This document shows positions 1 through 35,543 of a stretch of DNA of 35,543 nucleotides, piece by piece (positions within the stretch are counted from its first letter, which is position 1; each line of letters begins with the position of its first letter). A program made the translations under genes and the position numbers. The stretch is from an uncultured virus (IMG/VR IMGVR_UViG_2841629896_000002) (lineage: Duplodnaviria; Heunggongvirae; Uroviricota; Caudoviricetes), in the IMG/VR virus record IMGVR_UViG_2841629896_000002. The stretch is one strand, 5' to 3'. The notes under the pieces are model-generated. The model was not told the origin of the DNA. It was given only the letters and a program-made list of their open reading frames with translations, and did no database searches.

Positions 1-1
1 T

Positions 2-58
2 GAAGTCTGTAATAAAGAAATTGTCTATAATGACCAGTCTATAAAAGACGCTGCGTAA
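2..58 (+). CDS. 3' end of an upstream, probably LbH-array, gene (...EVCNKEIVYNDQSIKDAA*)
   Basis: Open frame from the window edge. Its end resembles DQAINNAA* of 18970-19767 and it is followed by the same GC-rich spacer. Confidence 0.6.
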   Translation, partial: EVCNKEIVYNDQSIKDAA

Positions 59-69
59 ATAAGACACGA

Positions 70-88
70 GCGCGGCGGGGGCGCCCCT
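70..88 (+). repeat. GC-rich intergenic hairpin repeat of LbH array (gcgcggcgggggcgcccct)
   Basis: Near-identical copies at 19780-19798 and 20545-20562; variants at 1316-1333 and 21160-21176. Confidence 0.85.
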
Positions 89-142
89 CTTTAAAACATT
101 TCATTCTAAAATTTAAATCTCTATATATAAAGGAATAGTGTT

Positions 143-1306
143 ATGCAAAAAAAATTTGCACTCACAAATGAGACACGTGTAATTAGTAATCATACTCTTT
201 ATCGCATTAAAGCTTTAAAAGACTTTTCTGATGTTAAAGCAGGGGATCTAGGGGGCTTTATCGAAAAGGAAAGTAACTTATCACATAATGGTAATTGCTG
301 GGTAGCTAATGAGGCTTGTGTTTATAATAATGCTCTTGTTTCTGATAATGCTACTGTTTTTAATTATGCTCGTGTTTTCGATAACGCAACGGTTTGTGAT
401 AATGCAAAGGTATTTGATTTTGCTAGTGTTTATGACAATGCAAAAATACATGATAATGCCTTGGTTTTTGGATATGCTTTTGTTTACAAACATGCTCGTG
501 TTTTTAATAACGCCGCTGTATGTGATAAGGCTGTTATAAGAGACAATGCAAAAGTCTATGGGAATGCTTTTATTAATTGGTATACACGTATTGAAGACAA
601 TGAAACGATTAATCTTGCATCTCAAATTTCTGATGACGCTTGTGTCTCTTTACCTATAACAAAAAAATACGAATTTACGAATCAAACGCGTTGTGTGGCT
701 GGTCATACTTTACACCGCATTAAAGCCATTAGAGATTTTGCTGATGTAAAGACTGGTGATTTAGGTGGTTTTATCGAAAAGGAAAGCAATCTCTCTCATG
801 ATGGCAATTGCTGGGTCTATGATAACGCTACCGTTTTTTGGGAAGCTGTCGTTTCTGACAATGCAAAAATACATGATAATGCTTGTATTAATAGAAATGC
901 TAAAGTTTATGGCAATGCCGTTGTTAATGATGATGCATGGGTTTTCAGTGCAAATGCTCATGTTTATGGCAATGCAAAAATTAATGACAATGCTATCGTT
1001 CGTGGTCAAGTTTATGACAATGCCTTTGTTTGTAATAAAGCTAATATCGTTTTTGATGCAAAAATCTCTGATAATGCGAAAATTGCTGATAATGCTTATG
1101 TAAAGGGCTTTGTTTATGGCAATGCAAAAATATTAGGCTCTGCTCGTATTGATTGGGCTGCTCATGTTTACGATAATGCCGTCGTTTCTGACAATGTATA
1201 TGTTTGTTACTTAGTAAAAATCTTTGGCAATGCTATAGTTGATGGCAATCAAAAAATTTATGATGATATTGGGAATAATAACAAAACCATAAATGAAGCT
1301 GCTTAA
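143..1306 (+). CDS. Phage-type hexapeptide-repeat (LbH) protein, tandem two-unit fusion
   Basis: Two copies of the head motif LYRIKALKDFxDVKxGDLGGFIEKESNLSHxGNCWV, each followed by xNAxVx hexapeptides; RBS aagga. Confidence 0.85.
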   Translation: MQKKFALTNETRVISNHTLYRIKALKDFSDVKAGDLGGFIEKESNLSHNGNCWVANEACVYNNALVSDNATVFNYARVFDNATVCDNAKVFDFASVYDNAKIHDNALVFGYAFVYKHARVFNNAAVCDKAVIRDNAKVYGNAFINWYTRIEDNETINLASQISDDACVSLPITKKYEFTNQTRCVAGHTLHRIKAIRDFADVKTGDLGGFIEKESNLSHDGNCWVYDNATVFWEAVVSDNAKIHDNACINRNAKVYGNAVVNDDAWVFSANAHVYGNAKINDNAIVRGQVYDNAFVCNKANIVFDAKISDNAKIADNAYVKGFVYGNAKILGSARIDWAAHVYDNAVVSDNVYVCYLVKIFGNAIVDGNQKIYDDIGNNNKTINEAA

Positions 1307-1403
1307 ATAAAGCATGGGCGTTGTGGGGGCGCCTGCTTTCAATCCAATTTTCCATTTCAAATTTTATCAAACGTTTATCACATTAGATTGTGAGGGTACT
1401 CTT

Positions 1404-2183
1404 ATGTACAAAAAATACGAATTAACCAGCGAAATCAAAAAAATCAAACATGCTCTTACTCGAAATATTATAAACCTTTATCGCATTCGGGCTTTAAGGG
1501 ATTTTGATGATGTCAAGGCGGGTGCTTTAGGTGGTTTTATTGAAAAGGAAGTCAACCTATCCCATGATGGCAATTGCTGGGTCTATGATGATGCTTGTGT
1601 CTATGGTCATGCCCGTGTTTATGATGATGCAAAAATACGCCATTATTCGCAAGTCTGTGGTCTGGTTTATGGCAATGCTGAAGTCTATAGTAAGGCTTTT
1701 ATCTCTCAATATGCAAAGATTTACGATCAGGCTTTTGTCTATGGCAATGCTCATGTGTATGGCAATGTTTATGGCAATGCTCATGTGAGTGGTGCTGCTC
1801 GCGTTCTTGCTGATGCTCATATTTATGACCATGCCCATGTTTCTTATGATGCTACGGTTTTTAGTTATGCACGCGTCTATGGTCATGCTAGGGTTTGTGG
1901 CTCTGCTTGTATTTATAGCCATGCGAAAATTTATAATTATGCTGTGATTAATGGTCGTGCAAAGATTTATGGCAAGGTCTATGGCAATGCGCGCGTGGGG
2001 GGCTCTTGTGAGGTTTATGGCTCTGTCTATGGCAATGCAAAAATCTTACATTGTGCAACGATCTGGGGGCGTGCTTATGGCAATGCAACAATCAATACAA
2101 AAAGCAAAGCAAAGTTAGTTCCCAAAAATTGTGAGGTTTATCAAAGCGATAATGTCGTTAAGATTATTGATAAAACAGAATAA
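1404..2183 (+). CDS. Hexapeptide-repeat (LbH) protein, terminal gene of array 1
   Basis: YGNAxV repeats. Start moved to ATG 1404 (RBS gaggg) by comparison with near-identical 21250-22029. Confidence 0.85.
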   Translation: MYKKYELTSEIKKIKHALTRNIINLYRIRALRDFDDVKAGALGGFIEKEVNLSHDGNCWVYDDACVYGHARVYDDAKIRHYSQVCGLVYGNAEVYSKAFISQYAKIYDQAFVYGNAHVYGNVYGNAHVSGAARVLADAHIYDHAHVSYDATVFSYARVYGHARVCGSACIYSHAKIYNYAVINGRAKIYGKVYGNARVGGSCEVYGSVYGNAKILHCATIWGRAYGNATINTKSKAKLVPKNCEVYQSDNVVKIIDKTE

Positions 2184-2248
2184 AAACAAGCATGGGAGCG
2201 CCTTCTTGATAGCTATAAACGTATCATAAAAGAGAGAATTCATAAAAA

Positions 2249-2280
2249 AAAGCCGTGCCAAGTGATATGACGCGGCTTTC
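2249..2280 (+). terminator. Probable terminator hairpin after LbH array 1
   Basis: aaagccgtg...cgcggcttt stem; conserved copy at about 22095-22125. Confidence 0.55.
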
Positions 2281-3752
2281 AAAGAATGATTCTTATGATA
2301 AAAATAACCACCTACAATGGAGTAATGAATGCATATATACAAAATGTATCATATTTCAAGTGCTCTATTAAAAATATGAAAACTTATCAAAAGGAATGTA
2401 TGATGCGTATGATCTTTAATCACTCATTTGAATGAGAGAGCCTATAAACGCTTTTTGTTAATCTCAAACGTATCAATCATAACGCCCTCATTTGTGAGGT
2501 GGTCTTTTGAAATAAAGCCCATGATCAAAATGCTTCTTTTAAAACGTTTCAATATACTGACTTTAAAATTGAGTTGAGTAAATTGAAATAACTTACATTC
2601 TAAAAATCAAAACGCTTTTTAGATTCATCTCAATACAATCAAAAGCAAATGCCTCTTAAACAAATGTCTTTTTTAAAACATTCTTTTTACATCTGTAAAC
2701 GTTGGTTTTCAAAACAATCTCTCATAAGACAAATAAACAACCGCTTTTATCAAAGGTAAGGCTTTAAAAACTGTTATAAACATCCGTTTCAAACGTTCAC
2801 TTAGAGAGGTTCTCATAAGCGTATTTTTAACAAAGCTTCTTTGCAAATTAATCGCTCTATATTTGGCTAGCAAAACTAAGTAAAATCTCATGCCTTATGA
2901 TGTTACAATAGTTTTGAATTTTACTTGCTTATCTTTGTCTAAATAGGTGCCCTCAAATTTGAGGAGACCTCTTTGGGTTTCGTATTTTTAAACTATAACT
3001 TTTAAAACGTTTTTTAGTACCAAGTCTAAAGTAGATAGTAATTCTACTGCCATGGCATGATTTGCCTCCATTTTTTTGTGGAAGCGAATATAGTTCTGTT
3101 CTAAAAACTAGTCTGCAATCTATTCATTAAAAGGCTTTTCATTTCATAAGATATAAAATACCTCTTTATCGTTTTCTAAACTTTTAGAAAGCGTTTAAAA
3201 GCGATCTTGTCCTTAATCCTTTTATGCAATCTTTATAAATTAAACCTATAAGCTTATGACAGTTTCAAACAGTTAATTTCTTTAATGCCATTTTAAATGG
3301 TTTTTCCCAATTTGGGGAAAAATTATATGATCTCTATTTTCTATAAATGCGTATCTTTTGATACAATTTACCTTATAACAGTTTCAAACGATTACCCTCT
3401 TATAGAATGATCTAATATTGCTATAACACTCTTTAGTTTTTGCGCTTCTCAATTTTGAAAACTATAATTTTATGTTTTTATCATGTGATTAACAAACCAA
3501 TCTTTAAAACAAGATATAATCTTTAAACGTATGTTATCGATAATTACAAACGACTAAATTTTTAAACAATGTGATTTGTGCTGTGATAAAAACGTATCAT
3601 AAAATTTATAAACTGTTATGAATGATATCTGCTTTTCATTTCATTGAATGCACCCATGCGTTATAATATTAGCATCATGATTTGCTTTTTATGGTCTATT
3701 CATACATGCCAATCTTATATAAAAAATGATCAAATGAATCACGTATAAAAGT

Positions 3753-3851
3753 GTGGATTCTTAAGTGGATTCATATAAAATAATTGCAATCAACATATTG
3801 ACTTTATTGTGTTTTTTATGATAATATCTTTCCAAAGGCGAAATGGTTATG
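3753..3851. other. Putative attR of element 1: arm-type repeats gtggattc x2 (3753, 3765), IHF box aatcaacatattg (3788-3800), core about 3827-3851
   Basis: Positional homology to 23678-23773; exact match to IHF consensus WATCAANNNNTTR. Confidence 0.55.
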
Positions 3852-4067
3852 CTGGAACGGATGGAATTACTGGCAAGATAAGTGGTAATGGCGGGGATGC
3901 TGGGGGTGATACATCAAGGGGTGGCTCTGGAGGAACTGGACAAGGTTCCTATAGTTCAGGAAAAGCAGGGCGTGGCTTTGGAGGTGGGGGTGCTGGTTCT
4001 CATGGGGATGATTCTCCAAGCGGTGCTGGAGCTGGGCGCTGTTCTTATAAGGTTATGGAAAGATTAA
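3843..4067 (+). pseudogene. 3' fragment of Gly-rich phage tail-fibre-like gene, with frameshift near 4034
   Basis: GNGGDAGG...GFGGGGAG...SGAGA in one frame continues as GAVLIRLWKD* in another. No credible start; lies where tail-fibre genes precede the sheath in P2-like phages. Confidence 0.55.
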
Positions 4068-4155
4068 ATGATTATGAACAATTGCAAAATAAAGACGAGT
4101 AAGTTTAAGTTATAATAGCACCTTTAAAAAAGCATCCCAATACGATAGAATGGTA

Positions 4156-4443
4156 CTAACAAGAACTCGTGAAAAGAGGATGTATTTTAGGTTGCTTATG
4201 TTTTAGAGCTTGCGCTAAATCATAATTTGCCTGCATAGCGAGCCAAGCGCGTGCAGTACTCACACCAGCCATTTCAAGCCGAATAGCGAGATTTGGACTA
4301 AGTGCGGCTTTCCCATTTAAAACCCTAGAAAAAGCAACACGAGACATACCAAGCCGTTCGGCTGTTTCGCTAACAGATAAACCAAGCTCTGCGATTACAT
4401 CTTCACGCAATAATTCACCGGGATGTGGAGGATTTTTCATCAT
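4156..4443 (-). CDS. higA: HigA-family antitoxin
   Basis: PPHPGE motif, XRE HTH, WLAMQANYDL; directly downstream of HigB. Confidence 0.92.
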   Translation of the reverse strand: MMKNPPHPGELLREDVIAELGLSVSETAERLGMSRVAFSRVLNGKAALSPNLAIRLEMAGVSTARAWLAMQANYDLAQALKHKQPKIHPLFTSSC

Positions 4444-4460
4444 TTTTTAGTTCTCCTTAT

Positions 4461-4739
4461 TTAATGATAATCTAGATAATCAACCAATTCGACATCTATA
4501 CCAACAAAACGGAATATTACGCGCCAATTTCCATTTACAGTAATTGACCAGTAGCCCTTAAGATCACCTTTTAGAGGTTGTAATCGAAAGGACGGATAAT
4601 TCAAATCATTTGGTGATATAGCTACATCAAGAGTACCTAAAATACGCCTTAACTTTTGAGTATGGGCTGATTGAATTCCTTTTGTCACACCAGTATTGTA
4701 AAAGGCTTCAAGCCCTTTATGTTTAAATCCCAAAATCAT
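4461..4739 (-). CDS. higB: HigB/RelE-family toxin (plasmid maintenance killer type)
   Basis: FKHKGL...LKGDLKGYWSITVNGNWRVIFRF...VDYLDYH. Confidence 0.92.
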   Translation of the reverse strand: MILGFKHKGLEAFYNTGVTKGIQSAHTQKLRRILGTLDVAISPNDLNYPSFRLQPLKGDLKGYWSITVNGNWRVIFRFVGIDVELVDYLDYH

Positions 4740-4740
4740 A

Positions 4741-4758
4741 ATACACTATATCGTGTAT
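4741..4758. promoter_or_regulatory. Inverted repeat upstream of higB, probable HigA operator
   Basis: atacac-tatatc-gtgtat immediately 5' of the start codon. Confidence 0.45.
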
Positions 4759-4805
4759 CGTTACTAAATACAAGAAAAAATCTATAAATCCTAAAAAATG
4801 CCTTG

Positions 4806-5066
4806 TCATTGATTTACATGACCAATCGCAGGAACAAGATCTTTAGCGGTCAAGTTCATTTGTTTCATTCTAAATTTAATAGCCTCAATTGGATGAGGTG
4901 GAGAAACAGGATAGTGCTCTGCTTCATACGCTTCAATCAACAATACAAGAACCTCCATTTGATCAAATTCAGGAGTCCCCTCTTGAGGTTGATTATCGAA
5001 CATTGCAGACACAATTTCTAAGGATTCTTGATAATCTTGTTCAGTGCGAATAGGCTTGATGTTCAT
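4806..5066 (-). pseudogene. Truncated HigA-type (E. coli HigA-like) HTH antitoxin
   Basis: IKPIRTEQDY...LIEAYEAEHYP...PIEAIKFRM...DLVPAIG then stop mid-HTH; no toxin upstream. Confidence 0.7.
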
Positions 5067-5153
5067 TTTTTAAATTTCTTTAAATGATATAATATCGATG
5101 GCATACTGTTTAAATTGTAACGGTTTTAAAATTAATTGCAAAGAAGACTATCC

Positions 5154-5450
5154 ATGACTACACGCAATCCTAATCGCTGCCCTACTCATCCAGGAGAAGT
5201 TTTAGCTGAATCCTTAGAACATTTAAATGCAAGCAAAACGGAAATTGCTAGGATTCTTCAAATATCACGCCAGCACTTGCACGGCATTCTTAAAGGAGAA
5301 CGTCCAGTCACAGCCGTAACAGCGGCTCGCATTGGTAAATTGTTAGGAAATGGACCAGCCCTTTGGCTACAGCTTCAAGCCAATTATGATGCTTGGCATG
5401 CTGAACGTGAAACAGATGTTAGCAAAGTTCCGACACTCCATACTGTTTAA
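5154..5450 (+). CDS. higA: Orphan HigA-family antitoxin
   Basis: PTHPGE, HTH, WLQLQANYD; ATG at 5154; no adjacent upstream toxin. Confidence 0.85.
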   Translation: MTTRNPNRCPTHPGEVLAESLEHLNASKTEIARILQISRQHLHGILKGERPVTAVTAARIGKLLGNGPALWLQLQANYDAWHAERETDVSKVPTLHTV

Positions 5451-5459
5451 TTGTATAAC

Positions 5460-5855
5460 TCAGTCTCTAGAAACTTTTCCAAGTGGCTTTATTGCTTTAA
5501 CTTCTTTAATTTTAAGTGCAATTTTACGCATAAAAGCAAGACTAAAACGCCCTTGTGGTTTTAAATCTTCAAAGTCAAACAAAGATTCGCAAGAAACAAC
5601 ATTAAATTCATCAACACGTACCCAAGATTGCTTTTGCAACCCCACACGTTTGCATTCTATCTCAGGTACTTTTAAGCTAAATTGCAAATTAACTGGCTCT
5701 TGAGAAGTGATAGGAAACAAAAAAAGATGCTTTTCAGTTTTAACCATGACACAAGAAGGACGCGCTTTACGCCCTGAATGTTCACCTTTTTGCGCTTGTT
5801 CGTGCCATAAATAATAATACCGAACAACATCCCCTGCTTTAAACATGTTCATCAC
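5460..5855 (-). CDS. Probable PemK/MazF-like toxin
   Basis: GDVV...GRKARP.CV...FPITSQ...SWVRVD pattern; overlaps the upstream antitoxin. Confidence 0.65.
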   Translation of the reverse strand: MMNMFKAGDVVRYYYLWHEQAQKGEHSGRKARPSCVMVKTEKHLFLFPITSQEPVNLQFSLKVPEIECKRVGLQKQSWVRVDEFNVVSCESLFDFEDLKPQGRFSLAFMRKIALKIKEVKAIKPLGKVSRD

Positions 5856-6090
5856 TGTTTAAAATGTCATCTAAACCACGATTTAAATCGTCTAATATAT
5901 TTTGCGGTGCATCTGCATAGGAAAAAGATTGTACGCTAGAACGCGCTTTTATTAATTCATGATATAAATCAACAGGAAGCATAATGATTTTTTCACGCCC
6001 TCGCTTCGTTAAAGCAACAGGCGTTGACATCGCTTCGTCTAAAATATCACCTGCCCCGCGATTTACATCTGTAAAACTATATTTTTTCAT
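5839..6090 (-). CDS. Phd/YefM-like antitoxin
   Basis: YSFTDV...ILDEAMSTPVALTKRGREKIIML; acidic C-terminus. Confidence 0.75.
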   Translation of the reverse strand: MKKYSFTDVNRGAGDILDEAMSTPVALTKRGREKIIMLPVDLYHELIKARSSVQSFSYADAPQNILDDLNRGLDDILNSDEHV

Positions 6091-6111
6091 CAGTACAGCC
6101 TTTTAATAGAT

Positions 6112-6140
6112 AATACGTATTGTACGTATAATATGTATTA
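6112..6140. promoter_or_regulatory. Tandem tacgta palindromes upstream of Phd-like gene, probable operator
   Basis: aatacgtatt-gtacgtat-aatatgtatt. Confidence 0.45.
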
Positions 6141-6222
6141 TGTAAAGATATTTTACAACACACTGGAGAAAAAGCACCCTTTATGTGATTGGAATAAGCT
6201 TCTTTAAGGGAATCTACTAAAC

Positions 6223-6251
6223 TCTTCCCCACTTAGAAGCAGGGAAGAGAG
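6223..6251 (-). terminator. Hairpin after antirepressor operon 1
   Basis: ctcttccc...gggaagag inverted repeat. Confidence 0.5.
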
Positions 6252-6264
6252 GTTATGTTTTACC

Positions 6265-6543
6265 TTAAGCAACCTTTTTAATGGGGCTCTCGAGATTTGG
6301 TTCATAAGCGCGCAATAAAGAATCCATGCTATGCGGTAGCTCTGAAGAACCAAAATCTGTGAGAACTGCTAAAATCTTAACAATATTTGGCACATCATCT
6401 TGGAGCTTTAAAATCAAAACCTTTTCTACAAGACTCATGATATCAACCAAAGCTGTACAATCTTTATCGTTGATATTTTCATCATTAGAAAACTGAAACA
6501 ATGCTATCCATAAATCGCACAAGAAATTGGTATCTATCTTCAT
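6265..6543 (-). CDS. Hypothetical phage protein coupled to antirepressor (MKIDTNFLCDLW)
   Basis: ATGA overlap with the ant stop, RBS ggagg; paralogue at 30435-30713. Confidence 0.75.
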   Translation of the reverse strand: MKIDTNFLCDLWIALFQFSNDENINDKDCTALVDIMSLVEKVLILKLQDDVPNIVKILAVLTDFGSSELPHSMDSLLRAYEPNLESPIKKVA

Positions 6544-7271
6544 TGTACACCTCCATGGATTTGCTCTCTCAAACATGCCAATCCTCTGGATGTGATTTTT
6601 GTTGAAGGGAGTACCTTTTCTGTACCATCCGGTCTTTGAATGGTGATAGCAGGGCAATCCATAAAGCCTTTCTTGATTTTATCCTGATAAGGTAATAGAG
6701 GCGCCCCCGGAGCACGACGATAGACCCAATCATGTTTACGCAAGTAATCGGTTAAGTCCTTTGGTCGCACCTCCAACATCTTCGCTGCTTCGATAAGACC
6801 AAACAAACCATCAGAACGTTTTAAACCTTCCAAAGCCTCTGCTTTTGGAGTCAATTCAGCAATAACATGATCTTTCTGCTCAATTTGATTTTGTAAGTGA
6901 TTCAAAACACCAAGTAATGCCTCGGGTTTGGAATAATCAACTTGTGGTGTGGTTACTTGTTTCAAAAGCCGTTCACATTTGATAAAATATTGACGCGCTT
7001 CATGTCCTTTATCATTACGCTCTATCATCGAAAGGTGTTTAGCCATGTCTAAGGTAATGTGGTATTCTTTTACCTTTCCACCGCTTACTAAATTTTTAGT
7101 AAGCGTTATAAAGTTTATATTTTCCTGAAATTTACATTCTTTAATGCGGTTTTTAATCCAATCATTAAAGCGGGCTTTTATCTCTAAAAATGTGTGTAAT
7201 TCACGGGCATTGACGGTTTGAACAGTCTCTTGATCAATAACCTGTTCTGATATTTCTATAAGTGTGTTCAT
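6540..7271 (-). CDS. Phage antirepressor, AntA/AntB-type N-domain plus KilAC (ANT) C-domain
   Basis: VNARELHTFL...FNDWIKNRI...YHITLDMAKHLSMIERNDKG; C-terminal KITSRGL. Confidence 0.9.
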   Translation of the reverse strand: MNTLIEISEQVIDQETVQTVNARELHTFLEIKARFNDWIKNRIKECKFQENINFITLTKNLVSGGKVKEYHITLDMAKHLSMIERNDKGHEARQYFIKCERLLKQVTTPQVDYSKPEALLGVLNHLQNQIEQKDHVIAELTPKAEALEGLKRSDGLFGLIEAAKMLEVRPKDLTDYLRKHDWVYRRAPGAPLLPYQDKIKKGFMDCPAITIQRPDGTEKVLPSTKITSRGLACLREQIHGGVQ

Positions 7272-7318
7272 AACGAACTCCTTGGTAATAGAGGTTTTTC
7301 ATTGACACTCTAAAGAGT

Positions 7319-7400
7319 GTCGGGCGCTGAAAAACACGGTACCAAGTCCGTCGTTACGCTTTCCCCGAAAGGGTATTGTATAGCATAACCACACCCGACA
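7319..7400 (-). ncRNA. c4/CI-like antisense RNA, copy 1
   Basis: Minus-strand stem tgtcgggtg...cgcccgaca. Internal ttggta and gtgtttttc are complementary to targets both upstream (about 7481-7501) and at the ant RBS (about 7281-7300). Confidence 0.7.
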
Positions 7401-7659
7401 GAATTATTATACGCACGTAGCATATAACGAGTCAAAGTATTTAATGTGCGGAAGATAAACTATGTCGGTAGTTTGTCCGTTTGGTATTTAAGGTGTTTTT
7501 CAGGCACCTGATTCGAAAATACACATTGCATAAATAATGTCAAGCACCTTTCTATATTTTTGTTAATTTCATCTATAAATGCTGGACGCTTAAAACACAG
7601 CAATCATCCCCTTCGTTTTCCCATTCATTTCATTAACCAATATTTTAAAGGAGTATAAA

Positions 7660-8199
7660 ATGGTAACAGGTTTTTTACACGGTGTTGAAGTCGTCGAGGT
7701 TGACGACGGCACCCGCCCCCTTCGTGCAGTTCAGTCTGGCGTTATCGGAATTATCGGCACAGCACCTGATGCTGATGAACAAGCCTTTCCTCTTAACACA
7801 CCGGTTTTGGTAGCGGGCTCTCTTTCACAAGCCGCAAAACTCGATAAAACGGGTAAGCGTCAAGGTACATTACCCAATGCCCTTGATCTCATTTTCAAGC
7901 AAGTAGGCGCAATTGTCGTTGTCATCCGTGTGCAAGAAGGTGACAACGAAAATGCAACACTCACCAATATTCTAGGTGGTGTAAACGCAAATGGCGCTTA
8001 TGAAGGCGTTCATGCTTTCATTGGAGCACAATCCATTGTAGGACAAACACCACGTATTCTGATTGCTCCAGGCTTTACACATCAGCGCCCTTCCAGCGTT
8101 GGTATTGAAGGGAATGAAACTAGTGCAACTGCCAACCCTGTAGCAGCAGAACTGATTGGCATTGCAGAGCGCCTGCGCGCTATTGTGGTGCTTGATGCT
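7660..8199 (+). CDS. Tail sheath protein (P2 FI-like), 5' part, interrupted
   Basis: FLHGVEVVEV...FPLNTPV...PRILIAPGF; sheath-like sequence ends at AIVVLDA and resumes at 23765. Confidence 0.92.
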
Positions 8200-8214
8200 A
8201 GCAACACATTGATT
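8184..8214. other. attL of element 2: tgtggtgct-tgatgct-agcaacaca plus IHF box (8202-8214)
   Basis: 8/9 inverted arms around a 7-bp spacer; imperfect direct repeat of 23749-23773; reverse-complement aatcaatgtgttg matches the IHF consensus. Confidence 0.8.
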
Positions 8215-8374
8215 TTTATATATAATTTACTGTTTTGCATATTGAATTAAAGCCCCGAATATAGTAAGATTTTCTTATTCTAAACCCTCTCAGATTGAAT
8301 CAATTCATATCACTTGCTTGCACGTCAAAAGCGGGGCTGGTGTGTGGGTAAAATTTATACAAGAAAGGACTAAA

Positions 8375-9541
8375 ATGGCTCTTATGAACCGTCTTAATGC
8401 AAGATCTGTCGCAACATTGGGGGCTGGCAAATATAATGATGGCGCCGGCTTGTTACTTCATAAGCGTAAAGATGGAGGTGTTCAATGGATTTTACGGTAT
8501 ACCCTTCACGGACGCCGTCGTGAAATGGGATTGGGAGCGTTGCGAGATGTCTCTTTAAAAAAAGCACGTGAATTGGCAAACCAATGGCGGGCTGTTTTAC
8601 GTGAGGGGCGTGACCCTATTAAAGAACGCAACAAACAAAAGCGTGAGGCAATGCGCAATCTCCATTACTTAAAAGATATTGCTCTAGATGCTTTTGAAAG
8701 CCGTAAAGCTGAATTAAAGAATGATGGTGAGGCTTGTAATTGGTTTTTACATTTACGCCTCCATATTCTCCCTAAATTAGGCTGTCTACCCGTTTCAGAG
8801 ATTACACAAACAGAGATACGCGATACCCTTGCCCCTATTTGGCATACAAAAGCTGGAACTGCTCGAACAGCACTGATGCGTCTTAATCTTTGTCTCAAAC
8901 ATGCGGCTGCATTAGGGTTAGATGTTGATTTACAAGCAACAACAAAAGCACGCGCTCTTTTAGGCAAACAACGTCATAAAAAACAAAGCTTACCAGCCAT
9001 GGATTGGAGAGATGTGCCGGCTTTTTACCAATTTCTCTGTAAAACAACAACTATAAAACATTTAGCTTTGCGTCTGCTTATTCTGACAGGTGTCCGTACT
9101 AATCCTTTACGTCATATTCATAAAGATCAAGTTGATGGCGATATATGGACTATTCCTGCTGAAAATATGAAAGGAAAGCGTGATGCTACAACAGAGTTTC
9201 GCGTGCCCCTATCATCTGAAGCAATAAAAATAATTGAACAAGCCCGCTGTATCTCTAAAAGTGATTTCATCTTTTCACTTACCGGTCGTGGTCCTCTTTC
9301 ACATACGATGATGGCAGCGTATATGAGAAAAAATAAAATTGAAGCCTGCCCCCATGGTTTTCGCTCTAGTTTACGCGATTGGCTTGCTGAAACAACCGAT
9401 GCCCCCTATGAGGTCGCTGAAACCATTTTAGCTCATACGGTAGGCGGACAAGTAGAGCGTGCCTATCGTCGGACTGACTATTTAGAACAGCGTCGTGTCT
9501 ATATGGATAAATGGGCGGCTTATGTCACTGGTCAATCTTAA
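8375..9541 (+). CDS. int: P4-family tyrosine integrase with arm-binding domain
   Basis: KYNDGAGL..RRREMGLG; LTGVR; HGFRSS; LAH; AYRR. RBS aagga before ATG 8375. Confidence 0.95.
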   Translation: MALMNRLNARSVATLGAGKYNDGAGLLLHKRKDGGVQWILRYTLHGRRREMGLGALRDVSLKKARELANQWRAVLREGRDPIKERNKQKREAMRNLHYLKDIALDAFESRKAELKNDGEACNWFLHLRLHILPKLGCLPVSEITQTEIRDTLAPIWHTKAGTARTALMRLNLCLKHAAALGLDVDLQATTKARALLGKQRHKKQSLPAMDWRDVPAFYQFLCKTTTIKHLALRLLILTGVRTNPLRHIHKDQVDGDIWTIPAENMKGKRDATTEFRVPLSSEAIKIIEQARCISKSDFIFSLTGRGPLSHTMMAAYMRKNKIEACPHGFRSSLRDWLAETTDAPYEVAETILAHTVGGQVERAYRRTDYLEQRRVYMDKWAAYVTGQS

Positions 9542-9544
9542 GAT

Positions 9545-9576
9545 ATGGGGTGCATAACCCCATGATCTGTGGATAA
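9545..9576 (+). promoter_or_regulatory. Hairpin after int plus DnaA-box match (tgtggataa 9568-9576)
   Basis: atgggg...ccccat stem; exact reverse complement of TTATCCACA. Confidence 0.4.
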
Positions 9577-9749
9577 CTTTAGCTCTCTCCTCTCTCATTC
9601 GCTCTCAATAAGACTCATAAATTATCACATGAGAAATTATATGATAAAATATTGTTTTCTATAAATAAAATACCTTCAAAAATAAACCAAAATGTGCTTA
9701 ATAAATAGGCATGATTTGGTTCTATTTTTTATTATGAAAGGATTTTAAA

Positions 9750-9950
9750 ATGACCGAAAATGATATTCTTTTAACAGACCGTGAAAGTGCAAAATTGCTT
9801 CATATGAGTGTCTCAACATTCCGCCGTCATGTCACCAATGGCTCTCTCCCAAAACCTTTAAAATTTGGTTTTTTATCCCGTTGGTTACAATCGGATCTCT
9901 TGAATGTAATCGAGCAAGCGAAACAGCAACGTCAAAGTGACGCGGCATAA
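9750..9950 (+). CDS. AlpA-family regulator / excisionase
   Basis: 66 aa; MSVSTFRRHV..GSLPKPLKFG..SRW. Confidence 0.88.
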   Translation: MTENDILLTDRESAKLLHMSVSTFRRHVTNGSLPKPLKFGFLSRWLQSDLLNVIEQAKQQRQSDAA

Positions 9951-9956
9951 AAAAAA

Positions 9957-9985
9957 CCTTGTCACGTAAGGACGGACAAGGCTTT
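9957..9985 (+). terminator. Hairpin after AlpA
   Basis: ccttgtc...gacaagg followed by cttt. Confidence 0.4.
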
Positions 9986-10048
9986 CTCAAACTCATCACC
10001 TCAGAGATAGCACAATCCGTCCTGTGACGCAACGTTATAGGATTTAAA

Positions 10049-10252
10049 ATGATGTGTTCTTTTAAGAATGCGCGGGGTATTACACGCGCTGTGCCGAGGG
10101 TTTGGCATGGGCGTTATGGAAGCCAACCAATCAAAAAGACTTTAGCTAATTTTACCTTTGCTACGCGTGCTTATAGCCAAGCCTTTGAGGTCCTTATGAG
10201 GCAAGCCCCGCATAACGCATATTTTAACGATCTCCTCTATTTTCTAAGGTAA
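10049..10252 (+). pseudogene. Short ORF, possibly an internally deleted primase remnant
   Basis: RBS agga; sits between AlpA and YfjI where satellites encode primase. No Zn-finger or Toprim motif remains. Confidence 0.3.
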
Positions 10253-10257
10253 ATAAC

Positions 10258-11832
10258 ATGAGACAAGATAACAAAAATATTTTAGAGAATAATACGCCTT
10301 TAAATGATAATACTTGTTTAGAAGCCATTCCTTATAAACAAGCATTGCAACAAAACGGTTGGGGGGAAATAAAGCCTATCACGGCGGCTCTCTTACCCGT
10401 CGAGCCTTTTGACCCATTACAACTCCCAATGCCATTTATGGATTATGTTTATGACGTTTCAGAGCGTCAACAAGCCCCTATGGATTTTATTGCTGTCTCT
10501 GCTCTCTGTGCCTTGGCTGCTGTCATTGGCAATGGCGTGCGGGTTGCCCCAAAACAATATGATGATTGGATTGTGGTGCCTAATCTCTGGGGGGCTCTTA
10601 TTGGTCAATCATCAACATTCAAAACACCAGCCATGAAAGCCGCTTTAACTCCTATCACTTGCCTTCAAAAGAAATGGTATAAAGACTGGTTAAAACAGAA
10701 AGAAAAACAACAAATTGAAGAGAGGTTTGAAACTTTAGACAAACGAGAAAAGGAAAGACAAGCCAATAAAGCAATAAAAAAAGGAGATCTTGAAACAGCC
10801 CGTGCTCTTTTGTCTGAAACCCTCTCTAAAGACAATGTGCATGATGATGATGTCTCTCGTTTTATTGTCAATGATGTGACCGTTGAAAAGCTTGGGGAAC
10901 TCTTAAAAGAAAACCCCCGTGGTCTCTTGATGGTGCGTGATGAACTGGCTGGTTTTTTAGCTAATCTAGAAAGAAAGGAATATCAAACAGACCGTTCCTT
11001 TTATTTAACAGCTTTTAATGGAGATGATCAATTTACCTATGACCGTATAGAGCGTGGAACCATTTTTATCCCTTATGTCACTTTATCCATAATTGGAGGC
11101 ATTCAACCTTCACGCCTTATTCCCCTCATTCAAGCCATACAGCGTGGAATAAACGATGATGGTCTTATGCAACGCTTTCAAATGATTGTCTGGCCCGATG
11201 ACAATAAAGAATGGCAAGTGATTGATAGACCGCCCAATCAAGAGGGCTGGCAAAAGTATGAAGGGGTATTTCGTTCTTTTCGTGATAAACGCTTAGGGTC
11301 TCCAGAAAAGCCGCTGATCATGCGTTTTTCTCCTAAAGCACAAGTGCAATTTTATGAATGGTTGGAACATCTTCATAAAGAGGCAAAAGGAGGTAGTCAC
11401 TCAGAAAGTTTACAATCGCATCTTTTAAAAATGCCTAAGACCATAGCAAGCCTTGCGTTGATTTTTGAACTTCTTGATGGTGGTCGTTTTGAAATTGGAC
11501 CCTATGCCATCACAACAGCCTTGCGTTGGACAAGTTATCTATTAAGTCATGCCAAACGTCTTTATGCGGCGGGGGATAATTTAGCAACAGAGGGGGCAAA
11601 ATTGATTGTCGAGCGTTGTGATCATTTACCCGATGTTTTTACAGCAAGAGATATCTATAGACGCTGTTGGCATTCTTTAAAAGACAAAGAAGTCGTTAAA
11701 CAAGCTATAGAGCTTTTATGCCGTTGTAACTATATTCGTGAATTTCCTATAGAGGGCAATGAATTAGGTCGGCGTCCAGATAGACGTTATGAATGGCACC
11801 CTTTCGTCAAAAACAACAGCATCAAACAATAA
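10258..11832 (+). CDS. YfjI / DUF3987 family replication-associated P-loop protein
   Basis: PNLWGALIGQSSTFKTPA, DVTVEKL, RDELAG, GGIQP, DDGLMQRF; C-terminal GRRP winged-helix-like tail. Confidence 0.88.
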   Translation: MRQDNKNILENNTPLNDNTCLEAIPYKQALQQNGWGEIKPITAALLPVEPFDPLQLPMPFMDYVYDVSERQQAPMDFIAVSALCALAAVIGNGVRVAPKQYDDWIVVPNLWGALIGQSSTFKTPAMKAALTPITCLQKKWYKDWLKQKEKQQIEERFETLDKREKERQANKAIKKGDLETARALLSETLSKDNVHDDDVSRFIVNDVTVEKLGELLKENPRGLLMVRDELAGFLANLERKEYQTDRSFYLTAFNGDDQFTYDRIERGTIFIPYVTLSIIGGIQPSRLIPLIQAIQRGINDDGLMQRFQMIVWPDDNKEWQVIDRPPNQEGWQKYEGVFRSFRDKRLGSPEKPLIMRFSPKAQVQFYEWLEHLHKEAKGGSHSESLQSHLLKMPKTIASLALIFELLDGGRFEIGPYAITTALRWTSYLLSHAKRLYAAGDNLATEGAKLIVERCDHLPDVFTARDIYRRCWHSLKDKEVVKQAIELLCRCNYIREFPIEGNELGRRPDRRYEWHPFVKNNSIKQ

Positions 11833-11944
11833 AGAAATCTTCTTTAAAAACTTTCTACTCAAAGAGACAAAACTCTTTTTAATGGCATTCTTATCAAGGA
11901 ATTTTTCTCCAAAGATAATGATCTAAGTAACTTTATAGGAAGAG

Positions 11945-12150
11945 TTTTGTCATTTTTGTCAGTTCTGTCAGTCCTTTTTAGACCCTATAATTATTTTTTC
12001 AAATGAGTGAAAATTAAAAACATTATTTTTCAATATGTTAGTATTTTTAAGATACAACTTATATCAATGATACAACCTTAAATACAATCAATAATATATA
12101 TTTGTCAGTTATCTGTCAGTAAATTGAACTGACAAAAGTGATTATTTTAT
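11945..12150 (+). repeat. Iteron-like block (tgtcag/ctgaca repeats), left arm of ~200-bp inverted repeat
   Basis: Reverse complement matches 17965-18178, e.g. tgtcagttatctgtcagtaaattgaac. Confidence 0.85.
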
Positions 12151-12439
12151 GCCTTATAAAACCTATCAAAATACTCATTCCGATATCTTAAAGCACATAG
12201 TGCATTTGTCTTGATTAATCCGTGAAACGAATAGCAAATTTTACTACTTTGCTGATCTTACGCTGTGTCATAGGCTGTGGATAAATAGCCTTTAAAAATC
12301 CCTTTTGAAAAAAATTATCCGTTTTTTCGCATTTTTCTGCATTTTTTCTCAATTCGTTCAAAATAGATTTAATAAGCTTCATTTTGATTCTTTTGAAAAG
12401 AATTAACCCTCTCATACCAAAACGGAGCTCTGTTATAAT

Positions 12440-15400
12440 ATGCTGCAATCTCTTAAGTCTGATCATGAACATGTCACGCTACGCTCTCTGTTGGAATATT
12501 ATCGTCAACAAGCAAAATCACCCCGTGAATTGGGAACGCTGTTTGAAAACCTTGTAAAGGTTTATTTAGCTGAAGACCCGTTGCAAAAGCAAGAATACGA
12601 AAAGGTTCAAACTTATTTGGAATGGGCTAAGGAACATGATGAAGATGGGCGTGATATTGGTATTGATTTGGTCGCTACAATCCGTGATCAAGGAGGATAT
12701 GCGGCTATTCAATGTAAATGCTATGATGCTTCTCACATCATTAAAAAAGAAGATATTGATAGCTTTATCGCTGCCTCAGGCAAAAAGATTTTTACGCGTC
12801 GTATTCTCGTTGATAGCACCGAAAGCAATTGGAGTGATAATGCTAACAACACTTGTGATGGTCAAGAAGTTCGTATTCAACAGATTAATCTGTTTGATTT
12901 AGAAAACAGTCAAATCGATTGGGGCGCTTATAAAGAACGAGGACAAGCCGTCCTTAAAGAGCAACCGAAAAAAAAGCTTTTAGATCATCAGATAGAAGCG
13001 CTTGAAAGAGTTTGTGAAGGTTTAAAAGAAGCAGACCGTGGCAAGCTTATTATGGCATGTGGTACGGGTAAAACATTCACCAGTCTTAAGATAGCAGAAA
13101 CCATAGCAGGAAAAGGCAAGCGTGTGTTGTTTTTAGTGCCCTCCCTTGCTTTGATGTCACAAACAATCCGTGAATGGACCCTTGATACAGAAATCCCCTT
13201 GCGTTCCTTTGCGGTGTGTTCGGATACACAAGTAGGCAAACGTCGTAAAAGTAAACAGGATGATGAATCGGGTCTTGATGCATCAGATCTTGTCTTGCCG
13301 GCGACCACGGATTCACAAGAGCTTGCGCGTAAAGCCAATAAGACCTCTCTTGATGTGATGACTGTGGTCTTTTCAACTTATCATTCCATTCAAGTGATTT
13401 CGGATGCACAAAAGGAATATGATTTACCCGAATTTGATCTGATCATTTGTGATGAAGCACACCGTACGACTGGGGTTGTATTGGGAACAGACAAGCATGA
13501 ATCTGAATTTATCAAGGTTCATGATAACAGCATCATACGGGGTAAAAAACGTCTGTATATGACTGCAACGCCTAAGATCTTTGCTGATAGTGCCAAAAAA
13601 CAAGCCCATGAGATGAATGGTATTCTGGCGTCTATGGATGATGAAGCGCTTTATGGAAAAGAGCTTTACACTTACACATTCTCAAAAGCCGTTAAGAATG
13701 AACTCTTAGTTCCTTATAAAATTATTATCTTAGGCGTTAATGAAGAGGAAGTCTGTGAATCCATTCAACATCTGATGACCGATGAGAATTATGAACTTAT
13801 CCTTGATGATAAAACCAAGATCATAGGCTGTTATCAAGCCCTTGCTAAAATAGATCTGAAGGTTGATTTGAGTGATGACCCTAACCCTATGCGTCGGGCT
13901 TTGGCTTTTTGTAAAGATATCAAGACTTCTGAACGTATCCGTGACACATTCAATTCTCAAGAAATACAGAAAGAATTATATAATCTTCATAAGCTCTATA
14001 AAGAGACGCCGCCTCTTCAGTGTACCTTTGCTCATATTGATGGAACGCAAAGTGCCAAGAAGCGCAATGAAGCCCTTGATTGGTTAAAGGAAGATGCGGG
14101 GGAAAATACTTGTCGTGTGCTGACCAATGTAAGATGTCTTTCTGAGGGTGTTGATGTTCCTGCTCTTGATGCGATCATGTTTTTACACCCGCGCAAAAGC
14201 CAAGTGGATGTGATACAGGCGGTGGGGCGTATCATGCGCCGTGCCAAAGGCAAGAAAAGAGGCTATATCATTTTACCCGTTGGGGTGCCGGCTGGGATTT
14301 CTGCTGAAGAAGCTTTAAAATACAACAAGAGATACAGTGTTGTCTGGCAAGTGATCAATGCTTTGCTTGCTCATGATGAGAATTTCGAAATCACCCTTAA
14401 CCAGATGATTTTAGGGCAAGACGTTAGTGATGTTTTGGAGATTAGCGCCTTAAAGAGCATGACAGCGGTTGAGGATAAAATCTATGTTTATGAGAAACCA
14501 GAAAGCGCGGGGCTTGAGATTGGAAAAGCAGCCTATGAACCACAAAAATACATTCATAGTGTTACAGGAAGATTACCCTTTTATAAAGAGTTTCCCAATG
14601 CCCTTAAAACCCTTTTGGCTAAGAAATTTACCCTTGCCGATTACTGGGGCATATGGGCTGGCAATGTTGCTGAAATTGCACAAAACCATATCACCCATCT
14701 TCAAAACCTGCTTGCTGATGAAAACAGTGAAGCCTTTCACGCCTTTGATGCATTTCATAAAGAACTAAAAAACAACTTAAACAGTGAAATAAAACAAGAG
14801 GAAGCGCTTGAGATGTTAGGACAACATCTTGTCACGCGTCCCGTGTTTGAAGCCTTGTTTGAGGGCAATGAATTTGTGCAAAACAATGCCATTTCGCAAG
14901 CCATGGAAAAGATTTTAGCTGAGTTGGATAAAACCAATATCAAGCAAGTATCAAAAGAGTTACAAGAGTTTTATGACAGTGTGAAATTCCGTGCCTCTGG
15001 GATTACCTCCCCCCAAGCAAGACAAAACCTTATTATCAAGCTTTATGAAGATTTTTTTACCAAGGCATTTAAGAAAACCACCGATAGGCTTGGGATTGTT
15101 TATACCCCCGTTGAGGTTGTTGATTTTATCATTCATTCTGTTGATGATGTGTTGCGTAAAGAGTTTGGCAAAAGCTTGGGGTCACGGGGTGTCTCCATTC
15201 TCGACCCTTTCACGGGAACGGGTACCTTTATCACAAGGCTTTTACAATCAGATCTCATCAAACCAGAGGATATGGAATATAAATTCCGTCATGATATCCA
15301 TGCCAATGAGATTGTCTTACTTGCCTATTACATAGCAGCGATTAACATTGAATCGACGTATCATAGTCTGATGAAAGGAGATTATATTCCCTTTAAGCAT

Positions 15401-17347
15401 ATTGGTTTGGCTGATACATTCCGGATGCTTGAAGAAAAGAACCTGCTACAGGAATTATTCAAAGAAAACAGTGAATATTTAGAGCATCAAAAGAAACTGG
15501 ATATCCAAGTTATCTTTGGTAACCCTCCTTATTCGGTAGGTCAAAAAAGCGCTAATGACAATGCAAAAAACACTCCCTATCCCATATTAGATGACCGTAT
15601 CCGTGAAACTTATGCTACTTATTCAACAACAAGTTTATTACAAGCACTTTATGATAGTTATATTCGTGCCATTCGTTGGGCTAGTGACCGTATTAATAAT
15701 GCTGGCGTAATTGGCTTTGTTACAAACGCGGGTTTTATTGATGGAAGTTCTATGGATGGTTTACGCAAGTGCCTCGTTGAGGAATTTAGCAGCCTTTATA
15801 TTTTCCATTTACGGGGCAATCAACGAACGTCTGGAGAACTTTCGCGAAAAGAAGGCGGCAAGATTTTTGGTTCTGGCTCTCGTGCCCCTATAGCGATTTC
15901 TATTTTGGTTAAAAATCCAAATGCACAACCACGTGGTAAGATATATTTTCGGGATATTGGAGATTATCTCAATAGAAAAGAAAAGCTTACGATAATTGAA
16001 AAATTTAGGAGTATTGATGGCATTACACGAAGTAAAAAAGGTTGGCAAATAATTACACCAGATAAACATGGAGATTGGATAAAACAAAGAGAAGCCGATT
16101 TTAATCGGTTTATACCCATGGGTATTAAAAATAACTCGATAGATGCTGCGCTATTTAGGGAAGTGTCACGTGGTGTGAATTCTGCTCGAGATGCTTGGGT
16201 TTATAACTTTTCAAGTAATGCATTAAATTTATCTATTCAAAAAACAATTGAATTTTTTAATATACAAAAACGTCTTATTGCTGAGAATCCATCTGTACCT
16301 ATAAGGAAGATTATTGATTATGATGCTACCAAAATTAGTTGGGCAAATGCTCTTATCTCTAAATTAAAGCAAGGAAGCAACGCAACTTTTGACGTTCATT
16401 TAAAGGTTCCAGTTCTTTATCGCCCGTTTATGATAACATGGCATTATGCATCACCATTACTAAATGAAGCGCTAGGGAAAACTCATCAATTTTTTAATCA
16501 GGATATCCCCCATAACCTTGGAATTTGCATTTCGGGAGAAGGAAGTCAAAAAGCTTTTTCTTGTCTCATGACAAATAAGCCTATTAGTTTTGACACATTA
16601 GAAAAATCAAGATGCTATCCGTTTATGCTCTATTGTGAAGAAAAAAAACATCATGACCATAGCTTATTTATGACAAATGAAAAAAAGAAAATTCGTGATG
16701 GCATTACAGATGCGGGATTAGCACGTTTTAAAGTTGCTTATCCTAATGAAACTATAACAAAAGAAGATATCTTTTATTATGTTTACGGTCTACTTCATTC
16801 AGAAGATTATCGCGCCCGTTATGCACATAATTTATGCAAAGAATTGCCTCGTATTCCTTGTGTTAAAAGTGCTAGTGATTTTTGGAAATTTGTAACAGCA
16901 GGACGTGAATTGGGTCATTTGCATGTGAATTATGAAGATGTAGAACCTTATCCAGTAACCTTTAAAAAGGGTAATCCAAAACAGACAGAGATCTCTAATC
17001 CCGAAAAATTCTATTATGTGACCGAAATGAAATTCGCAAAAGCAGGTAAAGAGAAAGATAAAACCACTGTTATTTATAATAGCAATATCACAATAACAGA
17101 TATCCCTCTTGAAGCTTATAAGTATATCGTCAATGGTAAACCCGCTCTTGAATGGGTTATGGGACGTCAATGTGTAAAGACGGATCAAAAGAGTGGCATT
17201 GTGAATGATGCCAATCGCTATGCTGTTGAAACCGTTGGCAACCCCGCCTACCCTCTAGAGTTATTTCAAAGGGTTATTACCGTAAGTTTAGAAACAATGA
17301 AAATCGTAAAAAACTTACCAAAATTAGAAATAAGAGAAACTGAATAA
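12440..17347 (+). CDS. Type ISP restriction-modification enzyme (LlaGI/LlaBIII-like)
   Basis: Mrr-like GIDL...IQCK, SF2 helicase (MACGTGKT, DEAH, TAT, QAVGRIMR), adenine MTase (DPFTGTG, GNPPY), TRD and ISP-type C-terminus in one 1635-aa chain. Confidence 0.93.
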   Translation: MLQSLKSDHEHVTLRSLLEYYRQQAKSPRELGTLFENLVKVYLAEDPLQKQEYEKVQTYLEWAKEHDEDGRDIGIDLVATIRDQGGYAAIQCKCYDASHIIKKEDIDSFIAASGKKIFTRRILVDSTESNWSDNANNTCDGQEVRIQQINLFDLENSQIDWGAYKERGQAVLKEQPKKKLLDHQIEALERVCEGLKEADRGKLIMACGTGKTFTSLKIAETIAGKGKRVLFLVPSLALMSQTIREWTLDTEIPLRSFAVCSDTQVGKRRKSKQDDESGLDASDLVLPATTDSQELARKANKTSLDVMTVVFSTYHSIQVISDAQKEYDLPEFDLIICDEAHRTTGVVLGTDKHESEFIKVHDNSIIRGKKRLYMTATPKIFADSAKKQAHEMNGILASMDDEALYGKELYTYTFSKAVKNELLVPYKIIILGVNEEEVCESIQHLMTDENYELILDDKTKIIGCYQALAKIDLKVDLSDDPNPMRRALAFCKDIKTSERIRDTFNSQEIQKELYNLHKLYKETPPLQCTFAHIDGTQSAKKRNEALDWLKEDAGENTCRVLTNVRCLSEGVDVPALDAIMFLHPRKSQVDVIQAVGRIMRRAKGKKRGYIILPVGVPAGISAEEALKYNKRYSVVWQVINALLAHDENFEITLNQMILGQDVSDVLEISALKSMTAVEDKIYVYEKPESAGLEIGKAAYEPQKYIHSVTGRLPFYKEFPNALKTLLAKKFTLADYWGIWAGNVAEIAQNHITHLQNLLADENSEAFHAFDAFHKELKNNLNSEIKQEEALEMLGQHLVTRPVFEALFEGNEFVQNNAISQAMEKILAELDKTNIKQVSKELQEFYDSVKFRASGITSPQARQNLIIKLYEDFFTKAFKKTTDRLGIVYTPVEVVDFIIHSVDDVLRKEFGKSLGSRGVSILDPFTGTGTFITRLLQSDLIKPEDMEYKFRHDIHANEIVLLAYYIAAINIESTYHSLMKGDYIPFKHIGLADTFRMLEEKNLLQELFKENSEYLEHQKKLDIQVIFGNPPYSVGQKSANDNAKNTPYPILDDRIRETYATYSTTSLLQALYDSYIRAIRWASDRINNAGVIGFVTNAGFIDGSSMDGLRKCLVEEFSSLYIFHLRGNQRTSGELSRKEGGKIFGSGSRAPIAISILVKNPNAQPRGKIYFRDIGDYLNRKEKLTIIEKFRSIDGITRSKKGWQIITPDKHGDWIKQREADFNRFIPMGIKNNSIDAALFREVSRGVNSARDAWVYNFSSNALNLSIQKTIEFFNIQKRLIAENPSVPIRKIIDYDATKISWANALISKLKQGSNATFDVHLKVPVLYRPFMITWHYASPLLNEALGKTHQFFNQDIPHNLGICISGEGSQKAFSCLMTNKPISFDTLEKSRCYPFMLYCEEKKHHDHSLFMTNEKKKIRDGITDAGLARFKVAYPNETITKEDIFYYVYGLLHSEDYRARYAHNLCKELPRIPCVKSASDFWKFVTAGRELGHLHVNYEDVEPYPVTFKKGNPKQTEISNPEKFYYVTEMKFAKAGKEKDKTTVIYNSNITITDIPLEAYKYIVNGKPALEWVMGRQCVKTDQKSGIVNDANRYAVETVGNPAYPLELFQRVITVSLETMKIVKNLPKLEIRETE

Positions 17348-17387
17348 CTTATAAAGCATGCTCACATAATGGGTATTATAAACGCAT

Positions 17388-17426
17388 AAGGGGTATAGGG
17401 TCTTATAACAGTCTATACCCCCTTTA
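17388..17426 (+). terminator. Hairpin after Type ISP gene
   Basis: ggggtatag...ctatacccc followed by ttt. Confidence 0.5.
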
Positions 17427-17964
17427 TACATTGCTTACATACAATCTTTAAAAGGATAATTTATCATGCGTTATTCTAAAAAGAAATCATTTGCACTTTT
17501 AGATACTCTACTTTGGATTGCTTTAAGACTTTTAAGAAATCCACTCTTAAAGTGAATTAGATTTTTTTACATTGCCTTTAAGAGGTTATACCGTAATCTA
17601 AAATGAGTGCTTTATTGTTTTCAAAAGCTTTGTTTAAAGAGAGTTATATATATTCATTTTCTTATATTACTTATAGGTTTTGTAGGTTCTTACCCCCCCC
17701 CCAAAACCCCTACAAAACCCCTTTTTATATATATCATAGATTGTATTCACAGATTGTATTTAATATAGGTTGTTTCTTTAAAACATTAACATATTGAAAT
17801 ATAATGATTTTTATTTCTAATTAAAAAATAAAATAATACGTACAAAAGCACCCCCAAAACTCATAACCTAATGATCTTGATAGCATTTCTTATGAGTTAC
17901 AAGCTATCTTTTGAAGGTTTTAAAAGGTCATACGCTTTTCATAAGACACGTTTTAATGACTTAC

Positions 17965-18178
17965 TAAAATAATCCAATTTGTCGGTTCAATTTACTGACA
18001 GATAACTGACAAGTTTTAATCAATTCACATCATGGGTTATCTTTAAAGATTGTATTTTTGATATGGGTTGTGTTTTAAAGACATTAACATATTGAAATAT
18101 AATGTTTTTAATTTTTACTCATTTAAAAAAAATAATAGAGGGTCTAAAAAGAACTGACACAACTGACAACACTGACAC
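17965..18178 (-). repeat. Iteron-like block, right arm of inverted repeat
   Basis: actgaca repeated at both ends of an AT-rich spacer; inverse of 11945-12150. Confidence 0.85.
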
Positions 18179-18694
18179 GGTCTATTAAAAAGTATTTTTC
18201 TGATCTCTATAATTATCAGTTTCTCTTTAAATGTTTTCATAACAGTCTATAAATCGTAATTATCCTATTTATCGTTTCTCTTATGAAAATGAAAAATGAT
18301 GCGGTGGCTATAAAGAACATAACAGTTATAAAGAATGCGTAAAAACAGCAAGGTTTTATAATCATAATGCAAATGAAAGGGTTGGTTATAAGAGCGCGGT
18401 GCCTATTAAGATAGTGCAAATGATAAATGCGTTATAAACAAAATTCACAAAAAAATTAAAATTCATTTAGTAAAAAAATTTATAGGTTATAAAGATAAAA
18501 ATACGCATTATGAGAGCGTTTCTAAATATTATAAATGTATAGATTCAAAAAACAACGCAATCGTTTGATAAAGCCTATAATATAGCTTTAAATGCATATA
18601 AATATAAAAGAAGCACTTCATAAGCATAGGATATTATCAATACACAACGTATCTAAAAAAATACAAAAAAATATCAAAAAAGATATAATATTAA

Positions 18695-18723
18695 TTGACA
18701 ATAAATACGTATTTTGTTATATA
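18695..18723 (+). promoter_or_regulatory. Sigma70-type promoter for c4-like leader / LbH array with palindromic operator
   Basis: ttgaca-17 bp-tatata; palindrome aaatacgtattt (18703-18714) in the spacer. Confidence 0.6.
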
Positions 18724-18837
18724 AATACTCAAGTGATTAAAAACCACGAAGCAAACAGCGGATAGGTTACGAAACAGCCTCTCCCATTCTTTAAAATACT
18801 GACTTTCTTTTATGCTATCATTGGCATATAACGATTT

Positions 18838-18922
18838 TGTCGGGTGTGCTTATACCATACAATACCCTTTCGAGGGAAAAGTATAAGCAACGGACTGTTT
18901 GCCGTGTTTTTAGCACCCGATG
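18838..18922 (+). ncRNA. c4/CI-like antisense RNA, copy 2 (satellite-borne)
   Basis: Stem gtcgggtg...cacccgat. ctgtttgc and gtgtttttag are complementary to 18738-18758 and 18941-18960. Confidence 0.65.
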
Positions 18923-18969
18923 CCTTTATGGGCTGTCAATTAAAAACATTATTCAAACAGGATTTAAAT

Positions 18970-19767
18970 ATGACAAATATTTCAAAAATTACCCCCGTTA
19001 ATAAGAAAAAAACATCTAAAAAATACGAATTTACAGATGAAACGCGTGTATTTGGTAATCATACTCTTTATCGCATTAAAGCATTAAAAGACTTTGCTGA
19101 TGTTAAAGCGGGGGATCTAGGCGGCTTTATTAAAGATGAGAGTGATCTGTCTCATGATGGCAATTGCTGGGTTTATGATGATGCTATGGTTATCCAAGCA
19201 AGCGTTTCCGAAAATGCCAAAATACGCAATAATGCCTGTGTTTTGAATTATGCTAGGGTTTATGGTAATGCCGTGATTAGTGATAAGGCATGGGTTTTGA
19301 GTGATAAAGCACGTGTTTATGACAATGCAATCATTAATGGCAATGCAAAAATTGGGGGCTATGTTTTTGGCAATGCCGTTGTGAGTGATAATGCCGTTAT
19401 TACAGAGGGGGCTCTTATTTACGATAACGCCCGTGTTTATGAAAATGCTCATGTGAGTGGGCTTGTGTTTAATGATGCCCATGTCTACGGTAAATCACGC
19501 CTTGCTACGTGGTCAAAAGCTTATGGGAATGCTCATGTTTTTGATAAGGCTATAGTTTATGGCGGTAGCAATATTTATGATAATGCCAAGGTTTCTGGCT
19601 CGGCGCGTGTTGGTCCCTTTGCAAACATTCATGATAATGCGCATGTTTATGGCAAGGCACAAATTTGCCAATTTACAACGATTTATGGCAATGCGGTGCT
19701 TAATGAAAATAAGAAATTTTCTGAAGATGTCTGTAGTGCTGATCAGGCTATAAATAACGCTGCGTAA
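18970..19767 (+). CDS. Hexapeptide-repeat (LbH) protein 1 of array 2
   Basis: Conserved head plus hexapeptides; ATG 18970 after RBS agga. Confidence 0.85.
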   Translation: MTNISKITPVNKKKTSKKYEFTDETRVFGNHTLYRIKALKDFADVKAGDLGGFIKDESDLSHDGNCWVYDDAMVIQASVSENAKIRNNACVLNYARVYGNAVISDKAWVLSDKARVYDNAIINGNAKIGGYVFGNAVVSDNAVITEGALIYDNARVYENAHVSGLVFNDAHVYGKSRLATWSKAYGNAHVFDKAIVYGGSNIYDNAKVSGSARVGPFANIHDNAHVYGKAQICQFTTIYGNAVLNENKKFSEDVCSADQAINNAA

Positions 19768-19849
19768 ATAATGGCGCGGGCGCGGCGGGGGCGCCCCTCT
19801 TTAACCATCTCATTTTAAAATTTAAATCTTTTTATAAAGGAATTGTGCT

Positions 19850-20533
19850 ATGCAAAAGAAGTTTGCACTCACAAATGAGACACGTGTATTTAATCATAAA
19901 ACTCTTTATCGCATTAAAGCATTAAAAGACTTTTCTGATGTTAAAGCTGGTCAATTGGGCGGCTTTATTGAAAGTGAAAACAATCTCTCTCATGATGGCA
20001 ACTGCTGGGTATATGATAATGCTCTTGTTTTAAATCCAGCCCATATTTATGAAAATGCCAAGGTTTTTAATAACGCTATTATAATGGGTACTGTTTATGG
20101 CAATGCTCATATCTGTGATCGCGCCCGCGTTTATGCAAATGCTCATGTTTATGACAATGCGCATCTTTCTAATAATGCTTGGGTCTGTGGGCGGGTTTAT
20201 GGCAATGCAAAATTATCAGGAAATGCGCGTATTTATGGCAATGCCGTGGTTTATGATCATGCTGTTATCAGTGGTGCTGCTAAAATTTATGGCAAGGTTT
20301 ATGGCAAGGCTAGCGTGGGTGGGTATACTCAAGTCTACGGTTCTGTTTATGGCAATGCGAAAGTGACTGGTTATCACACCATTAGAGGTTTGGTGCATGG
20401 CAATGCAAGGTTAAAAAGAGATGGTTATTCATATGTCAAACAAAACTTTTACTATGCATATGGGATTCCTGAAGATTGTGAAATTTATGAAAATGATACC
20501 GTTGTAAAGATTAGTGAAAGTAACGCTGCTTAA
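19850..20533 (+). CDS. Hexapeptide-repeat (LbH) protein 2 of array 2
   Basis: Same head motif, YGNA repeats. Confidence 0.85.
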   Translation: MQKKFALTNETRVFNHKTLYRIKALKDFSDVKAGQLGGFIESENNLSHDGNCWVYDNALVLNPAHIYENAKVFNNAIIMGTVYGNAHICDRARVYANAHVYDNAHLSNNAWVCGRVYGNAKLSGNARIYGNAVVYDHAVISGAAKIYGKVYGKASVGGYTQVYGSVYGNAKVTGYHTIRGLVHGNARLKRDGYSYVKQNFYYAYGIPEDCEIYENDTVVKISESNAA

Positions 20534-20612
20534 ATAACGTGCGAGCGCGGCGGGGGCGCCCCCTTTAAAAATCTCATTTTAAAATTTAATCTTCTTATAA
20601 AGGAATTGTGTT

Positions 20613-21143
20613 ATGCAAAAAAAGTTCGCACTCACAAATGAAACGCGTGTATTGGGTAATCATACCCTTTATCGTATCCAAGCATTAAAAGACTTTTCTG
20701 ATGTTAAAGCTGGTGCCTTGGGGGGCTTTATTGAAAGTGAAAGCAACCTCTCTCATGATGGAAATTGCTGGGTCTATGATGATGCCATTGTATTTAAAAA
20801 TGGTCATGTTTATGAAAATGCAAGGGTTTATAACAATGCTATCGTGGCTGGTTATATCTATGGGAATGCCCATGTGTATGGCAAGGCTGCTGTTTCTAAT
20901 AATTCCCATGTCTATGGTAATGCTCATGTCTATGGCAATGCTATTATTTATGATAATGCCTATATTTATGACAATGCTAGGGTTTATGAATACGCTCGTA
21001 TAGCAAATGACGTGCATATTTTTGAAAATGCTCATATCCATGGCATTGCTGTTATTCGTGAAAATGTCGGCGGGTCTACTAAAATAAAAACCTATACTGA
21101 ACGTCTCTCTCCTTATGGCGAGTTAGAAATTGTCTGGGTTTAA
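20613..21143 (+). CDS. Hexapeptide-repeat (LbH) protein 3 of array 2
   Basis: Same head motif, YGNA repeats, distinct C-terminus. Confidence 0.85.
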   Translation: MQKKFALTNETRVLGNHTLYRIQALKDFSDVKAGALGGFIESESNLSHDGNCWVYDDAIVFKNGHVYENARVYNNAIVAGYIYGNAHVYGKAAVSNNSHVYGNAHVYGNAIIYDNAYIYDNARVYEYARIANDVHIFENAHIHGIAVIRENVGGSTKIKTYTERLSPYGELEIVWV

Positions 21144-21249
21144 TCAATAAAGCAGCGGCGGGCGTTGTGGGGGCGCTTGCTTTCAAACCAAATTTTTCCA
21201 TTCCAAATTTTAGAAAACGTTTAACACATTAGATTGTGAGGGTACCCCT

Positions 21250-22029
21250 ATGTGTAAAAAATACGAATTAACCAATCAAATTAAACAAATTAAAGAGAGA
21301 CTTACTAAGCAAATTATAAACCTTTATCGCATTCGGGCTTTAAGGGATTTTGATGATGTCAAGGCGGGTGCTTTAGGTGGTTTTATTGAAAAGGAAGTCA
21401 ACCTATCCCATGATGGCAATTGCTGGGTCTATGATGATGCTTGTGTCTATGGTCATGCCCGTGTTTATGATGATGCAAAAATACGCCATTATTCGCAAGT
21501 CTGTGGTCTGGTTTATGGCAATGCTGAAGTCTATAGTAAGGCTTTTATCTCTCAATATGCAAAGATTTATGATCAGGCTTGTGTTTATGGGAGTGCTCAT
21601 GTGTATGGCAATGTTTATGGCAATGCTCATGTGAGTGGTGCTGCCCGCGTTCTTGCTGATGCTCATATTTATGACCATGCGCATGTTTCTTATGATGCTA
21701 CGGTTTTTAGTTATGCCCGCGTCTATGGTCATGCTAGGGTTTGTGGCTCTGCTTGCATTTATAGCCATGCGAAAATTTATAATTATGCTGTGATTAATGG
21801 TCGTGCAAAGATTTATGGCAAGGTCTATGGCAATGCGCGCGTGGGGGGCTCTTGTGAGATTTATGGCTCTGTTTATGGTAATGCAAAAATCTCACATTGT
21901 GCAACGATCTGGGGGCGTGCTTATGGCAATGCAACAATCAACACAAAAAGCAAAGCAAAGTTAGTTCCTAAAAATTATGAGGTTTATCAAAGCGATAATG
22001 TCGTTAAGATTATTGATAAAACAGAATAA
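21250..22029 (+). CDS. Hexapeptide-repeat (LbH) protein 4 of array 2
   Basis: Near-identical to 1404-2183 beyond about residue 22. Confidence 0.85.
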   Translation: MCKKYELTNQIKQIKERLTKQIINLYRIRALRDFDDVKAGALGGFIEKEVNLSHDGNCWVYDDACVYGHARVYDDAKIRHYSQVCGLVYGNAEVYSKAFISQYAKIYDQACVYGSAHVYGNVYGNAHVSGAARVLADAHIYDHAHVSYDATVFSYARVYGHARVCGSACIYSHAKIYNYAVINGRAKIYGKVYGNARVGGSCEIYGSVYGNAKISHCATIWGRAYGNATINTKSKAKLVPKNYEVYQSDNVVKIIDKTE

Positions 22030-23748
22030 AAATAGGTATGGGGGTGCCTTCTTTATGGCTATAAACCCATCATAAAAGAGAGAATTCATAAAAGAAAGCC
22101 GTGCCAACTGATATGACGCGGCTTTCTAATGTCTATCCTTATGAATCAACCCTAATCAAGGTAATGACACATATATACAAAACATATCTATTACAAGCGC
22201 TCTATTAGAGATATGAAAACTTATCAAAAGGAACGTAAATGATGTATATGATCTTTAATCACTCACTTGAATGAGAGAGCCTATAAGCGCTTTTTGTTAC
22301 TCTCAAACGTATTAATCATAACACCCTCCTTTGTGAGGGGGGTTTTTAAAACAAAGCCCATGATCACAATGCTTCTTTTAAAACGTTTCAATAGACTGAC
22401 CTTAAAATTGAGTTGAGTGAATTGAGTAAAATTGAAACAACTTACATTCTAAAAATCAAAACGCTTTTTAGATTCATCTCAATACAATCAAAAGAAAATG
22501 CATCTTAAATGAATGTCTTATAAAAACGTTCTTTTTACATTTGCAAACGCTGGTTTTTAAAACAAGCTCTCATAAGATAAATAAACAACCGCTTTTATCA
22601 AATGGAAGGTTTTAAAAACTATTATAAACATTAGTTTCAAACGTTTAAACGTTCATTTAGAAAGGCTCTCATAAGCGTATTTTCACTTTTCATTAAATGT
22701 AACTTTTTACAAATAAGCTGGCTCAATTTTGAGTTGGCAAAATCAACCAGCTCAAATTCGAACTCGTTATCTTTAGAATAGAGTATTCTTTAATATTATA
22801 GCTCTTATCTAAAAATTTAGAAAAATCTCATGCCTTATGATGTTACAACGGTTTTGAATTTTACTTGCTTATCTTTGTCTAAAATAGATGCCCTCAAATT
22901 TGAGGAGACCTCTTTTGGTTTCATATTTTAAAACGATAACTTTTAAAACGTTTTTTATACCTGTCTAAGGTATATAGTATTCTACTTCTATGGCATTATG
23001 CGCCTCCATTTTTTTAGGGAAGCGAATATAGTTCTGTTCTTCAAAACTAGCCTGCAATCTATTCATTAAAAGGCTTTTCATTTCATAAGATATAAAAGAC
23101 CTCTTTATCGTTTTCTAAACTTTTAGAAAGCGTTTAAAAGCGATCTTATCCTTAATCCTTTTATGCAATCTTTATAAATTAAACCTATAAGCTTATGACA
23201 GTTTCAAACAGTTAATTTCTTTAATGCCATTTTAAAGGTTTTTCCCAATTGGGGAAAAATTATATGATCTGTATTTTCTATAAATGCGTATCTTTTGATA
23301 CAATTTACCTTATAACAGTTTCAAACGATTACCCTCTTATAGAATGATCTAATATTGCTATAACACTCTTTAGATTTTGCGCTCGCCAATTTTGGCGAAC
23401 GTTAATATGCGATTAACAATCCAATCTTTAAAACAAGCTGTGATCTTTAAACGTATGTTATCGATAATTCCAAACGACTAAATTTTTAAACAATGCGATT
23501 TGTGCTGTGATAAAAACGTATCATAAAATTTATGAACTGTTATGAATGATATCTGCTTTTCATTTCATTTGAACGTTTACATGCGTTATAATATTTGCAC
23601 CATGATTTGCTTTTTATGATCTATTCATACATGGCAATCTTCTATAAAAAATGGTCAAATGAATCACGTATAAAAGTGTGGATTCCTAAGTGGATTCATA
23701 TAAAATAATTTTACATAATATATTGATTTTTCTATATTTTATATAATA
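22030..23748. repeat. ~1.7-kb ORF-free tail, direct repeat of 2184-3826
   Basis: Long identical tracts, e.g. gcaatctattcattaaaaggcttttcatttcataagatataaaa. Confidence 0.85.
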
Positions 23749-23773
23749 TGTGGCGCCGGGTGCTCCAAACACA
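23678..23773. other. attR of element 2: gtggattc x2 (23678, 23690), IHF box (23716-23728), core tgtggcgcc-gggtgct-ccaaacaca
   Basis: Imperfect repeat of attL; sheath frame resumes at 23765. Confidence 0.8.
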
Positions 23774-24436
23774 ACAGATGAAGCAGCCCTTAGCACAGCA
23801 AAGGATTTTGATTCAAAACGCGCTATTCTCATTGACCCGTTTGTAAAGATAAATCGTGATGGCAAAATCATAGAACAGCCCGCGAGTGCAGTGGTTGCTG
23901 GTGTCATTGCCAAAAATGATTTTACTCATGGCTTTTGGCATTCCCCTTCTAATAAAGTGATCAATGGAATTGTGGGAACTGCGCGCCCCATTGATTTTTC
24001 CATTGGTGACAGATCAAGCCGTGCCAACCTTCTCAATGAACAAAACATCACAACCATTATTCGCGAAAATGGCTATCGTCTCTGGGGCAATCGCACACTC
24101 TCAAGCGATACAAAATTTGCTTTTTTATCCGTGGTGCGCACCGCAGATATGATCAATGATGCTATTTTGCGCGGACACCTATGGGCTGTCGACCGCAATA
24201 TCAAAAAAACGTACATGCATGATGTGAGTGAAAGCGTCAATGCTTATTTGCGTGATTTGAAAGCACAAGGCGCTATTCTTGGTGGGCGCTGTACGCCTGA
24301 TCTAGAGCTTAATACAGCAAGCGCCATTGAAAGCGGCAGAGTCTATTTCAATGTGGAATTTACCCCGACAACACCCGCAGAACACATCACGTTCCGTTCA
24401 CAAATCATCAATGATTACCTAGAGGAGATCTTTTAA
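23765..24436 (+). CDS. Tail sheath protein, 3' part
   Basis: PNTTDEAA...GFWHSPSN...GYRLWGNRT...GAILGG...PAEHITF. Confidence 0.92.
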   Translation, partial: PNTTDEAALSTAKDFDSKRAILIDPFVKINRDGKIIEQPASAVVAGVIAKNDFTHGFWHSPSNKVINGIVGTARPIDFSIGDRSSRANLLNEQNITTIIRENGYRLWGNRTLSSDTKFAFLSVVRTADMINDAILRGHLWAVDRNIKKTYMHDVSESVNAYLRDLKAQGAILGGRCTPDLELNTASAIESGRVYFNVEFTPTTPAEHITFRSQIINDYLEEIF

Positions 24437-24942
24437 TGACAGTCCCCGTATTACCAAGAGTTTTGAAATATTTTAACATTTTTGTCGACGGCATTCCCTA
24501 TCAAGCAAAATGTGAAAGTGTCACCCTACCGAATTTGAGTTTGGTCGTTGAGAGTTATCGCGGCGGTGGCATGGATAGCTCCATTGAGGTTGATCTTGGT
24601 CTTGAAACCCTCACGCTTAGCATGACCATTTCTGATTGCTCTCCAGAATTAATGGCACTGTTGGGACGCACAGATGTCGACATCTCATTGCGCAGTTCAA
24701 TGCAAGCACAAGGCACACCCGCAGAAGGTGTTGTCATGACCATGAGAGGACTTTGCAAAGGCTTTGAAATGGCAGAATGGCAACCGGGAGGCAAAGCAAC
24801 TTCTACAGCAACATTCACATTGCAATATTTCAAATATGTCCAGAAAGACGTTGAAATCGTTGAGATAGACGTTCTCAACCTCATCAGAAAATTCAATGGC
24901 GTCAATCAACTCGCAGGCCACAGAGAAAACATAGGATTATAA
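24436..24942 (+). CDS. Major tail tube protein (P2 FII-like)
   Basis: LPRVLKYFNIFVDG, YRGGGM, VEID. Confidence 0.92.
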   Translation: MTVPVLPRVLKYFNIFVDGIPYQAKCESVTLPNLSLVVESYRGGGMDSSIEVDLGLETLTLSMTISDCSPELMALLGRTDVDISLRSSMQAQGTPAEGVVMTMRGLCKGFEMAEWQPGGKATSTATFTLQYFKYVQKDVEIVEIDVLNLIRKFNGVNQLAGHRENIGL

Positions 24943-24943
24943 A

Positions 24944-25231
24944 ATGACTATACAACAAAGTGTTACCCATCAATTGCTTATCCCTATTACCTTTGAAGGA
25001 AAAGAGCACACCACAATTACCTTACAGCGCCCCAAAACAAAAGATTTGCAAGCCATTGATAAAAAAGAAGGTGTAGAGCAAACAATCGCTATGATCGCAC
25101 GCCTTTCTGGATGGCCGCATGAAGCTATCAGTGAACTTGATATCAATGATTTGTCAAGCATTGGAGAGATCTTGGAGTCTTTTATCAAACGGCGGGATAC
25201 CTTGACTGGGAAACCGCCGCAAAACTCATAG
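24944..25231 (+). CDS. Tail assembly chaperone (GpE / FluMu gp41-like)
   Basis: L..PI....ITLQRP..DL...ELDINDL; lies between tube and tape measure. Confidence 0.85.
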   Translation: MTIQQSVTHQLLIPITFEGKEHTTITLQRPKTKDLQAIDKKEGVEQTIAMIARLSGWPHEAISELDINDLSSIGEILESFIKRRDTLTGKPPQNS

Positions 25232-25341
25232 CCGATATCGCCATTGTGTTCCATTGGTCCCTTTCAGAGATGATGGAAATGGAACCACAAGAACTCATAT
25301 TCTGGCGAAAACAAGCAGCAGAAAGGTATAAGACAAAATGA
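25180..25341 (+). CDS. GpE'-like -1 frame extension (IADIAIVFHWSLSEMMEM...ELIFWRKQA)
   Basis: Open -1 frame with the P2 GpE' motif, ending in an ATGA overlap with the tape measure gene. Confidence 0.8.
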   Translation, partial: FYQTAGYLDWETAAKLIADIAIVFHWSLSEMMEMEPQELIFWRKQAAERYKTK

Positions 25342-27473
25342 GTGAAAAAGTTGCCGACGCAAAGGTGAGATTGTCTCTTGAAGACGAACTCACCGCGCCT
25401 CTTAAACGTGTACAAAAGCAATTCGATACGTTGTCAAAAAAATTATCCCATAGTTTGGGTATTCCGCGCTTTTCTGCTGCTGTAAAAAACATGACAAAAA
25501 GTCTTCATGGTGTTCAAAGTGCTCTTGGTACAGCGGCAAGCCGTGCTTCGGTCTTTACCGGTGTCTTAGGGCTTGCTGGTGGGGGGCTTGTGGCAAGTGT
25601 AACCGCCCTCACCATGAAAACCATGCATCTGGGGGATAGTCTTTACCATGCCTCACACCATTTAGGTATGAGTGTTGCATCACTTCAATTATGGGGGGAT
25701 GCAGCCGATAATTCAGGCACTTCTGCCGAGCTTTTTCAACAATCCTTAGCGGTTTTAAATAGGCGTTCGGCACAAGCATATGCCGGACAAAAAAGAGGCA
25801 TGATGGGCTTTGAAGCGCTTGGTATTTCTGTCAAAAATGCTTCTGGCAAACTCAAATCAAATTCTCTCTTACTAGAAGAAATTACCGACAAGATGAGTAA
25901 GATGAAAAATCAAGCACAAAGACAGCACATTGCTGCCTTACTGTTTGGTGGAGATGGTAAAGAGATGGCATCCATGCTCTCACAAGGCATGGCACCCATT
26001 AAAGAGCTGTTTGCAAAGGCGAGAAAAGGAAAATGGCTGATAGGTGCCGATGTTGCACGCTATGCCGCAGATTTAAGTGATAAGCTTGGTGCCTTTAAGA
26101 AAAAAATAGGTGGTATCGCGAGCTTTATTGGCGCACGCTTTATGCCCGTGATCAATGATATGGTTGACGGTTTTTCAAAGTTGATTGATGAAAACCGTGA
26201 CCTCATTCAAACAACCGTTGCGAGCTGGGCTAAAACCTTAAGAAAAGTCTTCCAAGATTTGCTTAATCCTACCTCAGATTTAAGAAAGGGCATCAGTGAT
26301 CTTACAGAGAGGATTAAAGGCTGGTTCCAATGGCTAGAACCTCTGATTGGTGAAATAACTCTTTTCAAGGTGGGACTTGTCGCTCTTGGTTCCTTCATTT
26401 TTGGTCCACTCATTACCGCATTAGCAGCCGTGGGAGCCGCATTTGTTAGCCTTGGCTATGCTATGATGACCACCCCTATCGGTTGGCTCATTGGCGGTAT
26501 TGCAACACTTGCTGTACTCTATAAATATTGGGATAAACTCAATGGCTGGATAGCAGCATCTTTAGCTGTAGTTGGAACAATTCTTATCGGATCATTCATT
26601 GCAGCAATGGTCCCGGCTGCTTCCGCAGTTGCGGGTCTTGCGGTATCTCTTGTAACTTCACTTATTCCAGCAATAACCGCCGTTGGTTCTGCTTTTATAT
26701 CGCTTGGTGTTGCTATCATGACCACACCTATTGGCTGGATAATGGCTGGCATTGCAGCCCTTATTGGAATTGGATATCTGCTTTATAAAAATTGGGACAC
26801 AGTCATAAGCTTTATAAGCAAGTTATGGGATTCTTTTGCGAGCTTATGTAGTAATGTTTTTAATAACCTCTTGGCGCTCTTTAAAAACTTTTCACCACTC
26901 TCTTGGATTTCGAAAAAAATCAATGAACTCATTGAATGGCTGTTCGGTGTCGATTTAATGGAAGCAGGCTCCAATCTGATTGGGGGATTATGGGATGGCA
27001 TAAAAAGCAAATGGAATGCTCTGTCTGACTGGTTTAGCAACCAGACCCAAAAATTAACCAGTTGGATACCTGGCTTTGGAGGAAAAAAATCAGAATTTAA
27101 GGCTACAATCGACAAAACTTCAACGAAGACCATTAAAACCTTTACCAATCAAACCAAAGCCCCTGTCAAAAGAATGCTTGATACAGCCGTGGTTACAAAT
27201 ACCCCCCCTGAAAAACGCAAGAGTGGTTTTAATACAGGGGGCGTTGAAACAAGGCATATGGAAGCTCCAAATGCAAAAGTGGGTTCCCTCAAAGCTCCCA
27301 AGCCCATTACCGTTCATAAGCCGATAGAAATCGATGCCCGCGTGATGATTTCAAATTTAAATATTTCCGTCCCCAATGGTCTTAAAGATGAAATCCGCGC
27401 CGCCGTTAACCAAGCCCTTGAACGCTATGCCAAACAGCAACGCTTGGCTATAGCCTCTAGCCTTTCGGATTAA
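25338..27473 (+). CDS. Tail tape measure protein
   Basis: 711 aa, helical, TTPIGW hydrophobic repeats, W-periodic C-terminal part; synteny. Confidence 0.88.
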   Translation: MSEKVADAKVRLSLEDELTAPLKRVQKQFDTLSKKLSHSLGIPRFSAAVKNMTKSLHGVQSALGTAASRASVFTGVLGLAGGGLVASVTALTMKTMHLGDSLYHASHHLGMSVASLQLWGDAADNSGTSAELFQQSLAVLNRRSAQAYAGQKRGMMGFEALGISVKNASGKLKSNSLLLEEITDKMSKMKNQAQRQHIAALLFGGDGKEMASMLSQGMAPIKELFAKARKGKWLIGADVARYAADLSDKLGAFKKKIGGIASFIGARFMPVINDMVDGFSKLIDENRDLIQTTVASWAKTLRKVFQDLLNPTSDLRKGISDLTERIKGWFQWLEPLIGEITLFKVGLVALGSFIFGPLITALAAVGAAFVSLGYAMMTTPIGWLIGGIATLAVLYKYWDKLNGWIAASLAVVGTILIGSFIAAMVPAASAVAGLAVSLVTSLIPAITAVGSAFISLGVAIMTTPIGWIMAGIAALIGIGYLLYKNWDTVISFISKLWDSFASLCSNVFNNLLALFKNFSPLSWISKKINELIEWLFGVDLMEAGSNLIGGLWDGIKSKWNALSDWFSNQTQKLTSWIPGFGGKKSEFKATIDKTSTKTIKTFTNQTKAPVKRMLDTAVVTNTPPEKRKSGFNTGGVETRHMEAPNAKVGSLKAPKPITVHKPIEIDARVMISNLNISVPNGLKDEIRAAVNQALERYAKQQRLAIASSLSD

Positions 27474-27478
27474 ACATC

Positions 27479-27859
27479 ATGATGTTAGCTTTGGGTAGTT
27501 TTATCTTTTCCATTGAAACGGCCGCTTATCAAACCCTTGACATGTCTTATGGTGTTCCATGGGTCGAGCAAGGGCGTTTGGGGCGCAAAGCAGCACTTCA
27601 ATTGCTTGCCGTTGCAAATGCGGAATTTTCTTTAACCGGTGTGATCTATCCAGATTTTAAAGGCGGTTATAGACAACTGGAATATTTGCGACAAATGGCA
27701 CATAATGGTCCTCATATTCTTGTGACGGGTCAGGGAAAAATTTTAGGAAAGTTTGTCATTCTTTCTGTAGAAGAAAAGCAAAGCATTTTTCACCAAAATG
27801 GGACCCCAAAAAAACAAGAATTTACAATAAAATTGAGAGAATATGGTGAAGAGCTATGA
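27479..27859 (+). CDS. P2 GpU-like tail protein
   Basis: MMLALGSFIFS..TAAYQ...G.FVI...EFTIKL. Confidence 0.88.
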   Translation: MMLALGSFIFSIETAAYQTLDMSYGVPWVEQGRLGRKAALQLLAVANAEFSLTGVIYPDFKGGYRQLEYLRQMAHNGPHILVTGQGKILGKFVILSVEEKQSIFHQNGTPKKQEFTIKLREYGEEL

Positions 27860-28080
27860 GTGATCTTTACGTGACAAAAGAAGGCGATATGGTTGATGCC
27901 ATTTGCTGGAGATATTATGCCAAGGGTCAACAAGCTCTTGCTGTTGAACACGTTTATGCAGCAAATTTTGGTCTTGCAGACTATGGACCGATTTTAAAAG
28001 CAGGCATCACAATCGTTTTGCCAATCCTCCCCTATCCCAAAGCCACACCGGTGATTAGAATTTGGGGCAGCCAATCATGA
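27856..28080 (+). CDS. P2 tail protein X-like
   Basis: GDMVDAICWRYY...AAN.GLAD.GPIL.AG..I.LP...RIW. Confidence 0.9.
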   Translation: MSDLYVTKEGDMVDAICWRYYAKGQQALAVEHVYAANFGLADYGPILKAGITIVLPILPYPKATPVIRIWGSQS

Positions 28081-29384
28081 AACCTTTTTGCACAGTAATG
28101 GCAAATGGAGAAGATATTACACGCATACTTATGGACTATGTTTTGTCGATTGAAATTACGGATGAAGCAGAAGATAAAAGCGACCGCATCACCATAGAAC
28201 TTGATGACCGCGCGCGTGAGAGCGACAATGGCTTTCTTGATATTCCTCTCATCGGAACAATCATTTCTGTCACACTTGGCTATGAAGGCGGTAAAAATCG
28301 GGATATGGGAGCCTATCTGATTGATGAAATCTCTGTAAGCAGCCCCCCACAAAGCTTAAGCGTGACAGGACGCGCCGCCTCCATGAACACGTCTTATAGA
28401 ACACCCAAAAGCCAATCCTATCACCAGCAAACCCTTGGCAATATCATTCAAGAGATAGCACAGCGCAATGGCTATACCCCCAAAGTTGATCCTGCTCTTG
28501 CAAAAATTGTTGTGCGTCACATTGATCAAACTTCTGAGAGCGATATGGCTTTTGCCACACGCCTTGCAGAAGACTATGATGCGGTAGCAAAACCCGTTGA
28601 TGGCAAGCTTGTTTTGGCTAAACGGGGTGAAGGCAAAGCCATCACTGGTGAAACACTGCCCGTCGTTGTCATCCATGAAAAACAATGTACCTCTTGGGAT
28701 TTTAAATACAGTGCACGCGATGAAGCAGGTGCCGCCAATGGCTTAGCAACAGATGCAGGAGATGACCAAAAAGCCGCCGCTGATGCACGAGAACCAGAAG
28801 AAGTTGATGACAGCGAAGATGTGATCCATATGGATAAAAGTGACGCCCCCAATTTGCCTAAAGCAGAGACGGAAGCCAAAACACCTGAAAATCAAGAGCA
28901 AGAAGAAGAGAAAAAGGGCGGTGTACTTGCCACCTATCATGATATCCGCACTGGTGAAAAAAAGGAAGTCAAGGTTGGTCAAGCACCGTTTCATGAACTC
29001 AAATACACCTACCACAATCAATCAGAAGCTGTTGCGGCTATTGCTGCTTATCGCAACAAATCATCACGTGGGAAATCTTCTTTCTCATGTGATATTGGTG
29101 GTGATCCCTTTGTGCAAGCAGAAGCAAAGCTTGTTCATGAGCCCCCTTTCCGCCCCTATATTCCAGCAGAATGGCGCATCAAAAGCGTCAAACACAAGCT
29201 TGATAAAACAGGTGGTTACACCACAAAAATAGATTGTGAACTTTTTGATGAAACCCAAGAAGACGCTGCAAAAAACGTAGCCAATACCACACCAGATAAA
29301 GATGATACCCTTGATCCAAACGCCCCACCTAACGCATGTGATGAAGGCGAAGGCGTTATCCATATGGACGAGGAAGATAGATAA
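28077..29384 (+). CDS. P2 GpD-like baseplate hub (late control D family)
   Basis: TD...KSD..I.LDD, LGY, HIDQTSESD..F.TRLA; ATGA-coupled start at 28077. Confidence 0.9.
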   Translation: MKPFCTVMANGEDITRILMDYVLSIEITDEAEDKSDRITIELDDRARESDNGFLDIPLIGTIISVTLGYEGGKNRDMGAYLIDEISVSSPPQSLSVTGRAASMNTSYRTPKSQSYHQQTLGNIIQEIAQRNGYTPKVDPALAKIVVRHIDQTSESDMAFATRLAEDYDAVAKPVDGKLVLAKRGEGKAITGETLPVVVIHEKQCTSWDFKYSARDEAGAANGLATDAGDDQKAAADAREPEEVDDSEDVIHMDKSDAPNLPKAETEAKTPENQEQEEEKKGGVLATYHDIRTGEKKEVKVGQAPFHELKYTYHNQSEAVAAIAAYRNKSSRGKSSFSCDIGGDPFVQAEAKLVHEPPFRPYIPAEWRIKSVKHKLDKTGGYTTKIDCELFDETQEDAAKNVANTTPDKDDTLDPNAPPNACDEGEGVIHMDEEDR

Positions 29385-29422
29385 GCCAAATTAGCAAAAA
29401 TGTAAAAAATCTCGAAAGCCGC

Positions 29423-29560
29423 TTGACAATATGGCGAAAATATGAATAATCGAATCAGGTGCCTAAGAAACACTTTAAATACACAGCGGATAGATTGCCG
29501 ATACAATCTTTTCTCCGCCGATTAAAAACTTTGACTCGTTATATGTTACACGCATATAAT
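29423..29560 (+). promoter_or_regulatory. Tandem promoters of c4-like leader
   Basis: ttgaca 29423; ttgact 29531 / tataat 29555 (18-bp spacer); mirrored upstream of copy 1. Confidence 0.55.
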
Positions 29561-29565
29561 GGTTT

Positions 29566-29648
29566 TGTCGGGTGTGGCTGTGCCATAAAATACCCTTTTG
29601 GGAAAAGCATAGCGACGGACTGTGTACCGTGTTTCTTAGCACCCGGCA
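29566..29648 (+). ncRNA. c4/CI-like antisense RNA, copy 3
   Basis: ctgtgta (29620) and gtgtttcttag (29629) are complementary to 29463-29486 and 29667-29688. Confidence 0.7.
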
Positions 29649-29697
29649 CTCTCTTTAGAGTGTCAATAAGAAACTTCTAACTACACAGGGGTTCATC

Positions 29698-30438
29698 ATG
29701 AACACACTTATAGAAATTAGAGAAAGCACTGCTAATAGTGTTAGCACTCAGACTATGTCTAGTCGTGAGATTGCTGAATTGTGCGGTAAACAACACACGC
29801 ATATTATGCGTGATATTCGAAAAATGTTAGGAGAATTATACTCTGAAAGTACTGAATCCAAATTTGGATTGAGTGAATTTACAGGGTTATACAAAGATTC
29901 AACAGGTCGCACTCTCCCTTGTTATAACCTTCCTAAGCGTGAATGTTTAATTCTTGTTTCTGGTTACAGCACCGCCTTACGAGCAAAGATAATTGACCGA
30001 TGGCAAGAGTTGGAAAGGCAGGTAGCAACACCACAAGTTGACTACTCCAAACCCGAAGCATTGCTTGGTGTTTTGAATCATCTACAAAGCCAAATCGAGC
30101 AAAAAGACCATGTTATTGCAGAACTAACTCCAAAAGCAGAAGCTTTAGAAGGTTTAAAACGTTCTGATGGGTTGTTTGGTTTAATCGAAGCAGCAAAAAT
30201 GTTAGAGGTGCGACCAAAGGATTTAACGGATTATTTGCGTAAACATGATTGGGTCTATCGACGTGCTCCAGGGGCGCCTCTATTACCTTATCAGGATAAA
30301 ATCAAGAAAGGATTCATGGATTGCCCTGCTATCACCATTCAAAGACCGGATGGTACAGAAAAGGTACTCCCTTCAACGAAAATCACATCGAGAGGATTGG
30401 CATGTTTAAGAGAACAAATCCATGGAGGTGTACAATGA
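29698..30438 (+). CDS. Phage antirepressor, Rha-type N-domain plus KilAC (ANT) C-domain
   Basis: MSSREIAELCGKQH.HIMRDIR...YNLPKRECLILVSGYS..LRAKIIDRWQELE. Confidence 0.9.
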   Translation: MNTLIEIRESTANSVSTQTMSSREIAELCGKQHTHIMRDIRKMLGELYSESTESKFGLSEFTGLYKDSTGRTLPCYNLPKRECLILVSGYSTALRAKIIDRWQELERQVATPQVDYSKPEALLGVLNHLQSQIEQKDHVIAELTPKAEALEGLKRSDGLFGLIEAAKMLEVRPKDLTDYLRKHDWVYRRAPGAPLLPYQDKIKKGFMDCPAITIQRPDGTEKVLPSTKITSRGLACLREQIHGGVQ

Positions 30439-30713
30439 AGATAGATACCAACTTCTTATGTGATTTGTGGATGGCGTTATCTCAATTTTCTAGACATGAG
30501 AATATGAATGACAAAGATTGTACAGCTCTGGTTGATACTATGAGTGTCATAGAAAAAGCTTTGATTTCAAAACTCCAAGATGAGATGCCAAGTATACTTA
30601 GAATCTTAACAGTTCTCACAGATTTTGGAGCTTCAGAGTTACCGCATAGCATGGATTCTTTATTGCGCGCTTATGAACCAAATTTAGAGAACCCTATTAA
30701 AAAGGTTGCTTAA
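30435..30713 (+). CDS. Hypothetical phage protein, paralogue of 6265-6543
   Basis: ATGA coupling, same length and ends. Confidence 0.75.
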   Translation: MKIDTNFLCDLWMALSQFSRHENMNDKDCTALVDTMSVIEKALISKLQDEMPSILRILTVLTDFGASELPHSMDSLLRAYEPNLENPIKKVA

Positions 30714-30767
30714 GTAAAATATATACTCCCTCCTCGTTCTCAAAAATGGGGAGGTGGTTAATACAGA

Positions 30768-31079
30768 TTAAACGTGTGGAACCGGTCGTTCAAGAGGTTG
30801 TACAGCCAAACGCAACCCCATGGTATGCAGTAACGCATTTAGGCTACGGAACTCTGGATTGCCTTTTTCTGAAAGTGTACGATAAAGTTGCGTAGGATTC
30901 AATTTGGCTGCTTTGGCTACAGCTTGAACACCACCATAGGCTTTTGCCATTTGACGAAGTGTTACAAGCAGTTCCCCCTGGTCACCATCTGCTAGGATTG
31001 CATCAAGGGTCGCTGCTGCTACTTCAGGGTCATTATGGAATATTTCTGCCATTGCATCATCATGGCTACGATCTTTCAT
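30768..31079 (-). CDS. Addiction-module antidote (HTH antitoxin)
   Basis: LRQMAKAYGG...QLYRTLSEKGNP...MGLRL. Confidence 0.88.
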   Translation of the reverse strand: MKDRSHDDAMAEIFHNDPEVAAATLDAILADGDQGELLVTLRQMAKAYGGVQAVAKAAKLNPTQLYRTLSEKGNPEFRSLNALLHTMGLRLAVQPLERPVPHV

Positions 31080-31090
31080 CTTTGCACTCC

Positions 31091-31414
31091 TTAATCTTCA
31101 CGGTTTTGCCAATCGTACCAACAAGCACATGCACGAGTGATATCGGTGTTTTGTGTTTTTTTGGTACCACCGCATAATAACAATAATACAGTCTTTCCAG
31201 ACTGAGCATAATAAATTCGGTAACCAGGACCAATATTCATACGCAGTTCATAGACACCATCACGAAGCGGCTTGAAATCGCCAAAATTTCCTTGCTCTAA
31301 ACGATTAAGACGGCGAATAATTGCAGTTTTAGCCTGCACATCACGGAGCTTTCGCAGCCAATCAGCTATCAAGTCTTTGCCATCAGAGGTAAGGTAGTGA
31401 CGTATTTCAAACAT
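31091..31414 (-). CDS. Addiction-module killer (RelE/ParE-family toxin)
   Basis: GNFGDFKPLRDGVYELR..GPGYRIYY...LLLCGG.K..Q..DI. Confidence 0.9.
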   Translation of the reverse strand: MFEIRHYLTSDGKDLIADWLRKLRDVQAKTAIIRRLNRLEQGNFGDFKPLRDGVYELRMNIGPGYRIYYAQSGKTVLLLLCGGTKKTQNTDITRACACWYDWQNRED

Positions 31415-31419
31415 AATGC

Positions 31420-31441
31420 ATATTCGTTTATAAACGAATAT
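31420..31441. promoter_or_regulatory. Perfect 22-bp palindrome, probable TA operator
   Basis: atattcgtttataaacgaatat between a minus-strand ttgaca (31443-31448) and the toxin start. Confidence 0.65.
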
Positions 31442-31482
31442 TTGTCAAGAGCGAAAGAAATTTATTTTTAGATTTTCAATCT

Positions 31483-31508
31483 GCCCCGCCTTGTGTGGGG
31501 CTTTTTTA
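31483..31508 (+). terminator. Rho-independent terminator-like hairpin before lysis genes
   Basis: gccccgc-cttgt-gtggggc followed by a T-run. Confidence 0.55.
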
Positions 31509-31519
31509 TGGAGAAGCAT

Positions 31520-32182
31520 ATGCGAAAAATATCACCAGAAGGGCTAGCACTGATTAAACAATGGGAAGGCTTGCGTTTGAATGCCTATAAAGATGCCATT
31601 GGGGTATGGACCATTGGTTATGGACATACAAACAATGCTGGAAAACCTTTTGTTCATAAAGGCATGGCAATCACTGAAAAACAAGCTGAAGAACTTCTTT
31701 GCCAAGATTTAAGACAATTTGAGAATGCTGTTGAACGCGCTGTTACGGTTTCATTAACAGATGAACAATTCGCAGCTTTGGTTTCCTTTTGCTATAATGT
31801 AGGAACAACAGCTTTTTGCAATTCGACCCTATTAAAAAAACTCAATAACGGTGAATATGAAGCAATTCCAACCGAATTACAGAAATGGACTAAAGGCGGT
31901 GGTAAACGCTTGCAAGGTCTTGTACACCGACGTGCAGCTGAAGCAGGCTTATGGGCGAAAGGTGCTTTTGTTTCCTCGAATTACCAAACCGTAGAAACGC
32001 AAGCGCAAACCGGGATTTTCAAAGCCGAAGCTCTTGCTCCAATCATTGGTTCTTTTTCTGGGCTTGGAGGCTTATTAGCAGGCAATGGTCCAGTGCAATG
32101 GGCGCTCGCCACTATCATGGTTTTAGCCGCAGGTGTTGGTCTTTTCTTTGTTGCTAAACGTTTTCAGGAACACCGTTTATGA
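31520..32182 (+). CDS. GH24 lysozyme (endolysin) with hydrophobic C-terminal extension
   Basis: EGLRLNAYKD..GVWTIGYGHT, ALVSFCYNVG, GLVHRRAAE; RBS ggag at 31510. Confidence 0.93.
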   Translation: MRKISPEGLALIKQWEGLRLNAYKDAIGVWTIGYGHTNNAGKPFVHKGMAITEKQAEELLCQDLRQFENAVERAVTVSLTDEQFAALVSFCYNVGTTAFCNSTLLKKLNNGEYEAIPTELQKWTKGGGKRLQGLVHRRAAEAGLWAKGAFVSSNYQTVETQAQTGIFKAEALAPIIGSFSGLGGLLAGNGPVQWALATIMVLAAGVGLFFVAKRFQEHRL

Positions 32183-32406
32183 TCTTATGGATGAAAAGAA
32201 ATCTACTATTAACAGGCGCGGCTCTAGCCGCTTTTTTTATAGCTTTGGCAAAAGCTTTCACCCTTGGGAAAAAGGCAGAACAGCAAAAGCAAACAGAAAA
32301 AACCTTAAAGGCAGCAACAACACGGCTGGAGGTGGAAAATGAAGTTAATCAGAAAAGTGATGCTGATGTGCGTGCTGCTCTCTCTCGCTGGTTGCGTAAC
32401 AAATAA
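32179..32406 (+). CDS. Probable i-spanin-like membrane protein
   Basis: N-terminal TM segment plus helical tail; overlapped by a lipoprotein gene. Confidence 0.55.
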   Translation: MILWMKRNLLLTGAALAAFFIALAKAFTLGKKAEQQKQTEKTLKAATTRLEVENEVNQKSDADVRAALSRWLRNK

Positions 32407-32542
32407 GTATGTCTCTTGTGTTGGTTGGTTACCAATTTATTTAGAGAGAAAAGATGTCAACGTCATCAGTTCGAGCTTAGCAAGAGAGATCTTAAAGCAT
32501 AACAAGCAGGGCGAACGTGTATGTGGGTGGAAACATGGCTAG
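32339..32542 (+). CDS. Probable o-spanin-like lipoprotein
   Basis: RBS ggaggt; signal peptide with lipobox LAGC. Confidence 0.6.
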   Translation: MKLIRKVMLMCVLLSLAGCVTNKYVSCVGWLPIYLERKDVNVISSSLAREILKHNKQGERVCGWKHG

Positions 32543-32747
32543 GAAAAGAACACAAGACGATATAGAGCTTACAGAAGGAGAAAAAGAAATCCTTCAAGAA
32601 ATCATCATGACCTACAAAAGTATAAAAGTGATGTCACGTTATACGAAATGGATTGTACTCATTATACTCTTATTAGCACTTGATTTTTCACGTCTTATAG
32701 ATGCTGTAGAAAATATTTTTACACAAAAACCAAATATCCGACTCTAA
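32535..32747 (+). CDS. Small single-TM protein (holin candidate)
   Basis: WIVLIILLLAL segment; last gene of the lysis cluster. Confidence 0.4.
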   Translation: MARKRTQDDIELTEGEKEILQEIIMTYKSIKVMSRYTKWIVLIILLLALDFSRLIDAVENIFTQKPNIRL

Positions 32748-32877
32748 ATACACTCTGAAACATGCAAAACTGTTTAGCAAATAAATTATCAATTTAGCAC
32801 GTCTCAAAGATGCGAGAGATAATGTCGTTTTACACATCTCAAACAGTGGTTTTCAAAACATTAACAATTTGATCCCC

Positions 32878-34053
32878 TTAGGTCGCTCCTGTTATAAATG
32901 CAGCCCACTGTTCCATAAGGGTATGTCGTTGTTCTAAAAAATCTGTCCGCATATAAGCTTTTGTCACTGAACTCCCAACGGAATGCGCAAGAACAGTTTC
33001 TGCAATCTCAAATGGTGTTGACGTTGTTTCTGCTATCCAGTCACGAAGACTAGATCTGAAACCATGGGGTCTATAATCAAAACCTTTGTCTTTCATGAAT
33101 TTAGAAAGTGTTACATCAGATATAGGCTTTCCAGAACTCCCAGCAAACAAAAAACCATTTTTTTCAAAGGGGAGAGATTTTTCAATCACTTTTAAAGCTT
33201 CATCACTCAATGGCACGCGAAAATCTGAAACCTTTCCTACAATGCCCTTCATATTTTCTTTGGGTATCGTCCATGTATTTTTATCAATTTGTTCGAGACG
33301 CAAATAGCGCAATGGATACGACCGTACTCCAGTCAAAATAAGCAACTTCAGTGCTAAATTTGAAAGAATCTTATCATCCAAGCTTTGATAAAAAGCCGGA
33401 ACTTCCTGCCATGGCATAGCAGGAATATTTTGAACATTTTGAATAAATTTTCCCAATAAAGCTTTTGCTTTTGGTACCAATTGCATGTCCACATCTATAC
33501 CACGTGCTGCGGCATGTTTTATAGCAATATTCAAACGTGATAAAGCCTTGCTCGCTGTTTCATTTTTTGTTTTCCAAATAGGCAACAAACACTCTTTTAT
33601 ATCAAATTGCGTTAATTCAGTAATTGCTATATCCCCAAGTTTAGGAAAAACATGCAATGTAAGAGGTGCTAACCACCTTGCTGCTTTACCTTCATTTTTC
33701 AATTCGCTTTTTTTAGCTTCAAAAGCACTTAAAACTATTTTTTGTAAAGAAATACTATCAACTGCCTGCCGTAATTTTTCATTTTTCCTTTTACGAATCG
33801 GGTCAATACCTTGGTGCAAAAGGTCACGGCAAGCTGTAGCTTTAAGCCTCGCTTCTTTCAAAGATACAACGCTACAAGAGCCTAATCCCATTTCACGACG
33901 TTTTTTATTGAAATCAAATCGAAAAATCCAACGCCCTTGATTTTGGGCTGTTTTGATAAGCCATAGCCCAGCTCCATCAGCATATTTTCCTTTAGATAGA
34001 TTTTTTACAGATAAGACAGACAGTCTATCACGTGTTCTCGTTCTGCTAACCAC
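32878..34053 (-). CDS. int: Prophage P4-family tyrosine integrase
   Basis: KYADGAGL, RREMGLG, LTGVR, HGFRSS, LAH, AYMR. Confidence 0.95.
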   Translation of the reverse strand: MVSRTRTRDRLSVLSVKNLSKGKYADGAGLWLIKTAQNQGRWIFRFDFNKKRREMGLGSCSVVSLKEARLKATACRDLLHQGIDPIRKRKNEKLRQAVDSISLQKIVLSAFEAKKSELKNEGKAARWLAPLTLHVFPKLGDIAITELTQFDIKECLLPIWKTKNETASKALSRLNIAIKHAAARGIDVDMQLVPKAKALLGKFIQNVQNIPAMPWQEVPAFYQSLDDKILSNLALKLLILTGVRSYPLRYLRLEQIDKNTWTIPKENMKGIVGKVSDFRVPLSDEALKVIEKSLPFEKNGFLFAGSSGKPISDVTLSKFMKDKGFDYRPHGFRSSLRDWIAETTSTPFEIAETVLAHSVGSSVTKAYMRTDFLEQRHTLMEQWAAFITGAT

Positions 34054-34094
34054 CTTCTAAACCACCTTTTAAAAACCACCTTCTGAACCACCTT
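34048..34094. repeat. Four aaccacctt direct repeats (arm-type sites) over the int start
   Basis: Copies at 34048, 34060, 34074, 34086. Confidence 0.75.
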
Positions 34095-34258
34095 TTGAAT
34101 CGCACTTGGAGCGATTTCATTTGATAGCAAGATTATATACAAAAGGCAATTTTATAAATAAAATAAAATAAAAACAGTTAGTTATAAATATAGAAAAAAG
34201 TAAAACGCGCAATCAGGTGATAGCGTAGAGAATTCTAAATAAAGAAAAAATAGGTGCA

Positions 34259-34272
34259 CGCCGTCCGCACCA
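34259..34272 (+). other. Probable prophage attR: displaced tRNA 3' end (cgccgtccgcacca)
   Basis: GC-rich 14-mer ending in ACCA about 200 bp upstream of int, at the phage/host boundary; no full tRNA present. Confidence 0.5.
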
Positions 34273-34601
34273 TTTTATGCCTTTTTTGTTTTCTCATCAT
34301 TTGGGTAGAAAACGCTTTTTAAGCAACGCTATAACGATTATCAAATGAAACTGTCATAATGCGAAGAGCGAAGCGTCCCTTCTTTGCACACAAATATTTT
34401 AGCTATACCTTATGAATCAAAGCAACTTCATTCTTAATAATTAAGAATCTGAGTAATGCTTCCTTACCTCCTCATCGTCACTCAAAATCAAAGATCTCTT
34501 TCTTTTCCATGAAAGAGATTTACCATGCATAAAATTTCAAAAAATAAAGGCCCTATCAAAGACAGGACCTCTTAGACTTGAGCTTCTTTATTTCCAAAAA
34601 A

Positions 34602-35528
34602 CTAGAATTTATAAGCTATTCCTGCACGGAAATCATTCGTCTTATATTTAATTTCAATTTCGTCTTTAAATTTCTTTTTACCAAAATCTGAATAACGATA
34701 TTCCGCACGTACAACAAGATTATCTGTCATCGCAAAATCAACACCACCACCAAGAGTATAACCAACCATCGTTTTTGTCACATCCGATGTCTTATTAAAG
34801 GATTCATCTCCTGTAATGACTGTCGACAAAACATCTTGAAATTGTCCATAGGCGATACCACCTGCAATATAAGGCATCACACGATGAGCAGATAACCCTA
34901 AACGCACCCGTGTCGCACCCGTCCATTTTTGTTTGAATGTATGATTAAAAGTTAAACTATTTTTTTCTTCTTTATTCTCTGGATCAGATCGAGAAAAGCC
35001 TCGCCCCTGTAGTTTTGCCCTTTTCAAACTTTTCTCTTCTGTACCTTCAGTTCCTTCAGTGCTCGATCCACCAGCCTCAGTTCCTTCAGTGCCAGACCCA
35101 CTAGTAGATTCTTCAGTATGGATGAAAGTTTTTGTATCCTTTTTTTCCGTTAAAAGGATATCCGTATCAAGCCCAACAATCAAATTATTACCAAGATCAA
35201 AATTAACACCCGCATACAAACCACCTACAAACCCAGAAAGCTCAGGCTTATATTGTTTCTCAAGGGGCACCCATGGCTTATTTTTACTCTCCTCATCAGG
35301 ATAGAGAGGAGTATCAACATCACGCGTTGTTCCAGAAATTTTACTTGAAAAGCCACCAATTTGACCTCCAAAATAAAAACCCGCCCAAGAAAAGGGTGAA
35401 GAAGCAACAACTTCTGAAACAACATGTACTGGATGTACTGGCTCTTCTGGCGCCACCACATCAGCAGCCTGTACGATAGAAGGTGAAATAAAAGAAAAAA
35501 TAGATGCTGTTAGAAATTTCGTATTCAT
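34602..35528 (-). CDS. Hemin-binding outer-membrane protein (Hbp; Omp25/RopB family)
   Basis: Signal peptide-AAD, FSWAGFYFGGQIG, RAEYRYSDFG, terminal YKF; likely start MNTKFL at 35528. Confidence 0.9.
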   Translation of the reverse strand: MNTKFLTASIFSFISPSIVQAADVVAPEEPVHPVHVVSEVVASSPFSWAGFYFGGQIGGFSSKISGTTRDVDTPLYPDEESKNKPWVPLEKQYKPELSGFVGGLYAGVNFDLGNNLIVGLDTDILLTEKKDTKTFIHTEESTSGSGTEGTEAGGSSTEGTEGTEEKSLKRAKLQGRGFSRSDPENKEEKNSLTFNHTFKQKWTGATRVRLGLSAHRVMPYIAGGIAYGQFQDVLSTVITGDESFNKTSDVTKTMVGYTLGGGVDFAMTDNLVVRAEYRYSDFGKKKFKDEIEIKYKTNDFRAGIAYKF

Positions 35529-35543
35529 AAAATTATACCCCAT

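Follow-up and report, generated by a model that had tools for sequence, protein, structure and literature searches.

Which regulator stands before the four beta-helix (LbH) genes of an integrative island in this viral DNA, and is it peculiar to the element that carries it? The window, by which we mean the whole stretch of DNA that was analysed, is 35,543 nt long (IMG/VR record IMGVR_UViG_2841629896_000002). Control of the P1 antirepressor by c4 is textbook knowledge, and the initial annotation had proposed that a satellite co-opted a switch of this type for its LbH array in place of an antirepressor. Our analysis indicates that the segment 18695-18972 is probably the leader of the LbH operon and that it carries a c4-type antisense-RNA switch of the sRNA-Xcc1 family. 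The leader and the genes behind it contain the following features.

18695-18972, plus strand: LbH operon leader, with the probable c4-type switch upstream of ATG 18970.
18695-18725, plus strand: promoter-like TTGACA-N17-TATATA, a pattern match at the 5′ edge of the leader.
18738-18744 and 18751-18758, plus strand: upstream target pair, a1 TAAAAAC and b1 GCAAACAG, a proposed cis decoy for the seeds.
18760-18784, plus strand: hairpin between b1 and the RNA core, from the predicted fold; GGATAG.TTAcCGA.A....CT is conserved in the 16-leader alignment.
18839-18929, plus strand: c4-like small RNA of the sRNA-Xcc1 type (RF02221, 44.0 bits, E 1.9e-6, model positions 1-87 of 87).
18895-18902, plus strand: seed b′, CTGTTTGC, in the loop of hairpin 2.
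18904-18913, plus strand: seed a′, GTGTTTTTAG, in the single-stranded 3′ junction.
18922-18933, plus strand: small hairpin directly 3′ of the RNA core in predicted folds; 16 of 16 leaders have one.
18941-18948 and 18954-18960, plus strand: downstream target pair, a2 TAAAAACA and b2 CAAACAG, complements of the seeds.
18970-19767, plus strand: first LbH gene, a YdcK-type beta-solenoid of 265 aa (Pfam B_solenoid_ydck) and the only gene that the RNA targets touch directly.
19850-22029, plus strand: LbH genes 2-4 (19850-20533, 20613-21143 and 21250-22029), each with its own ribosome-binding site.

The four target sites and both seeds were found exactly where the initial annotation had placed them. 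The downstream pair reaches into the translation start region of the first LbH gene. The Shine-Dalgarno sequence AGGA (18959-18962) ends 7 nt before ATG 18970 and its first two bases are the last two of b2, which itself ends 9 nt before this ATG; the overlap of b2 with the ribosome-binding site is thereby demonstrated. The bipartite pattern TAAAAAC-N(3-30)-CAAACAG occurs three times in the 35.5-kb window, once at each of the two target sites and once, trivially, as the antisense of the seeds. In shuffled windows the same pattern averaged 0.04 occurrences, and three were reached in 0 of 100. The homology claimed for this leader and both prophage ant leaders also held: it aligned end to end, over about 290 nt, with the two ant leaders of the window and with 13 others in the genome. 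When the 16 leaders were aligned from the TTGACA box to the start codon, the variation was concentrated in the loop of hairpin 2 and the junction that follows it.

Promoter patterns were scanned along the leader. TTGACA-N17-TATATA gave one match against 0.38 expected, which is weak by itself, and a stricter promoter scan did not list the match at 18695-18725. TTGAC[AT] was present at equivalent alignment columns in at least 10 of the 16 leaders, a further four rows being clipped at the edge of the supplied sequence. The two classes of leader differ inside. Ant-type leaders show a promoter match (11 of 12) ending 5-6 nt upstream of the RNA, while the promoter scan recognised no internal promoter before the RNA in the LbH-type leader. 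The LbH-type RNA would therefore depend on putative processing. No intrinsic terminator was found in a scan of the LbH leader.

The RNA was then compared with the Rfam models. The initial annotation had pointed to the C4 family, and here the outcome was a different one: RF01695 gave nothing at E≤10, RF02221 matching the RNA instead with 44 bits. The search with RF01695 (cut-off 45 bits) covered the whole genome at E≤10; as controls, the same model scored 68.8 bits on P1 and 53.8 on a Mannheimia phage. The c4-a1b1 model RF03163, which scores 51 bits on P1, had no match at E≤10 in 18400-19100, and the isrK model had none in the window. For RF02221 the match runs over the full length of the model with the same consensus structure and is the best Rfam match of this RNA. 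Its score of 44.0 bits for the copy at 18839-18929 lies below the curated cut-off of 53, and at the gathering thresholds no Rfam family matched anywhere in the window. In the architectural features that were tested the RNA is like c4, but by these model scores it belongs in, or next to, RF02221 and not in RF01695; a family relationship of this kind is demonstrated.

The structured RNA is about 83 nt long, and its outer stem (18839-18847 with 18913-18921) encloses two hairpins. In order to look at the conservation of this fold, a covariance model, R1, was built from the 16 copies of the genome with the structure written from the Rfam alignment. R1 scored 94.9 bits on the RNA at 18839-18929 and gave 58 matches across the window and 40 loci. 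Among these 58 matches, compensatory changes were found at 19 of 24 base pairs, and 96.6% of the cells pair. None of 500 shuffles reached the observed values, and shifted registers paired in only 34-54% of cells. These counts overstate the independence of the changes, since they come from paralogous and otherwise related sequences and from an alignment that was fitted to the model. The structure with its compensatory changes is nonetheless demonstrated.

An RNA-library assembly was also consulted. One contig of 174 nt covers 18819-18988, although contigs of this kind show neither ends nor strand and may derive from DNA. Otherwise only parts of 19005-19687 are covered, and the runs that gave all of these contigs hold at most 0.22 of the sampled words. 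If these contigs represent real RNA, the first LbH gene is at least transcribed. By analogy with P1, the small RNA itself would be made from this leader.

The layout was compared with that of P1 immI. The P1 record is annotated in the order two promoters, a1, b1, the 77-nt C4 RNA, a2, b2 and icd, and the order promoter-a1-b1-RNA-a2-b2-start codon is common to the window leader. Topology is also shared. The second hairpin of P1 c4 has the complement of b2 in its loop, and the complement of a1/a2 follows in the junction 3′ of this hairpin; the window RNA likewise has an outer stem around two hairpins, with b′ and a′ at the same positions. The sites are seven to eight nt long in both. P1 b2 ends 10 nt before the start codon against 9 nt in the window leader, and a1 and b1 are 14 nt apart in P1 and 13 nt in the window. 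Both P1 promoters are upstream of a1/b1, and so is the only recognisable promoter of the window leader. On the other hand, a2 and b2 are 13 nt apart in the window and 29 in P1, hairpin 1 of the window RNA is longer than that of P1 c4 and has a AUACAAUA internal loop, and neither RF01695 nor RF03163 matches the window RNA. A C1 operator is not known for the window leader. The cargo differs as well, being icd-ant in P1 and a YdcK-type LbH gene here, although eight sibling modules do stand before antirepressor genes.

Seeds were also compared with their targets across modules. For this comparison 55 non-duplicate modules were located by the core profile in the genome and in congener loci; L012 and L016 were dropped because the sequence anchor failed, leaving 53 with 28 distinct loop seeds. 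The exact complement of the 7-nt loop seed was present as b1 in 46/53 modules, at -79 to -91 from the core, and as b2 in 47/53, at 25-32 nt after the core-end mark. In the mismatched control, in which each seed was compared with the flanks of other modules, only 22 of 2652 upstream pairs and 3 of 2652 downstream pairs matched. LbH-headed modules in other Bartonella records showed an exact b2 in 40/40 cases and an exact b1 in 24 of the 26 whose upstream sequence was long enough, and all seven LbH modules of the genome have seed-matched targets at fixed positions close to the start codon. Predicted duplex energies agree with these counts. The mean with the a2/b2 region was -15.1 kcal/mol for cognate and -7.5 for non-cognate seeds, and the target region 18941-18962 gave -15.0 kcal/mol with its own seed and -9.4 with the best of the other 15. 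That seeds and targets co-vary is thus demonstrated.

The fact that direct and inverted copies vary together does not on its own distinguish sites in DNA from sites in RNA, and a related island is integrated within such an RNA gene. The repeated words might accordingly act at the DNA level, as protein operators or recombination sites, with no RNA-RNA partners. We regard this as hardly credible, given that the inverted copy sits in a structured RNA whose stems are maintained through G-U pairs and compensatory changes, that this RNA matches the curated RNA family RF02221, and that the layout is that of P1, whose sites are annotated as C4 RNA binding sites.

The antisense switch would work as follows. 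Transcription would start near 18725 and run through the a1/b1 decoys, the RNA and a2/b2 into the first LbH gene. The RNA would be released from this transcript, probably by processing as in P1, and could then pair, in cis and in trans, with a2/b2 on the leader that encoded it or on another of identical sequence. With the Shine-Dalgarno sequence covered in this way, the first LbH gene would not be translated. As long as the leader is unprocessed, its seeds could pair in cis with a1/b1 instead. Predicted folds are consistent with these two states: in the minimum-energy fold of 18720-18975 (z -3.87), a1/b1 are paired with a′/b′, and in the RNA folded without a1/b1 both seeds are exposed.

Another fold raises the question of whether pairing would open the gene instead of closing it. 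IsrK of the Salmonella prophage Gifsy-1 (RF01394, IsrK/AnrP locus) reportedly activates translation. It resembles the window RNA as a phage-borne small RNA from the leader of a regulator gene which pairs with its own longer transcript, and both the P1 record and the Mannheimia phage have isrK-type matches immediately 5′ of C4. When 18836-18990 was folded, the conserved UGUCA at 18934-18938 paired with UGACA at 18971-18975 at the start codon, placing a2, b2 and the Shine-Dalgarno sequence all within the loop, and the GTCAAT motif is kept in 16 of 16 leaders. An RNA acting like IsrK could open this inhibitory hairpin by pairing with a2/b2 and so activate the LbH gene. The hairpin is weak, however, and as read from the alignment only about 4 bp of it are possible in ant-type leaders. 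The isrK model does not match the window RNA. Moreover, b2 overlaps the Shine-Dalgarno sequence, so that pairing should hinder the ribosome; the window layout points to occlusion of the ribosome-binding site, in contrast to the activation by IsrK. In the P1 record a2/b2 are annotated as sites that repress translation of icd-ant, that is, repression is given for the equivalent layout. We therefore consider activation improbable and infer that the c4-type switch represses.

How far such repression would extend was considered next. Bipartite pattern search found no a/b target pair before LbH genes 2-4, each of which is preceded by a G+C-rich palindrome. Since only the first LbH gene has targets, polarity would be required for control of the array as a whole, and a spread to genes 2-4 may be supposed on this condition. 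By analogy with P1, the LbH genes would be silent in the lysogen and transiently expressed on entry or induction, as the initial annotation had suggested; these times of opening are likewise what we infer.

The genome (2.28 Mb, two contigs) contains 16 copies of the RF02221 type, all just under the cut-off. Two of the siblings are located in the window.

7310-7400, minus strand: sibling c4-like RNA (RF02221, 51.9 bits), before an AntA/KilAC antirepressor gene at 7271-6540 (Pfam).
29566-29656, plus strand: sibling c4-like RNA (RF02221, 48.2 bits), before a Rha/KilAC antirepressor gene at 29698-30438 (Pfam).

Eight of the 16 modules are followed by antirepressor genes and seven by LbH genes with a conserved N-terminal domain; the remaining one is decayed and has neither targets nor gene. 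In a tree of the leaders, one branch with 100/100 support splits the seven of the LbH type from the eight of the ant type. The 16 modules have 14 distinct loop seeds, and every (b′, a′) pair is unique. With its own seed pair for each of the 16 modules, the lock would be module-specific, like heteroimmunity.

The decayed module, C1:1010470, keeps its RNA despite the loss of a2/b2 and of the gene, and elsewhere in the chromosome six further a-N-b bipartite matches to the seeds of the window copy were found. Both observations would suit an RNA that acts mainly in trans on other genes, its place before LbH being a relic without regulatory meaning. The six matches are, however, about as many as chance gives for such short motifs, and the co-variation between seeds and targets, seen in 7/7 LbH modules here and in 40/40 in other records, would have been lost in a relic. 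This possibility is judged very remote.

The window copy is carried by a mobile element.

8196-23773, plus strand: integrative island of 15.6 kb, which splits a P2-type tail sheath gene.

The sheath fragments are at 7660-8250 (N-terminal) and 23750-24436 (C-terminal), as compared with the intact paralogue at C1:703883-705091, and an imperfect 13-nt core, TGCT(AGC/CCA)AACACA, is present at 8196-8208 and 23761-23773. Within the island the order is integrase, AlpA-like gene, DUF3987 helicase, Type ISP restriction-modification enzyme, c4-like leader and the four LbH genes, followed by 1.7 kb of ORF-poor DNA at the distal end. The helicase corresponds to phrog_2373, and the AlpA-like gene to HTH_17 with 22.5 bits, below the cut-off of 27 bits. 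A scan of island ORFs of at least 50 aa revealed no head, tail or packaging family. On this gene content the island would plausibly be a phage satellite of a P4-like or PICI-like kind.

Four islands with the same integrase-alpA-DUF3987-Type ISP order exist in the genome, all with an LbH-type leader. The other three LbH modules belong to two prophage-like early regions and a mobilisable plasmid. The plasmid is 41 kb long and carries its module beside ParA, NikA and relaxase genes; the module at C1:760998 is in an annotated prophage-like early region, and we take that at C1:975008 to resemble it, judging by the layout.

As a separate observation, a related island was found to be integrated inside a c4-type RNA gene. 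Such RNA genes were also considered as a regular site of the integrase family; this was rejected, as among the genome's 23 left-end junctions just one, a single case, directly adjoins the 3′ end of a c4-type RNA.

The protein encoded by the first LbH gene matched PF18836 with 70.6 bits (cut-off 30) and the solved YdcK structure (PDB 2f9c/2pig) with an E value of 1.5e-19. It scored 109 bits against the NCBIfam YdcK equivalog, whose cut-off is 350, and because this is so far under the cut-off the protein is regarded as a relative of YdcK and not as an equivalog. Its phrog matches are phrog_5070 and phrog_7964, with 20149 also found in the LbH set, all of them of unknown function. PADLOC assigned the four LbH proteins to no defence family. 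About 41 genes of the genome have the LbH N-terminal domain, in arrays of 2-4. YdcK-like LbH proteins are frequent in phage early regions, and we know of no function for them; a literature search on YdcK and phage found nothing relevant.

The distribution of the module beyond this genome was then examined. In a search with an alignment of the LbH N-terminal domain, the best 80 matches were all from Bartonella records. Among these best matches, an R1 RNA was present upstream on the same strand at 43 of 78 LbH loci and never on the opposite strand, and the first ORF carried the LbH motif in 37 of the 40 complete modules. Outside this set the association was rare. Viral loci with an LbH relative were screened for a c4, sRNA-Xcc1 or isrK match within 700 nt (E≤0.01): none of 20 that came from metagenomes had one, and 2 of 20 from isolates did. 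LbH relatives of a Mannheimia phage, a Xanthomonas phage and Liberibacter phage SC1 have no c4-type RNA before them, and in the Mannheimia phage C4 and isrK matches precede Ant. A blastn search with the leader against 50,697 phage records returned no match.

The RNA family itself is more widespread. RF02221 was detected in 35 of 151 sampled genomes of the phylum, with 1-6 copies in the other 34 versus 16 here. In congeners it was over the cut-off in 11 of 41 genomes, with scores up to 66.4 bits, and as many as 25 copies were counted per genome, roughly 150 over the genus. Among 25 genes downstream of RF02221 in other genera, none was LbH (two ORFs shorter than 50 aa were omitted and two loci were ORF-less) and five were antirepressors of the Bro-N or Rha type. 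At 16 of 29 RF02221 loci in other genera, a seed 7-mer had exact complements both upstream and downstream. Judged from these complements, the a1/b1 plus a2/b2 layout is general for the RF02221 family.

This RNA family is said to have been described first in Xanthomonas integron cassettes, as trans-acting. In the accessible parts of the sRNA-Xcc1 literature the family is treated as a trans-acting or virulence-linked sRNA, and those parts do not describe an a1/b1 plus a2/b2 layout for it. The RNA precedes symE in integron cassettes of Xanthomonas (bioRxiv 10.1101/2025.06.18.660453) and, in APSE phages, an ORF6N gene (PMC7313666), so that cargo other than antirepressors is already on record. Xylella has multiple sRNA-Xcc1 copies beside C4 and isrK matches (PMC12189769), and the c4 and c4-a1b1 motifs are listed by Weinberg et al. 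2010 (PMC2864571). In the literature searched, no paper was found that links Bartonella with C4 antisense RNA or sRNA-Xcc1.

Of the initial proposal, the c4-type switch before the LbH gene stands, as does its P1-like layout of a1/b1 and a2/b2; a co-option peculiar to this element does not. The LbH-type leaders form a clade of their own, which is found in islands, prophage-like regions and a plasmid and in many Bartonella records, indicating an established module and not a co-option by the island itself. The regulator at this locus is of a known kind; its cargo is new and its expansion unusual.

A wider combination of these results may be imagined, which we think unlikely as a whole. LbH proteins would serve mobile elements in the entry phase, for example as antirepressor-like or anti-defence factors; islands, prophages and plasmids of Bartonella would keep them under dozens of orthogonal c4-type locks, and an incoming element would express them only in cells without the same lock. 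Island integrases would, in addition, use the 3′ portion of these tRNA-like RNA genes as their integration site, and an insertion would uncouple the resident lock from the genes behind it.

Should the lock function as it does in P1, the LbH proteins would be regulated like antirepressors, which would point to a role at entry or in immunity. A single 2.3-Mb genome with 16 copies, no two of which share a seed pair, would hold a natural set of orthogonal RNA regulators, and the set of modules in a genome may be a record of which mobile elements can coexist.

Tandem c4-type RNAs, that is, copies of the sRNA-Xcc1-like RNA spaced 270-850 nt apart, were observed in the congener loci L021, L030, L013, L029 and L034, and some of them have no ORF in between. 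This arrangement recalls the clustering of sRNA-Xcc1 copies in Xylella described in PMC12189769. A recombinant leader of an antirepressor (ant) gene was also seen. When the module at C1:698660 (L045, on the chromosome contig C1) was compared with window 29405-29661, the region with its upstream target pair, a1/b1, proved identical to the corresponding region of the window-29566 module; this pair fits the loop seed of the latter module, not the loop seed of L045. Both antirepressor modules of the window are adjoined by toxin-antitoxin pairs (4156-6090 and 30768-31414), with HigB/HigA, Phd-type antitoxin and Gp49/HI1420-type genes.

Successive LbH (YdcK-type beta-helix) genes are separated by a conserved G+C-rich palindrome (GCGGCGGGGGCGCCCC), which could be a terminator or processing site, followed by a conserved A+T-rich spacer. 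The palindromes lie at the following window positions:

19758-19806, G+C-rich palindrome
20523-20571, G+C-rich palindrome
21150-21185, G+C-rich palindrome
48-96, G+C-rich palindrome

The LbH protein of window 143-1306 (387 aa) carries its N-terminal domain twice (encoded at 149-321 and 662-834), as though it had arisen by fusion of two genes of the array. A direct repeat of ~2.5 kb with ~90% identity (window 1348-3823 versus 21194-23748) comprises the final LbH gene together with 1.7 kb that lacks any ORF of at least 50 aa; at its end stands a promoter-like TTGA(C/T)T box that faces outwards. The genome has 7 further places with related right ends. The Type ISP restriction-modification gene (1635 aa) is bracketed by inverted repeats (window 11948-12149 and 17965-18177; 48-135 nt, 84-92% complementary), as if it were a cassette.

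A sister island, whose left arm is identical to that of the window island, sits within a c4-type RNA gene, and its insertion point is the a' seed:

L200 (host locus of the sister island) 105-188, C1:1696304-1696387, interrupted c4-type RNA gene

Next to the integrase gene of the sister island remain the 3′ third of this RNA, its downstream target pair (a2/b2) and, at window 1-2183, an array of LbH genes. The reverse complement of a c4-type 3′ end is present at the right end of the window island (23744-23778, minus strand). Across the genome, a c4-type 3′ end was found at only 1 of 23 left-end junctions.

The window island itself, 15.6 kb in length, interrupts a P2-type tail sheath gene, leaving an N fragment (7660-8250) and a C fragment (23750-24436):

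8196-8208, island end in the sheath gene
23761-23773, island end in the sheath gene

An intact sheath-tube-gpD set, nearly identical to the interrupted one, is located at C1:698935-705091. Therefore, one of two twin prophages is disabled by the island.

Follow-up and report, generated by a model that had tools for sequence, protein, structure and literature searches.

What do the four tandem genes at positions 18970-22029 of this DNA encode, and what use could a mobile element make of them? The window, i.e. the whole stretch of 35,543 nt that was analysed, belongs to a Bartonella genome. A first-pass annotation had described the genes as cassette-like arrays of variable beta-helix proteins, the signature cargo of a satellite, and had named tail-tip or receptor-binding parts, helper interference and defence as possible roles. 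We found four tandem paralogues that belong to the YdcK-type beta-solenoid family (PF18836). Their array forms the final coding section of an integrative island of 15.5 kb (8202-23749) in Bartonella. The proteins look like early helpers of mobile elements rather than virus tail parts or enzymes.

The list of open reading frames agrees with four tandem genes on the + strand. Gene 1 (18970-19767) encodes 265 aa from the ATG at 18970, or 307 aa from a GTG at 18844, and matches PF18836 with E 3e-20 and PHROG 5070 with E 3e-73. Gene 2 (19850-20533, 227 aa) matches PF18836, PHROG and PDB entry 2f9c (E 1e-21), and gene 3 (20613-21143, 176 aa) was assigned by PF18836, PHROG, an AF2 model and Foldseek. 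The terminal gene 4 (21250-22029, 259 aa; PF18836) is kept across islands and species. A second array lies at the left edge of the window, where positions 1-2183 hold the end of one gene and two complete genes as annotated, again all on the + strand. Its first member (1-58, head-HMM match) is the 3' end of a 213-aa ORF that begins upstream of the window (C1 1696428-1697069). It is followed by a 387-aa gene (143-1306; PF18836 E 5e-19) and by the left terminal gene (1404-2183; PF18836 and body identity to 21250-22029), which is open from 1314 (289 aa) or from 1404 (259 aa). The gene at 143-1306 had been read as a two-unit fusion, and the head HMM indeed places two heads in its product, at residues 1-56 and 172-227. 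The fusion is no local accident, since two-head orthologues of 386-387 aa occur in six other Bartonella loci.

The genes of both arrays are separated by homologous units of 80-110 nt, each with a ribosome-binding site. In the alignment the spacer at 19768-19849 (+ strand) shows a GC-rich short stem and then the ribosome-binding site, and the spacers at 20534-20612, 21144-21249, 59-142 and 1307-1403 (+ strand) are of the same kind. With these conserved spacers the array is operon-like. The stems folded no better than shuffled sequence, for which reason we gave up reading them as strong terminators or as recombination sites with a defined structure. The term cassette-like is apt for tandem paralogues only: integron-type gene cassettes (IntI, attC) were rejected, given a phage-type integrase with an Arm-binding domain, homologous spacers with ribosome-binding sites and stems that fold like shuffles. 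Across the window no Rfam family was found at the gathering threshold, and the 32 promoter-like sites between 17300 and 23800 were no excess over the shuffle mean of 32.7. RNA-library contigs from two studies cover the array ORFs, which is a weak hint of expression. The flanks at 17367-18468 and 22326-22876 are uncovered by these contigs; this gap may be real or may reflect strain divergence.

To identify the family we compared the proteins with profile and structure collections. PF18836 scored above its gathering cut-off of 30 bits in all six complete proteins (34.6-70.6 bits, E 1e-8 to 3e-20). The common head of ~55 aa followed by repeats, as noted earlier, is a head of ~56 aa, with 28 of 58 alignment columns invariant, followed by solenoid turns of 17-18 residues. 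The turns follow the consensus [V/I]-[Y/S/F]-[G/D]-[N/D]-A-x and their number varies between proteins. The top NCBIfam match was NF040481 (YdcK_fam); the array proteins score only 89-188 bits against this model, whose equivalog cut-off is 350, and are relatives and not orthologues of enterobacterial YdcK. The nearest solved structures are PDB 2f9c and 2pig (phmmer sequence match, E 1e-21). The AF2 model of the gene 3 protein (pLDDT 86) shows a solenoid spanning residues 1-150, and the top four Foldseek matches of this model were again 2pig and 2f9c with E 4e-8 to 4e-6; their low TM values are due to register shifts. Structure matches in BFVD were phage members of the same unnamed family, and neither the protein Atlas nor BFVD gave anything beyond it. 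The PHROG matches (5070 and 7964, both without assigned function) went down to E 1e-129. Where 22 long relatives carried fused domains, most of these were further YdcK units, the exceptions being one fusion of a head with ART-PolyVal (a cluster representative) and one HTH fusion. An origin of the Pfam family in PMC5512222, a paper on polyvalent proteins, is unsupported, as its main text makes no mention of YdcK, solenoid or hexapeptide.

The order of the island is integrase, small HTH protein, DUF3987 protein, Type ISP restriction enzyme, leader, array and tail. Its insertion splits a prophage tail sheath gene. The N-terminal fragment of this gene (7660-8250, + strand; PHROG 23 positions 19-240 of 496) is 95% identical to an intact copy at C1 704543-705091, and the C-terminal fragment (23750-24436, + strand) matches Phage_sheath_1, Phage_sheath_1C and PHROG 23 positions 238-470. 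The junction overlap on the intact sheath gene, with an intact attB at C1 704543, defines attL (8184-8208) and attR (23749-23773) as a 25-bp imperfect direct repeat. Pfam searches of 8202-23749 returned the integrase, a weak HTH_17, DUF3987, Type ISP and YdcK only, in agreement with the earlier description of an element without capsid or terminase. The tyrosine integrase (8318-9541, + strand) carries Arm-DNA-bind_3, Phage_int_M and Phage_integrase. The small HTH protein (9750-9950, + strand) is possibly of the AlpA/excisionase type; HTH_17 (PF12728) matches it with E 1.4e-4 and 22.5 bits, under the cut-off of 27. The DUF3987 protein (10258-11832, + strand; PF13148 269 bits, PHROG 2373 DNA helicase) is a primase/helicase-like island replication protein. 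The largest gene (12440-17347, + strand) encodes a LlaGI-like Type ISP single-polypeptide restriction-modification enzyme of 1635 aa with the domains Mrr_cat_2, ResIII, ISP_coupler, N6_Mtase and Type_ISP_C (PADLOC 2051 bits). Between this gene and the array lies an AT-rich leader (17348-18969, GC 0.28-0.31), in which we read no convincing ORF. The array is followed by an AT-rich non-coding tail (22030-23748) with no ORF above 49 aa and with a terminator-like hairpin at 22325-22342 in the terminator scan; it is conserved in paralogous islands and other species. The ~1.7 kb after each terminal gene are ~90% identical between both arrays, the left copy being the AT-rich non-coding tail (2184-3827) of a partial island, which aligns to 22030-23749.

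We then compared the copies with each other. As had been noticed from the sequence, the terminal gene is near-identical between the elements (21250-22029 versus 1404-2183: head 87%, body 97%), and 77 Bartonella loci match 21250-22029 with identities of up to 95%. The upstream members differ, also as noticed, with a mean body identity of 48% versus 71% for the heads (276 pairs). The notion of a diversifying repertoire fits what we observed: arrays of 2-5 genes, indels of whole turns, and mosaic combinations of heads and bodies. In-frame indels between copies measured 34 aa and 16 aa, the former between gene 2 and its paralogue. Two pairs showed a ten-fold difference in dS between head and body, and position 6 of the hexapeptide was the most variable. 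The dN/dS values ranged from 0.08 to 0.6 and were below 1 in all 11 pairs, without a sign of positive selection; the copies are under purifying selection. Heads and spacers recombine homologously and turns slip against each other, which gives rise to new variants, and selection keeps the array proteins intact.

The source genome contains 39 genes of the family in about 13 arrays: 18 in island arrays, 20 in or beside prophage early regions and one on a conjugative plasmid. To call them the signature of a satellite is too narrow, because only those 18 lie in island arrays. They are nevertheless a conserved part of the island. Of the arrays in other Bartonella, 28 had enough upstream sequence to be testable, and in 25 of these a Type ISP gene ends 1.0-1.9 kb upstream; in the source genome an array follows four of the six Type ISP genes. 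We observed two arrangements that are new. Long arrays end a conserved module that consists of the Type ISP gene, a leader of ~1.5 kb, 2-5 YdcK genes and a tail of 1.7 kb, and this module rides an integrase/HTH_17/DUF3987 island. Short arrays belong to the early operons of prophages, where they separate antirepressor and recombinase. The number of copies per Bartonella genome ranged from 1 to 106, with dozens in rodent Bartonella, and the number of Type ISP genes from 0 to 21. Head and Type ISP counts per genome were correlated (rho 0.76, n=61, relatedness uncorrected), which may merely mirror the overall mobile-element load. The tie is not obligatory: six genomes, one of them with 44 heads, have heads and no Type ISP gene, and nine have Type ISP genes and no heads. 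On Bartonella together with Type ISP enzymes our literature search found only Smith et al. 2009 (PMC2790908).

The order around the short arrays of the source genome is CI repressor, AntA, Rha/ANT, three YdcK genes, ERF or RecT, YqaJ and integrase. A second Bartonella species shows the same placement, and five Bartonella prophage loci have the genes in the early/recombination region. The plasmid copy lies ~1.8 kb from a nikA-relaxase gene. From 83 phage records with a match we chose eight across hosts, and in all eight of these unrelated phages the gene was located in the early or replication region, with an SSAP or recombinase gene within two genes in four. In phage Sfi19 the gene for AcrIIA6 lies 1.3 kb upstream of the YdcK-type gene. 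The hosts of phages with early-region homologues are Firmicutes, Proteobacteria, Actinobacteria and Bacteroidota.

Because every phage context that we examined placed the gene among early or recombination functions, we disfavour the suggested tail-tip or receptor-binding parts, and that role is unlikely. Beta-helices are common in tailspikes, the island lies among prophage tail genes and variability would fit receptor binding, all of which would suit tail-tip, spike or receptor-binding modules swapped for host range. However, in the eight phages and five prophage loci the genes lie outside the tail module, further copies are carried by a plasmid and by an island without any structural gene, and neither a signal peptide nor an adaptor domain is evident. 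We consider alternative virion parts extremely improbable; the mass spectrometry of B. grahamii phage particles, too, names only other proteins in the main text (PMC2697382). Acyl- or acetyltransferases of the left-handed beta-helix type, acting on a sugar, lipid or nucleotide substrate, are an unsupported and very improbable alternative. Hexapep (PF00132) exceeded its cut-off of 27 bits in only two of the six proteins, models and structures of LpxD, GlmU and PglD are matched weakly, and some database records label relatives LpxD or 'transferase'. The named acyltransferase models of NCBIfam, however, score only 18-53 bits against cut-offs of 150-725, and Foldseek matches to true transferases have E 0.02 or worse compared to 4e-8 for YdcK. 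Active sites of left-handed beta-helix enzymes are formed by loop insertions, and the turns here appear uninterrupted and without such loops. The neighbouring genes belong to early and recombination modules of phages and have no part in sugar or lipid pathways. Membership in the YdcK family speaks against the ordinary acyltransferases that the earlier annotation had named as a refutation.

Two further readings were weighed. Bactofilin-like polymers or scaffold rods could organise the replication or recombination of the element, or block division as a Kil-type early function. Bactofilin (PF04519) gives weak matches (E 1e-5 to 6e-3), NCBI calls some phage homologues 'polymer-forming cytoskeletal protein', and the genes adjoin SSAP and exonuclease genes, beside which lambdoid phages keep kil and gam. 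Still, all Bactofilin scores (17.2-25.5 bits) are under the cut-off of 27.9, the nearest fold is YdcK and not bactofilin, and 3-5 diverged copies per array would be unexpected for a single polymer, which makes rods of this kind quite improbable. The array might also be cargo for defence or helper interference, acting jointly with the Type ISP enzyme or alongside it to stop the helper or phages that enter the cell. This is unlikely. In its favour are the restriction enzyme that precedes the array in most related loci, the integrase and DUF3987 core as in defence-carrying PICMI satellites, the position of the island inside a prophage tail gene, the frequent use of accessory genes in this way by satellites and prophages, and the suitability of variable arrays for an arms race. 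On the other side PADLOC gave no match (no PADLOC-DB 2.0 family was matched by five YdcK-type proteins), and homologues lie in the early regions of virulent Sfi19, LfeInf and large Bacillus phages, where host defence would make little sense. The prophage copies, too, follow the antirepressor in an early operon that is switched on by induction, and are not in the typical position of a lysogen-expressed moron.

The reading that we prefer, with a probability of roughly 0.4, is that the family consists of early proteins without enzymatic activity, which bind nucleases of the host or of rivals and so neutralise them. We draw this mechanism from gene neighbourhood, because our literature searches (YdcK, Bartonella hexapeptide, phage left-handed beta-helix/anti-defense, orf229/Sfi19) found no functional study of any YdcK-family member. 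Mobile elements would produce the proteins early, as rods in the cytoplasm. The variable, Tyr-rich outer faces of the rods would bind and neutralise a DNA-processing enzyme of the host or a rival element, possibly a restriction enzyme or an end-processing helicase-nuclease, and incoming or replicating element DNA would be protected. An array would then serve as a repertoire against several variants of the target enzyme. Several observations count against these nuclease-neutralising binders. The pI of family proteins spreads from 4.6 to 9.1, so they are not uniform acidic DNA mimics, a reading which we rejected. The array proteins match no PADLOC model and dN/dS never exceeds 1. YdcK is chromosomal in E. 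coli and Salmonella. The optional nature of the tie to Type ISP genes, and a correlation that may mirror mobile-element load, weigh on the same side. Furthermore, an inhibitor beside the restriction enzyme of its own island needs an extra assumption such as restriction alleviation during establishment. A more specific version is doubtful: arrays as inhibitor or modulator repertoires against translocating helicase-nucleases, in Bartonella the diverged Type ISP (LlaGI-like) enzymes of rival islands. Arrays on prophages, plasmid and islands would then let DNA survive entry into enzyme-armed cells, and the array of an island would temper its own enzyme during establishment.

The arrays matter as part of an early-gene family without assigned function in phages of four bacterial phyla, whose head domain forms ~10,400 protein clusters at 50% identity. 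As a natural experiment on this family Bartonella is exceptionally rich, with up to 106 copies per genome distributed over prophage early-operon arrays, restriction-island arrays and a plasmid, and with mosaic recombination and whole-turn length changes visible among the copies. Together with the close linkage to a Type ISP enzyme that is itself present in many copies, this makes binding and inhibition of nucleases or defence enzymes a testable hypothesis. The arrays are also relevant to the part that mobile elements play in shaping host-adapted Bartonella pathogens and their genomes. If the more specific version above held, the family would represent a new general class of anti-restriction or anti-nuclease proteins on a tunable solenoid scaffold.

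Among known systems, YdcK of Salmonella and E. coli (2F9C, 2PIG) has the same N-terminal cap and the same solenoid turns of 17-18 residues. It is a single chromosomal gene of 326 aa, whereas here proteins of 176-387 aa are encoded in tandem arrays on mobile elements. The phage family PHROG 5070/7964/20149 contains direct homologues, among them gp229 of the S. thermophilus phage Sfi18 (E 4e-30) and orf229 of Sfi19, an early-region gene beside recombination genes. Some phages have several copies (LfeInf in five places, KLEB27-3 in four) and most have one, in contrast to the 39 of the source genome, which stand in arrays and partly in a restriction-enzyme island. The expansion in Bartonella is already known since 2009, when one sentence reported for Bartonella grahamii a '29-copy gene similar to phage Sfi18' (Berglund et al. 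2009, PMC2697382), i.e. the same family in the same genus. That paper puts the clusters in the 'fha-repeat', whereas we located short arrays within the early operons of prophages and found the long ones after Type ISP genes; it is silent on family, structure, Type ISP linkage, mosaicism and function.

The island resembles the PICMI satellites, minimalist elements of about 6 kb integrated beside fis, which Barcia-Cruz et al. 2024 (PMC10803314) define by three genes in one place: an integrase, an AlpA gene (PF05930 or PF12728) and a primase gene (DUF3987 or DUF5906). Integrase and DUF3987 are present here, the AlpA-type PF12728 match is the weak one given above, and, as in the PICMI elements described there, accessory or defence cargo follows and packaging genes are missing. 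It differs in its length of 15.5 kb and in its integration site, a prophage sheath gene, where att repeats of 25 bp bound it, and its status as a satellite is putative. Like LlaGI and LlaBIII, its restriction enzyme combines Mrr, helicase, coupler, MTase and Type_ISP_C in a complete architecture. Smith et al. 2009 (PMC2790908) mentioned 'twelve LlaGI-like sequences' for B. tribocorum, and our range of Type ISP genes per genome confirms multiple copies in Bartonella. As described in the published texts, Type ISP systems are without a conserved downstream array of YdcK-type genes, whereas the Bartonella island has one.

Positions 18970-22029 of the plus strand hold four tandem genes for YdcK-type proteins of 265, 227, 176 and 259 aa, here called the main array. 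A second array opens the window (1-2183) with the last 58 bases of a YdcK-type gene that begins upstream, a gene of 387 aa with two copies of the conserved ~56-aa N-terminal cap (the head) and a terminal gene of 259 aa. The tandem arrangement and the two-head fusion had been reported in the first-pass annotation; both are real and well above chance. All six complete proteins exceeded the gathering score of the Pfam model PF18836 ('YdcK beta solenoid repeat'). The YdcK family model was the top NCBIfam match, although its scores of 89-188 bits fall short of the 350-bit cut-off; among solved structures Salmonella YdcK (2f9c/2pig) is the nearest, at E 1e-21. For the 176-aa member the AlphaFold2 model (pLDDT 86) predicts a regular solenoid across residues 1-150 followed by a disordered C-terminal tail. 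In the viral structure library the sole matches belonged to the same unnamed phage family. The head alignment contains 28 invariant columns out of 58. For the hexapeptides we obtained the consensus [V/I]-[Y/S/F]-[G/D]-[N/D]-A-x (728 in-phase hexapeptides from 39 paralogues of this genome), with positions 1 and 5 conserved and position 6 varying most.

The nearest relatives of the array proteins were all found in Bartonella species. The terminal gene has orthologues at 77 Bartonella loci, with at most 95% identity (B. tribocorum). Searching the 2.28-Mb host genome with a head HMM gave 40 heads in 39 genes, distributed over about 13 arrays. Island arrays account for 18 of the genes, five closely spaced 'short' arrays of three genes each for 15, two long arrays adjoining prophage replication genes for 5 and a 41-kb conjugative plasmid for the remaining 1. 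The plasmid (contig C2) encodes a MobA/VirD2 relaxase, NikA, VirB8/9/10-like proteins and ParA; its YdcK-type gene (C2 19614-20342) is flanked by HTH regulator and ParA-like genes. Heads were present in 44 of 60 other Bartonella genomes, with 1 to 106 matches each. In a library of 1.84 billion proteins the head alone matched 10,437 cluster representatives, many of them with 2-4 heads, and tblastn found the family in 83 phage records, including S. thermophilus phage Sfi18 (gp229). P0155 and P0146 are rare head and solenoid fusions, to the ART-PolyVal ADP-ribosyltransferase of polyvalent proteins and to an N-terminal XRE-type HTH. That we are dealing with a YdcK-type, mobile-element-borne, non-structural multigene family looks firm.

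The main array is carried by an integrative element at 8202-23749 (the island), which splits a P2-like tail sheath gene: 7660-8250 corresponds to sheath profile positions 19-240 and 23750-24436 to positions 238-470. In a second prophage copy, at about 698.6-706.5 kb of C1 (the contig containing the window), the sheath gene is intact and the tail genes are 99.7% identical. On the intact gene the two island junctions share 25 bp, which yields imperfect att repeats (8184-8208 and 23749-23773) enclosing 15.5 kb. The island encodes, in this order, a tyrosine integrase, a 66-aa HTH_17-like protein (score below cut-off), a DUF3987 protein and a 1635-aa Type ISP (LlaGI-like) restriction-modification enzyme (12440-17347). 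These are followed by a 1.6-kb AT-rich leader, the four array genes and a 1.7-kb AT-rich tail with one terminator-like hairpin and no ORF longer than 49 aa. A capsid or terminase gene is absent from the island, as the first-pass annotation had stated.

By eye, the leader shows two direct repeat copies of ~60 nt (17740-18200, near 17750 and 18050) and CTGACA motifs clustered near 17990-18010 and 18150-18180; iterons or sites for a regulator are possible explanations. The integrase 5' end and the preceding 115 bp (8202-8600) match ~30 places on C1 at 68-87%; many matches begin exactly at 8202-8203 and most are integrase fragments. Window positions 1-3827 are the array and tail of another, rearranged island copy. 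To the left of and into this segment (C1 1660.7-1700.8 kb) islands are nested or rearranged: a plus-strand island with its Type ISP gene cut off at residue 861 lies directly against the tail of a full island in inverted orientation, whose integrase end in turn adjoins the array at the start of the window. Toxin-antitoxin modules adjoin the prophage genes at 4156-4739, 5839-6090 and 30768-31414 (HigB with an HTH antitoxin, a Phd/YefM-type antitoxin and a Gp49/HI1420-type pair).

A long array follows four of the six Type ISP genes of this genome. Five of these genes gave Type_ISP_C matches and one is truncated after residue 861. Among the 77 loci, the Type ISP 3' end lay 1.0-1.9 kb upstream in 25 of the 28 arrays preceded by 3.5 kb or more of sequence; because the terminal gene had served to find these loci, this count holds for arrays of that type. 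Complete arrays had two (6 arrays), three (14), four (4) or five genes (2), and a two-head fusion of 386-387 aa recurs at 6 loci. Head and Type ISP counts were correlated across 61 genomes (rho 0.76, uncorrected for relatedness): 39 genomes had both, 6 only heads (one of them 44), 9 only Type ISP and 7 neither. The link is not obligatory. YdcK arrays and the Type ISP enzyme look firmly established as a conserved module of the Bartonella island, and the conservation of the Type ISP, array and tail module across species is new here.

The short arrays are found in early operons of prophages, with the gene order CI-type repressor, AntA, Rha/ANT antirepressor, three YdcK genes, ERF or RecT, YqaJ exonuclease and integrase. 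This arrangement recurs, with 4-6 heads, in a Bartonella genome without Type ISP. Of the 83 phage records we picked eight that span different hosts, and every one of them has the gene in its early, replication or recombination region. Sfi19 has cro, orf229, a Gam-like gene and Sak4, with AcrIIA6 1.3 kb upstream; in a Mannheimia phage the gene follows RecT and an exonuclease, in Javan318 it precedes Erf, in LfeInf it is two genes from RecA and in Liberibacter SC1 it sits between repressor and Bro-N/primase. Xanthomonas, Vibrio and Mycobacterium phages carry it amid early or replication genes. These two conserved genomic contexts for the arrays are new here. At C1 761.1-768.3 kb and 975.1-982.5 kb long arrays form convergent pairs 2.3-2.6 kb apart, one behind prophage DUF1376 replication genes and its partner in a Type ISP island; being homologous and oppositely oriented, arrays paired in this way might give rise to inversions.

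The intergenic spacers of the array are homologous and each has a ribosome-binding site; their GC-rich stems folded no better than shuffles. Arrays of paralogous islands are related yet different. In two gene pairs the bodies (solenoid turns of 17-18 residues) are 96-99% identical and the first ~40 residues far more diverged. For these pairs dS was 0.76 in the head versus 0.075 in the body and 0.61 versus 0.055, a ten-fold contrast showing that recombination break-points fall within the head. Two pairs are set apart by in-frame indels (34 and 16 residues) with repeated turn sequences at their flanks. The variable repertoire proposed earlier is visible among paralogues, as mosaic heads and bodies and whole-turn indels. 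It looks firm that the arrays are operonic and that homologous recombination and slippage between turns diversify them, a mosaic, whole-turn mode of variation that is new here. All 11 pairs compared had dN/dS of 0.08-0.6, which indicates that selection preserves the genes and constrains the bodies less than the heads; dN/dS did not demonstrate positive selection in these 11 pairs. RNA-library contigs from two studies covered the ORFs at 90-99% likeness, a weak hint of array expression.

From the gene neighbourhood we tentatively favour, at roughly 40%, a non-enzymatic early protein that neutralises a nuclease or defence enzyme. The proteins would be made early by mobile elements, and their variable outer face would bind and neutralise such an enzyme of the host or a rival element. 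This reading draws on the position of the gene, consistently early and next to SSAP, exonuclease and Gam genes, on its occurrence in virulent phages and on a plasmid near the relaxase, on a single ART-PolyVal fusion and on the physical linkage with a translocating restriction enzyme. Against it stand the variable pI of the family proteins and the genomes that have heads or Type ISP without the other, and an inhibitor beside the enzyme of its own island is awkward.

That the arrays are themselves defence cargo is the less probable alternative, and a bactofilin-like scaffold is improbable. Acyltransferase activity is rated lower still: with the 176-aa model as Foldseek query 2pig/2f9c ranked first (E 4e-8), whereas true acyltransferases reached 0.02 or worse. 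Very improbable is a part of the virion. The first-pass annotation had guessed at tail-tip or receptor-binding parts, and the gene lies outside the structural module in every one of the eight phage records, which speaks against that guess.

The integrase and DUF3987 core of the island, a putative satellite, resembles that of the PICMI satellites described in PMC10803314. The 0-21 Type ISP C-terminal domains per genome that we counted across the genus extend the B. tribocorum record in PMC2790908 ('twelve LlaGI-like sequences'). Since Sfi18 gp229 is among our matches, the array family is the gene that Berglund et al. mention: the portion of that paper at hand gives the Bartonella expansion of an Sfi18-like gene one sentence, without family assignment or function. 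The family is thus already known, without explanation, and its Bartonella expansion previously published; to this our analysis adds the testable hypothesis of an anti-nuclease role.

Follow-up and report, generated by a model that had tools for sequence, protein, structure and literature searches.

A GC-rich stem-loop behind the stop codons of arrayed solenoid genes in Bartonella, most likely a weak terminator or RNA-end protector

In one genus, Bartonella, and in one type of gene array, the spaced tandem arrays of YdcK-type solenoid genes, the boundaries between genes carry a short GC-rich motif that lies on the sense strand just past the stop codon and can fold into a hairpin. This motif is most likely a weak terminator or an RNA-end protector, not a dedicated recombination site. 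More specifically, it may be a terminator-derived 3' RNA stem-loop that would serve, between cistrons, as an attenuator or an end protector; we hold this reading tentatively, at a little under an even chance, and both the action of the motif as RNA and its job there are what we infer from the comparisons described below.

The window, that is, the whole stretch of 35,543 nucleotides that was analysed, belongs to a Bartonella genome of 2.23 Mb (38.5% GC) with a second contig of 41 kb. Its solenoid genes encode YdcK-type beta-solenoid (left-handed beta-helix, LbH) proteins (PF18836, Hexapep; NCBIfam YdcK_fam) and match PHROGs 5070 and 7964, whose function is unknown, while their near relatives on named Bartonella plasmids are all annotated as "hypothetical protein." A conserved solenoid head of 60 aa is found in 40 copies in this genome, in two kinds of arrays: (i) spaced arrays, in which the genes are separated by spacers of 79-106 nt, and which number seven on the chromosome (two of them within the window) in addition to one single gene on the small contig, and (ii) five abutting arrays, in which stop and start codons overlap or abut. 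The abutting arrays, with three short solenoid genes each, lie outside the window (near 740k, 753k, 967k, 1017k, and 1446k), and all five follow an anti-repressor gene, four of them directly. The spaced-array genes considered here are the following:

18970..19767, + strand: array 2 gene A, YdcK-type, 265 aa, with an N-terminal extension
19850..20533, + strand: array 2 gene B, YdcK-type, 227 aa
20613..21143, + strand: array 2 gene C, YdcK-type, 176 aa
21250..22029, + strand: array 2 terminal gene T, YdcK-type, 259 aa
1404-2183: array 1 terminal gene

In array 1, the gene at 143-1306 (387 aa) consists of two solenoid units in an in-frame fusion, with the second head near 656 (KKYEFTNQTR...), and contains no stop, hairpin, or spacer at its internal head-to-body joint. 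Almost every non-terminal gene closes with two alanine codons and a stop, with ATAA coming next (GCTGCG TAA ATAA); this is seen in the window at 19756-19767, 20522-20533, and 47-58, and at most junctions in related loci. The double-alanine C-terminus of the solenoid proteins resembles the end of the SsrA degradation tag, and these proteins might therefore be protease substrates.

Array 2 sits in an insert of about 15.5 kb which separates the N-terminal from the C-terminal part of a phage tail sheath gene (window 7660-8250 and 23750-24436) and which also carries an integrase (8318-9541), a helicase-like gene (10258-11832), and a restriction-modification gene; as an island, this insert lies inside the remnant of a P2-like prophage. 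The type ISP-like restriction-modification gene (12440-17347) encodes a helicase/methyltransferase of 1635 aa, and a gene of this kind is located just upstream, in the same orientation, in four of the eight spaced arrays. Its counterpart on B. tribocorum pBT01 adjoins a five-gene array and carries the annotation of a type ISP restriction/modification enzyme. The solenoid arrays may be part of a defence island. More generally, the arrays sit on multi-copy mobile islands, which have only an integrase in common, plus the type ISP-like restriction gene in those four arrays.

An earlier note on this DNA, made from its letters alone, had drawn attention to the motif. Its 18-mer GCGCGGCGGGGGCGCCCC was recovered by a window search at 70, 19780, and 20545 on the + strand, 11, 12, and 11 nt past the stops (TAA) that end at 58, 19767, and 20533, respectively; no further match was present in the window even at three mismatches, and none was expected from 100 shuffles. 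Each of the two terminal genes is likewise preceded by the variant GGGCGTTGTGGGGGCGC (at 1316 and 21160), and degenerate versions follow these genes, as the note had said (GGGAGCGCC at 2194 and GGGGGTGCC at 22040). The 5' arm of the hairpin is found 8-10 nt past the stop, on the sense strand, in every window copy. The copies are as follows, copy 2 being the feature under study:

68..96, + strand: junction hairpin copy 1, past the stop at 56-58, with 5' arm GAGCGC at 68-73 (one A.C mismatch), loop GGCGGGG at 74-80, 3' arm GCGCCC at 81-86, and pyrimidine tail CTCTTTAAAA at 87-96
19778..19804, + strand: junction hairpin copy 2, -13.8 kcal/mol, with 5' arm GGGCGC at 19778-19783, loop GGCGGGG at 19784-19790, 3' arm GCGCCC at 19791-19796, and tail CTCTTTAA at 19797-19804
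20543..20571, + strand: junction hairpin copy 3, with 5' arm GAGCGC at 20543-20548, loop at 20549-20555, 3' arm GCGCCC at 20556-20561, and tail CCTTTAAAAA
1309..1339, + strand: terminal-type junction hairpin of array 1, between the stop at 1304-1306 and the terminal gene, -13.6 kcal/mol, with outer AAAGCA/TGCTTT pairs around GGCG..CGCC and a G-rich loop
21149..21183, + strand: terminal-type junction hairpin of array 2, before terminal gene T, -13.8 kcal/mol, with AAAGCAGCG..CGCTTGCTTT enclosing GGGCGTTGTGGGGGCGC
2190..2206, + strand: degenerate motif remnant past terminal gene 1, CATGGGAGCGCCTTCTT
22036..22052, + strand: degenerate motif remnant past terminal gene 2, GGTATGGGGGTGCCTTC

The claim that the hairpin punctuates every LbH gene boundary holds for all five intergenic boundaries of the window and for the 15 unique spaced junctions of the genome, but not for the abutting arrays (0 of 6 unique junctions) nor for the internal joint of the fused gene. 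A covariance model search, a check proposed in the earlier note, gave 16 genomic matches with an E value no higher than 0.1, and all 16 lie inside the seven chromosomal spaced arrays; the remaining GGGGGCGC sites of the genome are unrelated coding DNA. The REP/BIME class of repeats, whose members are scattered over the extragenic DNA of a whole genome and come with a RAYT, is out, with no RAYT gene in the genome and all 16 model matches confined to arrays. Beyond this genome, a junction query of 161 nt (tail, spacer, and start of the head) matched 46 of 90 genomes of the genus, the source genome counted, and one relative has at least 40 matches to junction DNA. The strict motif pattern was absent from all 297 sampled genomes, which cover 134 other genera of the family, and also from three genomes of the same genus that fell in that sample. 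Similarly, no common hairpin was seen at gene ends in the arrays of the same family carried by Lactobacillus phage LfeInf and Liberibacter phage SC1.

No window match to Rfam reached the gathering score; at E up to 5, in 18500-22300, the sole spacer match was mir-788 (19808-19880, minus strand, E 1.8), which is at chance level (19.2 bits vs 90). A search of the Bartonella and YdcK literature turned up no account of either the arrays or the motif, and PMC3814891 yielded nothing on them. Elsewhere in the genome, a hairpin of the form GGGCG-N9-GCGCCC followed by CCTCTTTCC precedes two ant genes (near 755.5k and 969.5k), its 3' arm and tail being identical to those of the junction motif, and a related GGGCG..CGCCC hairpin is found at two other ant genes (near 738.9k and 1016.2k). 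Among the draft genomes of the genus, many contigs end inside or beside arrays (L016, L020, L024, L025, L028, L031, L038, and others), and the copy numbers in drafts are therefore underestimates. The repeated junction is one reason why draft Bartonella assemblies break here, and it is a handy marker of the arrays.

Conservation of the junctions was assessed across the collected loci, in which 227 gene ends beside a head were gathered; judged by the 70 bases that follow the gene end, 166 of these were unique. When the key was lengthened to 30 nt of tail and 100 nt downstream, 98 unique junctions of 30-200 nt were retained. A strict core, defined as a run of at least four G followed by Y-R-C-Y, is present in 88 of these 98 spaced junctions; seven others have a one-base variant, one is a premature-stop artefact, and two have no core. 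Mean pairwise identity by region, from an alignment of 105 unique junctions, was as follows:

Gene tail, -60 to -12: 0.36-0.44
TAAATAA: 0.89
Last 5 nt ahead of the motif: 0.35
GC-rich motif itself: 0.79-0.85
Tract that follows it: 0.50
Middle of the spacer: 0.63
Surroundings of the RBS: 0.51
First 120 nt of the head (final bin missing): 0.69-0.78

With 0.79-0.85 in the motif against 0.35 and 0.50 in its flanks, the motif is therefore an island of conservation between variable patches, and it is common to spacer types that have otherwise diverged. It does not decay as a neutral spacer would, a behaviour which the earlier note had named as evidence against its reading. By contrast, its statement that the whole stop-to-RBS spacer is conserved stands for the stop and the GC motif only, since both the 5 nt ahead of the motif and its tail are variable. 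The loop contains four G in all of the 80 unique internal cores, and no columns are more invariant than those of this G-run and the 3' arm. A readthrough or frameshift signal is out, because indels whose lengths are not multiples of three alter the distance from stop to hairpin.

Whether the conserved letters are conserved as a stem is less clear-cut in the arrays. The GGGCGC/GCGCCC stem of the earlier note is perfect at 19778-19796, but the copies at 68-86 and 20543-20561 have GAGCGC as 5' arm and thus an A.C mismatch. All six pairs can form in 54 of the 80 internal cores and five of six in 17, and when the first 48 nt of the spacers are folded, this stem-loop comes out at about -13 kcal/mol. 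Folds of whole single spacers were no better than those of shuffles (z -1.2 to +0.7 in the five intergenic spacers). In a covariation test of the 80 internal cores, 95.0% of cells were paired, vs 95.0 +/- 0.3 in shuffles (291 of 500 shuffles as high), and RNAalifold kept four pairs with a covariation term of -0.03; the paired fraction being that of the shuffles, pairing in the array copies is not separable from sequence conservation. A double change was seen in two stem pairs of these cores, and one array copy (L040) has a compensated U-A at pair 4. Wobble and A.C departures at pairs 2-5 are about even by hand count (9 vs 7 unique sequences), with no strand-specific signal, and the mean fold energies of the sense and opposite strands (-12.7 vs -11.3 kcal/mol) are not decisive. 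The structured leader described below served as positive control for this hairpin test, with 7 of 22 pairs compensated among 12 sequences.

The tract that follows the stem is rich in pyrimidines, which make up at least five of its first six bases in 78 of the 80 cores. It contains on average 3.65 T in 8 nt vs about 2.4 expected from 30.5% T; tails with five or more T in 8 nt are limited to 8 of the 80 cores, some lineages have CUCUCUAA, without a U run, and a terminator consensus scan flagged no motif copy. Two forms of the hairpin are distinguished: the long form, with a 6-bp stem and a 7-nt loop, and the short form, with a 7-bp stem and a 5-nt loop. The junction type that precedes terminal genes (GGCGCCTGCTTTC) has the hairpin design of the single-gene plasmid copies, with the U run cut to three.

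These single-gene copies are the most telling ones. In five plasmids, the small contig of this genome included, a single-gene unit with no LbH gene downstream has kept the short form, CAGGCGC-GGGGG-GCGCCUG, right past its stop. In pBGR3, this hairpin is followed by CUUUUU, with a run of five U, and by no second terminator; pBHa has a hairpin of the pBGR3 type with one G.U pair. In the B. krasnovii plasmid, the hairpin reads UAGGUGU-GGGG-GCACCUA, with two fully compensated pairs and one wobble. In pTT0105, the original stem is broken by an A.C mismatch (4 of 5 pairs), and the G-run and 3' arm are now the 5' arm of a new hairpin of 9 bp. These copies show that the element is part of the 3' end of the gene upstream of it, that it has the position and form of a terminator, and that its pairing is under selection.

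The arrays look like transcription units in their own right. Their borders in the window are marked by the following features:

18839..18929, + strand: sRNA-Xcc1-like structured leader preceding the first gene of array 2, a full-length match at 44 bits vs a gathering score of 53
2244..2280, + strand: canonical terminator-like hairpin closing array 1, with an A-run, GCCGTG..CGCGGC, and TTTC
22094..22127, + strand: canonical terminator-like hairpin closing array 2, z -3.4 for 22022-22135

Elements similar to sRNA-Xcc1 (RF02221) occur 16 times in the genome, at 39-52.5 bits over the full model, and in none of 14 control genomes; they lie ahead of spaced arrays, about 40 nt from the first gene, and ahead of anti-repressor (Ant/Bro-type) genes. 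Two further ones are present in the window, at 7310-7400 (minus strand) and 29566-29656 (plus strand). A conserved TATAAT/TATAAC box is located a few bases upstream of the element, which is therefore probably the 5' end of a transcript. Each spaced array has one structured leader. No sigma-70 hexamers were flagged at 9/12 or better in the window spacers; the common internal spacer type reaches 8/12 at best (TTTAAA-N16-TTAAAT), and a few spacers of other types reach 9/12. Past the terminal genes, the motif is degenerate, and the canonical terminator comes next. With one leader, promoter-poor spacers, and a terminator at the end, the arrays thus look like operons and the motif would be intercistronic. 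The usual terminators of this genome, as seen in hairpins after long ORFs, have paired A and T runs around mixed stems; the genome-wide count of T after stems is confounded by the T runs within those stems. In the metatranscriptome contigs of one study, gene bodies were covered and three spacers were uncovered, but unitigs break at repeats, which makes these contigs uninformative on RNA ends or read-through.

The RNA processing or stability signal put forward in the earlier note is the reading that best fits the sense-strand position, the retention after single genes, the compensated pairs, and the U5 run, and it would imply the following scenario. A small RNA stem-loop, descended from an intrinsic terminator and built of 5-7 G-C pairs, a G-run loop, and a C/U tract, would close the 3' end of each gene unit. 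The stand-alone unit would have comprised an sRNA-Xcc1-like leader, one YdcK-type gene, the hairpin, and a second, canonical terminator; when such units were tandemised under one leader, the hairpin would have stayed between the cistrons. Because the U tract of the array copies is short and interrupted, most polymerases would read through, and the likely job of the hairpin would be to attenuate transcription and/or to shield the upstream cistron at its 3' end once processing has taken place in the A/U-rich spacer. A by-product would be homology for ordinary recombination that shuffles the variable solenoid bodies, supplied by the block formed by the last ~12 nt of the gene, its stop, the hairpin, the spacer, and the first ~170 nt of the next gene. 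Several observations speak against this scenario: the G-run of the loop is conserved like the arms, although a generic terminator or end protector needs no such loop; the U tract is poor; covariation is absent from the array cores; and one lineage persists after loss of the motif. In that lineage (G032 and G025), at least six sequence variants of the junction that leads into the terminal gene have lost the G-run and the 3' arm, and the arrays have multiplied despite this loss.

One alternative is a terminator relic without present function, carried in a junction block that is homogenised by gene conversion and by transfer between phage-derived islands. An alignment of 31 junction units, taken from the loci that match best, shows high DNA similarity all the way from -12 through the first ~170 nt of the following gene, third codon positions of the heads included. 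The absence of covariation in the 80 cores, the survival of arrays in the lineage that lost the motif at one junction type, and the location of the arrays on multi-copy mobile islands point in the same direction. However, homogenisation alone should not spare 19 nt between patches at 0.35 and 0.50 identity, nor does it sit well with a motif that is common to spacer types diverged elsewhere or with the compensated pairs of the plasmid copies; a functionless relic is considered unlikely.

The invariance of the loop raises another alternative, namely that the hairpin is a sequence-specific RNA or DNA binding site for a factor encoded by the phage or island, which would read the G-run. Possible models are a boxB-type hairpin with its antiterminator and the recognition hairpin of a processing enzyme. 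The four G found in every core, the invariance of the 3' arm, conservation by sequence rather than by covariation, and the confinement of the motif to one gene family on mobile islands would all be expected of such a site. Nevertheless, no candidate partner was found; the islands share no more than the integrase and, in half of the arrays, the type ISP-like restriction gene; and the lengths of arm and loop differ between the long and short forms. A binding site of this kind is accordingly judged rather improbable.

The earlier note also raised the possibility of a recombination site for cassette shuffling, loosely analogous to integron attC. The shuffling part of this idea is borne out by the junctions: 29 upstream and 34 downstream body types occur in 60 combinations among 105 junctions, and one downstream body is found with up to five upstream bodies. 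Up to about -10, junction polymorphisms show linkage to the upstream body; at 19758-19802 (the zone from stop to motif), linkage to the two bodies is equal, and beyond this zone it is stronger to the downstream body. In addition, hybrid spacers consist of an internal-type left half and a terminal-type right half, joined just past GGGGGCGCC. Breakpoints were placed by a two-rate change-point method in pairs of junctions that share one body (at least 95% identity) and not the other, 52 of these pairs sharing the downstream body and 36 the upstream one. DNA contig "joints," which fall in heads and spacers alike and probably reflect paralogous arrays, were left out. The change-points are distributed as follows, in pairs and in distinct cluster combinations:

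Gene tail: 22 of 88 pairs; 6 of 28 distinct
Before the motif: 13 of 88; 3 of 28
Motif: 13 of 88; 3 of 28
Tail tract: 4 of 88; 4 of 28
Rest of the spacer: 18 of 88; 5 of 28
Head: 18 of 88; 7 of 28

Some crowding is seen near the motif, with 10 of the 28 distinct change-points within the 38 nt around it, although placement is biased toward the variable patches beside the motif. The other change-points fall in the gene tail, the rest of the spacer, and the head; with breakpoints on both sides of the motif, there is therefore no single fixed crossover. Sequence comparison supports ordinary homologous exchange within the conserved block of ~270 nt, and this block is a plausible source of homology for the shuffling.

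The machinery that a dedicated site would call for was searched for in this genome. The best match to the integron integrase model TIGR02249 scored 84.5 bits vs a cut-off of 265, and corresponds to Xer-like genes far from the arrays; the two integrases of the window match only the generic PRK09692 domain, and the island integrases are of the generic P4 type. The attC core GTTRRRY is absent from all five window spacers, and one lone RYYYAAC was found, at 21219. Neither a reverse transcriptase (PF00078) nor a Y1 transposase (RAYT, PF01797) was matched in this genome, which is 100% complete; a diversity-generating retroelement, which has a GC-rich IMH and a hairpin behind its variable gene but would need a reverse transcriptase and a template repeat, is thus out. 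A G-quadruplex or R-loop that starts recombination at the boundaries would be another form of signal, and the G-rich 19-mer does score 1.79 by the G4Hunter rule, but the 25-mer that includes the C-rich 3' arm scores only 0.72, and the stem-loop seen in the spacer-start folds would compete with it. Despite the shuffled neighbours, the linkage switch, and the hybrid spacers, a dedicated recombination signal, attC-like or G-quadruplex-based, is very improbable: the integron integrase and attC cores are missing, all cassettes are paralogues, the breakpoints run from tail to head, and the motif is kept past single genes that have no array.

If the terminator-derived stem-loop is the correct reading, it would explain how a large family, with 40 heads in this genome and at least 40 junction matches in one relative, is expressed from operons. 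It would also account for the mosaicism of the arrays, a short terminator-derived junction both tuning expression between cistrons and supplying the homology for shuffling.

Among known systems, intercistronic stabiliser hairpins include the REP elements of the E. coli malEFG operon and the puf stem-loop of Rhodobacter capsulatus. Like these hairpins and like intrinsic terminators, the Bartonella motif is a GC-rich stem-loop just past a stop, followed by a pyrimidine or U tract, in a probable operon, and one plasmid copy has a full U5 run. Unlike an intrinsic terminator, it has a short and interrupted U tract in the arrays and a conserved loop sequence, and it also differs from the typical terminators of its own genome. 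The attC sites of integrons are 57-141 nt long, with cores R''(RYYYAAC) and R'(GTTRRRY). The Bartonella motif resembles them in that it is structured and recurs in direct orientation at the 3' end of every gene in a tandem array poor in promoters, but it measures ~19-30 nt, comes without IntI or R''/R' cores, and separates genes that are all paralogues, with scattered breakpoints. Pilin antigenic variation in Neisseria depends on a G-quadruplex, a single one upstream of the expression locus. In both cases a G-rich sequence lies beside variable gene copies that recombine; in Bartonella, however, there is one such sequence per cassette, its runs allow no more than two tetrads, and a stable hairpin is in competition.

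The closest described system is that of the promoter-early stem-loops (PeSLs) of T4-type phages (Arbiol et al., 2010, PMC2839356; Comeau et al., 2014, PMC4122927). A PeSL is a conserved composite motif that extends from the stop codon to the Shine-Dalgarno sequence and start of the next gene and contains a polyG/polyC stem-loop (PMC2839356) as well as a consensus sigma-70 early promoter. The genes beside PeSLs, in lytic T4-type genomes, are unrelated ORFans; homologous recombination between copies swaps, deletes, and inserts genes, and mini-circles, which arise by exchange between neighbouring copies, have been shown. The Bartonella motif is similar in that it is centred on GGGGGCGCCCC, lies between stop and start, has the same style of stem-loop, and adjoins variable genes of unknown function; its neighbours are likewise shuffled, with change-points in the junction block, a pattern that comes from sequence comparison rather than from observed events. 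In contrast to PeSLs, the common internal spacer of Bartonella reaches only 8/12 to sigma-70, the genes look co-transcribed from one leader, and the motif flanks paralogues of a single family on prophage-derived islands and plasmids. It is conceivable, though we regard it as quite improbable, that the junction block is a bacterial counterpart of the PeSL, partly selected for the swap, gain, and loss of solenoid bodies on Bartonella islands and plasmids; the G-rich hairpin of the non-template strand would then raise exchange, and the arrays would be a diversification system of a phage-derived family, often beside a type ISP restriction gene. The reading as a terminator-derived stem-loop, if correct, would extend the PeSL idea from lytic T4-type phages to the chromosomal islands and plasmids of a genus of intracellular pathogens.
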